Below are positions 1 to 64,000 of a DNA stretch of 64,000 bases, one piece after another. The notes beneath the pieces are model-generated. The model saw only the letters and a list, made by a program, of their open reading frames with translations, did not search any database and was not told the DNA's origin. The stretch is from contig JAXHNJ010000001.1 of the NCBI GenBank assembly GCA_034520665.1, positions 258,579 through 322,578 on the forward strand, in the 5' to 3' direction. The translations under genes and the position numbers were made by a program. The DNA comes from Patescibacteria group bacterium (GTDB taxonomy: Bacteria > Patescibacteriota > Patescibacteriia > JAXHNJ01). How positions within the stretch are numbered: the first letter of the stretch is position 1; each line of letters begins with the position of its first letter.

Positions 1-70
1 AATATAAGATCTAATAGAGTAAACCTAGATTTTCAAAATATTATATTATAATAATTAATCAGATAAAATT

Positions 71-439
71 ATGAACATTGAACAAAATCCAGAAAGAATT
101 CAGAAAAAAATGGAGGAAGCAAACGAGGGTGAGAAAAACGAGAGCGAAACCCAAGCTCTTTCGCCTGTTTTAAAGGAAATTAAAGACATGCCTTTAAATT
201 TTAGTGATGAAGAATTCAGAGAAGCGGCTCTTGAGGGCAAAAATGACACAGAAACTTCCCAAGAAGCTTTTGTAAGAACAGTTAAATCTCTTATTGAAGG
301 TAAAGAACCGACAGCTAATACTTGGGGCAGTATGCTTAGAATTTTAGACAGGCCGGCTATGAAAGAGCATCCAAAGCTAGATTTATTTAGAAATGCTATC
401 CATGAATTAGCTGAAAAATACGGAAAGAAGCTAAATTAG
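71..439 (+). CDS. hypothetical cassette-borne protein (122 aa)
   Basis: Intact ORF in the AT-rich island; acidic and hydrophilic; no recognisable motif. Confidence 0.35.
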   Translation: MNIEQNPERIQKKMEEANEGEKNESETQALSPVLKEIKDMPLNFSDEEFREAALEGKNDTETSQEAFVRTVKSLIEGKEPTANTWGSMLRILDRPAMKEHPKLDLFRNAIHELAEKYGKKLN

Positions 440-470
440 AAAAGAAAATATAAATTAATCTGGATGACGA

Positions 471-650
471 TTTTCAGGATTTTTTGAGAAAAGGGGAGTA
501 GGAGAAGAGGTTTTTTTATTGGTAAAAAAAATGGTAAACTATAAACAGTATCGGATTAATATAATGGTTTAATAAAACTTCGTATAATAAACAAATTTGA
601 GGTGATTATACGAAATCAATTCGTATAATTACGAGTTATCGGAAATAATT
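471..650 (+). promoter_or_regulatory. Conserved ~180-bp upstream module (Rep-L) copy 1, containing the perfect palindrome TTATACGAA-ATCAA-TTCGTATAA and -35/-10-like hexamers
   Basis: Near-identical copies at 471-650, 2820-2990, 5783-5925 and 9218-9395. Each lies immediately upstream of a + strand ORF (674, 3010, 5994, 9413). Confidence 0.6.
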
Positions 651-673
651 TTTTATAACTTAAACCAACTATT

Positions 674-1138
674 ATGAATAATCAACAAGATTTGACAATT
701 TTATTAGAAGAGACTTTTCTCAACATTAGAGTTGCAATATTATTAGAAACACCTAGCGGATTTGTTTTTGAGAAATCAAAAGACGGATATATATTTTTAT
801 TGGGCGGAAGAGTTAAATTAAATGAAACAACCCAAGAGGCAGCCTCAAGAGAAATGTTTGAAGAATTAAAATTGGAAAATATAGACATTGAGATGATTTC
901 GGTTATCGAGAATTTTTTTTCAACAGCTGATAATAAAAATATCCACGAAATTAACTTTGTTTATAAAGCAACTCTTCCGCAGTCCATTGATTTAAGTATT
1001 TTTACATCGGACAATGGCAATAACGGTTATTGTTATATTAAAATGGATAAATTTGACAAGCATGATATCAGACCAAAGATTATTAAGGAATTTCTCAAAA
1101 ACAAAAAATCATTTGTACATCTAATAACCCGCGAATAA
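674..1138 (+). CDS. hypothetical protein (154 aa)
   Basis: ORF directly downstream of Rep-L copy 1; no recognisable motif. Confidence 0.4.
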   Translation: MNNQQDLTILLEETFLNIRVAILLETPSGFVFEKSKDGYIFLLGGRVKLNETTQEAASREMFEELKLENIDIEMISVIENFFSTADNKNIHEINFVYKATLPQSIDLSIFTSDNGNNGYCYIKMDKFDKHDIRPKIIKEFLKNKKSFVHLITRE

Positions 1139-1146
1139 AAATTACA

Positions 1147-1292
1147 TCCGATAACAAAGGATATGAGGTTCAAGAAATTCGGCACAAAATATTACCCAAA
1201 GGATGCCAAATTTCTTTCTCTCAAATTTACAAAAATTCAAAATTAATATTCAAAGGTATTTTTGTAAACATCGCATATCCAGAAACGTTATA
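1147..1292 (+). repeat. attC-like imperfect palindromic cassette-boundary repeat
   Basis: 5' arm GATAACAAAGGATATGAGGTTC, inner inverted repeat TTTACAAAAAT/ATTTTTGTAAA, 3' arm CATATCCAGAAACGTTAT. Starts about 10 bp after the stop codon of the preceding ORF. Confidence 0.55.
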
Positions 1293-1378
1293 ATAAATTT
1301 TGAAATAAGCCAAAAAGCCAATGAAGCAAAAAGCCCCATTCGATAAATTAATAAACTTTAATTATTTTTATAAATAAT

Positions 1379-1996
1379 ATGGAAAAGAAAATTCAGATAT
1401 TTATTATTCATGGTGGAATGACTTTCAAAAACAAGACAGACTATTTGCATTATTTAAAAACCAGAAAAATTTTAATTGAGAAAAAAATCCGTTGGACTGA
1501 TGAATTTTTAAAAAAGAATTTAGATAATAATTTTGAAATTATCAAACCACGTATGCCTTTGCAAGATAATGCCAAATATGAAGAATGGAAAATTCATTTT
1601 GAAAGACATATTCCTTGTTTGAAGAATAACATTATATTAATCGGTTCATGCTTAGGAGGAATTTTTCTCGCAAAATACCTGTCTGAAAATAAATTTCCTA
1701 AGAAAATTCTTTCAATTTACTTAATAGCGACTCCCTTTGATGGTTCAAACAGAAAATATATCTCAGGAAAGTTTAATTTAAAATCGGACTTGTCTTTATT
1801 GGAGAAAAATTCCAAAAATCTATATCTAATGTTTTCTAAAGACGATGATGTTGTTCCAGTTTCTCATGCTGAAAAATTCAGAAAAAAACTAAAAAATGCA
1901 AATATAGTAATTTACGAAAGTAAAAATGGCCATTTCAATGTATCTGAATTTCCTGAAATAATAAAAATGATTAAAACAGATGTTAAAAAGAAGTAG
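1379..1996 (+). CDS. alpha/beta-fold hydrolase-like protein (205 aa)
   Basis: IIHGG oxyanion-hole-like motif and a GSCLGG nucleophile-elbow-like motif; family assignment uncertain. Confidence 0.4.
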   Translation: MEKKIQIFIIHGGMTFKNKTDYLHYLKTRKILIEKKIRWTDEFLKKNLDNNFEIIKPRMPLQDNAKYEEWKIHFERHIPCLKNNIILIGSCLGGIFLAKYLSENKFPKKILSIYLIATPFDGSNRKYISGKFNLKSDLSLLEKNSKNLYLMFSKDDDVVPVSHAEKFRKKLKNANIVIYESKNGHFNVSEFPEIIKMIKTDVKKK

Positions 1997-2049
1997 GTCT
2001 TCTTGCTGTTTCTCTATGACGGCTTATTTCAAAACTCTGAAATTTTTCT

Positions 2050-2598
2050 TTGGAACGTTGCACTAAATTTCAGCCCTTCGGGGAATATAACAAGGATTTA
2101 GAAGTTTCGTTCGGTTTCACCTCACTACAACCAAATTTTGCTTCCTCTATTGGTAAAAATAAGGAAGTCGGCAAAACTTCTCATACACGCGAACGTTGGC
2201 TGACATTCATTTTTATCAATATGCAAACACGTGAAGAAACAAAATCTTTTCTCGAAAAAAAATATCCAGAAATTATGAATTCTACTGGTAAAAATTGGGA
2301 TGTAAAAGATGATAAACTAAAAGAGCGGGTATTAGAAAGGTTGACTGATTATTTTCACCCGATAATTGTCAAAAACTTAAAGTCCATTGAAAATACTTTA
2401 GGAAGAGTGAATCAGCGTCGCGAGAATTTTACATTCTTATTTATAGGCGCACTTTTAGGTGTCGTAGGTGGCTTAGTTGCAAATATATTGCATGATTTAC
2501 TAATAAGATTTTCACTAAAATATTATATTATTATCGCTTCAATTATTTTTTTAGCGGTACTTTTGTCTAGTCTTTTATATATTAACTATAAAAAATAA
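2050..2598 (+). CDS. hypothetical membrane protein (182 aa)
   Basis: Two C-terminal hydrophobic helices; no catalytic motif seen. Confidence 0.35.
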   Translation: MERCTKFQPFGEYNKDLEVSFGFTSLQPNFASSIGKNKEVGKTSHTRERWLTFIFINMQTREETKSFLEKKYPEIMNSTGKNWDVKDDKLKERVLERLTDYFHPIIVKNLKSIENTLGRVNQRRENFTFLFIGALLGVVGGLVANILHDLLIRFSLKYYIIIASIIFLAVLLSSLLYINYKK

Positions 2599-2674
2599 CA
2601 TGTCTATACAAAATAACAAAATATTGAATGAATTTCTGGAATATATTAAAAAAAAGTGAACGGCAGCTAACAGC

Positions 2675-2990
2675 GTGTATGAGGTTCAAGAAAAAGTGCG
2701 TTAATAATTTGAAAGAAAACGCTACGAGGGACGCTGCGCTTTCGCTCCACTCCGCTTCGCTCCGCAAAACATCAGATATAGGCAAACCTTGCGCCAGGCC
2801 TCATTTCTTACCAAGAGGATTTTCAGGATTTTTTGAGAAAAGGGGAGTAGGAGAAAAGGTTTTTTTATGGGTAAAAAAAATGGTAAACTATAAACAGTGT
2901 CGGATTATATAATGGTTTAATAAAACTTCGTATAATAAACAAATTTGAGGTGATTATACGAAATCAATTCGTATAATAACTAGTTGTACG
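2675..2990 (+). repeat. attC-like repeat (AACAGCGTGTATGAGGTTC ... CAGATATAGGCAAACC) fused to Rep-L copy 2
   Basis: Sequence identity to the other boundary repeats. The ORF-track CDS 2628..2912 lies inside this repeat and is judged spurious. Confidence 0.55.
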
Positions 2991-3009
2991 AAATTGTTCT
3001 AATTTTCTA

Positions 3010-3249
3010 GTGGTACCTATAGATTTTGATGTGTCAGTAAACAGATACCTGTCAATAGGGTATTTAGCAAAAAAAGAAAGTGCGGAGTTGAAACATTCGT
3101 TGTGGGCATTACAAAGTCCCGAAAACCTAAAAAAACATCATAAAGTTTTTGAGGAGAAATTTGAGTACTTCCGAAAAGTAGGACATAAGGCAAATGTTAA
3201 CGCGGTGAAAGAGTGGTGGGATCAAAAACTTAAGGAATTAAAAAATTAG
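3010..3249 (+). CDS. hypothetical small protein (79 aa, GTG start)
   Basis: ORF downstream of Rep-L copy 2. Confidence 0.3.
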   Translation: MVPIDFDVSVNRYLSIGYLAKKESAELKHSLWALQSPENLKKHHKVFEEKFEYFRKVGHKANVNAVKEWWDQKLKELKN

Positions 3250-3489
3250 AACAACATCGCACAACACCAAATATCTGGCTTGAAAATTTTTCAGTTATTA
3301 GAAAAAACAAGGAGTGAAAAATTTCCGCGCCTAAATTTCGCACTTTTCCGTTTAGTGGTAATTTAGAGTATAATTAATTTAACAATATAATCAGAATATC
3401 AAAGTTTTTAGCACATAAACCAAAGCGCGAAACTTCAGATATTCGGATACGTTATACGCAATTCAGAATTTTATTTTCAAACAATCACA

Positions 3490-3966
3490 ATGATAAAAAT
3501 AATATATGCAACAATTGAAGATTATGATGACTTTCTTGATGTATTCAAGGAGATTGAAGAATATCATAGAGTAAATGCTTCTTGGAAATTTCAAAAACCT
3601 AAACCTGAATTATTTCCAAGAGATTATTTTCATAAAGTAATTGAAGATGAAAATGGTATATTTTTTTTAGCCAAGGATAATACTAAAATTGTTGGTTATT
3701 TAACAGCTTTTGAAGAAAAATCTCCTGATAGGTCCATGTTAAAACTGAGAAAATATATACAGATAGATGATTTATCTGTAAGAAGCGATTATAGAAAAAA
3801 AGGTATCGGTACTTTACTAATGGATAAACTTGAAGAATTGGCTAAAAAAAATAAAATCTATGAAGTGGAGCTTAATGTATGGTGTTTTAACAAAGGTGCA
3901 ATAAAGTTTTATGAAAATAAAGGATATGAATCATTTACTCAGAAAATGAGGAAAGTTTTAAAATAA
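3490..3966 (+). CDS. GNAT family N-acetyltransferase
   Basis: Motif A (R/Q-x-x-G-x-G/A) seen as RKKGIGTLLM, and an FYENKGY C-terminal motif typical of the GNAT fold. Confidence 0.65.
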   Translation: MIKIIYATIEDYDDFLDVFKEIEEYHRVNASWKFQKPKPELFPRDYFHKVIEDENGIFFLAKDNTKIVGYLTAFEEKSPDRSMLKLRKYIQIDDLSVRSDYRKKGIGTLLMDKLEELAKKNKIYEVELNVWCFNKGAIKFYENKGYESFTQKMRKVLK

Positions 3967-4121
3967 AATTTTGAACTTCTCGCTATCGCTCCGTTCGGCT
4001 CGCTTAACAGAAGTATATGCGGTTTGCTCGTTGCCCTTTGCTTTCCCAAATTCTTCACCACGTTTGAAATTTACCTTAAGCCCGATATTAGATCTAATTT
4101 ACAAAACAATTTTTAAATTAT

Positions 4122-4952
4122 ATGGAAAAAAATCTAGAACAATCACAATCTACTAAAAAAATGGAAAAGCCGGAAGATTGGCTGCCAGGGGGGACTGAGC
4201 AAGAACAATATCTCAAAGAACATAAGGAATGGCGGGGTTTAGAAAAACGATTAGGGCAACCGAGGATATTAAATAATGTTTATTTCCCGGAAATTTTAGC
4301 TTGGATTCAAGAAGAATTTAAAGATAATCCTGATGCTTTTTCTTATTTCGAGGCAGGCTGTGGCCACGGAAATGATTTTCGAACCATAAGAAAAGAGCTT
4401 AAGGCTAGAGGCCGCTATCTCGGCGTTGATATGAGTAAGGCAGAAATCATTCACGGGATGAAATTTTATAAAGACGCGGAGGAAGCAAGAAAATTATTTG
4501 CTCAAGGTGATCTTCGTAATTTAAGACATGTTAATATTTGGGATAGGGGAAAAAGAGATTTTTCTCAACCTGTGGAAATTAAAGATGGCGAATTTGATCT
4601 TATCTATATGGAGGCGGTGTTACACGGACTTGGTTATAGTAAAAAAACCTTTCAAGAGAAAAAGGAATCAGCCCAACAGATGCTTAATGAATTATATCGT
4701 ATTTGTAAAGCTGGAGGAAAATTTTTTGGACGAGCCTCCATATTTGGCTCCACCATTACAAAAGAAAAACAATTTGAACTTCTGCGCAAGACAAATAATT
4801 GGCGCTTCATTCCTGAAGCTGAAGAATTTAAAGAAATACTTAAAAAAGCAGGGTTTACAAATATTAAAGGGGCATTGACTCCACATGAAAAAGCAAAAGA
4901 GGATCCAAATAAAAAAGATATTCTGCGATTTTCTTTTTTAGCTGAAAAATAA
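4122..4952 (+). CDS. class I SAM-dependent methyltransferase
   Basis: Motif I EAGCGHGND, then an acidic residue at the end of beta-2 (LGVDMS). Confidence 0.6.
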   Translation: MEKNLEQSQSTKKMEKPEDWLPGGTEQEQYLKEHKEWRGLEKRLGQPRILNNVYFPEILAWIQEEFKDNPDAFSYFEAGCGHGNDFRTIRKELKARGRYLGVDMSKAEIIHGMKFYKDAEEARKLFAQGDLRNLRHVNIWDRGKRDFSQPVEIKDGEFDLIYMEAVLHGLGYSKKTFQEKKESAQQMLNELYRICKAGGKFFGRASIFGSTITKEKQFELLRKTNNWRFIPEAEEFKEILKKAGFTNIKGALTPHEKAKEDPNKKDILRFSFLAEK

Positions 4953-4985
4953 TTTTTTCAGATTAAAAAATGTATTTTGCAAACA

Positions 4986-5090
4986 GTACATAACAAGGTA
5001 TATCTGGTTTCGCTTCTCCTAAGGTTGTCCCTTGATATAAATTTAATACTTCAGATATACGCGAACGTTAATTGCAATTTAGTTTAGGAC
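4986..5090 (+). repeat. attC-like boundary repeat (ATAACAAGGTATATCTGG ... CAGATATACGCGAACGTTAAT)
   Basis: Outer arms are reverse-complementary. An identical copy sits at 8345-8449 inside the segmental duplication. Confidence 0.55.
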
Positions 5091-5134
5091 TTTCTGACAT
5101 AAAATTTATATAATACATAACCCATTTTTTTCTT

Positions 5135-5608
5135 ATGAAGTTTAGAAAATTTAAGAAGAGTGATATTAGACAGATTGCAAAAATTAAGAATTCTGTTTTT
5201 AGTAGTTTCAATAAATCAGAATATTTTGAAAAAGGAACCGTTTCAAAATATTTAAATTACACCAATTCAAAAAAGTCAGACAAAGAACTCCTTGAAGCAT
5301 TTAAGATAACTAAGGATTCTATTTTTTATGTTGCTGAAGAAAATGATAAAATTTTCGGATATATCAAAGGAAGAAAAAATAGAATCGGGAATTTGTTTGT
5401 TCTTGGTCAAAACCATAAAAAAGGGATTGGTAGAAAATTAGTTAATTTATTTGAAAAAGAAGCAGAAAAACAGAACTCTAAAGAAATTAAGATTCACTCT
5501 TCAATTTATGCAGTTCCTTTCTATCAAAAAAGGGGTTATAAGAAAACTACTGGAATTAGAAATCTTCATGGCTTGAAGATTCAACCAATGAAAAAAGTCC
5601 TAAACTAG
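5135..5608 (+). CDS. GNAT family N-acetyltransferase (paralog 1 of 2)
   Basis: HKKGIGRKLV motif A. 98% identical to the ORF at 8494..8967. Confidence 0.65.
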   Translation: MKFRKFKKSDIRQIAKIKNSVFSSFNKSEYFEKGTVSKYLNYTNSKKSDKELLEAFKITKDSIFYVAEENDKIFGYIKGRKNRIGNLFVLGQNHKKGIGRKLVNLFEKEAEKQNSKEIKIHSSIYAVPFYQKRGYKKTTGIRNLHGLKIQPMKKVLN

Positions 5609-5993
5609 ACTTCTTCGAAATTTTTTCAGAATTCCTCGACCCCGCTGCGCTCTCGCCTATGGCTCGGGGTAATTAACAGGATTTTAACGGAAAAATACTC
5701 GGCTCGCATTTTCCCAAATCGCCTACGGCAAAACTTCTCTAAATCCTGAAGTTGTGCAAGACCCCATTTCTTGCCAAGAGGATTTTCAGGATTTTTTGAG
5801 AAAAGGGGAGTAGGGGAAGAGGTTTTTTATTGGTAAAAAAAATGGTAAACTATAGACAGTATCGGATTATATAATGGTTTAATAAAACTTCGTATAATAA
5901 CGAGTTAAGTGAAATTGAGAATTTGTCCTATGAGATTTAAATGGGCACGATTTTTTCCGAAAACTTTATATCACTACATACTTTTATTAATTT

Positions 5994-6470
5994 ATGATGG
6001 ACATAATCAAAATAAGCGAAGATTTCGCAAAAAAAGAATATGCAAAGCATGATGAACTTCACCAATGGAATCATGTTGAAGATGTGATGAATGTGGCTTT
6101 GAAATTATCCGAGTTTCATCCAGAAGCAAATTTAGAAATTTTAAAACTTGCTGTTATCTTTCATGATATTAGTTATGAACAATATGAAACTCATGTTGAA
6201 GAGTCCATGAAAGTAGCAGAAAAATTTCTAAAAGAGCAGGATTATCCGGAAGATAGAATCAAGAAAGTTTTGCAAGTGATGATTTCTCATTCTGGCCCTC
6301 ACAGAAGAAAACTCGGTGAAGCAAAAATGATTGAGGGAAAAATCATTTATGATTCTGATAAATTCCATCTTGCAAAAACTAGAGAGGGATTTGAAAAATA
6401 TTTTGATAGATTTTATCTGGATGAAACTCGTGATATGATTAAAAAAACGTGCCCTGAATTCTTTAAATAA
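5994..6470 (+). CDS. HD-domain phosphohydrolase
   Basis: H...HD motif (HDELHQWNHVED ... IFHDISY). Confidence 0.55.
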   Translation: MMDIIKISEDFAKKEYAKHDELHQWNHVEDVMNVALKLSEFHPEANLEILKLAVIFHDISYEQYETHVEESMKVAEKFLKEQDYPEDRIKKVLQVMISHSGPHRRKLGEAKMIEGKIIYDSDKFHLAKTREGFEKYFDRFYLDETRDMIKKTCPEFFK

Positions 6471-6708
6471 ATGTAAACTTGACGGACAAATTCTCAACTT
6501 GCTCACTATCGTTCGCACCACGCTGCGCTCTCACTTCGTTCGACCCTCATTTAACAAGGGATAAAAGGAAAATTGCTCGGCTCGCAATTTTCCCAAATTT
6601 TCTCCACTACGTTCTGAAAACTTCTTTTATCCCTGATGTTATATGAAATAAATTTTGGCGCGCTAGAAAAAAACCTTAATAAACAAATTCCCCCTAAGTA
6701 TTATTAAC

Positions 6709-7368
6709 ATGAAAAAATCTAAACTTCTCTGGTATATTTTAACAATAGTCCCAATCGCATTATTAATTCTTGGATATATTTTTCCCTCATCATTCTTTGG
6801 AAGTCAAGAGGCAATTAGAGATTTTGTTTCTCAATTTGGAATTTTTGCCCCTCTTGCCTTCATTGTGCTTCAAATCCTGCAAGTTGTAGTAACGCCCCTT
6901 AGTCATTATACTGTTTCAATAGCGGGCGGATTTATTTTTGGAACATGGCAAGGTTTTATTTATAATTGGATTGGTAGAGTAATTGGAACAGCAATCGCTT
7001 TTTATCTTGCTCGAATTTTTGGAAGAAAAATTATTAAGCATCTTGTTAAAAAAGAAACTATCCAAAAATACGATTATATATTTGAAAAAGGAAAACTCTT
7101 ACTGTTCTTAGCATATTTCTTGCCATTGTTCCCAGATGATGAACTTTCATATCTTGCAGGACTTTCAGCAATTAGTCCAAGAATCTTTTTACCTTTAATG
7201 GCGATTGGGCATATTAGTGGAAGTTTAAGTTTAGCTTACATCGGCAACGGGATACAATCTTTCAAAGAGCCGATGTTTATAATACTCTCATTAATAACTT
7301 TAATTGGGGGAATTTGGTTTGCATGGCATTATCAAAAAGTTAAAAATAATGCTAATACCAAAGTGTAA
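6709..7368 (+). CDS. DedA/TVP38/TMEM64 family membrane protein
   Basis: Multi-TM protein with a G-x-x-x-FG...F-x-P...S-x-AG-like signature (GGFIFG ... LAGLS). Confidence 0.6.
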   Translation: MKKSKLLWYILTIVPIALLILGYIFPSSFFGSQEAIRDFVSQFGIFAPLAFIVLQILQVVVTPLSHYTVSIAGGFIFGTWQGFIYNWIGRVIGTAIAFYLARIFGRKIIKHLVKKETIQKYDYIFEKGKLLLFLAYFLPLFPDDELSYLAGLSAISPRIFLPLMAIGHISGSLSLAYIGNGIQSFKEPMFIILSLITLIGGIWFAWHYQKVKNNANTKV

Positions 7369-7627
7369 GATGCGCGCCAAAATTTATTTCACAAAACGGG
7401 CGGGCAAGGAGTTAGAAGAACAAGCTAGAAAAAATCTTAAAAGAGAATTAGCAATGTTGTCGTAAAAATTTTTCTTAACATCAACTAATACTGTGTATCT
7501 GGTTCCACAAATGAGAAATAATTGATTATTTTTTACATTCTTGGTTGCCCTTTTACAATTTTATAAAAGAGAAAGGCCGAGTCCCGCAAATCTGCGAAAC
7601 CCGGCCGAATGGATGGGGGCGGGGCTT

Positions 7628-7798
7628 TCAATACCAGCCCGCGTCTCCTGCTTCCTTAATTTGCTGCGCCTTGGTCTTTACTTCCTGAAGAGCCTTAAGC
7701 ACCTTTGGGTCGTCCTTGTACTTCTCATCGAGTTGGTTGAGGAGATACAGGATTTCCCCTGCTGCCGTGGATGCTCCTACTCCGCTAATCATATTCAT
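7628..7798 (-). CDS. small hypothetical protein (56 aa) with strong Shine-Dalgarno sequence, on a GC-rich insert
   Basis: Minus-strand ORF MNMISGVGASTAAGEILYLLNQLDEKYKDDPKVLKALQEVKTKAQQIKEAGDAGWY, preceded by GGAGGTG. Local GC about 50% against about 30% in flanks. The overlapping + strand ORF 7541..7903 looks like a translation artefact. Confidence 0.35.
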   Translation of the reverse strand: MNMISGVGASTAAGEILYLLNQLDEKYKDDPKVLKALQEVKTKAQQIKEAGDAGWY

Positions 7799-8095
7799 TG
7801 CGCACCTCCAATGTTCACGACATATTATCCTAGCAGATTATGCCCTGCCTGTCAAGCTAACAAATCTTTAAAAATTGTAAAAATCCCTAAAGTTAGGGTA
7901 TAATAATAAAGAATTTCTCATTTGTTCCACCTAAATTCTCATTTCGTATTGTGCTGGCGCTCTGCGCAATTTTATCACCTACATACACTCGTGACTTCGC
8001 ATACGCATGTCTGTTAGATGAAATAATAAAAAAATTCTTAACTATTGATAAATAATAAAATTTAACAATAATATTAACACTAGCAATACAAACTT

Positions 8096-8311
8096 ATGAA
8101 AAATTTTGAAAAAAACATTGGCCAAGGAGAAAGTTTATTAGAATTAGCCGCAAAAAAACTTAATTTAGATCCAAAAAACACCTCGTTAAATGAAGTAGAG
8201 GCAGTTATGCTTGGATTGCCAAAAGAAAGTTCCGTTTATGAGGTTGAAAAAGCAAAAGAGGATCCAAATAAAAAAGATATTCTGCGATTTTCTTTTTTAG
8301 CTGAAAAATAA
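8096..8311 (+). CDS. hypothetical protein; the last 20 aa are identical to the C-terminus of the methyltransferase at 4122..4952 (chimeric ORF at a duplication junction)
   Basis: C-terminus KAKEDPNKKDILRFSFLAEK is shared. The duplication breakpoint falls inside the ORF. Confidence 0.3.
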   Translation: MKNFEKNIGQGESLLELAAKKLNLDPKNTSLNEVEAVMLGLPKESSVYEVEKAKEDPNKKDILRFSFLAEK

Positions 8312-8493
8312 TTTTTTCAGATTAAAAAATGTATTTTGCAAACAGTACATAACAAGGTATATCTGGTTTCGCTTCTCCTAAGGTTGTCCCTTGATATAAA
8401 TTTAATACTTCAGATATACGCGAACGTTAATTGCAATTTAGTTTAGGACTTTCTGACATAAAATTTATATAATACATAACCCATTTTTTTCTT

Positions 8494-8967
8494 ATGAAGT
8501 TTAGAAAATTTAAGAAGAGTGATATTAGACAGATTGCAAAAATTAAGAATTCTGTTTTTAGTAGTTTCAATAAATCAGAATATTTTGAAAAAGGAACCGT
8601 TTCAAAATATTTAAATTACACCAATCCAAAAAAGTCAGACAAAGAACTCCTTGAAGCATTTAAGATAACTAAGGATTCTATTTTTTATGTTGCTGAAGAA
8701 AATGATAAAATTTTCGGATATATCAAAGGAAGAAAAAATAGAATCGGGAATTTGTTTGTTCTTGGTCAAAACCATAAAAAAGGGATTGGTAGAAAATTAG
8801 TTGATTTATTTGAAAAAGAAGCAGAAAAACAGAACTCTAAAGAAATTAAGATTAACTCTTCAATTTATGCAGTTCCTTTCTATCAAAAAAGGGGTTATAA
8901 GAAAACTACTGGAATTAGAAATCTTCATGGCTTGAAGATTCAACCAATGAAAAAAGTCCTAAACTAA
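8494..8967 (+). CDS. GNAT family N-acetyltransferase (paralog 2 of 2)
   Basis: Differs from 5135..5608 by three substitutions (S45P, N104D, H130N). Confidence 0.65.
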   Translation: MKFRKFKKSDIRQIAKIKNSVFSSFNKSEYFEKGTVSKYLNYTNPKKSDKELLEAFKITKDSIFYVAEENDKIFGYIKGRKNRIGNLFVLGQNHKKGIGRKLVDLFEKEAEKQNSKEIKINSSIYAVPFYQKRGYKKTTGIRNLHGLKIQPMKKVLN

Positions 8968-9007
8968 ACTTCTTCGAAATTTTTTCAGAATTCCTCGACC
9001 CCGCTGC

Positions 9008-9084
9008 CTGCCCGCCATAGTCTACGGCATCAGGCCTTGGCTCGCCCGCCTGAGTTGCTCAGGCAAGTCGGGCGGCAGGCGGGC
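9008..9084. repeat. 77-bp GC-rich palindromic insertion (REP/MITE-like) present in only one copy of the duplicated repeat
   Basis: CTGCCCGCC...GCCTGAGTTGCTCAGGC...GGCAGGCGGGC has terminal and internal inverted repeats. The paralogous position 5647/5648 is uninterrupted. Confidence 0.6.
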
Positions 9085-9412
9085 GCTCTCGCCTATGGCT
9101 CGGGGTAATTAACAGGATTTTAACGGAAAAATACTCGGCTCGCATTTTCCCAAATCGCCTACGGCAAAACTTCTCTAAATCCTGAAGTTGTGCCAAACCC
9201 CATTTTTTGCCAAGAGGATTTTCAGGATTTTTTGAAACAAGGGAAGTAGGAGAAGAGGTTTTTTTATTGGTAAAAAAAATGGTAAACTATAGACAGTGTT
9301 GGATTAATATAATGGTTTAATAAAAATTCGCATAATAAACAAATTTGAGGTGATTATACGAAATCAATTCGTATAATAACGAGTTATCGGAAATAAAAAT
9401 AGTAAAATTTTT

Positions 9413-9973
9413 ATGGGTAATAAAAAAATCTTCACAATCAGCTCTGATTTTGAATTAATTAAAAAACCAAAATGGTTAGATGGCTTTCGTATTAAGCACG
9501 ATAAACCTTTTCCATATCACGTAACTTTAAAAACATGTACATACTTTGATATTGATAATTTTAAAAATTTAAAAAAAGACTTAAGTGGTATTGTTAAAAA
9601 ATATAGCGAGATCAAGGTTATATTTAACAAACTTTTTATAAGTCGCTCTTCAAAGGGCGAATGTATTATGATAAAAGCAGATAATAATAAAAAGCTAAAT
9701 GAACTCCAGAAGGAAATTGTGAAAAAGTTTTCAAAATATGGGAATTATATAGCGAAAAAATACGAAAAATTCGAGAAAAGTTTTATTCCCCATATTACTA
9801 TCGCGCGACATCTTTCATCAGAACAATTGATAATTGCAAAAAAGGATTTAGGGAAAAAACTATTTTGTGAAGCTGTAGTCAAAGGGCTTTCTTTAATGAT
9901 AGTGGAAAATAATACTGATGAAGAATGGTTAAACCACAACAATAAAAGTTATTACAAGTTACAGAACAAATAG
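9413..9973 (+). CDS. 2H phosphoesterase superfamily protein (LigT/2'-5' RNA ligase-like)
   Basis: Two H-x-T/S-x motifs (YHVTLK and PHITIA) about 90 aa apart. Confidence 0.55.
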   Translation: MGNKKIFTISSDFELIKKPKWLDGFRIKHDKPFPYHVTLKTCTYFDIDNFKNLKKDLSGIVKKYSEIKVIFNKLFISRSSKGECIMIKADNNKKLNELQKEIVKKFSKYGNYIAKKYEKFEKSFIPHITIARHLSSEQLIIAKKDLGKKLFCEAVVKGLSLMIVENNTDEEWLNHNNKSYYKLQNK

Positions 9974-10157
9974 AATTTTACTATTTTTACCTTCCGATAA
10001 CAGCGTGTATGCGGTTCGGACTTTCCCTGAAAACCCTCTCCCATATTTTTGCTCCCGTTGGTCGCAAAAACATCGCATACGCTGGAACGTTAAGTGAAAT
10101 TGCGGAGGGGCGCCTAATACGATACTTTTTATAAGTGAGTGAATTTACAATACTATT

Positions 10158-10832
10158 ATGACAACAAAACTTCGCGAACCAGATGAAGAAAATTATGTCT
10201 TTACCGAGGGTATTGATTATTCAAAAACAGAAAAAAAATTTATCTGGGGAACTGGTGATAAAGACACTCTGGAGCTTCTGAATGATATTAAAATTCGAGG
10301 CAAGTGGCTAAACCTTGCCGCTGGTGATGGACGTTACAATTTGAATTTGTTGGAAAAAGTTAATTCAGTTGTTGCTTCAGATATTGATGAAGGTGCGCTT
10401 GGCAAATTGAAACAAAACACACCTAACGAACTAAGAGAAAAACTACAAACAGAAATTTTTGATATAACTAAACCATTTCCATTTGAAGATGAATCATTTG
10501 ACGGTGTGTTTTGCACTGGGACATTACATCTTTTTCCAACTGAAATTTTGCAGCAAATTATTTTAGAGATTGATAGAATTCTAAAATCCAATGGCAAACT
10601 GATTATAGACTTTGCAACTGACATCAAACGTATTCTGCCAGATGGCAAACTTTATATCAGAAAATCTGAACCTCAATACACTGCCGAAGAAGCCGCAAAA
10701 TTTCTCAGAGAATTATTGCACAATTATCAAATTCAAATTGTAGAATCAGAAGTTCCAGAGGAAGAAATTAAGACGCGAGGTTTTGTTTATAGATTTAGTT
10801 GTAAATTCATTTTACTAACAGCAGATAAATAA
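10158..10832 (+). CDS. class I SAM-dependent methyltransferase
   Basis: Motif I LNLAAGDGRYN, then VVASDID (acidic residue at the end of beta-2). Confidence 0.6.
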   Translation: MTTKLREPDEENYVFTEGIDYSKTEKKFIWGTGDKDTLELLNDIKIRGKWLNLAAGDGRYNLNLLEKVNSVVASDIDEGALGKLKQNTPNELREKLQTEIFDITKPFPFEDESFDGVFCTGTLHLFPTEILQQIILEIDRILKSNGKLIIDFATDIKRILPDGKLYIRKSEPQYTAEEAAKFLRELLHNYQIQIVESEVPEEEIKTRGFVYRFSCKFILLTADK

Positions 10833-11172
10833 TGACGGCGACCCCCACAACTCTCGCCAGCCCTTCGGGACGTTGCACTAAATTTTTGCCCTTCGGGACA
10901 TATAACAAGGGATATGAGGTTACGAAGTTTTGCAGACTTCTTTACTCAAATTCGCCTACGGCGAACTTCTCATAAGCCCGATGTTAAATGAAATTTTGCC
11001 TTGAAATGTGAAGTGAAAAATATTCGTGCTATTAAAAAAAGATAGTTCGTAATTTCAAAATTTATTTTATTTATCGGCAAAACTTCACTTAACACTGTGT
11101 ATCTGGTTCCGTAAAAGAGAAAAATTAAATAATTCTCTATTTTTAAAAGCCTTTTTTCAATTTTTTTACAAA

Positions 11173-11200
11173 GAAAAAACCAGTTGTTAGGGACAACTGG
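11173..11200 (-). terminator. Rho-independent terminator for the minus-strand gene 11217..11591
   Basis: Minus strand reads CCAGTTGTCCCTAACAACTGG followed by a T-run: an 8-bp stem plus TTTTTTT. Confidence 0.55.
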
Positions 11201-11216
11201 AAAACCCTTATTTTGT

Positions 11217-11591
11217 TTAGAGGACTGCGTAGTACGGCATTCCGCCAGGCAGGGCTGACCACATGGCACGCGGCATAAGGCATTTGGCCTTGCCGATCGC
11301 GGTGCCGAGTTGAAAGAGCTGGTCCATGCGTTGGTGCAGATCTGTCCACTGATTGCCATGCTTGTCGTTACAGGCATTCAAAAAGGACGTGCCGCCACCA
11401 CCGGACATCTTGAACTCGTCGGGTAATTCATCCAGTATTTCCTCAATCTCGGCCTTATGGCTTTCCAGTCTGTCGGTATGAAAACCAACATTCTGGGTTA
11501 TACCCTCGGCTTTGACATAATTGTTGGTTTCCTCATCTTCTTTGAACAGACAGTCTATGAAGATTGCATTTACGCGTTCGGGATCAATCAT
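11217..11591 (-). CDS. hypothetical protein (124 aa), compositionally foreign (higher GC), minus strand
   Basis: ORF has its own terminator and sits inside a split boundary repeat. GC about 47%. No motif recognised. Confidence 0.45.
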   Translation of the reverse strand: MIDPERVNAIFIDCLFKEDEETNNYVKAEGITQNVGFHTDRLESHKAEIEEILDELPDEFKMSGGGGTSFLNACNDKHGNQWTDLHQRMDQLFQLGTAIGKAKCLMPRAMWSALPGGMPYYAVL

Positions 11592-11907
11592 CTTCGTTCC
11601 TCCTTTGTTAAGGTTATCAGCAAAATTACTGATTATTAAGTATGGCAGATTTCTTATTTCATGTCAAGCTTGGCGACCAAAAAATTGAAAAAAGGGCTTT
11701 AATAGCTTTAATATAAGGTAAATTATTATTTTTTCTCTTTTACTTCACCCAAATTGTTCGTTCCTCGCAAATTCTCATAATCCTAACGTTATGTGAAATA
11801 GCCAGAAATTTCTTAATTATTTTTTAAGATTTTTTTGGCAATTTATTTCACGTCGAACATAACTTGTGGTATAATTTAGTCAGTTTAATTAATTAACCAA
11901 TAAAACT

Positions 11908-12207
11908 ATGTCAGAAAAATTCGAAGGCAATTTGCCACCTCAAGAGCAAAAAGAAGGTTATTCAGCAGATTTCGTAGCCAAGGTAAAAGAAGTATTTCCA
12001 GATTGGGATCGCATGAATCAAGCGCTGGAATCTGGTAGTGAGTGGGTCGGTCGTTATCTTGATGATTCGCGCGGTTTTTCAATGAAGCCAGATGAAATTG
12101 TCCAAGCTCTTGAAGGCGGCGATCAAGAAAAAGTTCTTGAGGCGGCAAGGAAAGCCAAAAAGATTGATGAGCTTTATAAAGAATGGTCTGAATCACGGGA
12201 AAAATAA
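11908..12207 (+). CDS. hypothetical acidic protein (99 aa)
   Basis: Preceded by an extended -10 promoter: TTCACG, 17 nt, TGgTATAAT at about 11850-11878. The + strand frame looks more protein-like than the overlapping minus-strand frame. Confidence 0.4.
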   Translation: MSEKFEGNLPPQEQKEGYSADFVAKVKEVFPDWDRMNQALESGSEWVGRYLDDSRGFSMKPDEIVQALEGGDQEKVLEAARKAKKIDELYKEWSESREK

Positions 12208-12256
12208 ATTGCCAAAAAATAATAATAAGGAATAGAAATTTCTGTCAACATCACAT

Positions 12257-12400
12257 AACAGCGTGTATCTGGTTCGGCAAATTTGACACAATTAGATTCA
12301 AAAGGAATGTCAAATCTACCTCTCCCAAATTTCGCAAAAAAATACTATTTTTAAAGGAATTTTTGCGAAACTTCAGATACACGCAAACGTTATACGCAAT
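12257..12400 (+). repeat. attC-like boundary repeat, the best-preserved copy
   Basis: Outer arms ATAACAGCGTGTATCTGGTTCGG ... CTTCAGATACACGCAAACGTTATACG. Two inner inverted repeats: AAATTTGACA/TGTCAAAT and TTTCGCAAAAA/TTTTTGCGAAA. Confidence 0.6.
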
Positions 12401-12589
12401 TCAAAAAATATTTTTTTTATAAGGAATTTTGACAGGCTTTTTAAAAAGGGGAATAAATTTGTTTTTTTATTAATTAGAAAGGGGTAAATGGTGTTTTCTC
12501 CGCTATCGCTCCGAAAACGATTTATTATTGGAAAAAGACAAAAAGTTTTATATACTTAAATTAGTTTTAACTTATTAAAGGATTAAAAT

Positions 12590-15337
12590 ATGAGTGAAGA
12601 ATTACTACAAAGAGGACTAACTAAAAAAGGAATTACATTCATAGATTATGAATTTTTTCCGTTACACTCAACGACCTTAAAACAATATAAAAAGTTAAAA
12701 ATAATTCCTAATAAAGATTATGATAAATATGAAATTAGAAAACCTGACGGGCTTTTAGTAGACAGAGGAAATAAATCAAAGCCGAAAGTTGTTACAGTTT
12801 TGGAATACAAAAAACCTTCTGAATTTCAAACAGATAAACAAAAAAGAGAAGCGATTGAACAATGCAATGATTTGTGTCAAGAGCTTGAAGCAAAAATAGG
12901 AATTATTACAGACGGAATTGTTACTTATTGGATAAATCCAAACCACGCAGATAAAAATAACAAATACAAAGATAGAACAACTGGGAAGAAGCGAAGTTTT
13001 TCTTATATCTTAAATGATGATAAGCAAAGATTACAAAAGAAGTTTTTCATTAAAGAGAACGATAAAAAAGATATTTCAAAATTGAATAATGAAACAAGAG
13101 AAACTTACAGATTAGTTAAAAGAATTTTAGAAGAAACAAATAATAAAAATTCTGTTTTGAAAGCAACAGAAAAAACAGACCCAACCCCTCTCGCGAGAAG
13201 TGTTTGGCAAAGTATTTACATAAGCACAAAAGATAATCCAACAGCTTGTCTTTATAATGTTGTTGAGATTTTTATCTTTAAGTTTCTGAGTGATTTAGGA
13301 GTTTTAAAAGGAGTTAATAGTTTTGATTATTTATTGAAACTTTACAAAACAGAAGATAGTAAAACAGTTTTAAAACACTATGCTAAAACTTGCAGAGAAG
13401 AAATAAGAAATTTATTTGAAGCGGGAGATGACGGGACAACAATAATTAATGGAACTATTTTTGTAAATAAAGACGGAAGCCCTGTTTTATCACAAGCGAC
13501 TTTATTTAAAGACACTATTGAAAAATATGCAAAGTTTGGAGATTTAAAAAATATTGACAAGGGATTTAAAACAAAATTGTTCGAAACATTTTTGAAGCAG
13601 AGTAAGGACAAAAGTAAGTTAGGACAATTTTTTACACCGAGAAAAGTTGTTAAGGGAATTGTTGAAATGGCTGATGTGGATAAAGCGGAATTTATATGCG
13701 ACCCATTTTGCGGTGTTGGTGGTTTTCTTTTAGAGCCATTTCAAATATCTCAAAATTTGAAAAATAAATTTATTCCAAAGAATAATGAAATAAATCCGCC
13801 TGTAAAACTTTTAGGATATGATACAGGAAGAGAAGATAACGACGAACAAAAGAGGACTATTATTTTAGCAAAGGCGAATATGCTTATTTATTTGTCTGAT
13901 TTAGTCGAAAAAAATTCTACATTAAACGAGGAATTTTCAAAAATAATAAATAATACTTTCCACTTTTTATCGGATAGTAATCTTGGAACACTAAAAGAAA
14001 CTGAAAGATTTGAAAGAAATGAGGATAAGCCTGATTTAATTATTACCAATCCTCCATATATCACAAGCGGAGTAACTACAATAAGAAAACAGATTGAGGA
14101 AGATGGTTTAACTGATTATTATAAAAATAGTGGAAAGGGAATGGAAGGTTTATGCTTAAAATGGATAATAAAAAATTTGAAAAGAAAAGGACAAGCATTT
14201 ATTGTTTTGCCAGATAGTATTTTTAATGTTTTTGCCAATAAAGTTTTAAGAGATGAAATAAAAAAGAATTGTTATATTAATTGTATTATATCTTTACCCG
14301 CAAAAACTTTCTTTAATACTCCAAAGAAAACTTATGTTTTAGGAATTACAAAAAAAGATTGTGATGAAGATGAATGTGAAAATCTTAAACAGGATTTTCC
14401 TGTATTCACTTATTTAGTTTCTAATATCGGGGAAACATTAGATATTAACCGATTCGAAATTCCTGAAAATGATTTGGATAATGCGAAGAATTTGTTTAAT
14501 CAATTTAAAGGAAGTCCAAATAATTTTCAAACAGATGACTCACGATGTAAATTACAACCTATTGAAAAATTTGAAAATGAGAAATATTGGATAATTGATA
14601 AATGGTGGAGTAAAAAAGAAAAAATAGAAATTGAAATTGAAGAAGAAGATGAAAGTTTAACTATTGATGAATTTAAAGATCAAATTGAAAAAACAAAGGA
14701 AAAATTAGGAGAATTAGAATGGGTGGCAGATAAAACAAAAGAGAGAAAATATAAAACCAAAATGATGTATGTAACGGATGATAAGATAAATAAAAATAGG
14801 AAAGAAGAAGGAATTTTTGAAGCAGAAAAAGGAAATGCAAAATACACAAAAAAATATATGCACGACCATAAAGGTGAGTTTCCTGTTTATTCTTCTCAAA
14901 CTTCTAATTTAGGCGAGATAGGAAGCATAGACACCTATGATTATGAAGAAGAATGTTTTACTTGGACAACCGATGGAACTTATGTTGGAACTGTTTTTTA
15001 TAGAAATGGTAAGTTTTCAATAACCACTCATTGCGGAATTTTAAGAGTTAAACCAGAATACAAAGATAAAGTTGATTTTGAATATTTGAATTTTATCTTA
15101 AATCAAACACTCCCTAATTATAAATTAGGTGAAGGTTCTAATAAAAGATTAGGGACTGAAAGAATGAAGGAAATTCAAATAGAAATCCCAATAAACAAAA
15201 ACGGAGAATTTGACTTAGATAAACAAAAAGAAATTGCTGAAAAGTATAAGAAAATAGAAGAAATCAAGGAAAAACTTAAAGACAATTATGAAAAGATGAT
15301 AAATTCAAAAGTTCAGATTATTGAAGCAGAAGAATAA
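12590..15337 (+). CDS. Type IIG (MmeI-like) single-chain restriction-modification enzyme: N-terminal PD-(D/E)xK nuclease, gamma-class N6-adenine methyltransferase, C-terminal target-recognition region
   Basis: N-terminal KPDGLLVD...VLEYKK matches PD...ExK. Methyltransferase motif I FFTPRKVV...DPFCGVGGFL. Motif IV ITNPPY. The 915-aa length matches MmeI architecture. Confidence 0.7.
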   Translation: MSEELLQRGLTKKGITFIDYEFFPLHSTTLKQYKKLKIIPNKDYDKYEIRKPDGLLVDRGNKSKPKVVTVLEYKKPSEFQTDKQKREAIEQCNDLCQELEAKIGIITDGIVTYWINPNHADKNNKYKDRTTGKKRSFSYILNDDKQRLQKKFFIKENDKKDISKLNNETRETYRLVKRILEETNNKNSVLKATEKTDPTPLARSVWQSIYISTKDNPTACLYNVVEIFIFKFLSDLGVLKGVNSFDYLLKLYKTEDSKTVLKHYAKTCREEIRNLFEAGDDGTTIINGTIFVNKDGSPVLSQATLFKDTIEKYAKFGDLKNIDKGFKTKLFETFLKQSKDKSKLGQFFTPRKVVKGIVEMADVDKAEFICDPFCGVGGFLLEPFQISQNLKNKFIPKNNEINPPVKLLGYDTGREDNDEQKRTIILAKANMLIYLSDLVEKNSTLNEEFSKIINNTFHFLSDSNLGTLKETERFERNEDKPDLIITNPPYITSGVTTIRKQIEEDGLTDYYKNSGKGMEGLCLKWIIKNLKRKGQAFIVLPDSIFNVFANKVLRDEIKKNCYINCIISLPAKTFFNTPKKTYVLGITKKDCDEDECENLKQDFPVFTYLVSNIGETLDINRFEIPENDLDNAKNLFNQFKGSPNNFQTDDSRCKLQPIEKFENEKYWIIDKWWSKKEKIEIEIEEEDESLTIDEFKDQIEKTKEKLGELEWVADKTKERKYKTKMMYVTDDKINKNRKEEGIFEAEKGNAKYTKKYMHDHKGEFPVYSSQTSNLGEIGSIDTYDYEEECFTWTTDGTYVGTVFYRNGKFSITTHCGILRVKPEYKDKVDFEYLNFILNQTLPNYKLGEGSNKRLGTERMKEIQIEIPINKNGEFDLDKQKEIAEKYKKIEEIKEKLKDNYEKMINSKVQIIEAEE

Positions 15338-15625
15338 ACTTTTGAATAAGGAGTTTTGAAAAATGGAATTCACCCCTAACCCCCGCCCGCCTCGCTACGC
15401 GAAGCGTTGCGGGCAGGCCTCTGCCCAAAATTCAAAACGGGAAAAATCAAATTTATAAGAATTAAAGAAAGTCTATCATGAAGAATAAGAACGAAAAATA
15501 TTTTTTGAACTCACTCCGCTTTGCTCCGCAAAACATCAAATATAGGCAAACCTTGTGCCAGACCTCATTTCTTGTCAAGAGGATTTCCAGGACTTTTTAA
15601 GAAAATGAAATTAATTTATTAAAAT

Positions 15626-16258
15626 ATGATCCTAAAAATATTATACAATAATAGGGCTAAAGAAGGTTTTAAAGAAGGTTGGGGATTTTCTTGCTTGATT
15701 GAATCTATTAAGGAAAATAAGAAAATCTTGTTTGACACTGGGGCTGACTTTGAAACTCTTAGTTTTAACGCTCAAAAACTAGGGGTAAATTTTAAAAATA
15801 TTGACAAGGTAGTTATTTCCCATGACCATGATGACCACACCGGCGGCTTGGCAGGAGTTTTAAAGGAAAATAATAAGGTAAAAGTTATCTGGCCGAAAAA
15901 TGAAAATAGTTTTAGAATTATTAGCGGTATTTTTTCAACCGGCTCTTTGAAAGCAGCCATAGACTTAAAAGAGCAGTCTTTGTTTTTGGCAACAAAGAAA
16001 GGTTTAGTCATTATAGTCGGTTGTTCTCATCCCGGAGTGGATAAAATTCTTCAAAGAGTAAAAGAGGTTAGGTCTTTAAAAAATAATAAAAAGATTTACG
16101 CTATTATTGGTGGTTTTCACGGCTTTAATAAATTAGATGAATTAGAAGGAATTGAAGTTATTGGCGCTTGCCATTGTACGTCACATAAACAAGAAATTAA
16201 GAAGAAATTTCCTGATCAGTTTAAAAAAATAAGAGCCGGTGATATAATAAAATTATAA
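15626..16258 (+). CDS. metallo-beta-lactamase-fold hydrolase
   Basis: HxHxDH motif (ISHDHDDHTGG), and downstream His and Asp residues (GFHG). Confidence 0.6.
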   Translation: MILKILYNNRAKEGFKEGWGFSCLIESIKENKKILFDTGADFETLSFNAQKLGVNFKNIDKVVISHDHDDHTGGLAGVLKENNKVKVIWPKNENSFRIISGIFSTGSLKAAIDLKEQSLFLATKKGLVIIVGCSHPGVDKILQRVKEVRSLKNNKKIYAIIGGFHGFNKLDELEGIEVIGACHCTSHKQEIKKKFPDQFKKIRAGDIIKL

Positions 16259-16370
16259 AAATAAATAATATATTTATGCCCGGCCAGTGGCTCAAGATTT
16301 GCCTTTTAAGAAAATGGAAAGAAAAGGGCCAGCTTTATAAAAATATTTTACCCAATGGAGAAAAAATAAA

Positions 16371-17099
16371 ATGCCTCAATTAAGTACCTTTACCTGGATA
16401 GCTATATTTGCCATTGGCTCAGCCGTGGTCAATGCTTTAGGTATTTACGCTATCTATAAAAATAAAAGATGGGCTGAGAAAACTAAGGCTTATTTAATGT
16501 GTTTTGCCGCCGGAGTTTTGATTTCTGTGCCTTTAATGCTGGCCTTTCCCGAGGCTGTGAATAAGAATTTCTACGCTGGCTTTGCCGCTTTGGCTGGTTT
16601 TTTGTTTATGTTTTTTAGCAATAAAGTAATTAAGGACCGGACCAAGCAGAAAACTTTGGCTTTTGGCATCACAGCCGCTGAAGGCATTGGTATTCACTCT
16701 TTTGTTGACGGGGTTATTTATACGGTCACTTTTTCGGTCAGTATTTTAGTCGGTTTTGTCTCAGGCTTGGGCTTGGTTATTCATGAATTTGCTGAAGGGG
16801 TAATTATTTTTTCCGTGCTTATAAAAGGGGGAGTGGCTAAAAAAAAGGCTGCTTTTTATGCTTTGTTAATATCGGCGCTAACTACCCCCTTAGGGGCCTT
16901 TGTTGCTTATCCTATTGTTAGTCGGTTAAATGACTCAATTTTAGGCCTTACTTTAGGCTTTATGGTCGGGGTTTTAATTTATATATCGGCGGCTCATCTT
17001 TTGCCAGAAGCCAGAGAGCATGAGAAAGTACACTCTTTTTGGGCCTTTTTAGTTGGTGTGGTTTTGGCTTTGTTTATTGTTTTTACAAAAATGGTTTAA
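16371..17099 (+). CDS. ZIP family metal cation transporter (ZupT-like)
   Basis: Eight-TM protein with HSFVDGV and HEFAEGV motifs, matching the ZIP signature H-x-x-x-E/D-G. Confidence 0.6.
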   Translation: MPQLSTFTWIAIFAIGSAVVNALGIYAIYKNKRWAEKTKAYLMCFAAGVLISVPLMLAFPEAVNKNFYAGFAALAGFLFMFFSNKVIKDRTKQKTLAFGITAAEGIGIHSFVDGVIYTVTFSVSILVGFVSGLGLVIHEFAEGVIIFSVLIKGGVAKKKAAFYALLISALTTPLGAFVAYPIVSRLNDSILGLTLGFMVGVLIYISAAHLLPEAREHEKVHSFWAFLVGVVLALFIVFTKMV

Positions 17100-17182
17100 A
17101 ATTTAATAAAAAGCATTTGATTTAAAGGGCCAAATGACCTAATATAAGTCTATTAGAGTTTTTAGAAATTAAATTATTTTTT

Positions 17183-19918
17183 ATGCCAATATTACACAAA
17201 AAAAGAATAGGATTAGGGTTCACTATGTTAATTATAGTTTTTCTATTTATCTTACTTAGTCAGAGCTTATCTTTAATCAGTGACTGGCTTTGGTTTTCCT
17301 CGGAAGGCTTTTTCACGGTTTTTTCTACTATTATTAAAACCAAAGTCTGGTTGGGGATTGCCAGCGGGCTGATTTTCTTTAGTCTTTTGAGTTTGAATTT
17401 TTATATTGCTTATCGTTTAAGCCGGGATTCTTCTTATGTATCAAGGATTAATTTTTTTAGTAAATTTGACTTGAGTAAACTCGGTTTGCGTATTTTACTG
17501 GGCCTCTCTTTAATTATCAGTACATTTGTCGGTCTGGTAGTTTCTGCTAGCTGGCTAAGTGTTTTAAAATATTTTCAAGGGGTTAGCTTTAATATAACCG
17601 ATCCGATTTTTAGCCGTGATATTTCTTTTTATTTCTTTTCCTTGCCTTTTATTAAAATTATTTTAGGTTTTTTGTTTTGGCTGGTTATTCTTTCCTTGAT
17701 TGGCGCCGCCCTGCAATACATCAGCCGGGGCCTTTTGAATATAAGCCAAAAAAGTTTTACCGTGACTAAAAAAGCCAAGGCTCATTTAAGTTTTTTAATA
17801 TTTTTAATTTTTTCTTTGATAGCCGCTCGTATTTATTATGTTAGTATGACAGACCTTCTATATAAGTCGGCCGAGCTTTTTACGGGTGGTAGTTATACAG
17901 ATATCACGGCCAGACTGCCCTTGCTTTGGGTTTTGTTCGGTTTGTCTTTATTTTGTGGACTAGTGGTTTTGTTAAATATATTTTTCCGCTGGCGCCGGTT
18001 TACCACTACAGTTATAGTTTTATTTTTAGCGGTTGGTATTTTAGGGGGGATGATTTATCCGCCTTTGGTCCAGCGGCTGGTGGTTTTACCTAATGAAATA
18101 GCTAAGGAAGAGCCTTATATAAAAAGAAATATTGAGGCCACCCAAAAAGCTTTTGCTTTGGATCGGGTGGTGGAAAGAGATTTATCCGGCGACAGCCAAC
18201 TGACTTATGATGATATTAAAAATAATGAAATGGTAATTAAAAATATTCGCCTTTGGGAAAGAGAGCCCTTGCTTGATACTCTGGGCCAGGTTCAGGAGAT
18301 CAGAACTTATTATGACTTTGTTTCAGTGGATAATGATCGCTACACAATTGACGGTGAATATCGCCAGACTATGATTTCTCCGAGAGAGCTCAACTCAAAC
18401 AGCGTCCCTTCAGATACATTTATTAATCAGCGCTTAGCCTATACTCATGGCTATGGGGCTGCTTTAACTCCAGTCAATGAAGTAACCGAAGAAGGATTGC
18501 CCCAGTTGTTTGTAAAAGATATTCCGCCGCAATCAAGCGTTGATTCTCTAAAAATAAAAAGGCCAGAAGTTTATTTTGGTGAGTTGACCAATAGCTATGT
18601 GTTTGCTAATACTGAAGCTCAGGAATTTGACTATCCCAGCGGCGAGGAAAATGTTTATGCTGATTATCAGGGTGCCGGCGGAGTGAGAGTGGATTCATTT
18701 TGGAAAAAAGCTCTTTTTGCCGCTAATTTTCGTTCGCTAAAAATTCTTTTATCAGATGATATTAATCAGGAAAGCCGAGTGCTTTACCATCGTAATATCA
18801 AAGAAAGAGTAAAAAAAGTAGCTCCTTTTTTAATGCTTGATTCAGACCCTTATATTGTAATTGATGATGAGGGCCGCTTAAAATGGATTTATGACACTTA
18901 TACTCATTCAGATAATTATCCTTACGCTCAGATGATGAATGTTCGCCAAGAAGGAAGTAGTGATTTTCCGACTTATAATAGTTTTAATTATATTCGTAAC
19001 GCGGTGAAAGTAGTCATTGACGCCTACGACGGCTCGATGAAGTTTTATATTGCTGACGCCAAGGATCCTTTAATAAAAACCTATGAAAAAATATTTCCGC
19101 GTTTATTTAAATCCATGGATCAAATGCCCGAAGGCTTAAAAGCCCATCTGCGCTATCCTGAAGATATTTTCAAGTTTCAAACCGAGCTTTATTCCGTTTA
19201 TCATATGGAAGAGCCCCAAATATTTTATAATAAGGAAGATAAGTGGGAAATTCCGCGTCTGGGCCAAAGCAGTCCGGACGACCCGATGATGCGTCATATT
19301 ATCACTAAATTACCGGAAGAAGAAAAAGAAGAATTTATCTTAATGTTGCCCTTTACTCCCAAAAACAAAGACAATATGTCTTCCTGGATGGTCGCTCGCT
19401 CAGACGGTGATCATTATGGTGAATTGGTAGTTTACCGTTTTCCCAAGCAAAAGTTAGTTTTTGGGCCTTCGCAAATTGTTAACCGTATCAATCAGGATAC
19501 TGAGATTTCCCAGCAGATATCGCTTTGGGACCAGCGAGGATCCGAAGTGATTCAGGGTAACCTTTTAGTTATTCCCATTGAAGAGTCTATTCTTTATGTT
19601 CGTCCGCTTTATATTAGAGCGGCCGGCGGCCAGATTCCCGAGCTTAAGCAAGTGATTGTGGCTTATGAAAAAAAGATTGTCATGAACCAGAATTTATCCA
19701 CGGCTCTAAAAGAAATTTTTACCGGGGAAGCAGAGAGTGAGCCGGCTGTTTCCGAAAGTACCGCGGAAACTGAAGAAACCACTACTTCAAATGAAGAATT
19801 AATTAACCAGGCTAATCAATACTACAGGGCCGCCTTGGAAGCCCAGAAACAGGGCGACTGGACAGCTTATGGCCAGCAGATTGAAAAGCTGGGCCAGGTT
19901 TTGTCCGAATTGGAATAA
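17183..19918 (+). CDS. UPF0182 family large membrane protein
   Basis: About 910 aa. N-terminal cluster of about 7 TM helices followed by a large soluble domain. The conserved NIRLWE-type segment is recognised from memory, which is weak evidence. Confidence 0.5.
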   Translation: MPILHKKRIGLGFTMLIIVFLFILLSQSLSLISDWLWFSSEGFFTVFSTIIKTKVWLGIASGLIFFSLLSLNFYIAYRLSRDSSYVSRINFFSKFDLSKLGLRILLGLSLIISTFVGLVVSASWLSVLKYFQGVSFNITDPIFSRDISFYFFSLPFIKIILGFLFWLVILSLIGAALQYISRGLLNISQKSFTVTKKAKAHLSFLIFLIFSLIAARIYYVSMTDLLYKSAELFTGGSYTDITARLPLLWVLFGLSLFCGLVVLLNIFFRWRRFTTTVIVLFLAVGILGGMIYPPLVQRLVVLPNEIAKEEPYIKRNIEATQKAFALDRVVERDLSGDSQLTYDDIKNNEMVIKNIRLWEREPLLDTLGQVQEIRTYYDFVSVDNDRYTIDGEYRQTMISPRELNSNSVPSDTFINQRLAYTHGYGAALTPVNEVTEEGLPQLFVKDIPPQSSVDSLKIKRPEVYFGELTNSYVFANTEAQEFDYPSGEENVYADYQGAGGVRVDSFWKKALFAANFRSLKILLSDDINQESRVLYHRNIKERVKKVAPFLMLDSDPYIVIDDEGRLKWIYDTYTHSDNYPYAQMMNVRQEGSSDFPTYNSFNYIRNAVKVVIDAYDGSMKFYIADAKDPLIKTYEKIFPRLFKSMDQMPEGLKAHLRYPEDIFKFQTELYSVYHMEEPQIFYNKEDKWEIPRLGQSSPDDPMMRHIITKLPEEEKEEFILMLPFTPKNKDNMSSWMVARSDGDHYGELVVYRFPKQKLVFGPSQIVNRINQDTEISQQISLWDQRGSEVIQGNLLVIPIEESILYVRPLYIRAAGGQIPELKQVIVAYEKKIVMNQNLSTALKEIFTGEAESEPAVSESTAETEETTTSNEELINQANQYYRAALEAQKQGDWTAYGQQIEKLGQVLSELE

Positions 19919-20043
19919 CAAAATAATTTTAACTTGACTTAATTTTAAACTTGTATTAAGATATTAATACGGTGGCTTCCTCAAAAAAAGATTATTTCTT
20001 TTGAGGGAGTTTTTATTTTTGTGATAAATTAATAAATTATATT

Positions 20044-20766
20044 ATGATAAATAAGAAAAACAGACCGCCTATGTATAGTTACTGCGATTATCGTTGTGAA
20101 AAATGCTGGTATTCTTGGTATAAAAAATATTGTCCCATTTATAAAAAAGACAAAAAAAGGGTTATTAAACATAAATTAGGAGGGGAGGATCCTTATGATC
20201 TAAAAAACATTTTTAAGGATATAAAAGAAGATTTTAAAAAATCTAAAAATTTATTATACAAAAATGCTAAGAAATGGGAAATTAATTTAAATAAAAAAGA
20301 TACTGTTAAGCAAATTCCAAAACCGAATTCGAATCATTTAAAATTATATTATAAAACAAAGAAATATTTTAATTTGGTTCATAATTATTTTGAAGAATGG
20401 GAAGATAAAATTATTAAGCCAAAATTAGCAGAGGAAATCGGGAATATATCTTGTTACCATTCTTTAATAGCAGTAAAATTATTTCGGACTTTGAATAGTT
20501 TATGGGAATCTAGGTTTGAGAATGAAGGAGAAAATGAAATTAGTTTAAAAGATGCTTATTATTCCGGAGAGATTGTGTTGAGAGGGATAAATATTTCCAT
20601 TAATTCCTGGAAGGAGATTTATAAGGTAATTAAAGATGATAGAATTATTGAATTTCTAGGTAGATTAAAGGCAATTGAAAAAGAAATAAAAGATAAATTT
20701 AAAATTAAAAGGATTTTAAGTTGTGAAGAAATGTATTTATCTTTGGAAAAATATTTTAATCATTAA
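20044..20766 (+). CDS. hypothetical Lys-rich protein with N-terminal Cys cluster C-x3-C-x2-C-x8-C
   Basis: YCDYRCEKCWYSWYKKYC, then KLGGEDP. Very AT-rich. First gene of a 3-gene unit with overlapping ends. Confidence 0.4.
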   Translation: MINKKNRPPMYSYCDYRCEKCWYSWYKKYCPIYKKDKKRVIKHKLGGEDPYDLKNIFKDIKEDFKKSKNLLYKNAKKWEINLNKKDTVKQIPKPNSNHLKLYYKTKKYFNLVHNYFEEWEDKIIKPKLAEEIGNISCYHSLIAVKLFRTLNSLWESRFENEGENEISLKDAYYSGEIVLRGINISINSWKEIYKVIKDDRIIEFLGRLKAIEKEIKDKFKIKRILSCEEMYLSLEKYFNH

Positions 20767-20776
20767 TTTGAAACTT

Positions 20777-21013
20777 ATGAAAAAATCAAAAAAAATTGAA
20801 AAAGATAAAGCAAATCACCATGATGGATATTTTGATGATTGTTCCATTTGCCAGGCCATGAAAAAAGCAGGGATAAAAATGAGAGATATTTCTGATGATG
20901 ATTTTTATGCTACTGAAGTAAAACCTGAAAATTTAAAGGAAATTAAAAAAGCTTTTAAAAAAGCTCAAGATAAAGGGGCTATAGTAGGGGGTGAGTGGTT
21001 TGAAGAAAAATAA
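20777..21013 (+). CDS. hypothetical small protein (78 aa) with CxxC
   Basis: Internal ATG at 20777 avoids overlap with the upstream gene. DDCSICQ motif. Confidence 0.35.
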   Translation: MKKSKKIEKDKANHHDGYFDDCSICQAMKKAGIKMRDISDDDFYATEVKPENLKEIKKAFKKAQDKGAIVGGEWFEEK

Positions 21014-21317
21014 TAAAATAAAAATTAATTGGTTGACTCGACTGTCGTTAAAATTTTGGCCAATGATGTGGATGAAGAGATTGGTACGCAAAGAAGGAAT
21101 TAACTCAGAGTATTTTGAAAAAGCTCATAACCTTTTTTCAAAAGTTGAACGCATTGACTTTTTTCCTCTTTCTTCCGGTTTAAGAGGTTTTATAATTGTT
21201 ATGAATCAAAGGACAGCCCTTTACTTTTATCAGGAAGATGATCATTTTATTTATGACGGCTATGAAGTAGGCCCTTATGAAAAAGGGAAAGTCACGATTT
21301 TTGATAAAATTAAGTAG
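20991..21317 (+). CDS. hypothetical protein (108 aa)
   Basis: Overlaps the upstream stop codon; no motif recognised. Confidence 0.35.
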   Translation: MSGLKKNNKIKINWLTRLSLKFWPMMWMKRLVRKEGINSEYFEKAHNLFSKVERIDFFPLSSGLRGFIIVMNQRTALYFYQEDDHFIYDGYEVGPYEKGKVTIFDKIK

Positions 21318-21421
21318 TTATATAATTCTTATTTTATATTAAAAATCTGCTTATATTTTTATTGACTTATTTTTTAATTTATTTTATGCTAATATCAGTA
21401 TTAATTCAGTAAATTAGCAAT

Positions 21422-22018
21422 ATGGCTAAATTAATGAATTGGCCTTATTTTAGTCAAAAATTAGACCAAAAAAAGATAAAAATATTCTCTCCCTTTGATT
21501 TAAAACGGTTATTTGGCGTGTCTGAAACCTCAATCAGATTTTTTTTGCATCGCTACACAAAAAAAGGCTATATAAAAAAATTAAAAAGGGGTTTGTATTG
21601 TTTGTCTAATCAACCGCCTAATGATTATTACTTAGCTAATAAACTATATGAACCTTCTTATATTTCTTTTGAGCAGGCTTTAAGCTATTATCATATAATA
21701 CCAGAAACTGTTTATACCATTACGTCAGCCACAAGTAAAGCAACAAGGGAATTTGAATGTTTAGGTAAAAGTTTTTATTATCATCGAGTAAAAAAATCAT
21801 TATTTTTTGGTTATAAACAGAAAATATTTTCTAACCAGATAATTTTAATGGCAAGAGCCGAAAAAGCTTTTGTGGACTATTTATATTTTGTTTCACTCAA
21901 AAAGAAAAAAATGCTGGATCGTTTTGACAAAAATAAAATTAATAAAGATAAAGTAATGAAGTTAGCTAGAGTTTATAAAAATAAAAAAATCAAAGAATTA
22001 ATTATTAAATATTTATGA
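21422..22018 (+). CDS. AbiEi-like antitoxin/transcriptional regulator (type IV toxin-antitoxin, COG5340-like)
   Basis: N-terminal winged-helix-like segment (FSPFDLKRLFGVSETSIRFFLHRYTKKGYIKKLKRGLY). Stop overlaps the start of the downstream nucleotidyltransferase (ATGA). Confidence 0.55.
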   Translation: MAKLMNWPYFSQKLDQKKIKIFSPFDLKRLFGVSETSIRFFLHRYTKKGYIKKLKRGLYCLSNQPPNDYYLANKLYEPSYISFEQALSYYHIIPETVYTITSATSKATREFECLGKSFYYHRVKKSLFFGYKQKIFSNQIILMARAEKAFVDYLYFVSLKKKKMLDRFDKNKINKDKVMKLARVYKNKKIKELIIKYL

Positions 22019-22743
22019 TAGATTATTCTAGTCTTCAGAATTTAGCCACCGAATACAAAACTACTAATCAAAATGCAGCTAGAGAATATTGCCAGCATAT
22101 TTTTTTGTCGAATCTTTATAAATTAAACTTAAGTGGGGTAGAGAATTTATTATTTAAAGGTGGCACAGCCTTGAAAATAGTCTATCAAAGTCCTAGATTT
22201 TCTGAAGATCTTGATTTCTCCTCATTTAGTTTGGATAAAAAAAATATTGAAGAAATATTTATTAATGTATTAGCGGAAATTGAGAAAAGCGGTTTTCAAA
22301 CAAAATTAACTGAAGCTAAAAAAACTAGCGGTGGATATTTAGGCAAGGCGTTTTTTTTATTTCTGGATTTTAATTTGGAAATAATGATTCAAGTACATTT
22401 TAAAAAGGAAGAAAAAATTAATGGTGATTTTCATCTAATTACCAGCGATTATTTACCAGCCTATAATTTATTAGTTTTACCCGAGAATATTTTGGTTAAT
22501 GAAAAAATAAAAGCAACCATTACACGCGGAAAACCCAGAGATTTTTATGACGTTTATTTTATCTTAAGAAAAAATTTATTAATTCCTGAAAATAAAGAAA
22601 ACCTTAAAAAGGTCTTGAACAGTTTAGAAAATTCCAAAATTAATTTTAAACAAGAATTAGGAATTTTTTTACCCAAGGATCAGCAGCAGATTATTGGTAA
22701 TTTTGAAAATGTTTTAAAAGCTGAAATAAAAAGACATTTGTAA
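22015..22743 (+). CDS. AbiEii/AbiGii family nucleotidyltransferase toxin (DUF1814)
   Basis: FKGGTALKIVYQSPRFSEDLDFS signature (GG[TS]AL ... RFSEDIDF). Confidence 0.7.
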   Translation: MIDYSSLQNLATEYKTTNQNAAREYCQHIFLSNLYKLNLSGVENLLFKGGTALKIVYQSPRFSEDLDFSSFSLDKKNIEEIFINVLAEIEKSGFQTKLTEAKKTSGGYLGKAFFLFLDFNLEIMIQVHFKKEEKINGDFHLITSDYLPAYNLLVLPENILVNEKIKATITRGKPRDFYDVYFILRKNLLIPENKENLKKVLNSLENSKINFKQELGIFLPKDQQQIIGNFENVLKAEIKRHL

Positions 22744-22897
22744 ATTTTATTTTTCTAATATTTTAAAAACTAGATAATATTTAGTGGAATTAAAGCGTTT
22801 GAAGATAGGCAAGGTTTTTTTAGGAGGGGCAAAGGTTTTAGGTAAGGCTTGGAAATGACTTCTCGTCATTTTGAGGTATTTTTGTTATAATATATTT

Positions 22898-24772
22898 ATG
22901 AAAAAATACTTATTATTGTCAGTTTTAATACTTTCATTTTTAATACCAGGTGGGGCTGGCCAGGCTCAGGAAAAGTCCTGGTTTTTTAATAAATGGGATG
23001 TCGGCATTCAAGTTAATCAGGACGCCAGTATTATGGTTCAGGAGGGTTTAACTTATAATTTTACCGGTGATTTTTCCTATATAAAAAGAAGATTACCTAA
23101 AACCAAAGGCATAAAATATGATAATATCAGTGTTTTAGAAACTGATGGCAGCCGTTTATCTGAAGACAAAGTAGAGATTGAAGAAACCTCTTCGGAGGTA
23201 ATTGTTACGGTACATTTTAATTTATCAAACACTACTCACACCTGGATTTTTGAATACACAGCTTATGGCGCGATTGGTTTTTTTGAAGATTATGATGAGC
23301 TTTACTGGAATGTAGTGGCTTTTGATCGGGAAGTGGAAATTAAAAAATCTCAAGCCACAGTTTATTTACCCCAGGAAATTGATCCTGATAATATTAAACA
23401 AAAAATTTATGTTGGGCGGTCTGATTCTAAGGAGGAAACACTGGATTACACGGCTGGTAGTAGGGAAATTAATTTTTTTGCCACTGATATTGCTCCTTAT
23501 GAAAATTTTACTATAGTTTTGGGCTGGCCTAAAAATATAGTAAAATATCCCGGTTATCTTAATATTACTTCCGAGCCAGAAAGCTCTAATATTTATATAG
23601 ACGGCCAGGCCTTGGCCAATAAAACGCCAGCTAATTTATTAATTGGCTATGATATTAATGCCGGTGAAAAGGATATTGCCGTAAAAAAATTCGGTCATAC
23701 CACAGCTAGCCAAAAAGTGAATATTGAAAAAGGAAAGGATAAAAAATTAGATTTTAATTTGGAAGCTAAAGCCTGGTATTTTTATGGCAAAAAAGCCTTT
23801 TATTTTTTAATGTATTTATATTTTGCTTCACCGGTTTTTGTCGGCCTTTACCTTTATCTTAAATGGAAAAAACATGGTAAAGATCCCAAAAGCAAAGGCA
23901 CGGTCATAGCCCAGTATGAGCCGCCGGACCATACCAGGCCGGCTGAGATGGGCACTTTAATTGATGAAAAAGCGGATTTGCATGATATTACCGCTACTAT
24001 CATTGACCTGGCCTTTCAGGGCTATATTCGTATTCACGAGGAAGAGGACAAATCACTATTTGGTAAAAAAACTGATTATACTTTTGAAAAAAGAAAAGAC
24101 TTTTTTGGCGATCAGACTCTTAAAGAATATGAACGCATGATTTTATCAAATTTATTTGGCTCAAAAAAAGAAGTTAAGTTGTCTGATTTAAAAAACAAAT
24201 TTTATAAAATGCTCAAAAAAATAAAATCTTCTCTTTATAAAGATGTCACGGCTTTGGGCTATTTTGAGAGAAATCCGGAAACAGTACGGCATAAATATCT
24301 GGTGGTTGGGGTGGTTTTTGTGGCCGCCGGCTGGATTTTATTTTTAGTGCCGGCAATTTGGGGTATACTGATAATTATTTTTGGCTTGGTTATGCCTAAG
24401 AAAACTAAAAAAGGCGTCCAGGCCAAGTGGCACGCTGATGGTTTTAAAAAGTATTTACACACAGCTGAAAGATTTCGCTTGGGCCAATTAACCCCAGAGA
24501 CTTTTGAAAAATATTTATCCTACGCCATGGTCTTTAAAGTAGAAAAGCAGTGGGCCCAGCGCTTTAAAGATATCTATAATCAGCCGCCGGATTGGTATGT
24601 TGGCCGTGGTGGAATAGAAGCTTTTGCGGTCACTAGTTTTGCCGCTAACCTTTCGGACAGTTTTAATTCAGTGGTGGCCAGTAATTTATCTTCTTCACCT
24701 TCTTCATCCTCTGGTTTTTCCGGCGGTTCGGCTGGCGGCGGCGGCGGTGGCGGCGGTGCCAGTGCTGGTTAG
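22898..24772 (+). CDS. DUF2207-like membrane protein with Gly-rich C-terminal tail
   Basis: Signal peptide, large extracytoplasmic domain, TM pairs, and the YEPPDHTRPAEMGTLIDEKADLHDITATIIDLAFQGYIRI segment. Ends GGSAGGGGGGGGASAG. Confidence 0.55.
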   Translation: MKKYLLLSVLILSFLIPGGAGQAQEKSWFFNKWDVGIQVNQDASIMVQEGLTYNFTGDFSYIKRRLPKTKGIKYDNISVLETDGSRLSEDKVEIEETSSEVIVTVHFNLSNTTHTWIFEYTAYGAIGFFEDYDELYWNVVAFDREVEIKKSQATVYLPQEIDPDNIKQKIYVGRSDSKEETLDYTAGSREINFFATDIAPYENFTIVLGWPKNIVKYPGYLNITSEPESSNIYIDGQALANKTPANLLIGYDINAGEKDIAVKKFGHTTASQKVNIEKGKDKKLDFNLEAKAWYFYGKKAFYFLMYLYFASPVFVGLYLYLKWKKHGKDPKSKGTVIAQYEPPDHTRPAEMGTLIDEKADLHDITATIIDLAFQGYIRIHEEEDKSLFGKKTDYTFEKRKDFFGDQTLKEYERMILSNLFGSKKEVKLSDLKNKFYKMLKKIKSSLYKDVTALGYFERNPETVRHKYLVVGVVFVAAGWILFLVPAIWGILIIIFGLVMPKKTKKGVQAKWHADGFKKYLHTAERFRLGQLTPETFEKYLSYAMVFKVEKQWAQRFKDIYNQPPDWYVGRGGIEAFAVTSFAANLSDSFNSVVASNLSSSPSSSSGFSGGSAGGGGGGGGASAG

Positions 24773-25394
24773 TTTTTTACAAATAAAAAAATCCCCGGCC
24801 CAAATAAACGAGGATTTACACGGTATTCTGCATATAGTAACAAATGGGGACTTTGATGTTCTTGATTTTAGGGGCCCCTAAAATATAGCAAGTGTGTACA
24901 GAATTTTGGTGTAATCTCGAATATTCGAGCCAGGTGATAGAAAAATGAACTATTTGTTATTTAGATATAATAAAACATTGAATTTTATTTGTCAAATATA
25001 TTATAAATTTTAACTAAAATTAGCTAAAAAAAATTATGGAAATGACAACTGGAAAATTTTTAATGATTGTTGTGGCTGCTCTTATTTTAGGAGTAGTTTA
25101 CTTAGGGGTTAAACAAAAGATGTTTTAACTTGGTTATTTTTTATTAAAAAAAAGTCTCCTCTCAAAAGACCCCTTATAAATAGGTTAAACTTTACATTAG
25201 CCCGCGTCGATGTATGCCTTTGGCCATAAATCCAGGATGTAAAGTTTTAAAGCCCATTTTAGAGATTTTGTGAGGAGACGTAAACTTAAAGAACTTGAAT
25301 TTTGAATACTATCATCGGTTTAAATTCTTGTCAAGTTTAAGTGGCACTTAATAATTTTTACTAATTAAGATTATACTAATATTAGCTTAAAAAA

Positions 25395-26093
25395 ATGTCA
25401 TTTTATTCATATTTAGCCTTTTTTGTCTGGTTTTTTATTTTAGTGGTTTTAAGTTTTCTTAATTCCTGGGTTTGGGCTAAAGTATTGCCAGGGTTGAAAT
25501 TCCGTTATTTTATAGCGCCGGGAGTGATGGTGCATGAGTTATCCCATGCCGTGATGTGCTTATTTATGTTAGCGCCGGTGAGAAAAATCAGTTTTTTCTC
25601 CCGCCAGGGCGGTTATGTCGAGCATGGACGCTCTCGTTTTGGTTTTTTAGGTAATACCTTAATTTCCATAGCCCCAATTTTTGGTATTAGCCTCGGTCTT
25701 TGGCTGATTATTTATTTATTTAATTTTTCTCTGGATATTAACTCAATCGATTTTGGCCTTGGGTTTAGTGATAATTTATGGGTACTTTTTAAAAGTGCCT
25801 GGCAGTTAATTAAAACAAACTGGTCAAGCTGGCCTTTCTGGATCTTTATTTATCTGGTTATTTCTTTAACCAGCAGCCTGGCGCCGTCCAAAAAAGATTT
25901 TCAAAACGCCTTTTGGGGCCTGGTTTTTATTTCTATTTTAGCTTATTTAGTTTTTTATCTCGGCCTTGGTAGCCATTATCTAGTGGATTTAATCGGCCAG
26001 TATTTAGGCTATGTCATTTCACTGGGAGTATTTTGGGGCTTAATTTCTTTAATCATTGGTTTGCCGGTTTATCTGATAAAAAAGGTATTATAA
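25395..26093 (+). CDS. polytopic membrane protein with intramembrane HExxH (possible metalloprotease-like)
   Basis: VMVHELSHAVM lies within a hydrophobic segment. Confidence 0.3.
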   Translation: MSFYSYLAFFVWFFILVVLSFLNSWVWAKVLPGLKFRYFIAPGVMVHELSHAVMCLFMLAPVRKISFFSRQGGYVEHGRSRFGFLGNTLISIAPIFGISLGLWLIIYLFNFSLDINSIDFGLGFSDNLWVLFKSAWQLIKTNWSSWPFWIFIYLVISLTSSLAPSKKDFQNAFWGLVFISILAYLVFYLGLGSHYLVDLIGQYLGYVISLGVFWGLISLIIGLPVYLIKKVL

Positions 26094-26129
26094 TTTAATA
26101 AATTAATTATAATATGTTATAATATAGGT

Positions 26130-27650
26130 ATGAATAAAAAAATAGCTATTATCTCTATTAGCGTTTTAATTATCTTGGTCGGCCTGATTATGGGCGGACT
26201 TTTTATTTTTCGGGGCAAAAATATACCGGTTTTAGGCCGAGTAGTGACTATTCCTTTGGTGGAAAAAGCCTCGGCTCAAGTGATGGATCAGATGATTAAT
26301 AAAATGAAGTCTATTGAATCCGGCTATCTAGCCTGGCAAATGGGGCTGAATATGAAAGCGGCTGAAGAGGACGACTCGTCGGCTGATAACGAAAATATTG
26401 GTCTTAAGCTGGGTTCAACTCCTTCAGATGTTGTATTAAATCTTAACCTTGGCTTTGACTTTCAGGGTGGGCAGGAAGTCCTAGCCCAAAAAGGACGCTT
26501 TGATTTAAAGGGCGGCTTAAACTATAATGGCATGGATTATAAGCTTGGCTTTGAAAGTATTTATCGGCCGGATAAAATTTATTTTCAGGCTACCCAGATT
26601 CCAGCCATTCCATTTTTTGATTTATCCAGTTTAGCTAATCAGTGGTATTATGAAGATTATGAGGATTTATCGGATGATGTGCCTTATGTAGATAATATTG
26701 ATGAAGTCAATCAAGTGGTTAACGATTTTAAGGATTCACTGGATAAACATAATTTTATTGAAGTTAAAAAAAGAATGGCTGATGAAAAAATTGATGATGT
26801 ACCTTGTTTTCATTATTTAGTTAATATTGACCCGGAAAAGCTAAAACTTTTTATAACCGAATCGGAAGATTTACTGAATAATCTTAACGAAAATGTAAAC
26901 TCACAGGCATTATTTGATGAAATGGATGAAACTATTAATAAATATACAGACATGATTAATCAAAAGGGGATTGAGGTTTGGATTGGCCAAAATGATATGA
27001 TGATGAGAAAAATAGCCGTTGATATAAGATATCAGGAGAAAGAAGCTTTAGCCAGTTATCAATATGCGGACATAAATATGAGTTTAACTTTGTCTAATGT
27101 TAACCAGCCAATTTCAGTTACTATACCCGAAGGAGCCAAACCCTTGGAAGAGTTAGAAAAGGCAGTTAATGACATGACTGGTATTTTTAATTCTAATACT
27201 TCATTGCCCAGTACTAGCCTTAATTTAAACTCAAACACAAATTCTTCTTATAATTTTAACTCTAATATTTCTCTTAATGAAAATTTGAATAATAATTTAA
27301 ACCAAAATACAAATACGAATATTAATATTAATACTAATTTAAATCTTAACCAGGACAGTGATAACGACGGCCTGACCGATATGGAGGAAATTATTTACGG
27401 CACTGACTCAAATGATCCGGACACTGACGGTGACGGCTATCAGGACGGAGCCGAAGTTGATTTAGGCTATGATCCCAACGGAGCCGGAAAACTGGATACA
27501 GATGCGGATGGGCTTTTGGACAATGAAGAGGAAATTTACGGTACTGATAAAAATAATAAAGACACAGATGGTGACGGCTATCTAGACGGAGAAGAGGTTT
27601 TGAATGGTTTTAACCCCAAAGGCGAGGGTAAGCTTTTAACTATTAATTAA
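26130..27650 (+). CDS. secreted protein with Asn-rich low-complexity linker and four thrombospondin-type-3-like Ca-binding repeats
   Basis: N-terminal signal anchor. Repeats DSDNDGLTDMEE, DTDGDGYQDGAEV, DTDADGLLDNEEE, DTDGDGYLDGEEV. Confidence 0.5.
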   Translation: MNKKIAIISISVLIILVGLIMGGLFIFRGKNIPVLGRVVTIPLVEKASAQVMDQMINKMKSIESGYLAWQMGLNMKAAEEDDSSADNENIGLKLGSTPSDVVLNLNLGFDFQGGQEVLAQKGRFDLKGGLNYNGMDYKLGFESIYRPDKIYFQATQIPAIPFFDLSSLANQWYYEDYEDLSDDVPYVDNIDEVNQVVNDFKDSLDKHNFIEVKKRMADEKIDDVPCFHYLVNIDPEKLKLFITESEDLLNNLNENVNSQALFDEMDETINKYTDMINQKGIEVWIGQNDMMMRKIAVDIRYQEKEALASYQYADINMSLTLSNVNQPISVTIPEGAKPLEELEKAVNDMTGIFNSNTSLPSTSLNLNSNTNSSYNFNSNISLNENLNNNLNQNTNTNININTNLNLNQDSDNDGLTDMEEIIYGTDSNDPDTDGDGYQDGAEVDLGYDPNGAGKLDTDADGLLDNEEEIYGTDKNNKDTDGDGYLDGEEVLNGFNPKGEGKLLTIN

Positions 27651-27660
27651 TAATAAGATT

Positions 27661-28005
27661 ATGTATCTAATTTTAAGATTAATTATCAATGCTTTAATTA
27701 TTTTGGGTATTGCTTACTATTTCCCTGGAATTAGTGTTAGCGGTTTTTATTCAGCTTTAATTATTGCTTTAGTTTTGGGTCTAGTTAATGCTTTAATTCG
27801 TCCGATTATTTTAGTCTTAACCCTGCCGGTTAATGTTTTGACCTTGGGTCTTTTTACTTTAATTATTAACGCTTTGCTTTTCTGGTTTGTCTCGACTATT
27901 GTTAAAGGCTTTGAAGTTGACGGTTTTGGCCCGGCTTTTTGGGGAGCGCTGGTCTTGAGTCTTGTTTCCTGGCTGACCAGCAGTTTTATTAAATCAATCA
28001 AATAG
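27661..28005 (+). CDS. Phage_holin_4_2 (DUF360) family membrane protein
   Basis: 114 aa with 4 TM. LIINALIILGIAYYFPGISVSGFYSALIIALVLGLVNALIRPII matches the family consensus as remembered. Confidence 0.6.
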   Translation: MYLILRLIINALIILGIAYYFPGISVSGFYSALIIALVLGLVNALIRPIILVLTLPVNVLTLGLFTLIINALLFWFVSTIVKGFEVDGFGPAFWGALVLSLVSWLTSSFIKSIK

Positions 28006-28021
28006 TTAGATAGTTTAATAT

Positions 28022-29629
28022 ATGAGTATCACGAAAATTATTTTTGAGTTAGCTGGCGGGCTGGCTCTTTTTTTGTATGGCATATTTTTGCTGAGCGAGG
28101 GTTTTCAGAAAATTGCTGGTGACCGTTTACAGAAAATTCTGGAAAAATTTACCAATCGGCCGATTAAAGGCATTGCTTCCGGAGCGGCCGTGACCGCTAT
28201 TATTCAAAGCTCCAGTATTACTACGGTCATCTTGCTTGGCTTTATTAATGCCGGCTTAATAAATTTATCTTCAGCGGCCGGAGTGATTATGGGCGCTAAT
28301 ATTGGCACTACTATTACCGCTCAGATAATATCTTTTGATTTAGAGACCTTATCTCTACCCATTATTGCCATTGGTTTTTTATTTTGGTTTATTAGCCGTA
28401 ATTTGAAGCTTAAATTTTGGGGCCAGGTTTTGCTGGGTTTGGGGCTTTTATTTCTTGGTATGAGTTTAATGTCACACGGAGTCGGGCCCCTAAAAGAAAA
28501 CACGGCTATTTTTGAATGGTTTCTTAATTTAAGCCGTCAGCCAATTTTGTTAGTCTTGATTGGAGCCGCTTTTACCGGTCTAATTCAAAGTTCTAGCGCT
28601 ACTACCGGCTTGGTTATAGTTTTTGCTAAAGAGGGTTTGATTGGCTTGGAGGGCGCTATACCTTTAATTTTAGGGGCTAATATTGGCACTTGTATTACCG
28701 TACTTTTAGCTTCGATTGGTTCGACCAAGAACGCCAAGCGTATGGCCTTGGTTCATTTAGCTTTTAATGTCTCAGGGGCTTTAATTTTTTACCTGATTTT
28801 AAGCTGGTTTATACCGCTGGTGGAAATGACGGCTTCTACCTTAGCTCGTCAGGTAGCCAACGCCCATACTATTTTTAATATAGTTTCCACTTTAATATTA
28901 ATCCCCCTGATTCCCTTGTTAATTAAGTTAGTCAAAAAAGTTATTCCGGGCCAGGAAATAAAAATGGATCATCGGACTAAATTTATTAGTAAATATTTGC
29001 TGGATACACCAAGCATTGCTTTAGGCGAAGCTTTTAAAGAAACCATGCGCATGGCAGATATTTCTCAGGATATGATGGAAAATAGCTACCAGGCTTTTTT
29101 GGATAACCAGCCTAAAAAAGTGGAAATGATAAAAAAGCAAGAAGAAGCGATTGATCATTTTTATGACAAGATAAATAATTATTGCCGCCAGCTTTCGGAA
29201 AGAAATCTTTCCCATGAAGAAACTGAAAAGCTTTCCATGATTGTCCATAATCTTACTGATATTGAGCGGGTGGCTGACCATGTTAATAACATTATCCATA
29301 TTACCAAACACAAATACAAAGGCGAAGTTAATTTTACCGCCACTTCAGTTAAAGAATTAAACGAAATGTTTGAAAAAGCCATTGAGATTTATCAAGACGC
29401 TATTTGTTCCTGGAAAAATAGTGATCAGGAACTGGCCAAAAAAGTTTTGCATGAAGAAGGGGAAATTGACGCTATGGAAAAAAGATTTCGTTTGGCTCAT
29501 ATTGCCCGACTGGAAAAAGGCGAGGCTGATCCGGCTTCGGGGGTTTCCTTTGAAAGTTTATTGGAAAATTTGGAAAGAATTGGCGATCATTCGGACAATA
29601 TTGCTTATTCAGTTATTCACGGCTTTTAA
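28022..29629 (+). CDS. Na/Pi cotransporter family protein with C-terminal PhoU-like domain
   Basis: Duplicated GANIGT(T/C)ITA/V motifs in the membrane part. Helical PhoU-like C-terminus. Confidence 0.7.
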   Translation: MSITKIIFELAGGLALFLYGIFLLSEGFQKIAGDRLQKILEKFTNRPIKGIASGAAVTAIIQSSSITTVILLGFINAGLINLSSAAGVIMGANIGTTITAQIISFDLETLSLPIIAIGFLFWFISRNLKLKFWGQVLLGLGLLFLGMSLMSHGVGPLKENTAIFEWFLNLSRQPILLVLIGAAFTGLIQSSSATTGLVIVFAKEGLIGLEGAIPLILGANIGTCITVLLASIGSTKNAKRMALVHLAFNVSGALIFYLILSWFIPLVEMTASTLARQVANAHTIFNIVSTLILIPLIPLLIKLVKKVIPGQEIKMDHRTKFISKYLLDTPSIALGEAFKETMRMADISQDMMENSYQAFLDNQPKKVEMIKKQEEAIDHFYDKINNYCRQLSERNLSHEETEKLSMIVHNLTDIERVADHVNNIIHITKHKYKGEVNFTATSVKELNEMFEKAIEIYQDAICSWKNSDQELAKKVLHEEGEIDAMEKRFRLAHIARLEKGEADPASGVSFESLLENLERIGDHSDNIAYSVIHGF

Positions 29630-29681
29630 ATTTTATTTAATAAGTGTTATTATAAATTAGTAATCATTAAATAATAATTTT

Positions 29682-29906
29682 ATGACTATTGATTTTAACG
29701 ACGATATTGTCGATCAAGACGGTTACATGAAACATTTTAGCTATAGTGAGCGTATGAAAAAACTTTATCCGATTATGAAAGAGGCTAAGCAAAAACACAA
29801 AAAAATGAAGGAAACTTTTAAGATTAACGGACGAACTATTCAGTTTATTGTGGATAAGGATGGCACTGGTGTGCTGCGCAAAAAACCAATGACGGGCTGG
29901 TTTTAG
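29682..29906 (+). CDS. hypothetical small protein
   Basis: ORF only. Confidence 0.25.
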   Translation: MTIDFNDDIVDQDGYMKHFSYSERMKKLYPIMKEAKQKHKKMKETFKINGRTIQFIVDKDGTGVLRKKPMTGWF

Positions 29907-30184
29907 GAGAATCTTAAAAGCCGTAATAGCCGTAGAGCCATAAAAGCCTTAAAACCTTATTGAATAGGGGATAGCCTCTTATTTTTAGGCTGTTTTTATT
30001 ATTTTTTTTGCCACTTGTTTAACTTTATTCATAATAAACTTATTTACAAGCCGAAGCTCCGAGCAAAGTGAGGAGCGAAGACTTGACGTTCGCCCGTTCG
30101 ACCAGGCTCAGGACGATTTAAATATTAGACATTTGTATTTATTTAATTAATTTGGCTGTAAAATAGGTATTTTTTTAATATCTA

Positions 30185-30213
30185 TTGACGTTCGCTTTTT
30201 GTTCGTGTATAAT
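30185..30213 (+). promoter_or_regulatory. lexA promoter (TTGACG, 17 nt, TATAAT) with an overlapping GTTC-N7-GTTC direct repeat, a candidate LexA operator
   Basis: ttGACGTTCgctttttGTTCgtgTATAAT lies 37 bp upstream of the lexA ATG. The direct-repeat box type is established for alphaproteobacterial LexA, so applying it here is inference. Confidence 0.35.
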
Positions 30214-30249
30214 GAATATGGTTGTGGATAATTATTAATTTTTAAATCT

Positions 30250-30861
30250 ATGGCGGAATTAACCAAAAAACAGCAAGATATACTAAATTACGTAGTCAAT
30301 TATATTCAAGACCATGAATACAGTCCTTCTTTTCAGGAAATTGGCCAGAATTTTGGCCTGTCTTCCAAAGCCACGGTTTCAGCCCATGTTCACGCCTTGA
30401 TAAAAAAAGGTTATTTAAGAAAGGTCAAGGGCTTAGCTCGGTCTTTAAACCTGACTAAAAAAGTTTATCAGCAGGGCCAGGCCGTGCAGCTGCCGCTTTT
30501 GGGCTTGATCGCCGCGGGTGAGCCAATTGAAGCTATTGAAGATAATGAAATGGTTTCTGTACCGGCCGGGGTGGTGCAGGACGCCAACTCTTATGTTTTA
30601 AAAGTAAAAGGGCAGTCCATGATTGAAGAAGGTATACTGGATGGTGATTATGTGGTAGTGGAAAGGAATTTTTATCCGCAAAACGGAGACGTGGTAGTGG
30701 CTTTGCTGGATAATGAATATGCCACCTTGAAAAAATATTTTCGTGAGAAAAACCGCATTCGCCTGCAGCCGGCTAATAAAACCATGAAACCAATTTTTGC
30801 CAAGAATCCGGCTATCCAGGGCATTGTCCGGGGCATTTACCGGGTCTTTTCTCATGCGTAA
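30250..30861 (+). CDS. lexA: LexA repressor (S24 peptidase)
   Basis: N-terminal winged helix-turn-helix. Cleavage-site region AAGEPIEA. Catalytic Ser within GQSM, and Lys further downstream. Confidence 0.85.
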   Translation: MAELTKKQQDILNYVVNYIQDHEYSPSFQEIGQNFGLSSKATVSAHVHALIKKGYLRKVKGLARSLNLTKKVYQQGQAVQLPLLGLIAAGEPIEAIEDNEMVSVPAGVVQDANSYVLKVKGQSMIEEGILDGDYVVVERNFYPQNGDVVVALLDNEYATLKKYFREKNRIRLQPANKTMKPIFAKNPAIQGIVRGIYRVFSHA

Positions 30862-30919
30862 AGGAAATATAAAGGAAACAGGAAGTGGCAAGACTGAAAA
30901 GTATTATTAATAATCTTTC

Positions 30920-31851
30920 ATGAAAAAATATAATCTTAAGAACCAAGTTCATTTCATCACTATTAATACATATAAAAAATACTGGCTTTTTAAGAAAGAA
31001 AATCTTTGCCAAATAGTAATTGATAATCTAAATTTTTACCGCCGTAAATTTAGTTTTAAATTATTGGGTTACGTAATTATGCCTAATCATCTACATTTAT
31101 TAATCCAATTAAATAAAAAATATAATGATATTTCAAAGGTAATGAGGGATTTTAAGAAATTTACAAGTGTTCAAATTATAAAGCAGTTAATAAAAGAAAA
31201 TGAAAAAGATTTACTTAAGAAATTTTCTATGACTGGAAAAATTTTTAATTATCCCTCTACTCTGGGTACTGCCCGATCCTCAGATCGGGCCGGCTTTCCA
31301 GCTGAAGGCCGAATCTGAGGATTCGGCCTACCCGACTAGTTTTAGAAAGAAGAGAAAATATTCAGTCTGGATGAATGATTTTTACGACTTTAACATCTAT
31401 TCCGAGAATCTTCTACTCTGGGTACTGCCCGATCCTCAGATCGGGCCGGCTTTCCAGCCGAATCTGAGGATTCGGCTTACCCGACTAGTTTTAGAAGGAA
31501 GAGAAAATATTCAGTCTGGATGAATGATTTTTACGATTTTAATATCTATTCCGAGAATTTTCTACTCTGGGTACTGCCCGATCCTCAGATCGGGCTAGTC
31601 TCTCGGCCGAATCTGAGGATTCGGACTACCCGACTAGTTTTAGAAAGAAAAGAAAATATTCAGTCTGGATGAATAATTTTTACGACTTTAATATCTATTC
31701 CGAGAATAAACTAGAGCAAAAACTTAATTATATTCATAATAATCCAGTCAAAGCCAAGATAGTTAAAAAACCTGAGGATTATAAATGGTCTTCTTACAGA
31801 AATTATTATTTGGATGATGATTCAATAATAGAAATTAATCAGTTATTTTAA
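30920..31851 (+). pseudogene. Disrupted IS200/IS605-type (REP-associated) tyrosine transposase gene, interrupted by three tandem 149-156-bp repeats that each carry a GC-rich double hairpin
   Basis: N-terminal part 30920..31318 has the HuH motif (MPNHLHLLIQ). C-terminal part 31669..31851 has the catalytic Tyr region (VWMNDFYDFNIY...YIHNNPVKAKIV...DYKWSSY). The 149-bp repeat is not a multiple of 3, so the frame is broken. Confidence 0.6.
31254..31707 (+). repeat. Three tandem copies (156, 149, 149 bp) of a unit made of a GC-rich palindromic element plus about 75 bp of transposase coding sequence
   Basis: Each unit has the hairpins GCCCGATCCTCAGATCGGGC and CCGAATCTGAGGATTCGG. A fourth partial copy sits at 31928-32143. 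Confidence 0.8.
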
Positions 31852-32160
31852 ATAATTTAAATTCTTAAAATATGGTATTACTAAATATTATTTCTGGGTA
31901 GGCGAAAGCCCTCGCTTTTGCCATACTTTGATGCTTAAAACATTTTCTATGACTGGCAAAATTTTTAATTATCTCTCTACTCTGGGTACTGCCCGATCCT
32001 CAGATTGGGCCGGCTTTCCAGCCGAATCTGAGGATTCGGCCTACCCGACTAGTTTTAGAAAGAAAAGAAAATATTCAGTCTGGATGAATGATTTTTACGA
32101 TTTTAATATCTATTCCGAGCATAAATTTAATAATAGAAATTAATAGACTATAAAAAAAAC

Positions 32161-32409
32161 ATGCACGAAAAAATTAACGAGCCAATAAAAGTTCTAGCTT
32201 CTTTTTTAAAAGGGCAGGTTAGTCCGCTTTCTTTTGTTTGGCAGGGCCGGCGCTATAATCCGACTAAAATTAATTTGGTTCATTCAGAGAGAAAAGGTAA
32301 AGGAAAAATTTATTATTTTTCGGTTTCCGATAATTCTAATTTTTACCGGCTGGCTTTTAATAATGAAAATCTTAACTGGCGCTTGATGGAAATATATTCG
32401 CAAAATTAA
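32161..32409 (+). CDS. hypothetical protein (82 aa)
   Basis: ORF only. Confidence 0.3.
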   Translation: MHEKINEPIKVLASFLKGQVSPLSFVWQGRRYNPTKINLVHSERKGKGKIYYFSVSDNSNFYRLAFNNENLNWRLMEIYSQN

Positions 32410-32420
32410 ATTTTTTAGAT

Positions 32421-32610
32421 AAAAAAAGACCCGGACAACAAACAGGTCTCATAATAATGAAAAGATTTGTCGTCCGGGTTCCCCACATCAAGAAAGAGAA
32501 AATATGAGGGGCAAATTTCCCGTGCCCAGCAGTTTATAGCTCGGCGAACGCCGGCTAAACACGGACGAAAATTCGCCCCCTAGCTCTCTTTCAATAAAAA
32601 TTATTTTAAA
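32421..32610 (-). ncRNA. candidate structured small RNA (about 180 nt) on the minus strand, with its own terminator
   Basis: Minus-strand Rho-independent terminator: 13-bp stem CCCGGACGACAAA/TTTGTTGTCCGGG followed by TCTTTTTTT. Upstream segment has nested long-range pairing (GAGGGGCAAATTTCC with GAAAATTCGCCCCC, and CCGTG with CACGG). A rc-TTGACA sits at about 32645. No ORF. Confidence 0.3.
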
Positions 32611-32880
32611 AAGGGCAAAGTAATTTTATACAAAATAATAATTTTGTCAAGTATTTTTTGGCTACCAAGCTTATTTTTGGCTAATATTAGTTTATTAATA
32701 TCTAAATTCTAAACAAATTTTAAATTACAATATTTTAAACTATAAATTATTTTGATTTTTCGAGAATAGAACCAAATACTTTCATAAGTTTTGTAGATTC
32801 GTTGATTAGTATATTTTTTTTCTCCCACTTGTTGATTTATAGGATTAGTTAACCTTTTTATTATCAACAAAAAGATATCT

Positions 32881-33183
32881 CAAAAATTATCTTACACATT
32901 GATATGAATAGCTATTTTGCTTCTTGTGAACAGCCCCGCACCACTTCTCTTCGGCGCTCAGAGTTGGATGCGGGACGAAGTTTAATTAATTTTATATTTT
33001 TATGACTTCGATTATCTTACATATTGACATGAACAGCTATTTTGCTTCCTGTGAGCAGCCCCGCACCAATTCCTCGTTTTACTCGGAACGATGCGGGACG
33101 AAGTTTAATTAATTTTATATTTTCATGACTTCGATTATCTTACACATTGATATGAACAGCTATTTTGCTTCTTGTGAACAGCA
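32881..33183 (+). repeat. Three tandem 122-bp repeats. Each holds the first ~55 nt of the dinB coding sequence plus an upstream GC-rich hairpin; the third copy is the functional gene start
   Basis: ATGACTTCGATTATCTTACA(C/T)ATTGA(T/C)ATGAACAGCTATTTTGCTTC recurs at 32886, 33003 and 33125. Hairpins CCCGCACC...GATGCGGG lie between copies. 122 is not a multiple of 3; the decoy ATG at 33003 opens a 38-codon frame. Confidence 0.8.
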
Positions 33184-34330
33184 AGCTAATCCTTTTTTAC
33201 GGGGTAGACCGGTCGGAGTTTGCGCTTATTTGTCAGAGCAGGGTTGTATTATTGCTTCGTCCATTGAAGCTAAAAAAAAAGGAGTGAAAACTGGCTGTCG
33301 CGTCAAGGAAGCCAAGCAGCTTTGTCCAGATATTTTTTTAATGGAAAACGAGCCGGCTAAATACCGCAGTATTACTAAAAAAATTTTCTCTATTCTAGCC
33401 GAATATACCGATAAACTAGAGCCTTACAGTATTGACGAGGCTTTTTTAGATCTCACTGGTTGGTCTAAAAACTTTAAACAAGCTAAAGAAAAAGCTAAAG
33501 AAATTAAAGATCGAATAAAGAACGAAGTCGGGGACTGGCTCAAAGCCTCGGTCGGTCTTTCTTACACCCGCTGGCTGGCCAAATTTGCTTCAGACCAGGC
33601 CGATAAAGATAGTATTTTAATAATAAAGAAAGATAATTTAGATAAATTTTTAAAAAGACCCTTAACCAGTGCTTGGGGTATTAATTACCGACTGGAGAGT
33701 AGACTAAAATCTTTGGGTATTTTTAATTTGCTCGATTTAAAAAAATATCCAGTAGCTAATCTAATGCAAGTTCTGGGTCGGCCTGGCTATTATCTCTGGG
33801 CTAATGTTAACGGTCTACCGACAGAAAAAGTAAAAAAACAAAAAGAGCCTAAATCAGTCGGTCATAGCTATTGTTTATACCAAAAATCAAAGGATATCGA
33901 TTATTTATCTTCAGTTTTGCTCAAGCTTTGCGAAAAAACCGGCCGCCGCCTGCGGCTTTTGGAAAAAGAGGCTCACTCAATCAGCTTTGGCTTAAGATTT
34001 AAAAACGGCGGCGGCCTTCATCAGGTAAAGAGAATTAAAAATGGTCTTTTTACCACCAAAAGTATTTTTCGAACTGCTTTAAAGATTATGTCAAAAATTC
34101 ATCTTTATGAAGAAGTTTCTTTTCTAGCCATATCAGTTTCGCACCTGTGGTCAATCAGCCGGCAAATGTCTCTTTTTAAAGATAATCTTAAAGAAAAAGA
34201 GATAAGCTTGGCTATGGACAAAATTAATGATCAATACGGCCAGTACTTGGTTTACTGGGGGAGTATGCACGGCACTGATAAAGTGGCCCGCGACCGCATT
34301 GGCTTTCGTAAAACTGTTAATACAAATTAA
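33125..34330 (+). CDS. dinB: DNA polymerase IV (Y-family, translesion synthesis)
   Basis: N-terminal ILHIDMNSYFASCEQ. Catalytic DE (SIDEAFLDLT). Length and organisation match DinB. Confidence 0.9.
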   Translation: MTSIILHIDMNSYFASCEQQANPFLRGRPVGVCAYLSEQGCIIASSIEAKKKGVKTGCRVKEAKQLCPDIFLMENEPAKYRSITKKIFSILAEYTDKLEPYSIDEAFLDLTGWSKNFKQAKEKAKEIKDRIKNEVGDWLKASVGLSYTRWLAKFASDQADKDSILIIKKDNLDKFLKRPLTSAWGINYRLESRLKSLGIFNLLDLKKYPVANLMQVLGRPGYYLWANVNGLPTEKVKKQKEPKSVGHSYCLYQKSKDIDYLSSVLLKLCEKTGRRLRLLEKEAHSISFGLRFKNGGGLHQVKRIKNGLFTTKSIFRTALKIMSKIHLYEEVSFLAISVSHLWSISRQMSLFKDNLKEKEISLAMDKINDQYGQYLVYWGSMHGTDKVARDRIGFRKTVNTN

Positions 34331-34432
34331 GAAGCGGGTAAACTTTAAATTAAAAAACTATCAAATAGGACATTTCTAAATAATTCAAAGTAGGACATTT
34401 CTAGCTCACCTTTACATGAGTATTATTTTTTC

Positions 34433-34460
34433 TTGACAAAAAACAAGGGAGTGATATAAT
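34433..34460 (+). promoter_or_regulatory. near-consensus sigma70-type promoter (TTGACA, 16 nt, TATAAT)
   Basis: cTTGACAaaaaacaagggagtgaTATAATtaag. The transcript would cover four GCCGTCGG-type repeats (34476, 34492, 34572, 34590), a 29-codon ORF and a terminator before ssb. Confidence 0.5.
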
Positions 34461-34637
34461 TAAGTGGTAATCAAGCCGTCGGTAACACAATAGCCGTCGG
34501 ATAAAAATAAAAAGAAAAATCAAAACATAAAAATTTGTCCATTAAAATCGGAGGAAAGAGAAAATTAGCTTAGCGCCGTCGGAATTAAGCGCCGTCGTGA
34601 TAAAGTGTGGATAAATTTACTTATTATTAAAAATATT

Positions 34638-34727
34638 ATGAATAACTTAAAAAAATTTATTATTTATATAATCACTGGTCTTATTAAAGACATTATATTT
34701 ATTAACCAAACACCTCTTAATTTATAA
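34638..34727 (+). CDS. possible 29-aa hydrophobic leader/small peptide (MNNLKKFIIYIITGLIKDIIFINQTPLNL)
   Basis: ATG ORF whose 3' end overlaps the left arm of a terminator hairpin, just upstream of ssb. Confidence 0.2.
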   Translation: MNNLKKFIIYIITGLIKDIIFINQTPLNL

Positions 34728-34747
34728 AAGAGGTGTTTTTGTTTTTT
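34709..34747 (+). terminator. Rho-independent terminator / attenuator hairpin upstream of ssb
   Basis: ACACCTCTT-aatttataa-AAGAGGTGT followed by TTTTGTTTTTT. Confidence 0.5.
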
Positions 34748-34784
34748 AAAACAAAGTTGGTGGCTTAGCAAAAAGGAAAAAAAT

Positions 34785-35183
34785 ATGGATGTAAACAAAG
34801 TAACCTTGCTGGGTAATCTAACCAAAGATCCCGGCGCCAAGAAACTTTCATCTGGTCAAACAATTTCATTTTTTGACCTGGCCACTAACTATTCCTGGAA
34901 AGACGTTAAAACTAAGCAGAAAAAGGATTCTGTGGAGTATCATCATGTCTTAGCCTGGGGTAAACTAGCTGAAATTATTAAAAAGTATCTGAAAAAAGGC
35001 TCTCGAGTCTATTTAGAAGGCCGTTTGCAGCATAAGTCCTGGAAAGACAAAAAAGGTAATTTTCAAAACAAGACTAATGTGGTGACTGATAACCTGATTA
35101 TGCTCGGTCATAACGGCAAGAAAGGAGCTGAAATGACTAAAGAAGACATTGATGTTGATGAAATAAAAGTGGATGAAGATTAA
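34785..35183 (+). CDS. ssb: single-stranded DNA-binding protein
   Basis: OB-fold pattern VNKVTLLGNLTKDP ... HHVLAWGKLAE ... GSRVYLEGRLQHKSW, and an acidic C-terminal tail DIDVDEIKVDED. Confidence 0.8.
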   Translation: MDVNKVTLLGNLTKDPGAKKLSSGQTISFFDLATNYSWKDVKTKQKKDSVEYHHVLAWGKLAEIIKKYLKKGSRVYLEGRLQHKSWKDKKGNFQNKTNVVTDNLIMLGHNGKKGAEMTKEDIDVDEIKVDED

Positions 35184-35433
35184 ATTTATACGGGTCTGAT
35201 GATTTATCATCGGACCTCCACTTCTGCACACATTGGGGCGATAAGCATTTTGCTCTTAAAAAATTAACAAATTAAGTTTAAGCCACCAAAATTTGTCTAT
35301 AAAAATGTTTATTTGATTTTCCGTGTGTGCGGAGGTGGGGGGACGTTAGAGACATTATACATAATCTAAAAAATAATTAGCCGGCCTATGTTTGGCCACA
35401 AATCGCTCTTTAAACCTTATAAGGAGGTGTAAA

Positions 35434-35604
35434 ATGGGAAAGAAGATAAAGCATGTTCCTGAAAATCTACTCGAGCAGGCAACTAATGATACCATGGGTG
35501 TTTCCAAAGATAACCGCGGTTATTGGAAGGGAACAAACACTGATACTGGTAAGACTGCCACTGGTAAATCAGCTGAAGAGATTAGCGATAAACTCGATGA
35601 TTAA
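35434..35604 (+). CDS. hypothetical small hydrophilic protein (56 aa)
   Basis: Strong SD AAGGAGGTG, 5 nt before the ATG at 35434. The ORF-track start at 35392 is probably too far upstream. Confidence 0.35.
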   Translation: MGKKIKHVPENLLEQATNDTMGVSKDNRGYWKGTNTDTGKTATGKSAEEISDKLDD

Positions 35605-35729
35605 TTCATTTCCTAGTTCCGGGCAGTTATTATTTTTTTAATTGCTGCTCGGACATTTTTTTAAAATAGTAATTTTAGTATTTTGTAGATTAACGTTTTT
35701 TATGCGTAATCTCTATCTTTTTTAAAAAT

Positions 35730-36239
35730 ATGACTAAAATACTATACGAACCCAAAAAAGACTTAAAAAATTGGCTAAGAATAAAAGATAAATATCCAGA
35801 AAGTTTTACAATTACAAAGCATTATCCTTTTGATAAAGATATTATTTTAAAAAAAGAAAATTTTAGGAAAATTTTATCTTCCATTAGCAAAACTAAAACA
35901 AAGTACTTTAATATTCAGGCAAAAATAATAAAAAAAACTTGGCAGACTAGAGAAGATAAAATTATTAATAAAATTACTGATTATTTAAGTTTTCCTTTTA
36001 GTAAAATTGATTTTAAAGCTAATTTAACCACAGCTTATTTAATGCCTTATGATTATAAAGATAAATGGTTTATGATTCCCACTCACAAAGGCATTGAAGA
36101 TCAGATTCTATGTTTAATTCACGAACTTTTTCATTTATATCAGGTTAAAAAAAATCCAAATATGAACGAGGTAAAAAAAGAAAAAGAAGTAAAAGATTTT
36201 TTAAAAAATATTAGAAAAAGTGATCATTTCAAAAAATAA
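35730..36239 (+). CDS. hypothetical protein (169 aa)
   Basis: ORF; contains HELFH. Confidence 0.3.
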   Translation: MTKILYEPKKDLKNWLRIKDKYPESFTITKHYPFDKDIILKKENFRKILSSISKTKTKYFNIQAKIIKKTWQTREDKIINKITDYLSFPFSKIDFKANLTTAYLMPYDYKDKWFMIPTHKGIEDQILCLIHELFHLYQVKKNPNMNEVKKEKEVKDFLKNIRKSDHFKK

Positions 36240-36624
36240 AAAAGAGGAAAGTGGCTATACAATCCTCAGCCTTTACGGCTCCACAATTCCTCAGGGGTTA
36301 TGAGCCCCTACTATTCGAGTTTTTCTCCTTATAGGAATTGTTTTAGGTGGTTAAAAATACCTATTGGGTGAGTTAGAAAGCTGTCTGCACCTTTCTAATC
36401 TAACAAAGATTTATAAGCCACTTTCCATCTGGTTGTTCAAAGTGCCATTATTAATTTATATTTTTTGACTTATGTTGTCAAGTATAATTGAGGAGGTGAT
36501 ATCTTTGAACAAAAAAGACTATCTTATATTGATAGTCAATAAATTTCCTAGCTTGGGTAAGTATCTGTCTATTTACCCAAGCCAAATCATGAACCTTAGC
36601 TCTTTGAAAAGGAGGTGAAAAAAG

Positions 36625-37194
36625 ATGAGACGCTTTATTTCACTTCTCATGGTTGGCTTGTTGTCATTTACTATGATGGCTAGTATCAGTTGCGAGCGGA
36701 GCGAGACGTCGGTGGAGGCGAAGTCAGATAAAGAGAGAAAAAAAGTTTCCATCCACTATGTAGGTAATGAAAGCCATGAAGATGTTTTAGCCAGTATTAG
36801 GAAAACAGAAAAATTGACTGGACATACTTTTTCCGATGAACAAAAAACTAAAATGCTGCAAGATTTCAGAGATTTTCAGTCAAAAAATAATCCTCAATCT
36901 TCTAAGCTTGCTACCAGTGTTATTACAGCCTACACTTGTTATTATGTCTATAATGGAGATAAAGATCTCAAACTTGAATTCAAGTGGTGGGCCGGACATC
37001 CTCGTTCTTATTACTTTACTACACCGAACTGGACTCTTTACTGGCTAATTAAAGTCTGTTATGGAGGAAATATTTTGAGCTGGACTTGGATGGAAGGTGG
37101 ATACCAGAGAGTATCAGCTATTGTTGGGTCTTGCGTCTATCTTCCTTTAGGTTCTTCTTTTGTCCGTTCTTATCTATGGCTTGTTTATTATTAG
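36625..37194 (+). CDS. secreted/lipoprotein paralog A (Trp/Tyr/Cys-rich C-terminal domain)
   Basis: Signal peptide MRRFISLLMVGLL with Cys at about 22 (SISC). The upstream 85 bp (hairpin, GGAGGTG) is identical to that of the gene at 37574. Confidence 0.45.
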   Translation: MRRFISLLMVGLLSFTMMASISCERSETSVEAKSDKERKKVSIHYVGNESHEDVLASIRKTEKLTGHTFSDEQKTKMLQDFRDFQSKNNPQSSKLATSVITAYTCYYVYNGDKDLKLEFKWWAGHPRSYYFTTPNWTLYWLIKVCYGGNILSWTWMEGGYQRVSAIVGSCVYLPLGSSFVRSYLWLVYY

Positions 37195-37260
37195 CCTTTG
37201 TGTTAGGTAGCTTCTACTTTTACAAAAGTCAGGAGCTACCTAAATTATAATTACTCTATT

Positions 37261-37485
37261 ATGTATATTATCAATATATCTCTTAAAAAATTTATAATAA
37301 TAATTGGATCGTACATTCTTATTGGTATAATATTAAGTTTTATTTTTAAAGATGATCAGGCCAATAATTATTTTGATTTGTTAATTAACCAATTGCCATC
37401 AAGTTTACCAACTCTTTTAGTATATTTATTAGCTCGCTTTTTATACATATTATTTTGGCCAATAGGTATTTTGAGTTTTATATAA
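37261..37485 (+). CDS. small two-TM membrane protein (74 aa)
   Basis: Hydrophobic ORF immediately downstream of paralog A. Confidence 0.35.
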   Translation: MYIINISLKKFIIIIGSYILIGIILSFIFKDDQANNYFDLLINQLPSSLPTLLVYLLARFLYILFWPIGILSFI

Positions 37486-37573
37486 AGAATAAATCCGCGG
37501 TTTGGGTAATTTTCTGTCTATTTACCCAAGCCAAATCATGAACCTTAGCTCTTTGAAAAGGAGGTGAAAAAAG

Positions 37574-38185
37574 ATGAGACGCTTTATTTCACTTCTCATG
37601 GTTGGCTTGTTAGTTTTTATAACTACGGCCAGTGTAAGTTGTGATCGGACGGAAACTCCAGTGAAGGCAAAAAATGATAAGACTGATATTTATCAGGACG
37701 AAGATTTTGTCTCACAGCTTGAAGAAATTCAGCTCTACATGAGTTGGGTGGATAAAGTAGAGCCTTATGTTACGCGCCATCAGGATATGACTTATTCAGT
37801 GGATTGGTCCGGATTTTACACCAGTATTAATAAAAATAACCTGACTAGTCAGGATAAAAAAATACTGGAAGATCTTGAAAAATCTGTGCCTATTGCCAAT
37901 GAAAATATTCTGAATAGCAGTAATAAAGCCCTGCCAAATTCTACGCAGTCTATTTACGAAGTTTGGTACTGGTGGGGTAAAAAGCTCTGCTTTACTGGTG
38001 ATGATGCTGTTTACTGGAGTACTGGCTTTGCTAATGCCGGCTGGGTTATTAATAAACTCGGTGTGCCTGGTGTAGTATTAGGCGCTTATATTGGCTGGGC
38101 CCAAATATTAACCTACCAGTGTGGTGGTTTTTGTCTGGTTAGTTCTTGGCTTTATCCGGCTGCTGTCTGGGTTTATTGCCCGTAA
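37574..38185 (+). CDS. secreted/lipoprotein paralog B (Trp/Gly/Cys-rich C-terminal domain)
   Basis: Same leader and signal peptide as 36625. The mature region has diverged. Confidence 0.45.
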   Translation: MRRFISLLMVGLLVFITTASVSCDRTETPVKAKNDKTDIYQDEDFVSQLEEIQLYMSWVDKVEPYVTRHQDMTYSVDWSGFYTSINKNNLTSQDKKILEDLEKSVPIANENILNSSNKALPNSTQSIYEVWYWWGKKLCFTGDDAVYWSTGFANAGWVINKLGVPGVVLGAYIGWAQILTYQCGGFCLVSSWLYPAAVWVYCP

Positions 38186-38264
38186 AACAACACGGGGGGA
38201 GAAAAAGAAAATTATTTTTCTTCCCCCAATTTTTTAAAATTTATTATTTAGATATAATAAAATT

Positions 38265-38741
38265 ATGGATTATAAAATAATTTCTCTTATTAGCTTTCTA
38301 TTTATTGCCTTAGCTTCAATTTTTTATGGTTTCTATAAAATTAAAAAGGAAAAAGTTTTAAAGAAACCAGTTTTAGCCTTTTTATATTTAATACAAATTA
38401 TAATTTTTGTTGTTTTTATCTATATAGTGACTAAGAGGTATTTGGGTGGCTCGAATTTAACTAATAATAATTTTTTCTTTAAATTTGGACCTTTATTAAT
38501 AATTATTCCAGCCGGGCTTTTTGATTTATACAAAGCTTTTAGCAAGAGTAAAAAAATATTTTATTGGCATCTGTTGGCTTATTTAGTCCTATTAGTTTTT
38601 ATGTCACTGCTTTATTTAAACTTTAATTTAGCTATCTGGCAGGTACAGGTGATGTTTTGTATTACTTTAGTTTTAATTGTTTTTGTGGCTTATAAAGCTA
38701 ATAAGGCTGAACAAGAACACAAAAAAAAGTCAAGAAAATAA
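38265..38741 (+). CDS. polytopic membrane protein (158 aa, about 5 TM)
   Basis: Hydrophobic ORF downstream of paralog B. Confidence 0.4.
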   Translation: MDYKIISLISFLFIALASIFYGFYKIKKEKVLKKPVLAFLYLIQIIIFVVFIYIVTKRYLGGSNLTNNNFFFKFGPLLIIIPAGLFDLYKAFSKSKKIFYWHLLAYLVLLVFMSLLYLNFNLAIWQVQVMFCITLVLIVFVAYKANKAEQEHKKKSRK

Positions 38742-38781
38742 ATAAATTGTTCTTTTAACTTCCAAAAAAAGGAGGTCGCCT

Positions 38782-38829
38782 ATGAAACAAAATAGGTTTG
38801 TCTGGACCACGTTAGTCGTGGCCAATTAA
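38782..38829 (+). CDS. 15-codon leader peptide ORF (MKQNRFVWTTLVVAN), followed at 38834-38898 by a 17-bp-stem hairpin
   Basis: Strong SD GGAGGTCGCC. A paralogous leader MKQNRLTRAMINMAD lies at 40488-40535. The large hairpin TTCGGTATTAAGTACAG/CTGTACTTAGTTACCGAA is conserved in both copies. Confidence 0.35.
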   Translation: MKQNRFVWTTLVVAN

Positions 38830-38935
38830 TTCGTTTCGGTATTAAGTACAGCTCATCTTAAGTTTTTACATCTGTCTGCCTGTACTTAGTTACCGAAAAA
38901 CTTGTTTGTTCTTTGAAAGAAAGAAGGTAACAAAA

Positions 38936-39697
38936 ATGTTAGGCAAGATTTCGGTTTTTACGGTATTAATTCTTTTTGCCAGTTTCTTTTTCCTGCCTGC
39001 CTGCGATACCTTTGATGGGGATTCCGAGAATCCAGTGGGGGTAAATGAGGAAGAAGGTTCTTCTGAAAATCCAAAACCAGAAACCCTGGATTTTCCGGCA
39101 AGCCAATGGAATGAAAATGTAACTCATTCTGATGGTGACTCCATTACTGTTGAAGGGTCAAAAATGGCTGAGCAAAGAAAAATGCTTACTGGAGTCGGCC
39201 AGTATAATTCTTTTCCTTGGAGTTGGCACCTGCCTTTCAGAGGTTGTTGGTATATGACCTGTGGTTATGGTTGTGGCTATCACCAAGGTAATGATTATTA
39301 TTCAACAGATTGGGCTGTAGGAGGAAATCCTTGCGGCTATGAAGTTCTGGCTCCCGGGGCTGGTTGGGTGCTTTGGGCTGGATATAAATCCGGTTATGGA
39401 TATACGGTTTTAATTGAAGCTGGTCCAACAGGCCAGAGTAACGGAAATCGTTATATCTATCGTGTAGCCCACTTGAGTCGCATTGAAGTAGTGCCTGGCT
39501 GGTGGCTTCCCCGAGGATGGAGAATTGGAAGACATGGAAATACTGGAAATTCTACAAATTGTCATATTCATTGGACTGTTTATCGCGGACGTTATGCTGG
39601 GTATGGCAATGTTTATGGGTCCAGTTTTCCGCCCAGTTGGAGTTCAGGAGTTGATGGCTTTAATGGAAATTATGGAAGGTGGTGTTCAAAACAGTAG
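38936..39697 (+). CDS. M23 family metallopeptidase lipoprotein (LytM/lysostaphin-like peptidoglycan hydrolase)
   Basis: Lipobox LPAC. HxxxD motif (YHQGNDY). HxH motif in GNTGNSTNCHIHWTV. Confidence 0.7.
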   Translation: MLGKISVFTVLILFASFFFLPACDTFDGDSENPVGVNEEEGSSENPKPETLDFPASQWNENVTHSDGDSITVEGSKMAEQRKMLTGVGQYNSFPWSWHLPFRGCWYMTCGYGCGYHQGNDYYSTDWAVGGNPCGYEVLAPGAGWVLWAGYKSGYGYTVLIEAGPTGQSNGNRYIYRVAHLSRIEVVPGWWLPRGWRIGRHGNTGNSTNCHIHWTVYRGRYAGYGNVYGSSFPPSWSSGVDGFNGNYGRWCSKQ

Positions 39698-39788
39698 AGG
39701 ACATTTTTGGGTGGAAAGAATACTTAATAAGTATTCTTTCCACCCTTTCTATTTTTTTTAATTAATTAATAAATTATATATAAATCCT

Positions 39789-40448
39789 ATGAAAAAAACA
39801 TCTATTATCTATCTAATTATTATTTTATTAGTAGCCACTATTTTTGGATACTTATTTTTTATTCGAAGTAAAACTAGTGTAAATGATGACAAAATTATTA
39901 TTACGAATAAATCAAATAATAATAATATTAATAAAGTTTTAACAAATCAAAATACATATTTTAATAAAAAACTTGGTTTTAGGGTAGCGCTTCCGAGCTC
40001 TATAAATTTTTGGCAAGAGCAAGAAGGAACTCTTTCTCATCGAAATACTCAAAAAGAAGACCGAGTTACATTTTTATTAAATAATACATCCGGGGATGAT
40101 TATTTTCTTGAGGATCCTTTTTGGGTTGTAGTTCATGTATTAAATTCTCAAGATAAAAATGCTGTTCAATGGGCTGAGTCTGGTATTGATGCTCCGAGAA
40201 TATTAGAAGGATATGGTGAGCTTTCAAAAATTGTTGAAAGTAAAACTATTAAAATAAATAGTATAGAATGTATTGAACAAATTGAAAAAAGCGGAGAAGA
40301 AGCAACTACTTCCGCCTATCAGAAAATAATTTATTGCGTTAATAATAGCAGAATTTATGTAATTGAGGGTTATTCAAAATCAAAAGATGATTTTATGCTT
40401 TATAATGAAATATTTGCTAAATTTGTAGAAAATTTTGAATTTATATAA
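39789..40448 (+). CDS. hypothetical secreted protein (signal anchor)
   Basis: N-terminal TM; no motif recognised. Confidence 0.35.
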   Translation: MKKTSIIYLIIILLVATIFGYLFFIRSKTSVNDDKIIITNKSNNNNINKVLTNQNTYFNKKLGFRVALPSSINFWQEQEGTLSHRNTQKEDRVTFLLNNTSGDDYFLEDPFWVVVHVLNSQDKNAVQWAESGIDAPRILEGYGELSKIVESKTIKINSIECIEQIEKSGEEATTSAYQKIIYCVNNSRIYVIEGYSKSKDDFMLYNEIFAKFVENFEFI

Positions 40449-40641
40449 ATATATGATTCTTCGGATATTATAAAAAGGAGGTGGCCTATGAAACAAAATA
40501 GGTTAACACGAGCCATGATAAACATGGCCGATTAATTCATTTCGGTATTAAGTACAGCTCATCTTAAGTTTTTACATCTGTCTGCCTGTATTTAGTTACC
40601 GAAAAACTTGTTTGTTCTTTGAAAGAAAGAAGGTAACTAAA

Positions 40642-40824
40642 ATGTTAGGCAAGATTTCGGTTTTTACGGTATTAATTCTTTTTGCCAGTTTCTTTTTCCT
40701 GCCTGCCTGCGATACCTTTGATGGCGATTCGGAGAATCCGGTGGGGGTGACTTCACAGGACACGGAGATTTCCCATCAAGACGATCCTGGAATCAGTGAT
40801 TCTGGGGAAGAGACGGGAGAATAA
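40642..40824 (+). CDS. truncated paralog of the M23 lipoprotein: same signal peptide and lipobox, then a short acidic tail
   Basis: First about 45 aa identical to 38936..; shares the upstream leader-peptide/hairpin module. Confidence 0.4.
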   Translation: MLGKISVFTVLILFASFFFLPACDTFDGDSENPVGVTSQDTEISHQDDPGISDSGEETGE

Positions 40825-40860
40825 GAAGTTCTTATCTCCCTCAATTTTTTTACTAAAATT

Positions 40861-41610
40861 ATGCCTTATCCCCATCTTAAATTTCGTAAGAATGCTAAAA
40901 AAGATTTTGAGAGTCTTTGTCTTTTTGTGGATGAAGCGAAATATAGTGAGGGTAGAAACTTAAACTGGGCTGTATTTGAAAAATATCCTCACTTAAAAAA
41001 ATATTTTAATATAAATAAAGACTATAAAATAAAGAATCAGAAAATGTTGCAAAATTTTATTAAACAGAATTATCAAAGTAGAGGCAAGGGTATGGATAAA
41101 GCTTTGAAAAAACATAAAAGAAACTGGCAAAAAGTAGCCCCTAATTTTTTCTTTTTGGTTGATGAGATTTTTAAAAAACGCGAATGGCCTCAAGGAAAAT
41201 ATATTGCTTATGGTACCATCTGGCATCTCTATCCTCGTTATTTAGAAGATAAAACTTTCCAAATTCCTTTTTGGCATTCTAAAGCTAAATATATCTTAGT
41301 AGTAATAGCTCATGAATTGTTGCATTTTATGTTTTATGATTATTTTTATAAGAGGTTAGCAAAATATCATTCTCGTCGATATAATTTTTTTGTTTGGCAT
41401 ATTTCTGAAGTTTTTAATAATCTAATACAAAATTCATCAGCCTGGCTGAATTGTTTTAAAATGAGGTCGCTAATTTATCCCCAGCACAAGAAAATCGTAA
41501 ACCATATTAAGTCTACTTTAGACAAAAAAAGTGAATGGAATCTTGATGATTTGGTAGATCTAATTATTAAGGAAGTAAAAAAAGAATTTAATAAAAAAAA
41601 CATAAATTAG
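40861..41610 (+). CDS. hypothetical protein with HExxH motif (possible zinc metallopeptidase)
   Basis: VIAHELLHFMFYD. Confidence 0.3.
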   Translation: MPYPHLKFRKNAKKDFESLCLFVDEAKYSEGRNLNWAVFEKYPHLKKYFNINKDYKIKNQKMLQNFIKQNYQSRGKGMDKALKKHKRNWQKVAPNFFFLVDEIFKKREWPQGKYIAYGTIWHLYPRYLEDKTFQIPFWHSKAKYILVVIAHELLHFMFYDYFYKRLAKYHSRRYNFFVWHISEVFNNLIQNSSAWLNCFKMRSLIYPQHKKIVNHIKSTLDKKSEWNLDDLVDLIIKEVKKEFNKKNIN

Positions 41611-42053
41611 TCAAAACCCCACAACTTCGTCCAAAAACCAAACAATTTACCCGACCCAACCACCAAAAACCTTCACCTATTGACCAAAAACCAAACAATC
41701 AACCCAACCTAACCACCCCCACCTCTTCCATTGTCTTTTTTCCCAATATATGCTATAATAAAGACACAAAATAAAAATAAATAAACAATATTGTGTTTTT
41801 AGTTATTAAGCTAAATTTTAATATAATTAACAGGGGCGCTTTTCATTATACCTAGCGCTTTTTTTGTTATAAATATAATTTGGAAAAAATGAGTATACAT
41901 ATTTTATCTTTAATTTAAAATTATTAACAGTAGGCTAGAGTTAAATTTTAGTTTGTATATCTTCTCTTATCTAATAGAGAAGTTAAATAAATCATCATTT
42001 TTTTTGGCTGGGGTTTACTAGTTATATTGTTTTTAAGAAATAAATAATGATAG

Positions 42054-43367
42054 ATGACATATAAATTATTACATTTTTTATTATCTCCGATATTTAAAAA
42101 TTGGATTAAATCTGTAAAGGGTATAGAAAATATTCCGAAAAGAGGTGGAGTTATAATTGCTCTAAATCATAAAAGTTTTTTTGATTTTTTGTGTTTTACT
42201 GCTATTTGTCCTAGGGAAATAAATTTTCTGGCGGCTGAAAAGTTTTTTAAAAGTAAACTATGGTTTCCTTTAATGAAATTAACCAATCAGATAAGAGTCA
42301 ACCGGGATCAAAAGGATAAAGCCGATGTTTACAAAAAAGTTCTTAGGGTTTTGGAAGAAGGAAAAATATTAGGAATATTTCCAGAAGGAACAAGATCCCG
42401 TAGTGGTAAAATTCAAAAAGCATATCCTGGAGTTGCTAAAATAGCTTTTTTGTCAAAGGTTCCCGTCATTCCAGTTGGTATAAAAGGTACTTTTAATATT
42501 TTACCTCCACATAGAAAAATTCCCAGATTGAAAAAATGTACGATTAAAATTGGTGAGCCAGTATACTTCAATAAGTTCTATAATAGAATAAAAACTGGCT
42601 CTTTATTTAGAAATATTTCGCATTTTTTGATGCATAATATAAGTGATTTGAGTAAAGAAGATTACAATCATTTTATTAGAAGAAATTTTTCTTTTTTAAA
42701 AAAAAGCTCATCTAAAAACGTAGTTTTCTTTGATGTAGATAATGTCTTAATAAAAGGCCAAAGTTATAGGCTATTTATAAATTATTTATTTAAAAATAAA
42801 TTTATTTCTTTTGCGGATTATATTTATACAAATTTTTTATTTTTTATTTATGATTTAGGTATTATAAAAAATTCTGATTGGTTTAGGGAGAAACAATTTT
42901 TCGTACTAAAAAAAATTCATATAAAAAAAATTAAAAAAAATTTAAAAAATTATTTAAAAATAATTAAAGATAGAATATTTAAAGAAGCTTTGAAAGAAAT
43001 TAAGGTACACAAAAAAAATGGCGATATTATAGTGTTGTTTTCTACAAACGTTAAGGATATTATTAAGCCATTAGTGGAGATGGTAGATGCGGATTTATTA
43101 GTTGCTACGGAGTTAAGTCTAAGGGGCGGCTATTATACAGGGAAAATTATTGGCTATTCGCCTCATGGTGACAGAAAAGTTTCAGTGGTACAAAATTTTA
43201 TTAAAAAACATGATTTTGATCTAAGAAATATTTATGCTTATGCGGATCATATTACGGATTTAGATTTATTAGAATTTGTCAGATATCCAAATGTAGTAAA
43301 TCCTGATAAAAGATTAAAAAGAATAGCTAAAAAAAGAGATTGGAATATACATAATTGGTTTAATTAA
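42054..43367 (+). CDS. 1-acyl-sn-glycerol-3-phosphate acyltransferase (PlsC-like) fused to a C-terminal HAD-IB hydrolase-like domain
   Basis: NHKSFFDF (HxxxxD) and FPEGTRS acyltransferase motifs. C-terminal VVFFDVDNVL (DxDx[TV]) HAD motif I. Confidence 0.65.
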   Translation: MTYKLLHFLLSPIFKNWIKSVKGIENIPKRGGVIIALNHKSFFDFLCFTAICPREINFLAAEKFFKSKLWFPLMKLTNQIRVNRDQKDKADVYKKVLRVLEEGKILGIFPEGTRSRSGKIQKAYPGVAKIAFLSKVPVIPVGIKGTFNILPPHRKIPRLKKCTIKIGEPVYFNKFYNRIKTGSLFRNISHFLMHNISDLSKEDYNHFIRRNFSFLKKSSSKNVVFFDVDNVLIKGQSYRLFINYLFKNKFISFADYIYTNFLFFIYDLGIIKNSDWFREKQFFVLKKIHIKKIKKNLKNYLKIIKDRIFKEALKEIKVHKKNGDIIVLFSTNVKDIIKPLVEMVDADLLVATELSLRGGYYTGKIIGYSPHGDRKVSVVQNFIKKHDFDLRNIYAYADHITDLDLLEFVRYPNVVNPDKRLKRIAKKRDWNIHNWFN

Positions 43368-43373
43368 AATATT

Positions 43374-44054
43374 ATGAATAAAAATAGAATTTTTCCGAAA
43401 AAATTAGTGGTTCTTTTTGATGTCGATAAAACATTATTTGATGAACAAACACAAAAGCTTTTTATTAAATTTTTATATAAAAAAGGTAAAATTAGTCCAT
43501 TTAAATTAATAAAATTATTATTAACCTTCTTTCTTTACAAATTACATCTTTTGCCTTTTGTGGGTAATATTAGAGAAAAAGCTTTTGAAATTACAAAAGG
43601 ATGGAATATTCAAGAAATTGAAAATTTATCAAAAGAATTTTTTAATAAAATATTACTTGATCATTTAATTAATAAATCTAAGGAAGAGATTATAAAACAT
43701 AAAAAAAAGGGTAATATCGTTGTATTATTTTCTACATCCTGGGATATGATTATTAAACCGATTAAAGAATATTTAAAAACAGATTACCAAATTTCAACGG
43801 AAATTGAATGCAAAGAAAATATTTTTACCGGTAAGATAAAAGGTAAGGCTGTATATGGTTTAGATAAAGTAAAAATAATTAAAAAGTTTTTAAAAAATAA
43901 TAATTTAGATAAAAATAAAATTATAGCATACGCCGATCATATATCTGATTATAATTTGCTCAGATTTGTTGATGTCCCTATAGTAGTTAATCCCGACTAT
44001 AAATTAAAGAAAATTGCAGAAAAAAATAATTGGTTAATAAATAATTGGAAATAA
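43374..44054 (+). CDS. HAD-IB superfamily hydrolase
   Basis: VVLFDVDKTL motif I. Paralogous to the C-terminal domain of the upstream gene (AYADHI[ST]D). Confidence 0.55.
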   Translation: MNKNRIFPKKLVVLFDVDKTLFDEQTQKLFIKFLYKKGKISPFKLIKLLLTFFLYKLHLLPFVGNIREKAFEITKGWNIQEIENLSKEFFNKILLDHLINKSKEEIIKHKKKGNIVVLFSTSWDMIIKPIKEYLKTDYQISTEIECKENIFTGKIKGKAVYGLDKVKIIKKFLKNNNLDKNKIIAYADHISDYNLLRFVDVPIVVNPDYKLKKIAEKNNWLINNWK

Positions 44055-44057
44055 ATA

Positions 44058-46808
44058 ATGAATCTTAATTTATTTGCAATCTCAACTCTTCTAACTGGTA
44101 TTCTAAGTTTAGTATTAATTATATTTATTTTTGTTTCGAGAAAACGTTCTAAATTAACGAACATATGGATTCTAGTTAGTGCATGTGTATGTTTATGGAG
44201 TTTAGGGCTATTTGTTGTTTCTTCGGTTGAGAATGAACTAATAGCAGAAATTGCTCAAATAGTATTAGATTTTTCAGCTATTTTTATACCTGTCTTCTTT
44301 TTATATTTTGTTATACATCTTGTTGGTTGGGGTGATAAATACCGAAAGTTATTTAGAATTCTATTTGTTTTTTTTACATTTTTTGGTTTATTTAGTTTAA
44401 CCCCTTGGTTTAAAATTGGGGTAGAAAACAAGCCCCCTTTTCAATATTGGGTAAAAGTTGGAGATTTCTATTTATTATTTCCAATATTTTTTATTATAAT
44501 GGCTGCTATATCTATAATAATATTATTAAAATCATATAAAAAGACCTCGGGTTTAAAGAGACAGCAAATTAAATATGTATTAATCTGTGCTCTAATAGGT
44601 TTTGTGGGTGGTGCTACTAATTTTTTACCGCAATATTTGCCATTGTATCCTTATGGAAATTTTCTGGTAGTTTCATATGTTTTCATAATTGCCTATTCTA
44701 TAATACGTCATAGGCTCCTCGATCTTCGTCTAGTTGTCTCCCGCTCCATTATCTACTTTTTCTTGGTTCTATTTGTAGCGGCTATGTTTACTGGTGTTAC
44801 TTTTTTAACTGGTCACTTATTTGAAGAAGTCTTGGGGGTTAATACCTTTTTAGTTACTTTGGGCGTTTCTATTTTTATTGTTGCTTTTCTTGATCCGATT
44901 AAGCGCTGGCTGTCTAAGGCCACTGACCGGGTCTTTTTTAAGGCTAAGATTGAATATCCTGAACTTACCCGCAAACTTTCCCAGATTTTGGCGACTGAGA
45001 TTGAAATTGATGATTTAATTGAAAAGTTTTCCAAGAAATTGGCCCAGGGACTGAAAATAGAAAAGTCTGTTTTGGTTTTAGAGGATAAAGGAATTTTTCA
45101 TGTCCGAAAAATCGGTCATCCTCATACTAAACCCCTGGAGATGGATCAGAATAATCCTCTTATTAAATATCTAAGCCGGCACGACGAGATTATTATAACT
45201 GAAGAATTGCAAAGAAAAACCGAAGACGAAGCAAAAGTTAAAAAGAAAAAAGAGCTGAAAAAATCTCTAAATGAACTGAAAAAAATTAAAGCGGCGGCTG
45301 TGGTACCGATTAAAACTCAGGAAAAGCTGAACGCGGTTTTAGTGTTGGGAGCCAAGCTCTCGGGCGATGTCTTTAACCGCGAGGAAATAAGCTTGATTGA
45401 AGTGCTTTCGCCGCAGGTAGCCAGCGCTATTGAAAAGTCAAAGCTGTATGAAGAAGTTAAGTCTTTTTCTGAAACTTTGCAGCAGAAAGTGGAAGAGGCT
45501 ACTCAGGAACTTTCCGAGCGTAACCGCTTTTTAATCTCTTTGCAAAAAGTGACTAATATGATTACCCGCTCGCTAGACTTGAAAAAAGTAACTCAGAATA
45601 TTGTTAATTCTATCTCTGAAGAGCTGGGTTATATTGGCGGGCTCTTACTCTTTTTAGACCAAAAGAAAAAAGTGATTTATCCGGCGGCCATTACCGAAGC
45701 TAAACTGACCAATCAGGCCTTAAAGCTTTTACCAAAAAAAATGCAAGCATACTCAACCCCGATTAATAAAGACAAAACTCTGGATGGAATGGCTATTAAA
45801 GAGGCTCAGATAAAGTTTGGGTCCGGTTTTCAAGAATTTATCTCCCCGCCAGTGCCTAAAGCTGCCTGTCTGGGCATGAATAAACTTTTGGGCGTAAAAA
45901 CTATTGTGGCTGTGCCGATTTTTTCGGAAGATGACGTCATCGGTGTCATTGATTTTGTTACCAAAAAAAAGAGAGAAGATATTTCTAAAAAGGAATTAGA
46001 AGCCATGAGATCTCTGGCTGACCAGACCGGTATTGTTTCCCGTAATTTACGGCTATTTGAGCAAATTCAAAAAACTAATAAAGAGCTGGAAGAAGCTAAT
46101 GAACGGCTTAAGCAGTTGGATGAAGCCAAGACCGAATTTGTTTCTATTGCTTCCCACCAACTGCGCACGCCCATGACCAGTATCAAGGGTTATTTATCTA
46201 TGTTAACGGCTGGTGACTTTGGCAAACTTAAACCTGAACATAATAAGCTTTTAAAACAGCTTCTGGATGAGTCCGAGCGAATGATTCGTCTGATTAATCA
46301 GTTTTTAAATGTTTCTAAAATTGAAGCCGGTAAGTTTGAATTATCCAAAAACAAAATTAAGCTTGAGGAGATGGTGGCTAAATTAGTTGATGAACTAAAA
46401 AAGCCAGCTGAGGAAAAAGGTCTTAAACTTATTTACAAAAAACCCAAGAAAAAAATGCCTCAGGTAATGGCTGATTCAGATAAAATAAGCGAAATAATTT
46501 TAAATCTAATTGATAACGCTATAAAATATACTGAAAAAGGTAAAATAGTGGTCAATCTGGAAAAAGAAAAAGATAATATTAAGTTTTCAGTTAAAGACAC
46601 TGGCGTTGGTATTGCTCCGAAAGAGGCTAAAAATCTTTTTGGCAAGTTTTCGCGGGGGCCGGGAATTGCTAAGATTCAGCCGGACGGTTCAGGCTTGGGT
46701 TTATTTATTTCTAAAAATGTGGTCGAAGGTCATCACGGGAAAATTTGGGTGGAAAGTGAAGGCAAAGGTAAAGGCAGTCAATTTTGCTTTCTGTTGCCGA
46801 TTAAGTAA
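44058..46808 (+). CDS. sensor histidine kinase (multi-TM N-terminus, GAF-like domains, HisKA, HATPase_c)
   Basis: H-box FVSIASHQLRTPMTSIKGY. N, G1 and G2 boxes (LIDNAIKYT, DTGVGI, GSGLGL). Confidence 0.85.
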   Translation: MNLNLFAISTLLTGILSLVLIIFIFVSRKRSKLTNIWILVSACVCLWSLGLFVVSSVENELIAEIAQIVLDFSAIFIPVFFLYFVIHLVGWGDKYRKLFRILFVFFTFFGLFSLTPWFKIGVENKPPFQYWVKVGDFYLLFPIFFIIMAAISIIILLKSYKKTSGLKRQQIKYVLICALIGFVGGATNFLPQYLPLYPYGNFLVVSYVFIIAYSIIRHRLLDLRLVVSRSIIYFFLVLFVAAMFTGVTFLTGHLFEEVLGVNTFLVTLGVSIFIVAFLDPIKRWLSKATDRVFFKAKIEYPELTRKLSQILATEIEIDDLIEKFSKKLAQGLKIEKSVLVLEDKGIFHVRKIGHPHTKPLEMDQNNPLIKYLSRHDEIIITEELQRKTEDEAKVKKKKELKKSLNELKKIKAAAVVPIKTQEKLNAVLVLGAKLSGDVFNREEISLIEVLSPQVASAIEKSKLYEEVKSFSETLQQKVEEATQELSERNRFLISLQKVTNMITRSLDLKKVTQNIVNSISEELGYIGGLLLFLDQKKKVIYPAAITEAKLTNQALKLLPKKMQAYSTPINKDKTLDGMAIKEAQIKFGSGFQEFISPPVPKAACLGMNKLLGVKTIVAVPIFSEDDVIGVIDFVTKKKREDISKKELEAMRSLADQTGIVSRNLRLFEQIQKTNKELEEANERLKQLDEAKTEFVSIASHQLRTPMTSIKGYLSMLTAGDFGKLKPEHNKLLKQLLDESERMIRLINQFLNVSKIEAGKFELSKNKIKLEEMVAKLVDELKKPAEEKGLKLIYKKPKKKMPQVMADSDKISEIILNLIDNAIKYTEKGKIVVNLEKEKDNIKFSVKDTGVGIAPKEAKNLFGKFSRGPGIAKIQPDGSGLGLFISKNVVEGHHGKIWVESEGKGKGSQFCFLLPIK

Positions 46809-46914
46809 TAAGGACATTGGACCATGGACATAAGGACAATGAGGCTGAGGACTAATGAAATTAAAACTTCTTTATGTCAGATGTCTATGGTCTAAGGTCT
46901 TTAGATCAAAAAAA

Positions 46915-47334
46915 ATGAAACAAACCAAAAAATTCCTGTTGGTTGAGGACGAAGATTTAACCAGGCAAATGTATGAAGATGCTTTTAAAAAGAAGTACTA
47001 TTATTTATATTCAGTTAAAAATAAAAAAAAAGCTTTAAAAAAAATCAAAGAAATTAAACCGGGGGTGGTTATTTTGGATCTTTTGATTCCAGAAGAAAAA
47101 GAAAAGCTGGGTCCGCTGGATCTGCGCACACCAGTCGGGTTGGATATTTTAAAAACGATTAGAAAAGATAAGGATTTACCAAAAACCAAAGTAGTCGTTT
47201 TAACGGCTCTGGATAATGAGCAAATCAAAATGACTGCTCAGGCGGCCGGAGCTGACGGTTATTTTATCAAAACTGCTATGACTCCGGACGAATTTGCTGA
47301 TAAAGTAATTAAACTGGCGGAAGCTGAAAATTAG
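46915..47334 (+). CDS. response regulator, receiver domain only
   Basis: LLVEDE acidic pocket, phospho-acceptor Asp in VVILDL, conserved T and K (VLTALD ... YFIKT). ATG at 46915 preferred to the track start. Confidence 0.7.
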   Translation: MKQTKKFLLVEDEDLTRQMYEDAFKKKYYYLYSVKNKKKALKKIKEIKPGVVILDLLIPEEKEKLGPLDLRTPVGLDILKTIRKDKDLPKTKVVVLTALDNEQIKMTAQAAGADGYFIKTAMTPDEFADKVIKLAEAEN

Positions 47335-47512
47335 GTGTCTAATTGATAATTTTTAAATAAAAAATAACTAGTATCTTTTTTTAGGATTGCTTTTATTTCA
47401 CCATTTCGACCGAGGACGCTAGGACGAGTGGAGAAATCCTTTTATATTCTATAATTAAAGGATCTCTCGATTTTGCTCGAGATGGTAATAATTTGTAAAA
47501 CCGGGCAAAATA

Positions 47513-48499
47513 TTGTATAATAAGTTTAATATGAAGCTACAAGATATATACCGGCTTATCAAGGGATTAGAGAAAAAATACCAGATTTTTGCCCCGCAGG
47601 AAATTGATAACCGTCTTTTATTTGAAGAGCTAAAAAACCCTAAAGATTTTGATTACTCCGGCAAAATTCCGGAGAATTCTTTTAAACATATTCTTTTTCC
47701 AGATGGTCATGTTTTGTATGAATATGAGGGTACTAAAATAAAGCCAGTTAAATACAAATCACCAGACCTGGCTTTATTAGGTATGACTATTTTTGATATG
47801 AAGGCACTGGATTTTCTTAAACACGCCCTGGAAAAAGACCCTTATTTTCAGGCCCGAATCAGAAAAATGGTTGTTATTGGCCAGTCATACGTGCCTGAGA
47901 AAGGAGATTTTGCTGACGAAATTGAAAAAAATTACGAAGATAATGTTTTAGAGCACATTCAGTTTGATATTTTTATAAAGAGAGTGAATAAAGACAGATT
48001 CAAGCTTTACACCGGTTCGCAGAAGGGTCAGAAAATATTGGAATTTTTAGGGCTTGAGGACTATGAACATATTCAGTATCGCAGTCTGCTTTGTCATCTT
48101 GAGCCGGCCCAAACTAATAAAGAAAATATTATTAAAACTAAAGGTAAAAAAGTTTGGCAGACATGGGGCGACAAATGCCTTGGCTGTACCAAGTGTACGG
48201 TTAGTTGCCCGACCTGTTATTGTTATCAGCTTGAGCACGTGCCGACCGGTGAAAATAAAGGCAAAGTAGTGCGCCGCTGGTCCAGTTGTTTTATGGAAGA
48301 GTTTTCTGAAATTGCCGGCGGCCAGGTTTTCTTAGAAACCACCGGCGATAAAATTTATAACTGGTATTATCATAAACATGTACGTAATCATGATGAGCTT
48401 TGTATTGTCGGCTGCACAGGCTGCGGCCGTTGTGATAAGGTCTGCCCGGCTGGTATTAAACGCCTGGATGTTTTAAATTCATTGAAAAAAAATGAATAA
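47513..48499 (+). CDS. NiFe hydrogenase group 3b-associated iron-sulfur subunit (sulfhydrogenase beta-like, two 4Fe-4S motifs)
   Basis: CLGCTKCTVSCP and CTGCGRCDKVCP. Promoter TTGTAA, 17 nt, TATAAT at about 47483-47511. Confidence 0.55.
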   Translation: MYNKFNMKLQDIYRLIKGLEKKYQIFAPQEIDNRLLFEELKNPKDFDYSGKIPENSFKHILFPDGHVLYEYEGTKIKPVKYKSPDLALLGMTIFDMKALDFLKHALEKDPYFQARIRKMVVIGQSYVPEKGDFADEIEKNYEDNVLEHIQFDIFIKRVNKDRFKLYTGSQKGQKILEFLGLEDYEHIQYRSLLCHLEPAQTNKENIIKTKGKKVWQTWGDKCLGCTKCTVSCPTCYCYQLEHVPTGENKGKVVRRWSSCFMEEFSEIAGGQVFLETTGDKIYNWYYHKHVRNHDELCIVGCTGCGRCDKVCPAGIKRLDVLNSLKKNE

Positions 48500-48884
48500 T
48501 ATTGCCGGTGTAATAATTAAAAAGAATAATAAATATTTATTAGTTCAAGAAAAAAAGAAGAAAGTTTACGGTTTATGGAATTGGCCAGCGGGGCACATTG
48601 AAGAAGGAGAGACTCCGCAAGAAACGGCTATTCGTGAAACTAAAGAGGAAACCGGATATAAAGTAAAATTGATAAAAGAGATTAAAGATATTAAAACCAA
48701 AAAGAATATTAAAGCTTATCTCTATCAAGGAAAAATAACTGGAGGAAAAGAAGATTATCCAAAAAATGAAATATTGAAAATTAAATGGTTAGACAAAAAG
48801 GATATTGAAGAGATGAAAGATAAGCTAAGGCACTCGTGGGTATTAGAAGGCCTCAATAAATTAGAAAAATCTATTGGTAATTAA
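48492..48884 (+). CDS. NUDIX hydrolase
   Basis: Nudix box GHIEEGETPQETAIRETKEETG. Confidence 0.7.
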   Translation: MNNIAGVIIKKNNKYLLVQEKKKKVYGLWNWPAGHIEEGETPQETAIRETKEETGYKVKLIKEIKDIKTKKNIKAYLYQGKITGGKEDYPKNEILKIKWLDKKDIEEMKDKLRHSWVLEGLNKLEKSIGN

Positions 48885-48913
48885 AAATAATTGTTTACAA
48901 ACAAATAATTAAT

Positions 48914-49744
48914 ATGAAGAATTTATTTATACCCCAAGAAGTGAAAGTTCTAAAAGTAGAAAAAGATTCTATTGATACTAAGTTATTTACACTAGCTTTC
49001 GCTGATAAAAAGCAGCCAAAAGACTTTTCTTTTGAGCACGGTCAGTTTATGATGTTTGGTTTGCCTGGGTCTGGCGAGGCCGCTTTTGATATTTGCTCGG
49101 GTTCCAAAAATAATGAAAAGTTTTTTCAGCTCAACGTACGTCTAGTCGGTAAAGTAACTAAAAAATTACATGAACTAAAAAAGGGTGATCGGGCTTGGGT
49201 CCGGGGACCGTTTGGTCGGGGCTTTCCGCTCAATAAAATTAAAAATAGGAATTTACTGCTCATTGGCGGCGGCTGCGGCAGTGTCACTTTGCGCTCCCTT
49301 ATTTTAGACCATCTGGACGGCCGGTTAAATCCGAAAAATAAAGTACAGGTTTTTTACGGCTGTCAGAATCAAAAGACTTTGCAGTTTACCGATGAATATA
49401 AGGATTGGCAAAAGAAAGTTGATTTAAATATTATTTTGGAAAAACCGAAAAAATCATGGTCTGGCGATAAAGGTTTGATAACCAACCTTTTTAAGAAAAA
49501 AGAGGTGGTGCCTGTTCCGGTGGCCATAATTTGTGGACCGCCGGTTATGTATAAGTTTGTTATTGCTGAGTTAAAGAAGCTGAATATTAAAGACGAAGAT
49601 ATTTATGTTTCTCTAGAACGGCGTATGTCCTGCGGCACCGGCACTTGTCAGCATTGCGCTATTGGCTCTAAGTATGTTTGCCAGGACGGACCGGTCTTTT
49701 CTTTGTCAGAAATTGGTGACAATTATATGATGGACGCTTATTAG
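48914..49744 (+). CDS. hydrogenase gamma-like FAD/NAD(P)-binding subunit with C-terminal 2Fe-2S (PyrK/HydG-like)
   Basis: GPFGRGF and LLIGGGCG nucleotide-binding motifs. C-terminal CGTGTCQHC...C cluster. Confidence 0.6.
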   Translation: MKNLFIPQEVKVLKVEKDSIDTKLFTLAFADKKQPKDFSFEHGQFMMFGLPGSGEAAFDICSGSKNNEKFFQLNVRLVGKVTKKLHELKKGDRAWVRGPFGRGFPLNKIKNRNLLLIGGGCGSVTLRSLILDHLDGRLNPKNKVQVFYGCQNQKTLQFTDEYKDWQKKVDLNIILEKPKKSWSGDKGLITNLFKKKEVVPVPVAIICGPPVMYKFVIAELKKLNIKDEDIYVSLERRMSCGTGTCQHCAIGSKYVCQDGPVFSLSEIGDNYMMDAY

Positions 49745-49834
49745 AGAATGTATAATGTAAAATCTATAATTTATAATTTTCAGAATGATAAAGATCATTA
49801 TTAATTATACATTTTAAATTGTAAATTAAAAATC

Positions 49835-50041
49835 GTGTGCTTTTCAATCCCCGGAAAAATTAAATCAAAAAAAGGAAAAAATATTTTTATTGAATACGAT
49901 TTTGGTTTGAAAAAAGTAAAAAATTCTCTATGCCCGGTAAAAAAAGGGGACTGGGTCTTAGTCCAGTCAGATATCATTGTCAAAAAAATAAAAGCTGATC
50001 AAGCTAAAGAAATATTATCTTTAATTGGCTTATCAAATTAA
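49835..50041 (+). CDS. hypC: hydrogenase maturation factor HypC/HupF
   Basis: N-terminal MCFSIPGKI (canonical MC[LI][AG][IV]P); about 70 aa. Confidence 0.7.
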   Translation: MCFSIPGKIKSKKGKNIFIEYDFGLKKVKNSLCPVKKGDWVLVQSDIIVKKIKADQAKEILSLIGLSN

Positions 50042-50103
50042 TCGAGAGGCCAAGCAATCAATATATTAAGTTATTAAGAAAATAATTAATTTAAAATAAT
50101 TTT

Positions 50104-51021
50104 ATGAAAAAAGGATATTTATTAGTCAGTTTAACCGCTTTAATTTCCGGATTTTCAATTTATTTGAGCAAATTCGGACTGAGTGTGGTAAACCCTTATA
50201 TTTTTACCACTTTTAAAAATGTAGTGGTGGCTTTTTTCCTGCTTAGTTTAATTTTACTTTTTAGAAAATGGTCAAAAATAAAGGCTTTGAATAGAAAGCA
50301 AGTATTTAAACTTATATTAGTCGGTTTGATAGGCGGTAGTTTGCCTTTTCTTTTGTTCTTTAAAGGATTGACTCTTACTTCAGCCGTTCACGGCTCTTTT
50401 ATTCATAAAACTATGTTTGTCTGGGCCGGTCTTTTAGCCGTGATATTTTTAAAAGAAAAGATCAACAAAAAATTATTTTTTGGCATTATCTTTTTGCTTT
50501 TAGGTACTGCTCTGGTGATGCAAATAAATCCCAGCCCCTTAAATCTGGGTGACGCTATGATTGGCCTGGCAGTATTATTCTGGGCTGGCGAGCAAGTTTT
50601 AGCCAAGCATTTATTAAAAAATATTTCTTCACTAATTGTTGGATGGGGCCGGATGTTTTTTGGCTCACTTTTACTCATTTTATTTTTATGGGGAAGAGGA
50701 GAAATTTCTTACTTAACCCAGATAAATTCTAGTCAATTAATCTGGACTTTAGTAACTGCTGGCTTGCTTTTGTTTTATGTTTTAAGTTGGTACGCCGGCC
50801 TAAAAAGACTGCCGGTTAGCACTGCTTGTTGCTTTTTAGCTTTGGGGGCTCCGGTGACTTTATTGCTTTCACTTATTTTTGAACAAAAAGTAATCAGTTT
50901 AGAACAAATCTTTGGACTGTCTTTAATCTTTTTAGCCTTTATATTAATTATTGATATTAGAAAAATAATTAGTTCATCAAAAATAAAAAATGTCTCAAAA
51001 AGGATTGAAACTAGCGGTTAA
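50104..51021 (+). CDS. EamA/DMT superfamily transporter
   Basis: About 10 TM in two repeated halves. Confidence 0.5.
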   Translation: MKKGYLLVSLTALISGFSIYLSKFGLSVVNPYIFTTFKNVVVAFFLLSLILLFRKWSKIKALNRKQVFKLILVGLIGGSLPFLLFFKGLTLTSAVHGSFIHKTMFVWAGLLAVIFLKEKINKKLFFGIIFLLLGTALVMQINPSPLNLGDAMIGLAVLFWAGEQVLAKHLLKNISSLIVGWGRMFFGSLLLILFLWGRGEISYLTQINSSQLIWTLVTAGLLLFYVLSWYAGLKRLPVSTACCFLALGAPVTLLLSLIFEQKVISLEQIFGLSLIFLAFILIIDIRKIISSSKIKNVSKRIETSG

Positions 51022-51727
51022 ATATTCATATCGGCCCTTTATCCTCGGCTTTTGCGGCCCGCAAAAAAATCAGTATCATAAAATTCTCACTAATTATCTT
51101 TTAGGTGCGAAAGTTAAAAATGAGGCTATTGAAGCCATATTGCATCAATTTGTCGGCGCCTTTCCTTATTATGTTTTAATTGCCTGGAAAAATAATATTA
51201 AAGATGTTTTTGATCATCGGGTAGTTGAAGCTTATTGGCTGGGTAATTCACTCTTGTATAAGGTAAAACGGCAGGATATTGGAGTCATGATAATTACTTA
51301 TTTTCTGCGCCTGGGCTGGATAGATATGAAACGAGCTAAAGAAATTATTAGCTCTATGCCCCAAGGAGTTAAACCGCATCACACTTTTCACGTCTTTTTT
51401 ATGGGTTCGGTCACTGACACGATCCAAATAAAAGGTCGGGCGATTGACCGATGCCGTATTGGCTGGGGAGAAGTGACACAAGTAAAAAAGGAAAAATTAA
51501 TGATCAAAGCTAATTCTTTAAGTAGTAAATCAAAACTGCGCCTGCAAGCTAAAGAAAAATTTCAATTACCTTATGAAACTAATTTTACCCAAAAAATTAA
51601 AAAAGGAGATAGAGTGACTTATCACTGGGGTATGGTCGTAGATAAAATTAATAAGCGTCAGAAAAAAAATTTAGAAAAATACACTAAACTTAATTTAAAA
51701 CTTTATAATGCCAGTCAAAAAAAATAA
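50990..51727 (+). CDS. hypothetical protein inside the hydrogenase cluster
   Basis: ORF only. Confidence 0.3.
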   Translation: MSQKGLKLAVKYSYRPFILGFCGPQKNQYHKILTNYLLGAKVKNEAIEAILHQFVGAFPYYVLIAWKNNIKDVFDHRVVEAYWLGNSLLYKVKRQDIGVMIITYFLRLGWIDMKRAKEIISSMPQGVKPHHTFHVFFMGSVTDTIQIKGRAIDRCRIGWGEVTQVKKEKLMIKANSLSSKSKLRLQAKEKFQLPYETNFTQKIKKGDRVTYHWGMVVDKINKRQKKNLEKYTKLNLKLYNASQKK

Positions 51728-52466
51728 AAAAATATTATCCATAATTTCTTTAACCTGCTGTGAAGGCTGTCAGTTTGCTATTTTAGATCTAGGTGAGAAA
51801 ATGTTGAAGCTTTTTAAGCACTATGATGTCAGAGAATTTCATTTGATACAAGATGATAAAAAAGCCAAAGCAGTTGATGTGATTATAGTCGAAGGCACGC
51901 CGATCACTAAAGAAAATTTTAAGAAATTAAAAAAAGCCCGTCAGAAAGCCAAGTATTTAATTGCTCTGGGCTCCTGCGCTCATTTGGGTGGTATCCAGCA
52001 GATAAAAAATTACGGGGATAAAAAAAAGCACCTGGATTACGTTTATGATAAGCCGGCCGGTATTAATAATCCTGAGATAAAGCCGATTAGTCATTTTGTG
52101 AAGGTTGATTTTACTATACCGGGCTGTCCGATTAACAATAAAGAATTTTTAAGAGTGATGTATGACTTAGCTCAGGACAAAATCCCTCACATTGAAGACA
52201 AGGCGGTTTGCTGGGAGTGTCAGCTGCGCGGCAATGAATGTCTCTTGCAAAAAGGCCTGCCTTGCTATGGTCCGGTTTCTCTGGGCGGCTGCCAAGCGGT
52301 TTGCCCGACACACGGCTTTCCCTGTTACGCCTGTAGAGGTCCCATTAAAAAGCCTAATGTTAAGTCTTTGCGCCAAATATTTAAAAAACACGGATTGGAA
52401 AAAGATTTTGAAATTTTGATGCAGGAGTTTGGCGCGGCCGATGAAATATTAAAAAAAGAAAAATAA
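51708..52466 (+). CDS. NiFe hydrogenase small subunit (group 3b delta-like)
   Basis: Proximal-cluster Cys pattern LTCCEGCQ ... GSCA ... GCP. NuoB-like fold signature. Confidence 0.7.
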   Translation: MPVKKNKKILSIISLTCCEGCQFAILDLGEKMLKLFKHYDVREFHLIQDDKKAKAVDVIIVEGTPITKENFKKLKKARQKAKYLIALGSCAHLGGIQQIKNYGDKKKHLDYVYDKPAGINNPEIKPISHFVKVDFTIPGCPINNKEFLRVMYDLAQDKIPHIEDKAVCWECQLRGNECLLQKGLPCYGPVSLGGCQAVCPTHGFPCYACRGPIKKPNVKSLRQIFKKHGLEKDFEILMQEFGAADEILKKEK

Positions 52467-52496
52467 TTGATATAATTTATTATTAAATTTAAAATT

Positions 52497-52922
52497 ATGG
52501 AAAAAAAATCACATCAGGAAATTATAAATTTCCTTAAAAGTCAAAAAAATCTTTATCTTATGTGGATGATTGTACTGGTAGCTGAAATAGCCGCTTTGCT
52601 TTACACTGTCATCAATCTGATAGCTGTATTATCGGCTGGATCAGGCGAATTTAGTCAATCAGCTATTGGTTTTTCTATGGTCATCATTTCTTTTGCTTTG
52701 GTTATTCTGCTTTCAATAGTTATAATCTGGGGGATTTATAAAGTAGAGAAGTGGGTAATTTGGCTTTGGGTAGTTTCTCTAATAATTAGTTTAGGCTCTT
52801 TTGACTGGACTTGGGTTATACATTTAGCTTTGTTTCTAATTTATTATAAAGTGGTAAAAGAAGTTAATAAATTTAAAGAAACAGAAAAAAGTCCCACATA
52901 TAAAGAGTCAGCTGTTGAATAG
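52497..52922 (+). CDS. hypothetical membrane protein (141 aa)
   Basis: Four hydrophobic helices. Confidence 0.3.
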   Translation: MEKKSHQEIINFLKSQKNLYLMWMIVLVAEIAALLYTVINLIAVLSAGSGEFSQSAIGFSMVIISFALVILLSIVIIWGIYKVEKWVIWLWVVSLIISLGSFDWTWVIHLALFLIYYKVVKEVNKFKETEKSPTYKESAVE

Positions 52923-52944
52923 ACATTTTTTTAAAGATTAATTT

Positions 52945-54195
52945 ATGCGTATAAAAATAAATCACATATCAAAAATAGAAGGACACGCCGGATTTGAAGC
53001 TGAGCTTTATTCCGGCCGGATCAAAAATGCTTTAGTCGAAACTAAAGAAGGAGCCCGTCTGGTGGAAAGTATATTGCGAGGGCGGGACTATCACGAAGCT
53101 TTTGTGGTCACGCAGAGAATCTGCGGGGTTTGTCCAGTGGTTCATAATCTGACCGCTATTAAAGCCATGGAAAATGCTTTAGGTGTGAAAATATCTGCCC
53201 CTAACAAACTTTTAAGAAAAGTGTTGGAAAACGGACAGATTATTCAAAGCCACGCCTTGCACGCTTATTTTATGGCCGTTGGCGATTATTTTGGTTTAGA
53301 CAGTGCTTTGGATCTGGTTAAAAAATTTCCGGAAATTTCTCAAAAAGCTTTAAAAGTTAGAGAGTTGGGCAATAAAAGCATTGATTATATTGGCGGACGG
53401 ACCATTCATCCTTTAAGGACTAAAGTTGGCGGTTTTACTAAGTTGCCGGATCAGGAAAAACTTGAGTGGATTATTGATAATACCAGTCAAGCTATTGAAA
53501 CTGCTTTAAAAATTGTTGAGCTTTATAAAAAAATAAAATTTCCAGAATTTGAAAGAAAGACAGAATTTCTTGCTTTAAAAAACTCCGAGGAATACGCTAT
53601 TTATGAGGGTCATATTGCCACTACTGATGGCCTAAATATTCCAGTTGAAAAGTTTGAGCATAATATTAAAGAAATACAAATTCCTTATCAGATGGCTAAG
53701 CGGGCTCAGTATAAAGGAAAGCCGTACATGGTTGGAGCCATAGCCCGGATGCATTTGTCAAAAAATAAACTGCGGCCAAAAGCTAAAAAATTAATTAAAG
53801 AATTACCTAAATTTCCCATTTATAATAATTTTTACAATCTTTTTTGCCAGGCCATTGAAATGGTACATTTGCTTGAAGATAGCCAAATTCGTCTGAAAAA
53901 ATATTTGAAAATGAAATCAGGTAAAGCTTCGGTTGATTTTAAAGTAAAAAACGGCCAGGGAGTCGGTTCAGTAGAAGCTCCGCGCGGTACTTTATACCAT
54001 TATTATGAATTAGATAAGCAGGGTAAGATAAAGAATTGTAACATTATTACCCCGACCGTACAGATGCTATCTAACCTGGAAGCGGACTTGGCTCAATGGA
54101 TACCGGCCATGAAATATAAAAAGATTGAAAAAGAAGAAAAAATAAAAATGCTAATCAGAGCCTATGATCCCTGTATTACCTGCGCTACTCATTAA
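52945..54195 (+). CDS. NiFe hydrogenase large subunit (group 3b alpha-like)
   Basis: N-terminal RICGVCPVVH (RxCGxCxxxH). C-terminal DPCITCATH (DPCxxCxxH) Ni-Fe ligands. Confidence 0.85.
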   Translation: MRIKINHISKIEGHAGFEAELYSGRIKNALVETKEGARLVESILRGRDYHEAFVVTQRICGVCPVVHNLTAIKAMENALGVKISAPNKLLRKVLENGQIIQSHALHAYFMAVGDYFGLDSALDLVKKFPEISQKALKVRELGNKSIDYIGGRTIHPLRTKVGGFTKLPDQEKLEWIIDNTSQAIETALKIVELYKKIKFPEFERKTEFLALKNSEEYAIYEGHIATTDGLNIPVEKFEHNIKEIQIPYQMAKRAQYKGKPYMVGAIARMHLSKNKLRPKAKKLIKELPKFPIYNNFYNLFCQAIEMVHLLEDSQIRLKKYLKMKSGKASVDFKVKNGQGVGSVEAPRGTLYHYYELDKQGKIKNCNIITPTVQMLSNLEADLAQWIPAMKYKKIEKEEKIKMLIRAYDPCITCATH

Positions 54196-54302
54196 TCGTC
54201 GCTATCGCTAACGCTAGTTTGATCGCTTAGCTCGTTTAAATCGTTAAAAGCGTAAATTTTTAAAAAAATAATTATAAATTATAAATTAAACATTATAGAC
54301 AC

Positions 54303-54566
54303 ATGCATGATTTAATGGTGGCTAAACAAATTTACGAACTTATTGTTCGCTATTCTCACCGCAATAAGTTTACTCAGGTCAAGAAGGTGGATATTGAAGT
54401 CGGTCAGGTCAAGCACGAAGATCATTTTGATGATATTGAACCGAAGAACTTAAAAAAGAATATTAAAATGATGGCAGAAGACCCGGAAACTAAAGGTATG
54501 GAAATTGAAGTTAAAAAAGTTAAGGGCCGTGGATACCGACTGGTCTCTATTGAAGGCGATAAATAG
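54303..54566 (+). CDS. HypA-like N-terminal (Ni-binding) domain protein lacking the Zn-ribbon
   Basis: Starts MHDLMVAKQIYELI (HypA starts MHE...). No Cys residues, so the C-terminal CxxC...CxxC zinc site of HypA is absent. Confidence 0.35.
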   Translation: MHDLMVAKQIYELIVRYSHRNKFTQVKKVDIEVGQVKHEDHFDDIEPKNLKKNIKMMAEDPETKGMEIEVKKVKGRGYRLVSIEGDK

Positions 54567-54654
54567 TATTTGACAAATAGTTAATTATTATTTAAGTTAA
54601 AATACTTAAAATTAATTTTTTGTTCTTTTAAGTTTCAGCACGAGGAGGTGTCTG

Positions 54655-55242
54655 ATGAAACGCTGTTTTGTGATAATGTTGGCGGTGATAATTTTAGTAC
54701 CGCTTTCAGTGAAAGCTGAAAAACCGGCTATGGGTCAGTGGGGCTTTACTTATGGCGTTTTCAACAACAATTTTGCCTGCCGTCAAGGGTTGAATGATTT
54801 TCACGTAATGGGAGCCCAATTCTATTTTCCAGTTAACCGGTATGTGGCTTTTGGTCCGAGCGGACTTTATAACGGTGTAGATTCTAGCTGGCCAGAGCTT
54901 TCCCATACGGATGGCTTGAATGTTGATTATTGGCAAACTAGCCTGGATATAAAAATATCCACTTTTCCCTATAAGTTGATTAATCCATTTCTTATTTTTC
55001 ATCTGGGAGCTTACGATCTGGCTCTGGAAAATGAGGGTTTATCAAATATTCAGGTTAATGAGGGCACTCATACTTTTATGGCCGGTACTTTCGGCGTTGA
55101 ATTTTCGTTGGATCAGTTTGTCTTGGGAGCCCGGGCTACGGCTATGACTTTTGAAAAAATAAAATTTGGAGTAAATCCAGGCACAGAAACAGATATAAAT
55201 GTGATTTATCAAGCTTTTCTAGGTTTTCATTATAAGCTTTGA
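54655..55242 (+). CDS. hypothetical secreted protein
   Basis: Signal peptide; Gly/aromatic-rich. SD GAGGAGGTG. Confidence 0.35.
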   Translation: MKRCFVIMLAVIILVPLSVKAEKPAMGQWGFTYGVFNNNFACRQGLNDFHVMGAQFYFPVNRYVAFGPSGLYNGVDSSWPELSHTDGLNVDYWQTSLDIKISTFPYKLINPFLIFHLGAYDLALENEGLSNIQVNEGTHTFMAGTFGVEFSLDQFVLGARATAMTFEKIKFGVNPGTETDINVIYQAFLGFHYKL

Positions 55243-55302
55243 TTTTTTCCTGCTTTCTTCTACTACCCCTGCTTTTTTGAGTAGGGGTTTTTTATTTTAA
55301 TA

Positions 55303-56400
55303 ATTATAAAACGCGGAGATAAATTTTTTACTTACGCAAAAATAAACATCTCTATCCGCGTAGCTGGAGATTTATCTCCAGATTCATCTTTTAAAGCCTA
55401 TTAATTTTTCTTTTAGTCTCATCATTCCGATAATAATTACGATAACCTGAATATTTATAATCTTTGGGGTTTTTAAAGCTTTTATAAAAGACTCTATTAT
55501 TTTATCCGCGAGAAGAACTGGTCCCCAGACCGGTTCTGACAATATATTTAATAAGCTCAGACTTCTTGGTAAATTAGAGATTTAATAATCTATTTTGCTC
55601 GAGAAGGTTGGATCTCCTGATCCAACCGAATAAGGTGACGCGGATCAGAAGATCCGCGCTTCTCGGGTAATTTTAAGGGCTTCCTTGGCAGTTTGTTTTA
55701 TACTAGGTAGTTTCCAATGGCTTTTTTATTCCAAACCCACCACCAAAACCTTACTAGCTGCTATAACCATAACCAATTAGCAAAAAAGAGGGTTTTGGGC
55801 CGAGCCGCTAGTTTGGTTATTAGGCTGAGTCAATGGTTTTTTATTCCAAACCCACAACCAAAACCTTACTAGCTGCTATAACCATAACTAATTAGCAAAA
55901 CATAAATCGCCGGATAAATCCGGCGCCAGGCTATTAAATAATATAAAATATAATTTGGTGCAACATTCATATGGCGATATTTTAAAAAAGGTTTTTTCGC
56001 GAGAAGAACTGGTCCCCAGACCGGTTCTGGCAATATATTTACTAAGCTCAGACTTCTCGGTAAATTAGAGATTTAATAATCTATTTTTCTCGAGAAGGTT
56101 GGATCTCCTGATCCAACCGAATAAGGTGACGCGGATCAGGAGATCCGCGCTTCTCGGGTAATTTTAAGGGCTTCCTTGCCAGCTTGTTTTATACTAGGTA
56201 GATGCGGTGCGGGCCATGACCCGCCTCTAGGCCTGGTTCATTAATATTAAAAATAAATTTAAACAAAAGCATAATATTTGAATATTTAATATATAGCGGA
56301 AATAAAGATTCCCGCCTAGGCGATTTTATTTAAACGCGAAAATAAATCTTTTGCCTACGCCAAAACAAACATCTTTACCACGTCGGTGGAGATTTATCTC
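55303..56400. repeat. about 1.1-kb non-coding nested direct-repeat region: R1 – A(207 bp) – B(70 bp) – B' – A' – R1'
   Basis: A 55504-55710 and A' 55996-56201 are more than 95% identical with multiple hairpins. B 55727-55795 and B' 55833-55905 are CA-rich. R1 55303-55392 and R1' 56330-56400 contain the GGAGATTTATCTCC palindrome. Confidence 0.8.
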
Positions 56401-56677
56401 TTTTTTAGGAAGAGTAAGGATTTTCACTGTAATATAGACAAAGATGGAAAGCTTGCTTGCCAAGCCTCTCTTTAGGTCACTACTTCAGAGGGTAAAATTC
56501 GCCCCAAATTATGAAAGGAAAATAGCTTACCGGCTATGATCTAAGAGCATATAAACAGAAAATCTTGCCTTCAAGCCGTAGTTTCCCGTAGGGAGGCAAG
56601 GCTTGACAGAATTAATATTTTGTGTAAAATAATAATTAATTAGTTTTTAGCGTTCTTTATAAAAAAGAGTTTTTATT

Positions 56678-57001
56678 ATGATAAAATCATCAGCAAAAAT
56701 TGGTAAAGATTGTATTGAAATAATAAATACTGATTTCGCTGGATTGGAAATTAATCTTAACCCCCAAAAAACAACAATTGGAAAATCCATTAAAAATAAT
56801 ATATGTTTAGATGATCCTTTGATTTCTGATAAACAGGCTGTTATTTTTCGGAAAAACAGAATTTTCTATTTGGAAGTTATTAATTTTGAAAATAAAGTTT
56901 TTGTTAATAATAATGTAGTTGATAAAAAATATTTATTAGCAAACGGAGATATAATTAAAATTGGTAAATTTGAATTATTATTTAAATCAATTTTTTCTTA
57001 G
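56678..57001 (+). CDS. FHA domain protein
   Basis: TIGKS ... ISDKQAVI ... GDIIKIG core FHA pattern. Confidence 0.6.
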   Translation: MIKSSAKIGKDCIEIINTDFAGLEINLNPQKTTIGKSIKNNICLDDPLISDKQAVIFRKNRIFYLEVINFENKVFVNNNVVDKKYLLANGDIIKIGKFELLFKSIFS

Positions 57002-57084
57002 TTGTTAAATTGAAAGGAGGAAGAATGATTTTTATACGGGAGACATCCCCGTAAAGGTCACACGGGCCTAATTAGTACCTTATT

Positions 57085-57119
57085 GCCCTGAAATAAATAA
57101 TTTCAGGGCAATTTTTTTA
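57085..57119 (+). terminator. Rho-independent terminator
   Basis: GCCCTGAAA-taaataa-TTTCAGGGC followed by AATTTTTTT. Confidence 0.55.
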
Positions 57120-57159
57120 TTTTTCTAATATAATAAAATATGTTATAATAAATTCTATT

Positions 57160-58320
57160 ATGAGGCTAAAAACTTTTTCAAAAGCCAAGGTAAAAAACAA
57201 AAAAGTAATACTGCGCTGCGGTTTTGATGTGCCTTTTAGCAAAAAGGGAAAAATAGAAGACGATACCCGCATTAAACAAAGCCTGCCGACGATTAAATAT
57301 TTAATTAAAAATAAAGCCAAAGTAATTATAATTAGTCATAATGGCCGTCCTGGGGGAAAGTATGTTAAAAGGTTATCTATGGATGAGATTGGGCAAAAAC
57401 TTTCAAAATTTTTAAGAAAAAAAGTAAAAAAACTGGATGATTGTGTTGGCAGTAAAGTTAAAGAAAAAGTGGCTAAAATGAAGCCGGGGTCCGTAATTTT
57501 GCTGGAAAATCTAAGGTTTCACCAAGGAGAAAAAAATAAAGACCCGAAATTTATCCAAGCTCTGGTTGATTTAGGGGAAATTTATATAAATGATGCTTTT
57601 GCTAATTCTCATCGTGATCATGCTTCTATGTTTGGCATCACTCATTATTTGCCTAGTTATGCGGGTTTGTTAGTGAAAAAAGAAATTAATTTTTTACAAA
57701 AGTTTATAAAAAAACCAAAAAAGCCGTTTGTGGCTATTGTTGGCGGAGCAAAAATTTCCAGCAAATTAAAAGCCGTGGTTAGCTTATTTAAAAAAACAGA
57801 CGCCTTGCTTTTGGGCGGGGCTTTGGCTAACACTATTTTAAAGGCTAAAGGGCTTCAGGTCGGTCAGTCTTTGATTGAGGATAATATGATCAAAAAAGTA
57901 AAAAAAATGAAATTAACTGATATCCGGCTAAAAATTCCCGTGGATGTAGTGGTAGCCAGAGGCAAAAAAGCTTATCAAAGGCCGGTCGGAGGAGTAGATG
58001 AGCAGGAAAAAATTTATGATATTGGTCAAGACACTATTACTTTGTATAAAGAAATAATAAAAAAAGCCGGGCAAGTGGTCTGGGCCGGACCAATGGGATT
58101 TTTTGAGGATAAACGTTTTCAAAAAGGCAGTTACGCCATAGCCCAGGCTATAAGTCGAAGTTCGGCGGTTTCTCTGGTCGGTGGGGGAGACACTCTGGAT
58201 GTATTAAATGAATTAAATTTAAAAAATAAAATCAGTCATATTTCTACTGGCGGCGGGGCCATGCTGGAATTTTTAACCAAAGGCACTTTGCCGGCTTTAA
58301 AACCATTAATTAAAAAATAA
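57160..58320 (+). CDS. pgk: phosphoglycerate kinase
   Basis: N-terminal substrate-binding basic patch, and C-terminal GGGDT...STGGGA signature. Confidence 0.9.
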   Translation: MRLKTFSKAKVKNKKVILRCGFDVPFSKKGKIEDDTRIKQSLPTIKYLIKNKAKVIIISHNGRPGGKYVKRLSMDEIGQKLSKFLRKKVKKLDDCVGSKVKEKVAKMKPGSVILLENLRFHQGEKNKDPKFIQALVDLGEIYINDAFANSHRDHASMFGITHYLPSYAGLLVKKEINFLQKFIKKPKKPFVAIVGGAKISSKLKAVVSLFKKTDALLLGGALANTILKAKGLQVGQSLIEDNMIKKVKKMKLTDIRLKIPVDVVVARGKKAYQRPVGGVDEQEKIYDIGQDTITLYKEIIKKAGQVVWAGPMGFFEDKRFQKGSYAIAQAISRSSAVSLVGGGDTLDVLNELNLKNKISHISTGGGAMLEFLTKGTLPALKPLIKK

Positions 58321-58321
58321 T

Positions 58322-59578
58322 ATGAACCCAATAAAAAATATCAAAGCTATAGAAATTCTTGATTCACGGGGTAATCCGACCGTGCAGACAAAAATAACTT
58401 TAAAAAACGGAGTTTCAGCTAAAGCTTCAGTGCCCTCCGGGGCTTCTACTGGCGAGCACGAAGCGCATGAATTAAGAGACCAGGATCAAGAAAGATATAA
58501 TGGTCTGGGTGTATTAAAAGCTGTTGATAATGTTAATAAAATAATGGCTAAAAAATTAAAGAACCAAGATGTCTCCAAACAAAAAGAAATTGATAAAAGA
58601 TTGATTGAGCTTGATAACACTAAAAATAAATCAAAACTGGGGGCTAACGCTATTTTGTCAGTTTCTTTGGCTTGTGCCCGGGCTGGTGCCAAAGTCAAGG
58701 GTCAGCCATTGTATAAATATATTAGAGAAACCTATAATTTTAAAAAGAAAAAGAGATTTCCCATACCCATGATGAATATTTTTAATGGCGGTAAGCACGC
58801 TGATACCAATCTGGATTTTCAGGAGTTTATGATTGTGCCGGTTTTAGAAAAAAATATCGATGATAAAATAAGAGTCGGAGCCGAGATTTTTCACGTCTTA
58901 GGCCAGATATTACGGGAAAAAGGTTATGATACTGATGTCGGTAATGAAGGCGGGTATGCTCCGGATATTGATCATACTATCGATGCCTTGGATATGATTA
59001 TGACGGCTATTAAAAGAGCTGGTTATGAACCGGGGCGTGATGTATTTTTAGCCACTGATGTTGGAGCTTCTATTTTGTATGATCAGAAAAAGAAAGAGTA
59101 TATTTTTAAGCTGGATAATTCCTCTTTAAGTTCTGATCAGCTGATTGAGCTTTACTCTACCTGGCTGAAAAAATACCCCTTTATTTCTATAGAAGACGGC
59201 TTGGATGAAGATGATTTTTCCGGCTGGCAGAAAATGAATCATGAACTGGGAGATAAGGTGATGTTGGTAGGAGACGATCTTTTTGTCACTAATATAAAGA
59301 GATTAGAAAAAGGTATTAAAGAAAAACTAGCCAATGCTATTTTAATCAAGCCTAATCAAATCGGCACTTTATCAGAAACAATTGACTGTATAAATTTAGC
59401 CCAAAAAAATAAATTTAAAATTAATGTTTCCCACCGTTCCGGTGAAACCAATGACGATTTTATTAGTGATCTGGCTTTTGCTTGTGGGGCTGATTTTATC
59501 AAAGCTGGAGCTCCTTCTCGGGGAGAGAGATTGGCTAAATATAATCGTTTACTAGAAATCTATGAACAGGAAAAATAA
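58322..59578 (+). CDS. eno: enolase
   Basis: ILDSRGNPTVQ N-terminal signature and SHRSGETNDDFISDLAF C-terminal signature. Confidence 0.95.
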   Translation: MNPIKNIKAIEILDSRGNPTVQTKITLKNGVSAKASVPSGASTGEHEAHELRDQDQERYNGLGVLKAVDNVNKIMAKKLKNQDVSKQKEIDKRLIELDNTKNKSKLGANAILSVSLACARAGAKVKGQPLYKYIRETYNFKKKKRFPIPMMNIFNGGKHADTNLDFQEFMIVPVLEKNIDDKIRVGAEIFHVLGQILREKGYDTDVGNEGGYAPDIDHTIDALDMIMTAIKRAGYEPGRDVFLATDVGASILYDQKKKEYIFKLDNSSLSSDQLIELYSTWLKKYPFISIEDGLDEDDFSGWQKMNHELGDKVMLVGDDLFVTNIKRLEKGIKEKLANAILIKPNQIGTLSETIDCINLAQKNKFKINVSHRSGETNDDFISDLAFACGADFIKAGAPSRGERLAKYNRLLEIYEQEK

Positions 59579-61127
59579 TAAAAAACCGACTCTTCTGGTA
59601 ATTTTAGACGGACTGGGTCTGGCGCCGCCAGGACCAGGTAATGCTTTTCATTTGGCTAAAACACCCTTTATCGATTCTTTGTTTAAAGAATATCCCAACA
59701 CTCAGCTCAAGGCCTCGGGTACTTCAGTCGGCCTGCCTCATGGCCAGCACGGCAATTCTGAAGCCGGGCATATGAATATTGGCTCCGGTCGGGTGGTTTT
59801 GCAGGACTCAGTTAAGATTACTAATTCTATTGAGAACAAATCATTTTTTGAAAACGCGGCCTTTTTAGAAAGTATTAAGCATGTTAAAAAGCATAACTCT
59901 TCCCTTCATATTATGGGCTTGATTTCGCGCACCCAAAGCCCTCATATGGATCCCAATCACTTAGAAGCCCTGATTAAACTTTGTCATCAAAAAAAAGTTA
60001 AAAAAGTTTATTGCCATTTTTTTACTGACGGACGTGATTCTCCGCAGTTTGCTGCTTTGGAAATAATAAAGAAAATAAAAAAGAAATTAAAACCAAATCA
60101 GAAAATAGCTACTTTAGCCGGGCGTTATTACTTAAATCGGAAAAAAGACTGGCCAGTGACGGAAAAAATTTATAACACCTTAGTATTGGGAGAAGATGAC
60201 CTGTTTGATAATTCAGTCAAAGCCATTGTTCATAATTATAATCAAAGGCACACTGATGAATTTATTCAGCCGACTATAATCGCTAAAAATAATAAAGAAA
60301 AAATGGATTCAAGAATTGATGATAATGACTCGGTAATTTTTTATAATTTGAGGTCTGACCGGGCTCGTCAACTGACCAAGCCTTTTGTTCAGGACAAATT
60401 TAGAAAAATGAATCCAGGAGCTTTCAAAAGAAAAAAAATATTAAAAAATATTCGTTTTGTGGCTATGACCAATTTTGGTCCGGATTTGCCCGGAGTTTTA
60501 ACCGCTTATCCGGCTGAATCTTTAAACATGACTTTACCCCTGACTTTAACTCATCTACAACAGCTTTATTTAACTGAGACGGAAAAATATGCTCATCTCA
60601 CTTATTTCTTCAATGGGGGTCACAATGCCCCGATCGGTGGTGAAGAAAGGGAAGTTATTAATTCACCGAGCGTGCGAAATTATAAGGAAACACCTAAAAT
60701 GAGTTCGCCTAAAATATTAAACCGTATTTTGGAAGTTTTAGAGAAAGACAAGTATCATTTTATCTCGGTTAATTTCTGTAATCCGGATATGATTGGGCAT
60801 ACTGGTAAATTAAAAGCGGGTATAAAGGCTATGGAATATCTGGACGGATGTTTGAAAAAGCTTGTGATAGCTGTTTTAAACAAGAATGGCACATTATTTA
60901 TAACAGCTGATCATGGTAATATTGAGAAAATGACCGATCTCGAAACTGGTGAAGTCAATACGGAGCACACTTCTAATCCAGTACCTTTTATTATGGTTAA
61001 TAAAAATTCCAATAAATATAAGTTTGATAAAAGTGGAGTTTTGGGTAATATTGCTCCGACCATCCTAAAATTTTTAGATATTAATAAACCTCAAGAAATG
61101 ACTAAAAAATCTCTATGCCAGTTTTAA
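59562..61127 (+). CDS. gpmI: 2,3-bisphosphoglycerate-independent phosphoglycerate mutase (copy 1)
   Basis: VILDGLGL, GNSEAGHMNIG (catalytic Ser), ADHGN. Confidence 0.9.
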   Translation: MNRKNNKKPTLLVILDGLGLAPPGPGNAFHLAKTPFIDSLFKEYPNTQLKASGTSVGLPHGQHGNSEAGHMNIGSGRVVLQDSVKITNSIENKSFFENAAFLESIKHVKKHNSSLHIMGLISRTQSPHMDPNHLEALIKLCHQKKVKKVYCHFFTDGRDSPQFAALEIIKKIKKKLKPNQKIATLAGRYYLNRKKDWPVTEKIYNTLVLGEDDLFDNSVKAIVHNYNQRHTDEFIQPTIIAKNNKEKMDSRIDDNDSVIFYNLRSDRARQLTKPFVQDKFRKMNPGAFKRKKILKNIRFVAMTNFGPDLPGVLTAYPAESLNMTLPLTLTHLQQLYLTETEKYAHLTYFFNGGHNAPIGGEEREVINSPSVRNYKETPKMSSPKILNRILEVLEKDKYHFISVNFCNPDMIGHTGKLKAGIKAMEYLDGCLKKLVIAVLNKNGTLFITADHGNIEKMTDLETGEVNTEHTSNPVPFIMVNKNSNKYKFDKSGVLGNIAPTILKFLDINKPQEMTKKSLCQF

Positions 61128-62710
61128 AAAACAGACCAGTCATGTTAGTTATTTTAGACGGCTGGGGTATAGCTCCGCCTTCAAGAGCTAATGCTATTAG
61201 CCAAGCTAAAACTCCGGTTATGGATAAAGTTTTAGCTACTTATCCGGCTTTAACTTTGCAGGCTAGTGGTGAGTCAGTTGGCTTGCCCTGGGGAGAAATG
61301 GGTAATTCAGAAGTCGGTCATATGAATATCGGGGCTGGTAAGATTATTTATCAGGATTTACCACGGATAAATAAAGCCATTATAGATAAAACTTTTTTTC
61401 AAAATAAAGCTTTTTTAAAAGCTAGTAAAAAAGTAAAAGAAAATAATTCTAAATTACATATAATGGGCTTGGTTTCTACTGGTAGTGTTCACAGTTCCTT
61501 GGACCACCTTTTTTCTTTACTGGAATTTTGCCAAAAAGAAAAAATTAATCAAGTATTTATACACTGCTTTTTAGATGGCCGTGATACACCGCCGGATTCA
61601 GGCAAAAATTTTATTAGTAAACTTCAAGCCAAGATAAAGGAACTAAAAGTAGGGAAAATTGCCAGTCTGTCCGGACGCTTTTATGCTATGGACCGTGATA
61701 ATCGCTGGGATCGTACAGCCAAAGCTTATGAGGCCATAGTCAAAGGAAAATCTGAAAAAATGGGTGCCGATCCCATGAAAATGCTGGATCAATCTTATAA
61801 AAATAGTGTTTATGATGAGGAATTTGTTCCCAGTGTGATTACTCAGTCTGGCCAACCTATAGCTACGGTTGATAATAAAGACGCGGTTATTTATTTTAAT
61901 TTCCGTTCTGATCGGGCCAGACAACTGACTAAAGCTTTTGTTTTACCGGGTTTTGAGAAGTTTAAAAGAGGAAAATATCTTAAGGATCTTTGTTTTGTCT
62001 GTATGACTGAATACGAAGATAATTTGCCTGTTGAAGTGGCTTTTCCGCCCGAAGAAATTAAAAATCCCTTGGGTAAAATTATTTCTGATCATAAATTAAA
62101 GCAATTGCACGCGGCTGAAACCGAAAAGTATGCTCATGTTACCTTTTTTATAAATGGAGAAAGAGAGGAGCCCTTTTTTGGTGAAGAAAGAATATTAATT
62201 CCTTCGCCCAAGGTATCATCTTATGACCAGAAACCGGAAATGTCCTGTGAAAAATTAACCAAGGAATTGATTAAAGCTATAGAAAGTGAAAAATATGATT
62301 TTTGTGTGGTTAATTATGCTAATCCGGATATGGTCGGCCATACTGGTAATTTTCCAGCCATAATTAAGGCTATAGAAGCTATTGACGAATGTTTAGGCCA
62401 TTTAATTGACAGCTTATTAAATGTAAACGGAGTAATGGTTATTATTGCTGATCACGGTAATGCTGAGGAAAAAATAGATTTGCAAACTGGCTTTATTATA
62501 AAAGAACACTCTACTAATCCCGTCCCCTTTATTCTTATTGGTAATGAGTGGGAAAATCATCCCACTTCATTAGCTTTAGGCCATGATTTAAGCTCACTAA
62601 CACCAAGCGGGCTTTTATCTGATGTGGCTCCGACTGTTTTAGCTTTAATTGGTCTGGAAAAACCAGATGACATGACTGGGCAGAATTTACTTAAATATAT
62701 TAAAAATTAA
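61115..62710 (+). CDS. gpmI: 2,3-bisphosphoglycerate-independent phosphoglycerate mutase (copy 2, tandem paralog)
   Basis: VILDGWGI, GNSEVGHMNIG, ADHGN. Roughly 40% identical to copy 1 by eye. Confidence 0.9.
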   Translation: MPVLKNRPVMLVILDGWGIAPPSRANAISQAKTPVMDKVLATYPALTLQASGESVGLPWGEMGNSEVGHMNIGAGKIIYQDLPRINKAIIDKTFFQNKAFLKASKKVKENNSKLHIMGLVSTGSVHSSLDHLFSLLEFCQKEKINQVFIHCFLDGRDTPPDSGKNFISKLQAKIKELKVGKIASLSGRFYAMDRDNRWDRTAKAYEAIVKGKSEKMGADPMKMLDQSYKNSVYDEEFVPSVITQSGQPIATVDNKDAVIYFNFRSDRARQLTKAFVLPGFEKFKRGKYLKDLCFVCMTEYEDNLPVEVAFPPEEIKNPLGKIISDHKLKQLHAAETEKYAHVTFFINGEREEPFFGEERILIPSPKVSSYDQKPEMSCEKLTKELIKAIESEKYDFCVVNYANPDMVGHTGNFPAIIKAIEAIDECLGHLIDSLLNVNGVMVIIADHGNAEEKIDLQTGFIIKEHSTNPVPFILIGNEWENHPTSLALGHDLSSLTPSGLLSDVAPTVLALIGLEKPDDMTGQNLLKYIKN

Positions 62711-62722
62711 AATAGCAAATTT

Positions 62723-63718
62723 ATGAAAAAATACGATGTCGTTTCCATTGGTGGAGCTACTCGTGATATAATATTTTATACTGATCAGGGTGAAGTTATT
62801 TCTACGCCGCAGGATTTAACGCGTCAGAAAATGATCAGTTTTGAATACGGCGCTAAATTAATTTCTCGGGAAGTAAGATTTGGCACTGGTGGGGGCGGTT
62901 GTAATACGGCGGTCTGCTTGTCTCGCCTGGGACTAAAGACAGCTAACTTTGTGGCCATTGGACAAGACACTGAAGGAGAAAGAATTTCAGCTACTTTAAA
63001 AGAAGAAGGGGTGGAAACTAAGTTTATTGAAACCAAAAAAGAAGTTGGCACTGGTTTTTCTCTGCTAGTGATTGATGAAAAAAGCAAGGAACATGTCGCT
63101 TTTCTTTATCGTGGAGCCAATGATAAATTAGAGTTAAAAAATGATTTAGAAAAAGTTAATACTGATTGGTTTTATATGTCTTCTCTTTCTGGCAAAAATT
63201 GGCCGATGATTTCTGATAAAGTTATCCAACGTATTAAAGGAGACGGCTGCCACTTAGCCTGGAACCCGGGAGAAACTCAGCTTCAGGCCGGTATGAAAGC
63301 CATTAAAGATTTACTGGCTTATACCAAGGTGTTAATTCTTAATAAAGATGAATCTATTGAGCTGGTTTTAGAAAATAAAGGGAAAATTAAAGATATAAAG
63401 AAACCAGAAATTTTACTCAAAGAAATACAAAGCTGGGGACCGGATATTTTTGTACTAACTGATGGACGAGAAGGATCATACGCCTATGATGGTCAAAAGA
63501 TTTATTTTTCAGAAATTTTAGATACTAAAGTTATGGACACCACTGGCGCTGGGGACTGTTTTGGTTCCAGTTTTGTAGCTGGCTTAGAAATGTTTAAAGG
63601 AGATATTGATAAATCAATTAAGCTGGGTATTTATAACACTTCATCTCTGGTTACTAAGCCCGGCGCTCAAAACGGACTCTTATACAAAAAAGATTTAAAA
63701 AAATATTATAAAAATTAA
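62723..63718 (+). CDS. PfkB family carbohydrate kinase (ribokinase-like)
   Basis: N-terminal GGA(T)RD-type motif and C-terminal DTTGAGDCF anion-hole motif. Confidence 0.8.
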   Translation: MKKYDVVSIGGATRDIIFYTDQGEVISTPQDLTRQKMISFEYGAKLISREVRFGTGGGGCNTAVCLSRLGLKTANFVAIGQDTEGERISATLKEEGVETKFIETKKEVGTGFSLLVIDEKSKEHVAFLYRGANDKLELKNDLEKVNTDWFYMSSLSGKNWPMISDKVIQRIKGDGCHLAWNPGETQLQAGMKAIKDLLAYTKVLILNKDESIELVLENKGKIKDIKKPEILLKEIQSWGPDIFVLTDGREGSYAYDGQKIYFSEILDTKVMDTTGAGDCFGSSFVAGLEMFKGDIDKSIKLGIYNTSSLVTKPGAQNGLLYKKDLKKYYKN

Positions 63719-63733
63719 AGAAAGGATATTATT

Positions 63734-64000
63734 ATGTCAAAAGATTCAAACACAGACGAGGCTACCGAAGCCTTGTTAAAAGAAGAAAAATTATACAAGC
63801 CTTCAGAAGAAGTTAAAAAGTTGGCTAATGTTAAAGATTATGAAGCAGTAGTAAAAAAAGCGTCAGAAGATTATGAGGGTTTTTGGGCCGAAGCCGCCCA
63901 AGAATTAGATTGGTATAAAGAATGGGACGAAGTTTTGGATGAAAGCAAAAAACCTTTTTATAAATGGTTTAAAGGCGGTCAGATTAATATTTTTCATAAT
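63734..64000 (+). CDS. acs: acetyl-CoA synthetase (AMP-forming), N-terminal fragment; continues past the window
   Basis: SEDYEGFWAEAAQELDWYKEWDEVLDESKKPFYKWFKGGQINIFHN matches the conserved Acs N-terminus. Confidence 0.7.
   Translation, partial: MSKDSNTDEATEALLKEEKLYKPSEEVKKLANVKDYEAVVKKASEDYEGFWAEAAQELDWYKEWDEVLDESKKPFYKWFKGGQINIFHN

Follow-up and report, generated by a model that had tools for sequence, protein, structure and literature searches.

The left part of the window, by which we mean the whole 64-kb stretch of DNA analysed here, carries an array of small genes that are each followed by a structured repeat. The repeat at 12252-12396 and about 15 others lie within 1-15.6 kb, every one on the + strand, and each comes directly after a small + strand gene, one per gene. 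Each copy consists of an outer pair TAAC...GTTA (R box), an inner pair of 11 bp (L box) and internal hairpins. Scanning the 64 kb with sequence-only weight matrices gave ten 5' arms and nine 3' arms, all of them on the + strand between 1 and 15.6 kb; with thresholds set above the maximum score of the shuffled window, the - strand and the remainder of the 64 kb gave no arm. The census of sites was taken from these arm-only matrices instead of from our covariance model R1, which spans the loop, so that long sites score poorly on it (attC15 only 21 bits). The genes are of the typical cassette kind and encode GNAT and NUDIX proteins, methyltransferases and hydrolases. The array also holds four attI-like modules, whose motif and layout are the same as beside the recombinase genes of related loci. 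No recombinase gene was found in the 64 kb, and no remnant of one adjoins the four modules; since the window begins inside the array, the array head may simply be cut off. A search of the window for tRNA genes found none. All features are collected in Table 1.

Table 1. Sites, modules and parts of the focal site in the array (positions within the window).
Feature	Position	Strand	Context and properties
attI-like module B1	466..642	+	..CTTCGTATAAT..ATTATACGAA..ATTCGTATAATTACGA|GTTATCGG; G at 635
attC1	1148..1294	+	after NUDIX gene 674-1138; 147-nt class
attC2, chimeric	2084..2202	+	L'' matches attC7 L'; L' matches attC3 L''
attC3, degenerate	2664..2795	+	3' half mismatches 5' half; R' is CTTGCGCC
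attI-like module copy	2814..2990		G2983
attC4, 201-nt class	3258..3458	+	after 79-aa ORF 3010-3249
attC5, 5' half only	4001..4075	+	CTTAAC-A-GAAGTATATGCGG; after GNAT gene 3490-3966; no matching 3' half
attC6	4987..5074	+	after methyltransferase gene 4122-4952; covariance model 64.2 bits, E 2.8e-12
attC7, partly decayed	5670..5758	+	after GNAT gene 5135-5608
attI-like module copy	5792..5911		G5904
attC8	6548..6645	+	after HD-domain gene 5994-6470; covariance model 46.9 bits, E 3.1e-8 (not a seed member)
attC9, long composite	7482..8020	+	5' and 3' arms 500 nt apart
attC10	8346..8433	+	exact attC6 duplicate (segmental duplication 4886-5185 = 8245-8544)
attC11	9106..9194	+	near-duplicate of attC7
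attI-like module copy	9214..9390		G9383
attC12	9994..10096	+	after LigT-like gene 9413-9973; covariance model 65.9 bits (seed member)
attC13, cassette without ORF	10899..10990	+	covariance model 59.8 bits (seed member); bottom-strand z -4.5
attC14, composite	11086..11795	+	5' arm 11086-11110; linker CACCCAAAT and L'-R' 11740-11795
Focal cassette, ended by attC15	11789..12389	+	leader 11789-11905, 99-aa ORF 11908-12207, attC15
attC15, focal attC-like site	12252..12396	+	arm sequence, fold
attC15 R''	12252..12259	+	followed by unpaired A 12260
attC15 L''	12261..12271	+
attC15 SL1	12277..12320	+	hairpin
attC15 linker	12321..12330	+	conserved, TCTCCCAAAT
attC15 SL2	12331..12369	+	hairpin
attC15 L'	12374..12384	+	followed by unpaired AAAC 12385-12388
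attC15 R'	12389..12396	+
attC16, degenerate 3' arm	15533..15559	+	CATCAAATATAGGCAAAC|CTTGTGCC; array distal end

The sites of the array differ in their state of preservation, with attC2, 3, 5, 7, 9, 14 and 16 being chimeric, half or decayed. The SL1 loop of attC9 holds a small - strand gene-like insert, and attC14 encloses a - strand ORF (11217-11591) with its own promoter-like and terminator-like signals, while attC16 comes after a 915-aa methylase/specificity gene (12590-15337). The leader of the focal cassette is conserved and promoter-like; a promoter scan stayed at chance level and lends such leaders no support.

The focal site attC15 has the 5' arm CACATAAC-A-GCGTGTATCTG (12252-12271) and the 3' arm CAGATACACGC-AAAC-GTTATACG (12374-12396), and over its full length it is ~90% identical to copies in many Patescibacteria and metagenome loci. 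The original prediction held the 5' arm to be the reverse complement of the 3' arm, which is borne out apart from the final base pair. The 3' arm is indeed TTCAGATACACGC and not CCAGATACACGC as first noted, so that the final "pair" is a G.T wobble and AAA is left unpaired between L' and R'. A second inverted repeat inside the site, TTCGCAAAAA (12331-12340) against TTTTTGCGAA (12360-12369), was confirmed. The R''/L''-L'/R' order of the proposed two-tier architecture also stands, but the number of tiers does not: there are three helices, the hairpin SL1 having been absent from the first description. Folding of the bottom strand, named as a check on the structure, gave -27.2 kcal/mol (z -6.06) with none of 200 shuffles as good, and the top strand gave -25.2 (z -6.27). 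The bottom strand of attC8, whose L box AGGGATAAAAG/CTTTTATCCCT is paired at 11/11 positions, reaches z -6.9. On re-reading, the further copies cited at 1147-1292, 9997-10105 and 4986-5090 and the quoted arm variants proved real and correct, yet the copy at 4987-5074, AT-rich and intact-looking, folds no better than its own shuffles.

For the co-variation analysis, we used 233 distinct sites whose arms had been located independently and paired by proximity only, without a complementarity filter. The L box is paired at 10.30 of 11 positions, compared to 8.07 with shuffled partners (sd 0.076; maximum 8.37 in 1000), and double changes occur in seven of the 11 pairs, in agreement with the claim that the arms co-vary while pairing is kept. 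RNAalifold recovers the same helix independently, with double changes in 7/12 pairs, and the inner hairpin SL2 co-varies too (5/8 pairs). SL1 was missed by alignment-based folding because the alignment is ragged there, and its co-variation was judged by eye only. The triplets AAC and GTT are 95-100% conserved and paired across the 233 sites. Of the likeness of the outer ends to the core site GTTRRRY, the near-invariant AAC...GTT triplets hold and the strict motif does not, the R' consensus being GTTAYRYG. Throughout, the 5' spacer is A and the 3' spacer RWAC; this strong asymmetry between R and L leaves, on the bottom strand, a G.T pair and a bulge of 3 nt. Of the 233 sites, 153 have an 11-bp L box that is paired at every position, and a minority have a bulge in L'', for example the site at 9994-10096 (2 nt). 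We found no extrahelical bases in the consensus L box; the sole invariant unpaired bases of the site are the three on the L'-R' arm. The sites are 50 to 250 nt long, and their lengths peak near 80-100, 120-150 and 190-200.

The two strands are not equivalent. L-box mismatches turn into G.T pairs on the bottom strand in 70 cases and on the top strand in 31 (p 1.3e-4, although the sites are not phylogenetically independent). Additionally, the bottom strand is the more stable one in 173/233 sites, a bias for which base composition could partly account. The wobble asymmetry and the stability are indirect signs that the bottom strand may be the one that folds and recombines.

Next, the boundaries of the cassettes were compared across 184 related loci. 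The exchange points between genomes map to AAC|GTTA, within -3 to +4 (130 and 548 junction pairs), and the cassettes vary in order and neighbours between genomes. For instance, attC8 is identical in the related locus L130 as far as GAT|GTTATA, with a different cassette beyond, while in the locus L134 the focal cassette start follows an attI-like site and the homology begins at G|TT. The comparison shows the cassettes to be discrete units bounded at AAC-G|TTA, which would place the crossover of attC15 at G12389|T12390. Moreover, out of 4 positions R'' pairs at 3.21 with the first bases of the cassette to which it belongs, whereas the adjacent R' gives 2.47 and shuffled partners give 2.46 (p 6e-7, kinship ignored). 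Because neither sites nor junction pairs are phylogenetically independent, these p-values overstate the significance. Examples from the window reach 8/8, versus 5-6/8 for the adjacent R': attC12 is one, R'' of attC1 (CCGATAAC) matches the cassette start GTTATCGG (G635) at 8/8, and the focal cassette start TTATGTG after G11788 is the exact complement of R'' CACATAAC (8/8; adjacent R' 6/8). This complementarity is expected of cassettes that have a circular intermediate, where G is joined to TTAYRYG again; the circular junction predicted for the focal cassette is ...CAGATACACGCAAACG|TTATGTGAAATAGCCAG.

Outside the window, both arms are present in >120 metagenome loci and in 54 of 64 loci from species-representative genomes. 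The named taxa carrying sites are almost all Patescibacteria, and cassettes are common to several lineages of this group, to which the host of the window probably belongs as well. Viral contigs gave no match to the 3' arm pattern. Recombinase matches were obtained with tblastn in 29 of the related loci, about 25 of which carry a gene or fragment at one array end; the remainder consist of a match in Enorma that is unrelated and of fragments that either have sites to both sides or share their orientation. In all 19 loci that include its N-terminus, the recombinase gene is transcribed divergently from the array, and an attI-like site lies in front of it in 15 of the 16 loci examined. The proteins have ~270 residues and the C-terminal ..SPL tail common to integron integrases. 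Their best solved relative is VchIntIA (2a3v, 170 bits), ahead of XerA (134) and XerD (89), and on the IntI model TIGR02249 they score 210-230 bits in two stretches, below the cut-off of 265. In the alignment to VchIntIA, IntI4 residues ~211-241 are skipped; all 13 full-length recombinases keep the catalytic residues and are devoid of the ~30-residue additional (I2) domain. The IntI1 sequence used here served as a probe only, and the absence of the domain was confirmed independently against the deposited VchIntIA. By sequence, the recombinase is thus most similar to integron integrases, and it is its association with the sites in other loci that suggests a link between this I2-less enzyme and the array in the window.

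Taken together, we read the repeat as an attC-type recombination site that closes every cassette of an integron-like array on its 3' side, with a probability of about 80%. The strongest competitor is a double-strand system of the Xer/dif type, in which the recombinase would be the dimer resolvase of the host, the attI-like site would be dif, the cassettes would integrate as duplexes in the manner of IMEX/pdif elements and the hairpins would be incidental. The missing IntI-specific domain fits this explanation, as does the score on the archaeal XerA model, which at 203-234 bits is about equal to that on the IntI model and lets two of four proteins pass the cut-off of 220. As a duplex, the attI-like site is furthermore a classical core of two inverted TTCNNATAA arms around 7-8 bp, and the R''-L'' half reads as two inverted arms 7 bp apart. 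In some single-Xer systems dif adjoins the xer gene, an arrangement that also counts in its favour. What speaks against it is the partner-specific compensatory change over 11 bp between arms 40-200 nt apart, which has no role in a duplex, together with the wobble asymmetry, which indicates one folded strand. In addition, the exchange points map to R', whose arms as a duplex are separated by 10 bp, rather than to R''. The XerC and XerD models give ~185 bits, far under their cut-offs of 330-335, and the best solved relative, including the tail, is an integron integrase. We therefore regard a duplex system of this kind as rather improbable.

Co-variation by itself cannot separate DNA from RNA, and the stable hairpins sit directly after stop codons on the coding strand, so we also considered a structure that acts in the transcript as a 3' UTR stabiliser, processing site or terminator and has no role in recombination. 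The wobble mismatches favour the non-coding strand. The sites lack a T-tract, and terminator-like sites number 8 against 9.1 expected from shuffles. No Rfam family matches at gathering thresholds in the 64 kb or at E up to 1 in 1-16000. A role in RNA also leaves unexplained why exchange maps to AAC|GTTA, why R'' is complementary to the first bases of the cassette and why a recombinase and an attI-like site are linked to the arrays, and we consider it very unlikely. Miniature inverted-repeat transposable or REP-like elements spread through intergenic regions would share the terminal inverted repeats, the many copies and the whole-length conservation of the 147-nt class across genomes, but they are hardly credible for repeats that occur in a single orientation, one per gene and in arrays only, with arms that change by compensation instead of being fixed, outer bases that belong to the neighbouring unit, and a tyrosine recombinase in place of an associated transposase.

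The attC reading is therefore supported, and with it that of an integron-like system of a new variant. Going one step further, we tentatively propose, at somewhat less than even odds, that Patescibacteria have their own widespread integron lineage, in which attC-type folds are recombined by an IntI-like enzyme without the I2 helix. This lineage would either never have had I2 or have lost it; the hairpin would mimic a duplex core, and the 3-nt bulge would take the place of the extrahelical bases. The mechanism that we envisage for the attC reading itself, with a core site as read from the sequence, is as follows. In the folded bottom strand, R'/R'' and L'/L'' would pair into a duplex that looks like a usual core site with two arms, and these arms appear to carry TTC-NN-ATA. 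The centre between these arms would measure ~7 nt on one strand and 10 on the other, giving the bulge of 3 nt. The five co-varying L-box pairs nearest to the R box would serve as the "central region", for which pairing alone would be needed, and the loop would be filled by the two variable hairpins and the conserved CCCAAAT linker. The recombinase would cut the bottom strand at AA|C. The bulge, and not extrahelical bases read by I2, would set the choice of strand and orientation, and it might also prevent the second strand exchange. IntI1 becomes inactive when its additional domain is deleted, as stated in PMC7790495 with reference to Messier and Roy 2001, and a reaction on folded sites by an enzyme lacking this domain is for that reason to be taken as a proposal.

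According to the current account, the acquisition of the I2 helix gave integron integrases the ability to recombine single-stranded attC sites; direct proof is lacking, as its authors state, because deletion of the domain kills IntI1 (PMC7790495). The loci described here offer a natural system in which attC-like hairpins, cassette arrays and attI-like sites occur with I2-less, IntI-like enzymes. The consensus L box of its sites contains no extrahelical bases. With such a system, the I2 question becomes testable with real partners. If the proposal is true, the system could represent a stage of integron evolution before I2, which has long been sought, or else a separate solution by which single strands came to be recombined. 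In that case it would also be clear why, in such genomes, standard tools report nothing but orphan arrays, or "integron-type" recombinases that lack sites. Existing tools require the IntI-specific domain (PMC9668308), and they detect no attC sites in the majority of contigs that carry "integron-type" recombinases (PMC13323075), a puzzle to which an I2-less system offers one concrete answer. With this finding, a large radiation of uncultivated bacteria would join the hosts of integron-type gene capture; in the literature searched, we found nothing relevant on integrons in the candidate phyla radiation and no prior report.

Compared with the attC sites of sedentary chromosomal integrons, such as the Vibrio cholerae repeats and the aadA7 attC, the sites share the imperfect palindrome R''-L''...L'-R' after each cassette gene, the conserved AAC...GTT, the retention of structure over sequence, the variable loop length and the signs of the bottom strand as the folded one. 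The crossover G|TT also agrees, its TTRRRY side being part of the cassette that follows, and like the VCRs the sites form a lineage-wide sequence family. They differ in that all 11 bp of the consensus L box are paired, without extrahelical bases, and in a fixed 1x4 asymmetric loop (the 3-nt bulge) between R and L on the L'-R' arm, opposite to the arm that carries the canonical extrahelical bases. Their loop is a three-way junction with the conserved CCCAAAT linker, and the R' consensus is GTTAYRYGAAAT. Many of the cassettes have promoter-like leaders of their own, which suggests an arrangement other than Pc with promoterless cassettes.

Like IntI1 and VchIntIA, the recombinases of the related loci are divergent from the array, are preceded by an attI-like site in which binding motifs recur and reach their best or almost their best score with the IntI model. 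Unlike these, they do without the I2 domain, and the window contains no recombinase. The additional domain with the I2 helix defines IntI and reads the extrahelical bases (PMC9668308, PMC7790495). Integron-type arrays in uncultivated small-genome lineages, found through metagenomes and mostly without an integrase, are also known from archaea, where the IntIs are reported to retain the additional domain and the attCs to have the canonical fold (Ghaly et al. 2022, PMC9668308); the CPR recombinases described here are different in lacking it. Of the features of a complete integron, an attI-like site next to the recombinase gene and an array divergent from it are seen in the related loci only. With ~16 attC-like sites, no integrase in 64 kb and an array that is cut at the left end of the window, the locus itself looks like a CALIN, although unlike in a CALIN the related arrays do have a recombinase, one that standard IntI profiles would reject. 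Xer/dif systems and the CTX phage share with the loci a recombinase devoid of the I2 domain, and the attI-like site resembles a two-arm core. As in the CTX phage, the site once folded would imitate a duplex core whose centre is imperfect, following the logic laid out in PMC7790495. We found no evidence here for the locus as a chromosome terminus. What sets the system apart from Xer/dif are the long arrays with one site per gene, the exchange at GTT and a protein that is nearer to IntI than to XerC or XerD.

We built weight matrices for each arm of the repeat, using sequence only, with thresholds above the best score in the shuffled window. Over the 64 kb they detected ten 5' arms and nine 3' arms, all on the + strand and all within 1-15.6 kb; no arm was found outside this range. 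A covariance model made from the short sites gave five strong matches in the window, among them a non-seed copy at 6546-6649 (46.9 bits, E 3.1e-8), and its weaker matches coincide with long or decayed sites. In total the window holds about 16 sites, several of them damaged, which we numbered attC1 to attC16. In the chimeric sites (Table), L' of attC2 pairs with L'' of attC3 and L'' of attC2 pairs with L' of attC7; these cross-matching halves indicate rearrangement between site interiors. The two composite sites have related 5' arms, their arms are 500-700 nt apart, and each encloses a reverse-strand ORF that has promoter-like and terminator-like signals of its own (56 aa, 7628-7798, in the first; 124 aa, 11217-11591, without a Pfam match, in the second). 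Both look like sites whose loop has taken up a small gene.

The window is low in G+C (~33%) and all of its sizeable genes lie on the + strand; from position 1 to ~15.6 kb, an imperfect palindrome follows each small + strand gene. The array genes encode a NUDIX protein, an alpha/beta hydrolase, two kinds of GNAT acetyltransferase, two methyltransferases, an HD phosphohydrolase, a VTT-domain membrane protein and a LigT-like phosphoesterase, and several ORFs match no known family. One segment of the array is duplicated (4886-5185 = 8245-8544, 100%, continuing through 5135-5608 / 8494-8967 and 5647-5842 / 9083-9278), spanning the end of a methyltransferase cassette, a GNAT cassette and the sites after them. 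Between the focal site, attC15, and the degenerate distal 3' arm stands a gene for a 915-aa fused N6-adenine methylase and type I specificity protein (12590-15337), possibly a cassette of very large size. The gene after it (15626-16258) encodes a metallo-beta-lactamase-fold protein with a recorded match to the Anti-Pycsar Apyc1 family.

Other repeats lie outside the array. Just downstream of a LexA-like gene (30250-30861), 149-nt units break up a gene of the tyrosine transposase type (REP-associated/IS200-like; 30920-32143, HLHLL motif). Three and a half of these units lie in tandem at 31256-31707 and another at 31976-32122; each repeats part of the coding sequence and contains a G+C-rich hairpin. 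Ahead of a dinB-like gene (33125-34330), a 123-nt unit occurs two and a half times in tandem (32886-33182), and each copy repeats the first 15-20 codons of that gene (MTSIILHIDMNSYFASCEQ). Dispersed direct repeats (64-277 nt, 84-97% identity) occur at 38766-39042 / 40472-40748, 36553-36731 / 37502-37680, 55501-55710 / 55992-56201 and 55722-55785 / 55837-55900; by the arm matrices they show no relation to the attC-like family.

Folded as single-stranded DNA, the bottom strand of the focal site reaches -27.2 kcal/mol (z -6.06, no shuffle as good) and the top strand -25.2. The bottom-strand fold contains the R box with an added G.T pair, three bulged T and a perfect 11-bp L box. The original prediction of a two-tier inverted repeat describes this site correctly, except that one base of the 3' arm differs and a second internal hairpin was left out. 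An unpaired linker, C(C/T)CACCCA(A/T)AT, separates the two hairpins and is conserved throughout the family (12321-12330, most sites, and the related loci L003-L186). The two hairpin loops of sites in the 147-nt class share a near-identical sequence (..TTAGATTCAAAAGGAAT..), as if one hairpin module had been duplicated.

Table. Parts of the focal site and aberrant or attI-like elements of the array (window positions)
Feature	Sequence	Position	Strand
R'' of focal site	CACATAAC	12252-12259	+
Unpaired base of focal site	A	12260	+
L'' of focal site	GCGTGTATCTG	12261-12271	+
Hairpin SL1 of focal site		12277-12320	+
Linker of focal site	TCTCCCAAAT	12321-12330	+
Hairpin SL2 of focal site	TTCGCAAAAA...TTTTTGCGAA	12331-12369	+
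L' of focal site	CAGATACACGC	12374-12384	+
Unpaired bases of focal site	AAAC	12385-12388	+
R' of focal site	GTTATACG	12389-12396	+
Chimeric sites		2084-2202, 2664-2795	+
Half-sites		4001-4075, 15533-15559	+
Composite sites enclosing a reverse-strand gene		7482-8020, 11086-11795	+
attI-like modules (second repeat family), four copies		466-642, 2814-2990, 5792-5911, 9214-9390	

Because circularity had to be avoided, the arms were detected independently and each 3' arm was joined to the nearest upstream 5' arm without use of complementarity, giving 233 distinct sites. Their L boxes are paired at 10.30 of 11 positions, with 153 sites fully paired, compared with a mean of 8.07 for shuffled partners (sd 0.076, maximum 8.37, 1000 shuffles), showing that the arms indeed co-vary with pairing kept. 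The variants GCGTGTATCTG, CGGCATATCTG, GCGTGTATGAG, CGGCACATGCG, CCGAATATCTG, AGGGATAAAAG and others each have a perfect partner. The central TAT and flanking G/C are almost fixed, and the five pairs closest to the R box vary freely. In the 24-sequence seed, 7 of the 11 L-box pairs are changed on both sides, and RNAalifold predicts the same helix unaided. The predicted second tier, SL2, co-varies as well, with double changes in 5/8 pairs of the 147-nt class; judged by eye, SL1 shows compensatory variation too, the alignment there being too ragged to count.

Three comparative lines support the reading of the sites as cassette boundaries. First, the cassette starting at G11788|TTATGTGAAATAGCCAG lies behind an attC in the window and directly behind an attI-like site in locus L134, with homology starting at G|TT; likewise, site 6548-6645 is identical in locus L130 up to GAT|GTTATA, after which L130 continues with the leader that comes after the focal site in the window. 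Second, breakpoints were mapped over 363 junctions. Where downstream sequences are the same and upstream ones differ (130 pairs), identity rises above background only past +3; in the converse case (548 pairs) it is at background from +4 on. These identities place the exchange point within AAC|GTTA and imply that the YRY of R' moves with the downstream cassette. The third test is the most telling. The four outer R'' bases find their pairing partners in the R' bases that open their own cassette, hundreds of bases upstream (mean 3.21/4 over 107 cassettes, 56 perfect), compared with 2.47 for the adjacent R' and 2.46 for shuffled partners (maximum 2.67; Wilcoxon p 6e-7). Against the adjacent R', the whole R'' shows no partner-specific fit (6.28/8 vs 6.20 shuffled). 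Between the focal R'' CACATAAC and GTTATGTG at 11788, 8/8 positions match, compared with 6/8 for the adjacent R'; for attC1 and attC12 the values are 8/8 and 5/8. A circular cassette intermediate, with the terminal G rejoined to its own TTAYRYG, would be expected to leave this kind of pairing, which is the hallmark of integron cassettes. With the exchange within AAC|GTTA, this pairing and the co-varying arms, the integron-like reading of the original prediction stands.

Conserved promoter-like leaders at 11789-11905 and 12390-12480 (TTGGCA..TGTGGTATAAT; TTGACAGG..) begin exactly at G|TT and recur in more than 15 loci, with ~88-93% identity, ahead of different genes. In contrast to typical integron cassettes, those of this array seem to bring promoters of their own.

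A 22-nt degenerate pattern from the 3' arm gave no match in viral contigs, at least 120 in metagenome contigs and 64 in species-representative genomes, most of them with a matching 5' arm 40-200 nt upstream. Both arms are present in 54/64 genome loci, many with several same-strand sites (up to 9 within 8 kb), and the focal site shares ~90% full-length identity with copies in many related loci. Nearly all named hosts are Patescibacteria lineages (Uhr-, Moran-, Kuenen-, Magasanik-, Saccharibacteria, Peri-/Peregrinibacteria, Gracilibacteria, Parcubacteria), and the window too probably derives from a bacterium of this group. Eight further loci come from low-G+C assemblies labelled 'uncultured Gammaproteobacteria', a label we do not vouch for. 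Matches without a 5' arm (e.g., Enorma, Nitrosotalea, Thermomicrobiales) look mostly like chance.

No tyrosine recombinase gene is encoded in the 64-kb window. Among the fetched loci, 29 gave recombinase matches; that in Enorma is weak and unrelated. In about 25 loci a recombinase gene or fragment stands at one array end, and the 19 that include the N-terminus are all transcribed away from the array, as in the standard integron layout. The 13 full-length proteins (264-308 residues) keep the catalytic R, K, HxxR, H and Y and end in ..IKSPL, the same C-terminus as integron integrases. Their best solved relative is VchIntIA (2a3v; 170 bits, E 5.5e-49), followed by archaeal XerA (134 and 131 bits) and XerD (89 bits). 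The alignment to VchIntIA falls into two pieces, skipping IntI4 residues ~211-241, and the NCBIfam integron-integrase model scores 210-230 bits in two stretches, below its cut-off of 265; the archaeal XerA model gives 203-234 and XerC and XerD ~185. The array-linked recombinases lack the IntI-specific additional domain with its I2 helix. This domain is treated in the literature as a defining feature of IntI and is required by detection pipelines (PMC9668308); it is regarded as the innovation that enabled single-strand recombination via extrahelical bases (PMC7790495).

A conserved attI-like site, TTCGCATA(T)AAAMSA|GTTAYRYGAAAT, lies 70-170 nt ahead of 15/16 recombinase genes examined; on its upstream side it has a second direct and an inverted copy of the TTCGYATAA motif. 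The second repeat family of the window ends in the same layout (..CTTCGTATAAT..ATTATACGAA..ATTCGTATAATTACGA|GTTATCGGAAAT), with direct and inverted TTCGTATAA motifs followed by ACGA|GTTATCGGAAAT. All four modules have G|TT at both ends, the R'' of cassettes beginning at them is complementary to those starts, and no recombinase gene or remnant stands beside them. With G|TT on both sides, the attI-like region itself behaves like a small cassette, one that may supply distal cassettes with a promoter.

Four elements share the motif TTC-NN-ATA: L' (CTTCAGATA, CATCGCATA, CTTCTCATA), the bottom strand of R' (TTCACATAA), R'' and the attI-like repeats. Taken as duplex DNA, the attI-like site has the form of a normal core, its two inverted arms flanking 7-8 bp. 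In an attC, 10 bp separate L' from R' when the DNA is an unfolded duplex. Once the bottom strand is folded, its R and L arms are inverted in the manner of the attI-like core, with a spacing of 7 nt (CACGC-T-G) on one strand and 10 on the other, the extra three bulging. Because of this core-like geometry we propose a folded-core mechanism for the recombinase without I2. Folding would create a near-ordinary core site that such an enzyme could bind, the five freely co-varying L-box pairs would form the central region, and the bottom strand would be cleaved at AA|C. The invariant bulge would set strand and orientation and may block a second exchange, a logic comparable to that of the folded CTX phage site used by Xer (PMC7790495). 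Bottom-strand choice is supported by the L-box mismatches, which give G.T more often on the bottom than on the top strand (70 vs 31, p 1.3e-4), and by the greater stability of the bottom strand in 173/233 sites. If the sites were instead duplex Xer/dif modules, the recombinase without I2 and the core-like attI would fit, but the long-range compensatory change, the exchange at R' instead of R'' and the wobble asymmetry would go unexplained. An RNA element is disfavoured, as the wobble asymmetry points away from it, terminator features are absent, an Rfam search gave no match, and all evidence for recombination counts against it. A transposable inverted-repeat element is excluded by the uniform site orientation, the one site per gene and the compensatory arm variation.

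Published lists of integron-host phyla omit the candidate phyla radiation (PMC9668308; PMC9024848), and in the literature that we could search, neither integrons nor the present sites are reported from it. A 2026 study found 97% of contigs with 'integron-type' recombinases to be without detectable attC and suspected novel attCs (PMC13323075). Compared with known systems, the sites described here agree with integron attC in most respects and differ in the extrahelical bases, and the linked recombinase falls outside IntI as defined by its domain. In function and architecture, we read the array as an integron cassette array.

What the first reader, a model, noticed from the sequence alone, without database searches (positions are those of the whole stretch)
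12590..15337. MmeI-like Type IIG restriction-modification enzyme carried as a 2.7-kb cassette
A 915-aa single polypeptide carries a PD-(D/E)xK nuclease motif (KPDGLLVD...VLEYKK), then gamma-class N6-adenine methyltransferase motifs (DPFCGVGGFL, NPPY), then a long C-terminal region. MmeI itself is 919 aa with the same order. Boundary-repeat sequence flanks the gene on both sides (12257-12520 and 15345-15600). A defence gene therefore appears to be mobilised by the cassette system, which is uncommon for integron cargo of this size.
Basis: partly seen in the sequence, partly recalled or inferred. Interest (0 to 1): 0.55.

Follow-up and report, generated by a model that had tools for sequence, protein, structure and literature searches.

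The report
Restriction-modification enzyme in integron-type cassette
A candidate-phyla-radiation bacterium carries a single-protein restriction-modification enzyme of the BcgI/HaeIV type, not the MmeI type, as the last gene cassette of an integron-like array. The short control sequences around the gene are the same ones found around more than a hundred unrelated restriction-modification genes in environmental DNA.

Summary
The 915-aa ORF (12590-15337, +) is real. It has an N-terminal PD-x18-ExK nuclease domain (D53, E72, K74 conserved across the family). This is followed by an HsdM-type gamma N6-adenine methyltransferase (DPFCGVGGF, NPPY) and one HsdS-type target-recognition domain between two long helices.

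It belongs to the Type IIG/IIC class but not to the MmeI family. No MmeI domains are found. Relatives 72-77% identical are two-subunit BcgI/BsaXI-type systems, and others carry two recognition domains like AloI. The R~M~one-TRD layout matches HaeIV.

The cassette reading holds. A canonical, well-folding attC site (12253-12395) precedes the gene. In a second Patescibacteria genome (L037), a homologous gene with the same 5' and 3' non-coding ends lies between two intact attC sites, with neighbouring cassettes in a different order. In this window the 3' attC has decayed: there is no left half, and CTT replaces the crossover GTT. The cassette is therefore probably stranded.

The closest coding relatives (88% nt, ORF only) are in DPANN archaea and virus-like contigs.

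Unexpectedly, the cassette's 5' leader and 3' trailer recur in 105 metagenome contigs. There they bracket mostly unrelated restriction-modification genes, often next to a Xer-like recombinase.

The parts
12253..12395 (+). Canonical attC site. It ends the preceding cassette. Its R' core (GTTATAC, 12389-12395) marks the start of the RM cassette. Boxes: R'' ACATAAC 12253-12259, L'' 12260-12272, L' 12374-12384.
   Evidence: Read directly from the sequence. The bottom strand folds at -27.2 kcal/mol, z = -5.47. It is one of about 14 such sites, all on the + strand of 1-12395.
12390..15552 (+). The RM cassette, 3163 bp, measured from the crossover position in R' to the equivalent position in the degenerate downstream R'.
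   Evidence: Homology with the L037 cassette ends is. G+C is 28.3%, against 34% for the rest of the window.
12396..12589 (+). Conserved cassette leader (5' UTR). Core motif TTAGAAAGGGGTAAATGGTGTTTTCTCCGCT at 12474-12504. Inverted repeat GTTTTC (12493-12498) / GAAAAC (12513-12518). Promoter-like TTGGAA-17-TATACT at 12528-12556.
   Evidence: Conserved with L037. The exact core pattern is found in 105 metagenome contigs, with consensus over 86 unique copies. The promoter-like site is a weak consensus match only. There is no Rfam match.
12590..15337 (+). RM enzyme gene, 915 aa (NCBI MDZ7798258.1, annotated 'N-6 DNA methylase').
12590..13084 (+). N-terminal PD-x18-ExK nuclease domain (aa 1 to about 165). 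Catalytic candidates are D53 (12746-12748), E72 (12803-12805) and K74 (12809-12811).
   Evidence: AF2 model of aa 1-175 has pLDDT 95.2. Foldseek top matches are BpuSI (E = 0.013, probability 0.97), then EcoRI, Cas4, HsdR, DrdV and TnsA; none reaches E < 1e-3. The candidate residues are at least 90% conserved. The L037 homologue gives a weak HSDR_N_2 hit at 1.4e-4.
13577..14677 (+). Gamma-class N6-adenine DNA methyltransferase domain, HsdM type (aa 330-696). Motif I DPFCGVGGFL at 13700-13729. Motif IV NPPY at 14048-14059.
   Evidence: Pfam PF02384 at 5.6e-28. PADLOC MTase_I at 1.5e-30. PDB HsdM chains are hit.
14798..15280 (+). Single HsdS-type target-recognition domain (aa 737-897). It is flanked by long helices at aa 692-717 and 876-905.
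   Evidence: Pfam PF01420 at 6.7e-18. Secondary structure comes from the AF2 model. It is 35% identical to TRD2 of the separate S subunit in L016.
15348..15376 (+). Conserved cassette trailer core: AAGGAGTTTTG (15348-15358), 9 nt (15359-15367), then ATTCACCCC (15368-15376).
   Evidence: Conserved with L037. It recurs downstream of leaders in metagenome loci and is followed about 110 nt later by an attC left box.
15474..15558 (+). Decayed 3' attC. The left half is unrecognisable (about 15474-15508). The right half is kept (15532-15558), with CTTGTGC (15552-15558) where GTTRRRY is expected.
   Evidence: The alignment to the intact L037 attC is. It does not fold better than shuffles. 15512-15605 is 90% identical to 2748-2841, which has the same C-for-G variant.
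15559..15605 (+). Truncated copy (about 45 nt) of a roughly 200-nt element that heads four other cassettes in the array. The attC array ends here.
   Evidence: Repeat families D2, D4 and D6 and the intergenic sequences. Downstream genes are MBL-fold, ZIP and UPF0182, with no attC boxes.

Best explanation
The gene encodes a self-contained restriction-modification enzyme of the HsdM/HsdS-derived Type IIG/IIC group (the BcgI/BsaXI, AloI and HaeIV lineage). Its layout is R~gammaM~one TRD.

Shown:
- the domain order;
- intact methyltransferase motifs;
- a conserved PD-x18-ExK triad in a confidently modelled nuclease-like fold;
- close kinship with two-subunit (RM + S) and two-TRD versions.

Inferred mechanism:
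- The single TRD, with its two flanking helices, pairs with that of a second molecule, as half-size HsdS proteins do.
- The homodimer reads a symmetric bipartite site and methylates one adenine in each half.
- On unmodified DNA it cuts at a fixed distance on both sides, as HaeIV does.
- A monomer reading a short asymmetric site and cutting on one side is the alternative.

Cassette status:
- The gene sits in an integron-type cassette. The order is attC, conserved leader with its own promoter-like region, ORF, conserved trailer, attC.
- It is the last unit of an array of about 14 cassettes in a Patescibacteria genome.
- Its 3' attC has decayed, so this copy can probably no longer be excised.
- The coding region was exchanged recently with DPANN archaea and their viruses, where it travels beside a DDE transposase instead.
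For: Enzyme:
- Pfam N6_Mtase plus Methylase_S; PADLOC MTase_I plus Specificity_I.
- AF2 full-length model has pLDDT 84.7. Foldseek hits include an M-S fusion (7eew), BpuSI aligned across both whole chains at low TM-score (TMq 0.30, rmsd 24 A, so the domain order matches but there is no rigid-body fit), and BsaXI.
- The profile search ranks HsdM and BsaXI far above DrdV.
- The N-terminal model has pLDDT 95, and PD-(D/E)xK nucleases head its match list.
- D53, E72 and K74 are conserved.
- Relatives of about 710 aa are followed by a 358-369 aa Methylase_S gene.
- The 1100-aa relative has two TRDs.
- The single-TRD form is common at 50-92% identity.
- The HaeIV layout is listed as 2R~gammaM~[GAY] in PMC3874165.

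Cassette:
- About 12-13 attC half-boxes lie on the + strand of 1-15700, against 1-3 in the other 48 kb.
- The upstream attC folds with z = -5.5.
- In L037 the homologous gene lies between two intact attC sites (z about -3.8). Leader and trailer are conserved, and the window's preceding cassette follows the gene there.

Exchange between domains:
- 88% nt identity confined to 12593-15335.
- The matching contigs carry TFIIB and ribosomal protein S8e, or terminase and portal genes.
- A Woesearchaeota copy is 93% identical and there is a Pacearchaeota cluster member.
Against: - No activity data exist, and REBASE could not be consulted.
- The nuclease fold match is weak (best E = 0.013; none below 1e-3).
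- Dimerisation and two-sided cutting are inferred from architecture only.
- The 3' site is not a foldable attC and lacks the GTT crossover triplet. The gene could therefore have reached this spot by another route.
- No integrase is in the window, and the upstream contig could not be retrieved.
- The recombinases next to related cassettes fall below the integron-integrase cut-off.
Confidence: 0.75

Rival explanations
1. It is an MmeI-like Type IIG (IIL) enzyme. A monomer reads a continuous asymmetric site, methylates one strand and cuts 20/18 downstream.
For: The overall order nuclease-methyltransferase-TRD and the length are the same. The MmeI-family enzyme DrdV appears among the structural matches at rank 48 and at E = 0.39 for the N-terminal domain.
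Against: No MmeI-family Pfam domain is hit at E <= 1. The profile E-value to DrdV is 0.0097, against 4e-20 for HsdM and 2.5e-14 for BsaXI, and MmeI is not hit at all. The TRD is HsdS-type. The closest relatives have a separate two-TRD S subunit.
Confidence: 0.04
2. It is a monomeric Type IIG enzyme of the BpuSI/Eco57I style. One TRD reads a short asymmetric site and cleavage is on one side. Because only one strand is methylated, a partner methyltransferase would usually be needed.
For: BpuSI is the second-ranked full-length match (after the M-S fusion 7eew) and the best match to the N-terminal domain. There is only one TRD per chain. Precomputed weak Eco57I (PF07669) hits are recorded on close homologues.
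Against: No companion methyltransferase gene is in the cassette. The TRD is flanked by two long helices, as in dimerising half-S proteins. The family is continuous with BcgI-type two-subunit systems at 72-77% identity. BpuSI was not found by sequence.
Confidence: 0.25
3. The gene is not integron cargo. It was dropped at the edge of the array by a transposase or by illegitimate recombination, and the flanking repeats are incidental.
For: There is no foldable 3' attC, and CTT replaces GTT. In archaeal and viral relatives the gene sits beside a DDE_Tnp_1 transposase with no attC boxes. The cassette is large for an integron, and in V. cholerae a cassette with attC sites 4 kb apart was not recovered (10.64898/2026.03.17.712381).
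Against: No transposase lies near it in the window. The leader begins exactly at the R' core. Leader and trailer are shared with L037, where both attC sites are intact, and with about 100 metagenome cassettes.
Confidence: 0.1
4. It is a methyltransferase only. The N-terminal domain is an inactive relic, and the protein is an orphan or epigenetic methylase.
For: NCBI annotates it simply as 'N-6 DNA methylase'. No Pfam family covers aa 1-250. The fold matches are weak.
Against: The PD...ExK triad is kept in at least 90% of relatives, down to about 35-50% identity. The domain is confidently folded. The L037 homologue touches HSDR_N_2.
Confidence: 0.08

Closest known systems
HaeIV (Haemophilus aegyptius), a single-chain Type IIG/IIB enzyme, listed as 2R~gammaM~[GAY] in Loenen et al. 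2014 (PMC3874165)
   Same: One polypeptide with an N-terminal PD-(D/E)xK nuclease, a gamma N6-adenine methyltransferase and one TRD. No accessory methyltransferase is present.
   Different: Homodimer action, a symmetric site and two-sided cutting are assumed for the window protein, not shown.
BcgI / BsaXI two-subunit Type IIB systems (RM subunit plus S subunit; BsaXI structures 8w0p/8w2p)
   Same: Same RM core. Relatives 72-77% identical to aa 1-710 are followed by a separate two-TRD S gene. BsaXI RM is hit at 2.5e-14 by the family profile.
   Different: Here the specificity module is fused to the RM chain and has one TRD instead of two.
AloI / CjeI / TstI single-chain Type IIB enzymes (R~gammaM~TRD1~TRD2)
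   Same: A fused R-M-S chain. The L037 cassette homologue (1100 aa, 44% identical) has exactly this two-TRD form.
   Different: The window protein lacks the second TRD.
MmeI family (MmeI, NmeAIII, DrdV)
   Same: The same gross order of nuclease, methyltransferase and TRD, and a similar length.
   Different: A different methyltransferase and TRD lineage. No MmeI Pfam domains are found, and profile similarity is marginal.
Integron gene cassettes that carry defence genes (XbaI RM cassette, BRiCs, archaeal integron RM cassettes)
   Same: A defence gene bounded by attC sites in a one-directional cassette array (PMC10661359; 10.1101/2024.07.02.601719; PMC9668308).
   Different: The host is a Patescibacteria bacterium. 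The cassette is 3.2 kb and has a conserved leader and trailer shared with many unrelated RM cassettes. The neighbouring recombinases in related loci are Xer-like and fall below the integron-integrase cut-off. The window copy's 3' attC is dead.

Membership tests
MmeI-family Type IIG (IIL) enzymes | MmeI-specific domain set (Pfam MmeI_N, MmeI_hel, MmeI_Mtase, MmeI_TRD, MmeI_C) or clear sequence kinship to MmeI, NmeAIII or DrdV | tested here: not met
   Pfam at E <= 1 returns only N6_Mtase, Methylase_S and UPF0020. The family profile scores DrdV at E = 0.0097 and does not hit MmeI.
MmeI-family Type IIG (IIL) enzymes | Continuous asymmetric site, one-strand methylation, cleavage about 20/18 downstream | not testable with these tools
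   This needs methylome or cleavage mapping.
Type IIG/IIC (combined R-M in one chain) | Gamma N6-adenine methyltransferase with motif I (D/E/S)xFxGxG before motif IV NPPY | tested here: met
   DPFCGVGGFL at aa 371-380 and NPPY at aa 487-490. PF02384 at 5.6e-28.
Type IIG/IIC (combined R-M in one chain) | N-terminal PD-(D/E)xK cleavage domain of about 200 aa | tested here: inconclusive
   The PD-x18-ExK triad is present and at least 90% conserved. The model has pLDDT 95. Top fold matches are PD-(D/E)xK nucleases, but the best E is 0.013. No Pfam hit was found on the window protein; the L037 homologue gives HSDR_N_2 at 1.4e-4.
BcgI-like Type IIB | HsdM-like RM subunit working with an HsdS-like specificity module | tested here: met
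   PF02384 plus PF01420 in one chain. Close relatives have the S module as a separate gene.
BcgI-like Type IIB | Bipartite site, cleavage on both sides | not testable with these tools
   Biochemistry is needed. With one TRD this would require dimerisation.
Integron gene cassette | Bounded on both sides by attC sites: imperfect inverted repeats R''-L''...L'-R', a GTT crossover triplet, and a foldable bottom strand | tested here: inconclusive
   The 5' side is met (12253-12395, z = -5.5). The 3' side is not met in the window (half-site only, CTT, no fold). The homologous L037 cassette meets it on both sides.
Integron gene cassette | Member of a co-oriented array; the same cassettes appear in different orders in related genomes | tested here: met
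   About 14 attC sites lie on the + strand of 1-12395. L037 has the window's 11785-11917 cassette after, not before, the RM cassette (88% identity).
Integron (platform) | IntI integrase with the IntI-specific insertion, plus attI and Pc, next to the array | tested here: inconclusive
   No tyrosine recombinase is in the window, and the upstream contig was not retrievable. In related loci a divergent recombinase lies 156-700 nt from the leader. It scores 208-231 bits on TIGR02249 (cut-off 265) in two stretches, which suggests the middle of the profile is unmatched. Several copies exceed the cut-off of the XerA/integron-integrase model NF040815, at up to 244 bits against 220.

The most novel reading that the evidence does not exclude
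The RM gene sits in a standard 'chassis'. This is a roughly 190-nt leader that starts exactly at the attC crossover, plus a short trailer placed about 110 nt before the next attC.

In candidate-phyla-radiation-type metagenomes the same chassis carries more than a hundred different cargoes of 0.9-8.4 kb. About 58% of these open with unrelated DNA methyltransferases or restriction enzymes, and one carries what looks like a whole Type I system (hsdM, hsdS and a large putative hsdR, assigned from cluster membership and gene sizes only). About a quarter of the copies lie directly beside a divergent Xer-like recombinase that lacks the integron-integrase insertion.

If this is real, it would be an undescribed integron-like system specialised for autonomous expression and exchange of restriction-modification modules. 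It may use a different class of recombinase. The leader may be an exapted fossil attC.
Probability: 0.4. Interest if true: 0.8.

Novelty: new variant of a known kind. Interest (0 to 1): 0.55.

Why it matters
The enzyme itself is an ordinary member of a widespread family, and restriction-modification cassettes in integrons are already known. Three points go beyond that.

1. It documents an integron-type cassette array in a Patescibacteria genome. The literature held here says nothing about integrons in this group.

2. The same coding sequence (88% nt identity) circulates in DPANN archaea and virus-like contigs. This is a concrete case of recent gene sharing between bacteria, archaea and viruses in which a cassette array is one of the vehicles.

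3. The cassette carries a conserved leader and trailer shared with many unrelated restriction-modification genes. That points to a portable expression and exchange module for defence genes. It could explain how large, position-independent cassettes work in arrays far from the integron promoter. It also gives a simple sequence handle for mining new restriction-modification systems from metagenomes.

Tried and rejected
Retrieving sequence upstream of the window to look for intI
- Exact-protein look-ups of the first ORFs failed or returned only a 1.5-kb contig.
- The genome-contig scan found no copy of this MAG.
- The RM protein itself returned only a 6-kb Logan contig of the same locus.

Scans that gave nothing useful
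- A strict RYYYAAC/GTTRRRY scan found nothing, and a loose version was swamped by noise. It was replaced by lineage-specific half-box patterns.
- Foldseek on the whole model was dominated by the methyltransferase domain, so the N-terminal domain was modelled and searched separately.
- The sigma-70 and terminator scan of the cassette was not above shuffles (22 found against 16.4 expected; no terminators).
- Rfam gave no match for the window or for the leader.

Ideas tested and dropped
- The 168-aa ORF after the archaeal homologue is not a second TRD.
- Other candidate-phyla loci carrying RM homologues showed only background matches to the attC patterns; only L037 was real.
- A leader peptide starting at the GTG inside the leader was considered from reading the sequences. 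It was rejected because the hairpin loop varies by one nucleotide between copies, which shifts the frame.
- No 'empty' leader-trailer unit shorter than 0.9 kb was found.
Full report
**What is at the coordinates**

The ORF 12590..15337 (+) is real and encodes 915 aa. The exact protein is in NCBI as MDZ7798258.1, 'N-6 DNA methylase', from a Patescibacteria-group MAG contig of 455,760 bp. Other window proteins map to the same contig. The rest of the window is bacterial: histidine kinase, DinB, UPF0182, glycolytic genes.

- KPDGLLVD, aa 51-58
- VLEYKK, aa 70-75
- DPFCGVGGFL, aa 371-380
- NPPY, aa 487-490

**What the protein is**

Domain and sequence searches:
- Pfam gives N6_Mtase (PF02384, aa 330-696, 5.6e-28) and one Methylase_S domain (PF01420, aa 737-897, 6.7e-18). 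No MmeI-family domain appears, even at E <= 1.
- PADLOC calls it Type I methyltransferase plus Type I specificity subunit.
- Sequence hits among solved structures are HsdM proteins only.
- A profile of 42 homologues scores HsdM chains at up to 4e-20. A Vibrio M-S fusion (7eew) matches across both the methyltransferase and the TRD. The Type IIB enzyme BsaXI scores 2.5e-14. The MmeI-family enzyme DrdV scores only 0.0097, and MmeI is not hit.

Structure prediction:
- The full-length AlphaFold model is good (pLDDT 84.7).
- Its Foldseek matches include 7eew, BpuSI aligned across both whole chains (low TM-score, no rigid-body fit) and BsaXI.
- The N-terminal 175 residues, modelled alone, reach pLDDT 95.2 with the alpha-beta-beta-beta-alpha-beta core expected of PD-(D/E)xK nucleases.
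- The fold search on this domain is weak but coherent. BpuSI's nuclease domain comes first (E = 0.013, probability 0.97). EcoRI, two Cas4 proteins, HsdR nuclease domains, DrdV and TnsA follow. Nothing falls below 1e-3.
- P52, D53, E72 and K74 (PD-x18-ExK) are at least 90% conserved in the family.
- The L037 homologue touches Pfam HSDR_N_2 at 1.4e-4.
- On this basis I take the nuclease as probable, not proven.

**Which known group it belongs to**

The homologue search shows one large family in three forms:
- About 900 aa with one TRD, like the window protein. This form is common at 50-92% identity.
- About 710 aa with no TRD.
- About 1080-1100 aa.

The 710-aa forms are 72-77% identical over the shared part. 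They are followed, with overlapping stop and start codons, by a separate 358-369 aa Methylase_S gene. This is the BcgI/BsaXI arrangement. The window TRD is 35% identical to the second TRD of one such S protein. The 1100-aa form in L037 has two TRDs, as in AloI and CjeI.

In the scheme of Loenen et al. (PMC3874165), the window protein is R~gammaM~[one TRD]. That is the layout given for HaeIV, which is thought to act as a homodimer on a symmetric bipartite site and to cut on both sides. The TRD here is flanked by two long helices (aa 692-717 and 876-905), like the dimerising half-size HsdS proteins. This is the basis for preferring the dimer model. It is an inference.

The family is widespread in bacteria and archaea, including cultured strains such as Mongoliibacter ruber, Rhodanobacter, Streptomyces and Rhodobacter capsulatus. 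The enzyme is therefore ordinary of its kind. 'MmeI-like' is wrong as a family assignment, and the predicted 20/18 cut has no support.

**Is it a cassette?**

Positions 1-15600 are an array of small co-oriented genes: NUDIX, GNAT, methyltransferases, a serine hydrolase and others. They are separated by sites of the form xxTAAC-L''...L'-GTTRRRY. With lineage-specific patterns, 12 left boxes and 13 right boxes fall on the + strand of 1-15700. The other 48 kb holds only 1 and 3.

Upstream side. The site just upstream of the RM gene (12253-12395) is the best in the array. Its bottom strand folds at -27.2 kcal/mol, z = -5.5.

Downstream side. Only a right half survives (15532-15558), with CTTGTGC where GTTRRRY is expected. 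There is no left box after 12256. The region folds no better than shuffles. GTT is the one conserved sequence feature of attC sites (10.64898/2026.03.17.712381).

Comparison with L037. What settles the matter is a 7.1-kb contig from another Patescibacteria MAG.
- There a homologous RM gene (1100 aa, 44% identical) and a 502-aa RNase_H_2-family gene lie between two complete attC sites of the same type. Both sites fold with z about -3.8.
- The 5' non-coding region (window 12456-12589) is conserved between the two loci. So is the sequence just after the stop codon.
- After its 3' attC, L037 continues with the cassette that precedes the RM cassette in the window (88% identity to 11785-11917). The cassette order therefore differs.

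I conclude that the window gene is a genuine cassette of 3163 bp (12390-15552). It is the last in the array, and its 3' attC has decayed.

No integrase is in the window. The contig upstream could not be retrieved. By window content alone this is an attC array without a known integrase.

**Where the coding sequence came from**

The closest relatives (88-92% aa identity) are in two settings. Some are on contigs with TFIIB and ribosomal protein S8e, that is, archaeal. Others are on virus-like contigs of about 37.5 kb with terminase and portal genes. In both settings the gene lies beside a DDE_Tnp_1 transposase and one or two small ORFs, and there are no attC boxes.

Named relatives include Woesearchaeota (93% over aa 2-709) and Pacearchaeota.

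DNA identity with the window is 88% and stops at the ORF ends (12593-15335). The gene keeps 27-29% G+C in nearly all hosts examined (33% in L016), whatever the host G+C. This points to recent exchange between a bacterium, DPANN archaea and their viruses. The ORF has been placed into different vehicles in each.

**An unplanned finding: the leader and the trailer**

The leader. The conserved core of the 5' UTR (TTAGAAAGGGGNANANGGTGTTTTCTCCGCT, window 12474-12504) was used as an exact pattern. It matched 105 metagenome contigs from more than 50 datasets.
- In 86 unique copies, conservation runs from an attC R' core to about 75 nt past the motif start. The R' end comes in two 5' variants (41 and 56 copies).
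- The first ORF starts 48-74 nt after the motif in most cases.

The cargo. The 69 non-redundant first ORFs are dominated by unrelated DNA methyltransferases and restriction enzymes, roughly 58% in all:

| Pfam family | First ORFs |
|---|---|
| N6_N4_Mtase | 11 |
| N6_Mtase | 8 |
| C5 DNA_methylase | 5 |
| D12-class methyltransferase | 4 |
| EcoRI_methylase | 2 |
| ResIII / HsdR | 4 |
| GmrSD | 2 |
| Mrr | 2 |
| MTES_1575 | 2 |

Non-defence cargo includes a probable metal-transporting P-type ATPase (judged from its sequence only) and a membrane protein with VTT (DedA-type) and PAP2 domains.

The trailer. A conserved trailer (AAGGAGTTTTG, 8-12 nt, ATTCACCCC; window 15348-15376) lies from 2 nt before to 145 nt after the last stop codon. 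It sits about 110 nt before the next attC left box. Leader-to-trailer distances are 0.9-8.4 kb, median 3.8 kb. One example (L108) looks like a complete Type I system. Its first gene clusters with HsdM, and the hsdS and hsdR assignments rest on gene sizes only.

The neighbouring recombinase. Of 59 leaders with at least 1.1 kb of upstream sequence, 16 have a divergent tyrosine recombinase starting 156-700 nt away. This is the geometry of an integron platform.
- These proteins score 208-231 bits on the integron-integrase model TIGR02249 (cut-off 265).
- They match it in two stretches, which suggests the middle of the profile is unmatched. From my own knowledge, that is where the IntI-specific insertion lies.
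- Several pass the XerA/'integron integrase' model NF040815.

Other checks on the leader. It has no Rfam match. Its centre resembles the central hairpin of this attC family, so it may be a fossil attC. This is a lead only.

These results were only partly followed up, and they depend on an exact-pattern search seeded from one cassette.

**Comparison with what is known, and verdict**

Defence genes, including RM systems, are established integron cargo: the XbaI cassette and general enrichment (PMC10661359), BRiCs, and 8.3% of annotated archaeal cassette proteins (PMC9668308). The enzyme family is common.

What is less usual:
- the host group; no paper in the held library discusses integrons in Patescibacteria;
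- the near-identity with archaeal and viral copies;
- the shared leader/trailer chassis, with Xer-like recombinases nearby.

I rate the finding as a new variant of a known kind, of moderate interest. The side observation is the part most worth a dedicated study.

Noticed in passing
window 12396-12589 and 15348-15376; loci L101-L205: The cassette's 5' leader and 3' trailer are conserved in 105 metagenome contigs from more than 50 datasets. They bracket cargoes of 0.9-8.4 kb. About 58% of the first genes are unrelated DNA methyltransferases or restriction enzymes.
   Followed up: partly
L108 2315-3115, L169 3487-4299, L152, L165, L187 and 11 others: A divergent tyrosine recombinase starts 156-700 nt from the leader in 16 of 59 loci that have enough upstream sequence. 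It scores below the integron-integrase cut-off (208-231 bits against 265), and the match is split into two stretches. Several copies pass the XerA/integron-integrase model.
   Followed up: partly
window 466-648, 2796-2996, 5780-5990, 9214-9396; truncated copy at 15559-15605: A different conserved element of about 200 nt follows the attC and heads four small cassettes (NUDIX, a 79-aa ORF, a 158-aa ORF, a 2'-5' RNA ligase-like gene). It contains a promoter-like TTGGTA...TATAAA and a TTCGTATAAT/ATTATACGAA hairpin.
   Followed up: no
window 7486-8045 and 11090-11795: Two near-identical orphan attC left boxes (CTAATACTGTGTATCTGG and CTTAACACTGTGTATCTGG) are each followed by sequence apparently coding on the minus strand. 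Only several hundred nt later comes a non-complementary right box. The ORF 11217-11591 (-) has 50% G+C and no Pfam hit.
   Followed up: no
window 4886-5185 = 8245-8544; ORFs 5135-5608 and 8494-8967: A GNAT-type cassette and its upstream attC are duplicated. 300 nt are 100% identical, and the tail of the 276-aa methyltransferase is also repeated at 8096-8311.
   Followed up: no
window 12593-15335 versus L001-L006, L008-L015, L021: The RM ORF is 88% identical at the DNA level to copies in DPANN-type archaeal contigs and in virus-like contigs of about 37.5 kb. Homology stops at the ORF ends. There the gene lies beside a DDE_Tnp_1 transposase and small ORFs, which in L016 are MazE-like and HTH proteins.
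   Followed up: partly
L037 5250-6758: In the intact homologous cassette the RM gene is followed, 2 nt after its stop, by a 502-aa RNase_H_2 / DUF2779 gene. This gene is absent from the window and may be an accessory of the system.
   Followed up: no
window 31214-32122: Four copies of a 147-149-nt repeat carry a G+C-rich palindrome (GCCCGATCCTCAGATCGGGC...). Three are tandem and one lies 415 nt further on.
   Followed up: no
window 32842-33182: The start of the dinB (DNA polymerase IV) gene and its upstream region are present three times, at a spacing of about 124 nt, ahead of the full gene at 33125-34330.
   Followed up: no

Follow-up and report, generated by a model that had tools for sequence, protein, structure and literature searches.

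We favor, with middling confidence, the view that the five-gene islet described here consists of two separable units that share a variable, AT-rich spot downstream of a UPF0182 gene: a self-contained AbiE toxin-antitoxin pair, and a recurrent set of three orphan genes that we call O1, O2, and O3. The first unit would comprise AbiEi, acting as a winged-helix autorepressor and antitoxin, and AbiEii, a DUF1814 nucleotidyltransferase acting as the toxin, and would be transcribed from its own promoter. The second would be a Patescibacterial accessory set of three orphan families, which may work as a module for sensing or regulation based on thiols or metal. Within it, O1 could be a helical-bundle protein that holds a structural or sensing metal center; O2, a CxxC mini-protein, could bind metal or take part in thiol-disulfide exchange, possibly as a dimer or with O1; and O3 might be an alpha/beta adaptor for a small DNA-binding partner, as elsewhere it is adjacent to an ArsR/MarR-type winged-helix gene. 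The proposed metal or thiol role of the trio draws on cysteine conservation and on a few gene contexts.

The window is the whole 64,000-nucleotide stretch from a Patescibacteria group bacterium that we analyzed. All five of the plus-strand ORFs that an earlier note described from the sequence are present and are real genes (Table 1). The GC content is 24.5% for O1, 29.5% for O2, 32.1% for O3, 26.0% for AbiEi, and 27.2% for AbiEii, as compared to 38.8% for the upstream UPF0182 gene, 37.3% for the downstream DUF2207 gene, and 33.6% for the window as a whole. This bears out the description of the islet as AT-rich; the window has two other low-GC patches. Pfam and PADLOC support the identities of both flanking core genes.

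Table 1. Features of the islet and its surroundings, in window coordinates.
Feature	Position	Strand	Details
Intrinsic-terminator-like hairpin and U-run	19974..20022	+	After UPF0182, ahead of O1
Islet gene 1, O1	20044..20766	+	240 aa
Islet gene 2, O2	20777..21013	+	78 aa
Islet gene 3, O3	20991..21317	+	105-108 aa, depending on the start
abiE promoter/operator region (predicted)	21362..21421	+	Promoter scan and conservation with L088
Islet gene 4, abiEi	21422..22018	+	AbiEi antitoxin (putative)
Colinearity breakpoint with L088	21564..21565	n/a	blastn and alignment
Islet gene 5, abiEii	22015..22743	+	AbiEii toxin (putative)

The first three genes had been thought to have overlapping ends and to be translationally coupled. 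This holds in part. O3 starts at GTG 20991 or, more likely, at TTG 21000, which gives an overlap with O2 of 23 or 14 nt, respectively, and the overlap is kept in a sister contig (L088). (We favor the long form of O3 over NCBI's shorter start because the changes upstream of that start are synonymous.) O2 and O3 are probably translationally coupled. Between O1 and O2 there is no overlap; taking ATG 20777 as the start of O2, a gap of 10 nt separates them.

Ahead of O1, the terminator-like hairpin has a predicted folding energy of -16.7 kcal/mol (z = -2.84 relative to shuffled sequences), coincides with inverted repeat I15, and is retained in L088. It is best read as the predicted terminator of UPF0182, which would separate the core gene from O1. 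We rejected a riboswitch or leader upstream of O1, as there was no Rfam match. A check for signatures of integration found no tRNA genes within the window and no direct repeats flanking the islet beyond AT-rich noise.

The identification of the last two genes as an AbiEi/AbiEii pair is backed by both Pfam and PADLOC. AbiEi scores 31.4 bits against Pfam's AbiEi_4 (cut-off 25) and matches PADLOC's AbiEi across its full length (5.9e-43, residues 21-194 of 198); its match to NCBIfam's TAA_AbiEi (9.4e-11) is under that model's cut-off (41.7 vs. 150). It has an N-terminal winged helix and a C-terminal domain. AbiEii matches Pfam's AbiEii (PF08843, DUF1814 nucleotidyltransferase) at 9.3e-23 and PADLOC's AbiEii at 7e-26. 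Using the published definitions of the four AbiEii motifs (I, hG[GS]; II, R..DhD; III, K..A...R; IV, +DxxD; PMC3985639), we read off motif I as G49 G50, motif II as R61 with D65-L-D67, motif III as K164/K166-A167...R171, and motif IV as R175-D-F-Y-D179. The two genes are co-oriented, with the antitoxin first and a 4-nt overlap (ATGA), and the same 4-nt overlap is found in abiE of S. agalactiae (Dy et al. 2014, PMC3985639). The pair also resembles the AbiE type IV systems of Streptococcus agalactiae and Lactococcus in being bicistronic, in the N-terminal winged helix of AbiEi, and in having a DUF1814 AbiEii with motifs I-IV and with G49/G50 at identical positions (PMC3985639). In contrast to the known systems, the host is a Patescibacterium; furthermore, none of the described AbiE systems includes O1, O2, or O3. 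Judging by these features, AbiEi/AbiEii is a canonical type IV toxin-antitoxin pair of putative function, and a routine further example of one, in a Patescibacterium.

The abiE genes appear to have their own promoter. A promoter-like site (TTGACT-17-TATGCT) is followed by a near-invariant block of 37 nt that reaches the start codon of AbiEi. The window and L088 share this block but not the 5' part of the spacer. AbiE systems are negatively autoregulated via inverted repeats in their own promoter (PMC3985639), and the promoter-proximal conserved block is consistent with predicted autoregulation of this kind; the only inverted repeats that we found are weak and AT-rich.

L088 also bears on how AbiE relates to the trio. 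It is colinear with the window from UPF0182 through about codon 48 of abiEi, with 83% nucleotide identity across the 2.78 kb upstream of the breakpoint, and is unrelated downstream. L088 has O1-O3 intact and a 5' stub of abiEi of about 48 codons, and it lacks abiEii. Because L088 keeps O1-O3 under selection (see dN/dS values below) without AbiE, the trio is not an obligate accessory of AbiE. The idea of an obligate accessory module, which the earlier note had raised, also fails because a predicted terminator hairpin precedes O1, because abiE carries a conserved (predicted) promoter block of its own, and because AbiE is absent beside most of the homologs. 

O1, O2, and O3 do indeed lack a recognized family, as none of them has a curated-family match: O1 and O2 had no match in Pfam, NCBIfam, PADLOC, PHROGs, or the PDB, and O3 had no match in Pfam, NCBIfam, PADLOC, or PHROGs. 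Yet all three are conserved, with homologs elsewhere and with dN/dS relative to L088 of 0.19 for O1, 0.18 for O2, and 0.11 for O3, which indicates purifying selection. O1, O2, and O3 are genuine genes. The O2 and O3 families are almost entirely from Patescibacteria, and the O1 family spans many phyla. 

O1 is a predicted cytoplasmic protein with four cysteines (C14-x3-C18-x2-C21 and C30, encoded at 20083-20133). All four are invariant across 60 aligned homologs, as is K145, and R148 is conserved in at least 90% of them. The AF2 model (pLDDT 90.9) is all-alpha, made up of eight helices without any strand. The family includes at least 288 cluster representatives at E ≤ 1e-3 and is present in at least 275 species-level genomes; the source annotations of the relatives are all "hypothetical protein." Some homologs are fused to N-terminal extensions, but these have no Pfam domain. 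We infer that O1 binds metal, either zinc or an Fe-S cluster that is fully ligated by the four cysteines, and that the site is structural or sensing instead of being a radical-SAM catalytic cluster. 

A literature search found no described Cys4 helical family that resembles O1. Small, helical, cysteine-rich sensors of metal or redox state do include the WhiB-like [4Fe-4S] proteins and the ZAS (H-x3-C-x2-C) domains, and, like these, O1 has a compact four-ligand cluster with C-x2-C on an alpha-helical body, is cytoplasmic, and lacks a catalytic signature. However, O1 is larger (about 240 aa), has no sequence or profile similarity to them (one relative has a marginal match to WhiB, E = 0.006), and its homologs are not accompanied by a sigma factor or another conserved partner gene. 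Indeed, in other phyla we found no conserved partner genes for O1, just lineage-specific synteny, such as with a HIT-family gene in Pyrinomonadaceae. 

O2 is a lysine-rich mini-protein with a CxxC motif, FDDC(P/S)ICQAMK (C22 and C25, at 20840-20851), and with GAIVGGEWFE as a second motif at its C-terminus. There are 163 homologs at E ≤ 0.01 (about 160 clusters), in which F19, C22, C25, and K29 are invariant, and wherever a taxon is named it is Patescibacteria, except for one Pacearchaeota label. The metal theme for O2 comes from two homologs: one lies inside a cluster of NiFe-hydrogenase, HypA, and radical-SAM maturase genes, and a second is a fusion with a SEC-C zinc motif. 

In its AF2 model (pLDDT 84), O3 begins with three helices and ends in a five-stranded domain, with a strongly conserved signature, RGF...TALYFYQDGDHFIYDG...G.VTIFD. 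The family comprises 35 homologs and 105 metagenome loci, is from Patescibacteria wherever a source gives a name, and has 16 invariant alignment columns. The fold has no match in the PDB or in BFVD (Foldseek E > 0.6 for the PDB and E > 0.19 for the PDB and BFVD together). A "DDCP" string in two O3 homologs hinted at a fusion of O2 and O3, but this was not significant. 

The three genes recur together in other Patescibacteria. The order is O1-O2-O3 in the window and in L088; in L163/L166, O1 and O3 overlap by 4 nt and are followed by ArsR; L172-174 have O3-O2-[PanA-PemK]-O1; and L006 has O2-ORF6N-O3. This recurrence, in shuffled order and across three or more further lineages of Patescibacteria, implies that the trio is probably a functional set, and because the linked copies of O1 are just 26-30% identical to each other, it is not one recently transferred block. 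The set is facultative, as most homologs lack the other two genes (for O1, these are mostly in other phyla): there are 82 loci with O1 only, 82 with O3 only, and 8 with O2 only, although many of these are on short contigs. Among 80 O1 loci from other genomes, none directly adjoins AbiE, O2, or O3. 

The idea that O3 has a DNA-binding partner is based on ArsR/HTH_5-type genes, which lie within 3 kb of O3 at 18 of 66 unique loci (about 27%). About 12 of these 18 directly adjoin O3 on its own strand, either before or after it, much as ArsR/SmtB regulators are paired with partner genes. These winged-helix neighbors encode 86-93 amino acids; by eye, they do not have an obvious metal-binding Cys or His motif. 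The window itself has no ArsR-type partner gene. 

Could the trio, or at least O3, nevertheless be coupled to toxin-antitoxin or abortive infection systems that have winged-helix regulators? O3 would then modulate AbiEi or ArsR/MarR-type proteins, and a redox or metal input via O1 and O2 would tune or trigger abortive infection by AbiE. We consider this unlikely, but several neighborhoods point towards it. AbiEi-AbiEii follows O3 on the same strand not just in the window but also in two further lineages, as a direct neighbor (a divergent AbiE) in L119 and at a distance of 2.1 kb in L121, and L088 keeps a remnant. The earlier note would count a non-recurrent AbiE neighborhood as refutation, and this does not cleanly apply: the neighborhood is found downstream of O3 in these two further lineages, and most homolog loci lack it. 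In numbers, O3 is near AbiE in 2 further lineages among 66 unique loci, for 33 of which the downstream sequence extends to at least 1.5 kb; counting the window, this is a raw count of about 3 independent lineages across about 34 such loci. AbiE is also within 3 kb of O1 homologs at 2 of 80 loci (L017 and L033), small winged-helix genes are common beside O3 (as above), and other toxin-antitoxin systems appear as well: PanA-PemK lies between members of the trio in L172, VapBC abuts O2 in L168, and Fic, NYN, and DUF433 genes are found next to O3. This recurrence near O3 or the trio exceeds naive chance, and it could reflect a functional link rather than co-location. On the other hand, purifying selection on O1-O3 where AbiE has been lost, the predicted promoter of abiE itself, the lack of toxin-antitoxin neighbors at most O1, O2, or O3 loci, and the many O3 genes that follow typA or lie amid housekeeping genes all argue against coupling, as does the absence of PADLOC models that match O1-O3. 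On our favored reading, the trio and AbiE would be neighbors mainly because both reside in variable spots that are rich in toxin-antitoxin genes, and not through mechanistic dependence. 

A broader version of this idea, to which we give only a small chance, is that the trio is an undescribed Patescibacterial sensing module in which O3 docks onto winged-helix regulators (AbiEi here and ArsR-type proteins elsewhere), so that redox or metal status, or its perturbation by phage, would lead to activation of the toxin-antitoxin system. The earlier note had also considered an independent defense or anti-defense unit, for which we found no evidence: at E ≤ 1, no family in PADLOC-DB v2 matched O1, O2, or O3, and no homolog of the three turned up in IMG/VR, GenBank phages, or the plasmids of PLSDB. 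The lack of homologs in these three collections, along with the lack of a BFVD fold match for O3, also led us to reject a phage or plasmid origin of the trio. 

It is improbable that O2-O3, or a winged-helix protein with O3, forms a small type II-like toxin-antitoxin system, with O3 as the effector, O2 or the HTH protein as its neutralizer, and O1 as an occasional third component. The two small overlapping genes (78 and about 105 aa), their patchy distribution, and the swapping of partners beside O3 (O2, ArsR-HTH, or ORF6N, in both gene orders) are what such a system might look like, and the helices-then-sheet layout of O3 loosely recalls RelE/YafQ, although these Foldseek matches are at noise level. 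But pairing is not obligate: O3 is found without O2 at 82 loci and O2 without O3 at 8, O2 is often alone, and O3 lies directly after typA/BipA, with no small partner or regulator close by, at 10-15 loci. In this, too, O3 departs from ArsR/SmtB and PanA-PemK pairs, and it is unlike known toxins or antitoxins. No toxin in PADLOC, Pfam, or PHROGs matched, and aligning the O3 profile to E. coli RelE with hhalign gave a probability of 0.1%, so a RelE/ParE-like toxin is unsupported. 

The earlier note had also pointed to C-x3-C-x2-C followed by GGE in O1 as the order seen in radical-SAM cores. The cysteine spacing is correct and is shared with the radical SAM superfamily (PF04055), but there are four cysteines rather than the three of the radical-SAM signature, and GGE is not conserved: it is KGE in the closest relative (74% identical, from the sister genome), and the family consensus at this site, which lies in an interhelical loop, reads G-x-D-P-x-D. 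In radical SAM enzymes, the three-cysteine CX3CX2C motif leaves one iron of the cluster free for SAM; the invariant fourth cysteine of O1 would occupy that iron. Furthermore, the all-alpha model is not a partial TIM barrel or any beta/alpha barrel, O1 lacks the other SAM motifs, and its relatives in L172 and L035 retain the four cysteines with altered spacing. O1 had no match to PF04055 or to NCBIfam radical-SAM profiles at E ≤ 1, and a scan of 60 relatives (Pfam E ≤ 0.1, NCBIfam E ≤ 0.01) found no match to PF04055 and a lone, marginal match to CofG (E = 0.0037). Hence the proposal that O1 is a minimal radical-SAM-like enzyme, such as a maturase that would modify O2 or O3 as substrate peptides, is effectively refuted, and we give it almost no weight; a match of O2 to the YydG radical-SAM epimerase model is far below threshold (E = 0.089, 12 bits versus a cut-off of 300). 

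Finally, the low GC content, the lysine-rich composition, the lack of family assignments, and an in-frame stop in the O1 of one relative (L163/L166) might suggest that O1-O3 are spurious ORFs, or pseudogenes in decay, within an AT-rich spacer, but this is hardly credible given that O1 is a 240-codon ORF despite 25% GC, and it is refuted by the hundreds of homologs with invariant motifs and by the low dN/dS (0.11-0.19), along with the confident AF2 models for O1 and O3. 

About half of all genes in CPR bacteria are unannotated. Three orphan families are now delimited, with motifs, distributions, neighborhoods, and, for O1 and O3, confident models. If the trio regulates by way of thiols or metal, or modulates toxin-antitoxin systems, then hundreds of hypothetical genes would be annotated, and there would be a handle on stress and defense regulation in CPR bacteria. 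In the less likely case that a sensing module acts on AbiEi here and on ArsR-type proteins elsewhere, toxin-antitoxin-based abortive infection in ultra-small bacteria would gain a new trigger or accessory layer. As it stands, the trio is a candidate for experiment and not a discovery.

Our favoured reading of the islet, held with moderate confidence, is that it is a composite: a routine AbiEi/AbiEii toxin-antitoxin (TA) pair beside an independent trio of orphan genes (O1, O2 and O3) that are facultatively linked and recur in Patescibacteria. The observation in the earlier note was largely correct. Its five plus-strand open reading frames lie between UPF0182 and DUF2207 with unchanged coordinates, and the islet is indeed AT-rich (the five genes have 24.5-32% GC; the flanking genes have 37-39% and the window as a whole 33.6%). 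Of the claimed overlaps, that of O2 with O3 stands (23 nt from a GTG start at 20991, or 14 nt from a TTG at 21000, which is preceded by AGGGGG in the window, where the sister contig has AGGAGG), but 10 nt lie between O1 and O2. Identical proteins carry the NCBI tags U5L76_01440 to _01450, from a Patescibacteria MAG. No tRNA or Rfam match was found in the window, and no meaningful repeats bound the islet.

Features of the islet, its flanks and other parts of the window
Feature	Position	Strand	Description
N6_Mtase + Methylase_S protein	12590-15337	+	915 aa
Metallo-beta-lactamase-like ORF and ZIP zinc transporter	15626-17099	+	upstream of UPF0182
UPF0182	17183-19918		upstream flank of islet; PF03699, E 7e-288
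Hairpin and U-run	19974-20022		3' of UPF0182; -16.7 kcal/mol, z -2.84
O1	20044-20766	+	240 aa
O2	20777-21013	+	78 aa
O3	20991 or 21000 to 21317	+	108 or 105 aa
AbiEi	21422-22018	+	Pfam AbiEi_4 and PADLOC AbiEi
AbiEii	22015-22743	+	PF08843 and PADLOC AbiEii
DUF2207/PEGA membrane protein	22871-24772		downstream flank of islet
Secreted protein with TSP3 repeats	26130-27650	+	506 aa; downstream of UPF0182
M23-peptidase lipoprotein	38906-39697	+	
ORF sharing the lipoprotein's N-terminus	40612-40824	+	70 aa
Orphan ORF	40861-41610		249 aa

AbiEi and AbiEii form a canonical AbiE pair, one more ordinary representative of a known family. AbiEi scores above the Pfam AbiEi_4 cut-off and matches PADLOC AbiEi models over its full length (5.9e-43); AbiEii matches PF08843 (9.3e-23) and PADLOC AbiEii (7e-26). 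Read against the definitions of Dy et al. 2014 (PMC3985639), AbiEii has motif I (G49 G50), motif II (R61, the characteristic arginine, and D65-x-D67), motif III (K164/K166-A...R171) and motif IV (R175-DFY-D179). An ATGA overlap joins the two genes, as in Streptococcus agalactiae AbiE (PMC3985639). The 104-nt spacer between O3 and abiEi contains TTGACT-17-TATGCT. Only the last 37 nt of it, preceding the AbiEi ATG, are near-invariant between the window genome and a relative, which is consistent with a putative promoter/operator.

That relative is represented by L088 (also seen as L001), a 3.6-kb metagenome contig that is colinear with window positions 18800-21564 at 83% nucleotide identity and that served as the reference for dN/dS. 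The ratios were 0.19 for O1, 0.18 for O2 and 0.11 for O3, and 0.05 for UPF0182. NCBI's start gives an O3 of 84 amino acids; because substitutions upstream of that start are synonymous in the O3 frame, the longer form is translated, and most homologues cover this N-terminus. We therefore reject the idea that these are spurious ORFs. The three genes are real but unclassified: as the earlier note had it, they belong to no recognisable family (no meaningful E-value in Pfam, NCBIfam, PADLOC or PHROGs), and searches of PDB sequences with the O1, O2 and O3 family profiles were empty.

O1 belongs to a widespread family. An exhaustive profile search found 288 cluster representatives at E<=1e-3, of which 32 reach E<=1e-10, and a pattern scan found relatives in at least 275 GTDB species genomes, including WOR-3, Cloacimonadota, Bacteroidota, Desulfobacterota, Acidobacteriota, Planctomycetota, Omnitrophota, Ignavibacteria, Verrucomicrobiota and a few Patescibacteria. 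Every named member is a "hypothetical protein". Across 60 aligned members, no Pfam or NCBIfam model matched consistently, and only C14, C18, C21, C30 and K145 are invariant after the initiator methionine, with N12, D15, E19 and R148 conserved in at least 90% (consensus YNYCDRWCERC-x5-7-C). The confident AF2 model (pLDDT 90.9, pTM 0.86) has eight helices and no strands, and Foldseek against the PDB returned generic helical bundles only (E>0.2). The radical-SAM resemblance suggested earlier does not hold up: there are four invariant cysteines, their spacing varies (C-x6-C-x4-C-x2-C in L172 and C-x7-C-x5-C-x2-C in L035, two homologue loci), the model is all-helical, and the closest relative has KGE in place of GGE. 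O1 is therefore predicted to be a Cys4 helical protein whose metal site would hold zinc or a fully ligated Fe-S cluster.

The 163 homologues of O2 (52-116 aa) come, where a source is named, from Patescibacteria, plus one Pacearchaeota label. F19, C22, C25 and K29 are invariant within the signature FDDCP(I/V)CQAMK ... ELKEAFKKAK..GAIVGGEWFE, and one member carries a fused SEC-C zinc motif. Genomic contexts are heterogeneous: besides trio and TA loci, O2 is found in a KAP-NTPase/MmeI-type island (L175) and between an Xre HTH gene on its 5' side and a Macro domain (L183). At L181 (2662-9021) it lies between radical-SAM (BATS/HypC-fused) maturase-like genes and NiFe-hydrogenase small and large subunits with HypA, which fits a metal-related role.

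O3 was found in 35 protein clusters and 105 metagenome loci, all from Patescibacteria where named. Its C-terminal half is highly conserved, with 16 invariant columns (RGF...TALYFYQDGDHFIYDG.E.G.Y..G.VTIFD), and AF2 models it (pLDDT 84) as three helices and then five strands. The two most frequent neighbours at the 66 unique loci are a winged-helix gene of ArsR/HTH_5 type (86-93 aa; 18 loci, in about 12 of which it directly adjoins O3 on the same strand, either 5' or 3') and typA/BipA immediately 5' (10-15 loci). Band_7, VanY, DUF559/MTES_1575, MarR, Fic and NYN come next in frequency. A "DDCPY" at the N-termini of two O3 homologues (P0036, P0037) recalls the "DDCPIC" of O2, but the O2 profile is not significant there (E 0.02-0.24) and the likeness is probably chance.

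Six-frame HMM searches over all fetched loci showed that the trio recurs in several arrangements: O1-O2-O3 in the window and L088; O1-O3 with a 4-nt overlap and then an ArsR-type gene in L163/L166; O3-O2, an inserted pair of HTH_3/SocA_Panacea antitoxin and PemK toxin, and O1 in L172 (3640-6114), L173 and L174; and O2-ORF6N-O3 in L006. Because linked copies are only 26-30% (O1) or 45-55% (O3) identical, the linkage is old or has repeatedly re-formed, which argues for a functional relationship. The linkage is facultative, since most loci carry a single member, many of these on short contigs. The L166 homologue of O1 (4264-4998; also in L163) has one in-frame TAA (4807-4809) with both halves still matching the profile, and is either a recent pseudogene or a split gene.

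Might the trio instead be functionally tied to winged-helix-regulated TA/Abi modules? The AbiE neighbourhood does recur at O3: in two more loci profile searches found an AbiEi-AbiEii pair 3' of O3 and co-oriented with it, directly adjacent and of a divergent AbiE subfamily in L119, and 2.1 kb away in L121. Downstream sequence reaches 1.5 kb or more in only 33 of the 66 unique O3 loci. Two O1-homologue loci, in Cloacimonadota (L017, 2820-5546) and KSB1 (L033, 3506-7712) MAGs, have AbiE genes 0.5-3 kb away, and other TA modules abut trio members (VapBC at O2 in L168; SocA_Panacea-PemK in L172). Such proximity may reflect functional coupling or co-location in TA-rich hot spots. However, in 80 loci from other genomes O1 had no conserved neighbour, and neither AbiE, O2 nor O3 adjoined it directly. 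In L088, colinearity ends near codon 48 of abiEi, and unrelated sequence stands in place of the remaining abiEi codons and the whole of abiEii, yet the promoter block is preserved, as are O1-O3, which are under purifying selection; the junction 3' of O3 thus varies between two close relatives. As abiE also has its own predicted promoter, the trio is not a dependent AbiE accessory. The broader tie is the main rival reading, which we consider unlikely. More improbable still is a stand-alone O2-O3 TA pair, as O3 is unrelated to RelE by hhalign and has no fold match in PDB or BFVD. The suggested defence or anti-defence role found no PADLOC match for O1, O2 or O3, and the families were absent from IMG/VR, GenBank phages and PLSDB plasmids. 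In L119 (1944-6385), IS200-like Y1 transposase fragments lie just 5' of the O3-AbiEi-AbiEii arrangement.

For an independent trio, the likeliest role would be thiol- or metal-based sensing or adaptation with small DNA-binding partners. CPR genomes abound in small orphan genes, but the trio's recurrent linkage and the wide distribution of O1's Cys4 family make for reasonable experimental targets.

The 64-kb window has three low-GC patches, of which the islet is one. The second (12.1-15.3 kb) holds a single-chain N6_Mtase protein with a type I-like specificity domain, probably an RM-type defence gene gained by horizontal transfer. Upstream of UPF0182 are a metallo-beta-lactamase-like ORF (read by eye) and a ZIP zinc transporter (by Pfam), and downstream of it is a secreted protein in which Pfam finds bacterial TSP3 calcium-binding repeats. 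The lowest-GC patch (40.8-44.5 kb, 24.5% GC) contains an orphan ORF and is bordered by an M23-peptidase lipoprotein gene and a 70-aa ORF; these two share an identical 46-aa N-terminus (signal/lipobox region), which suggests a local duplication or a truncated copy.
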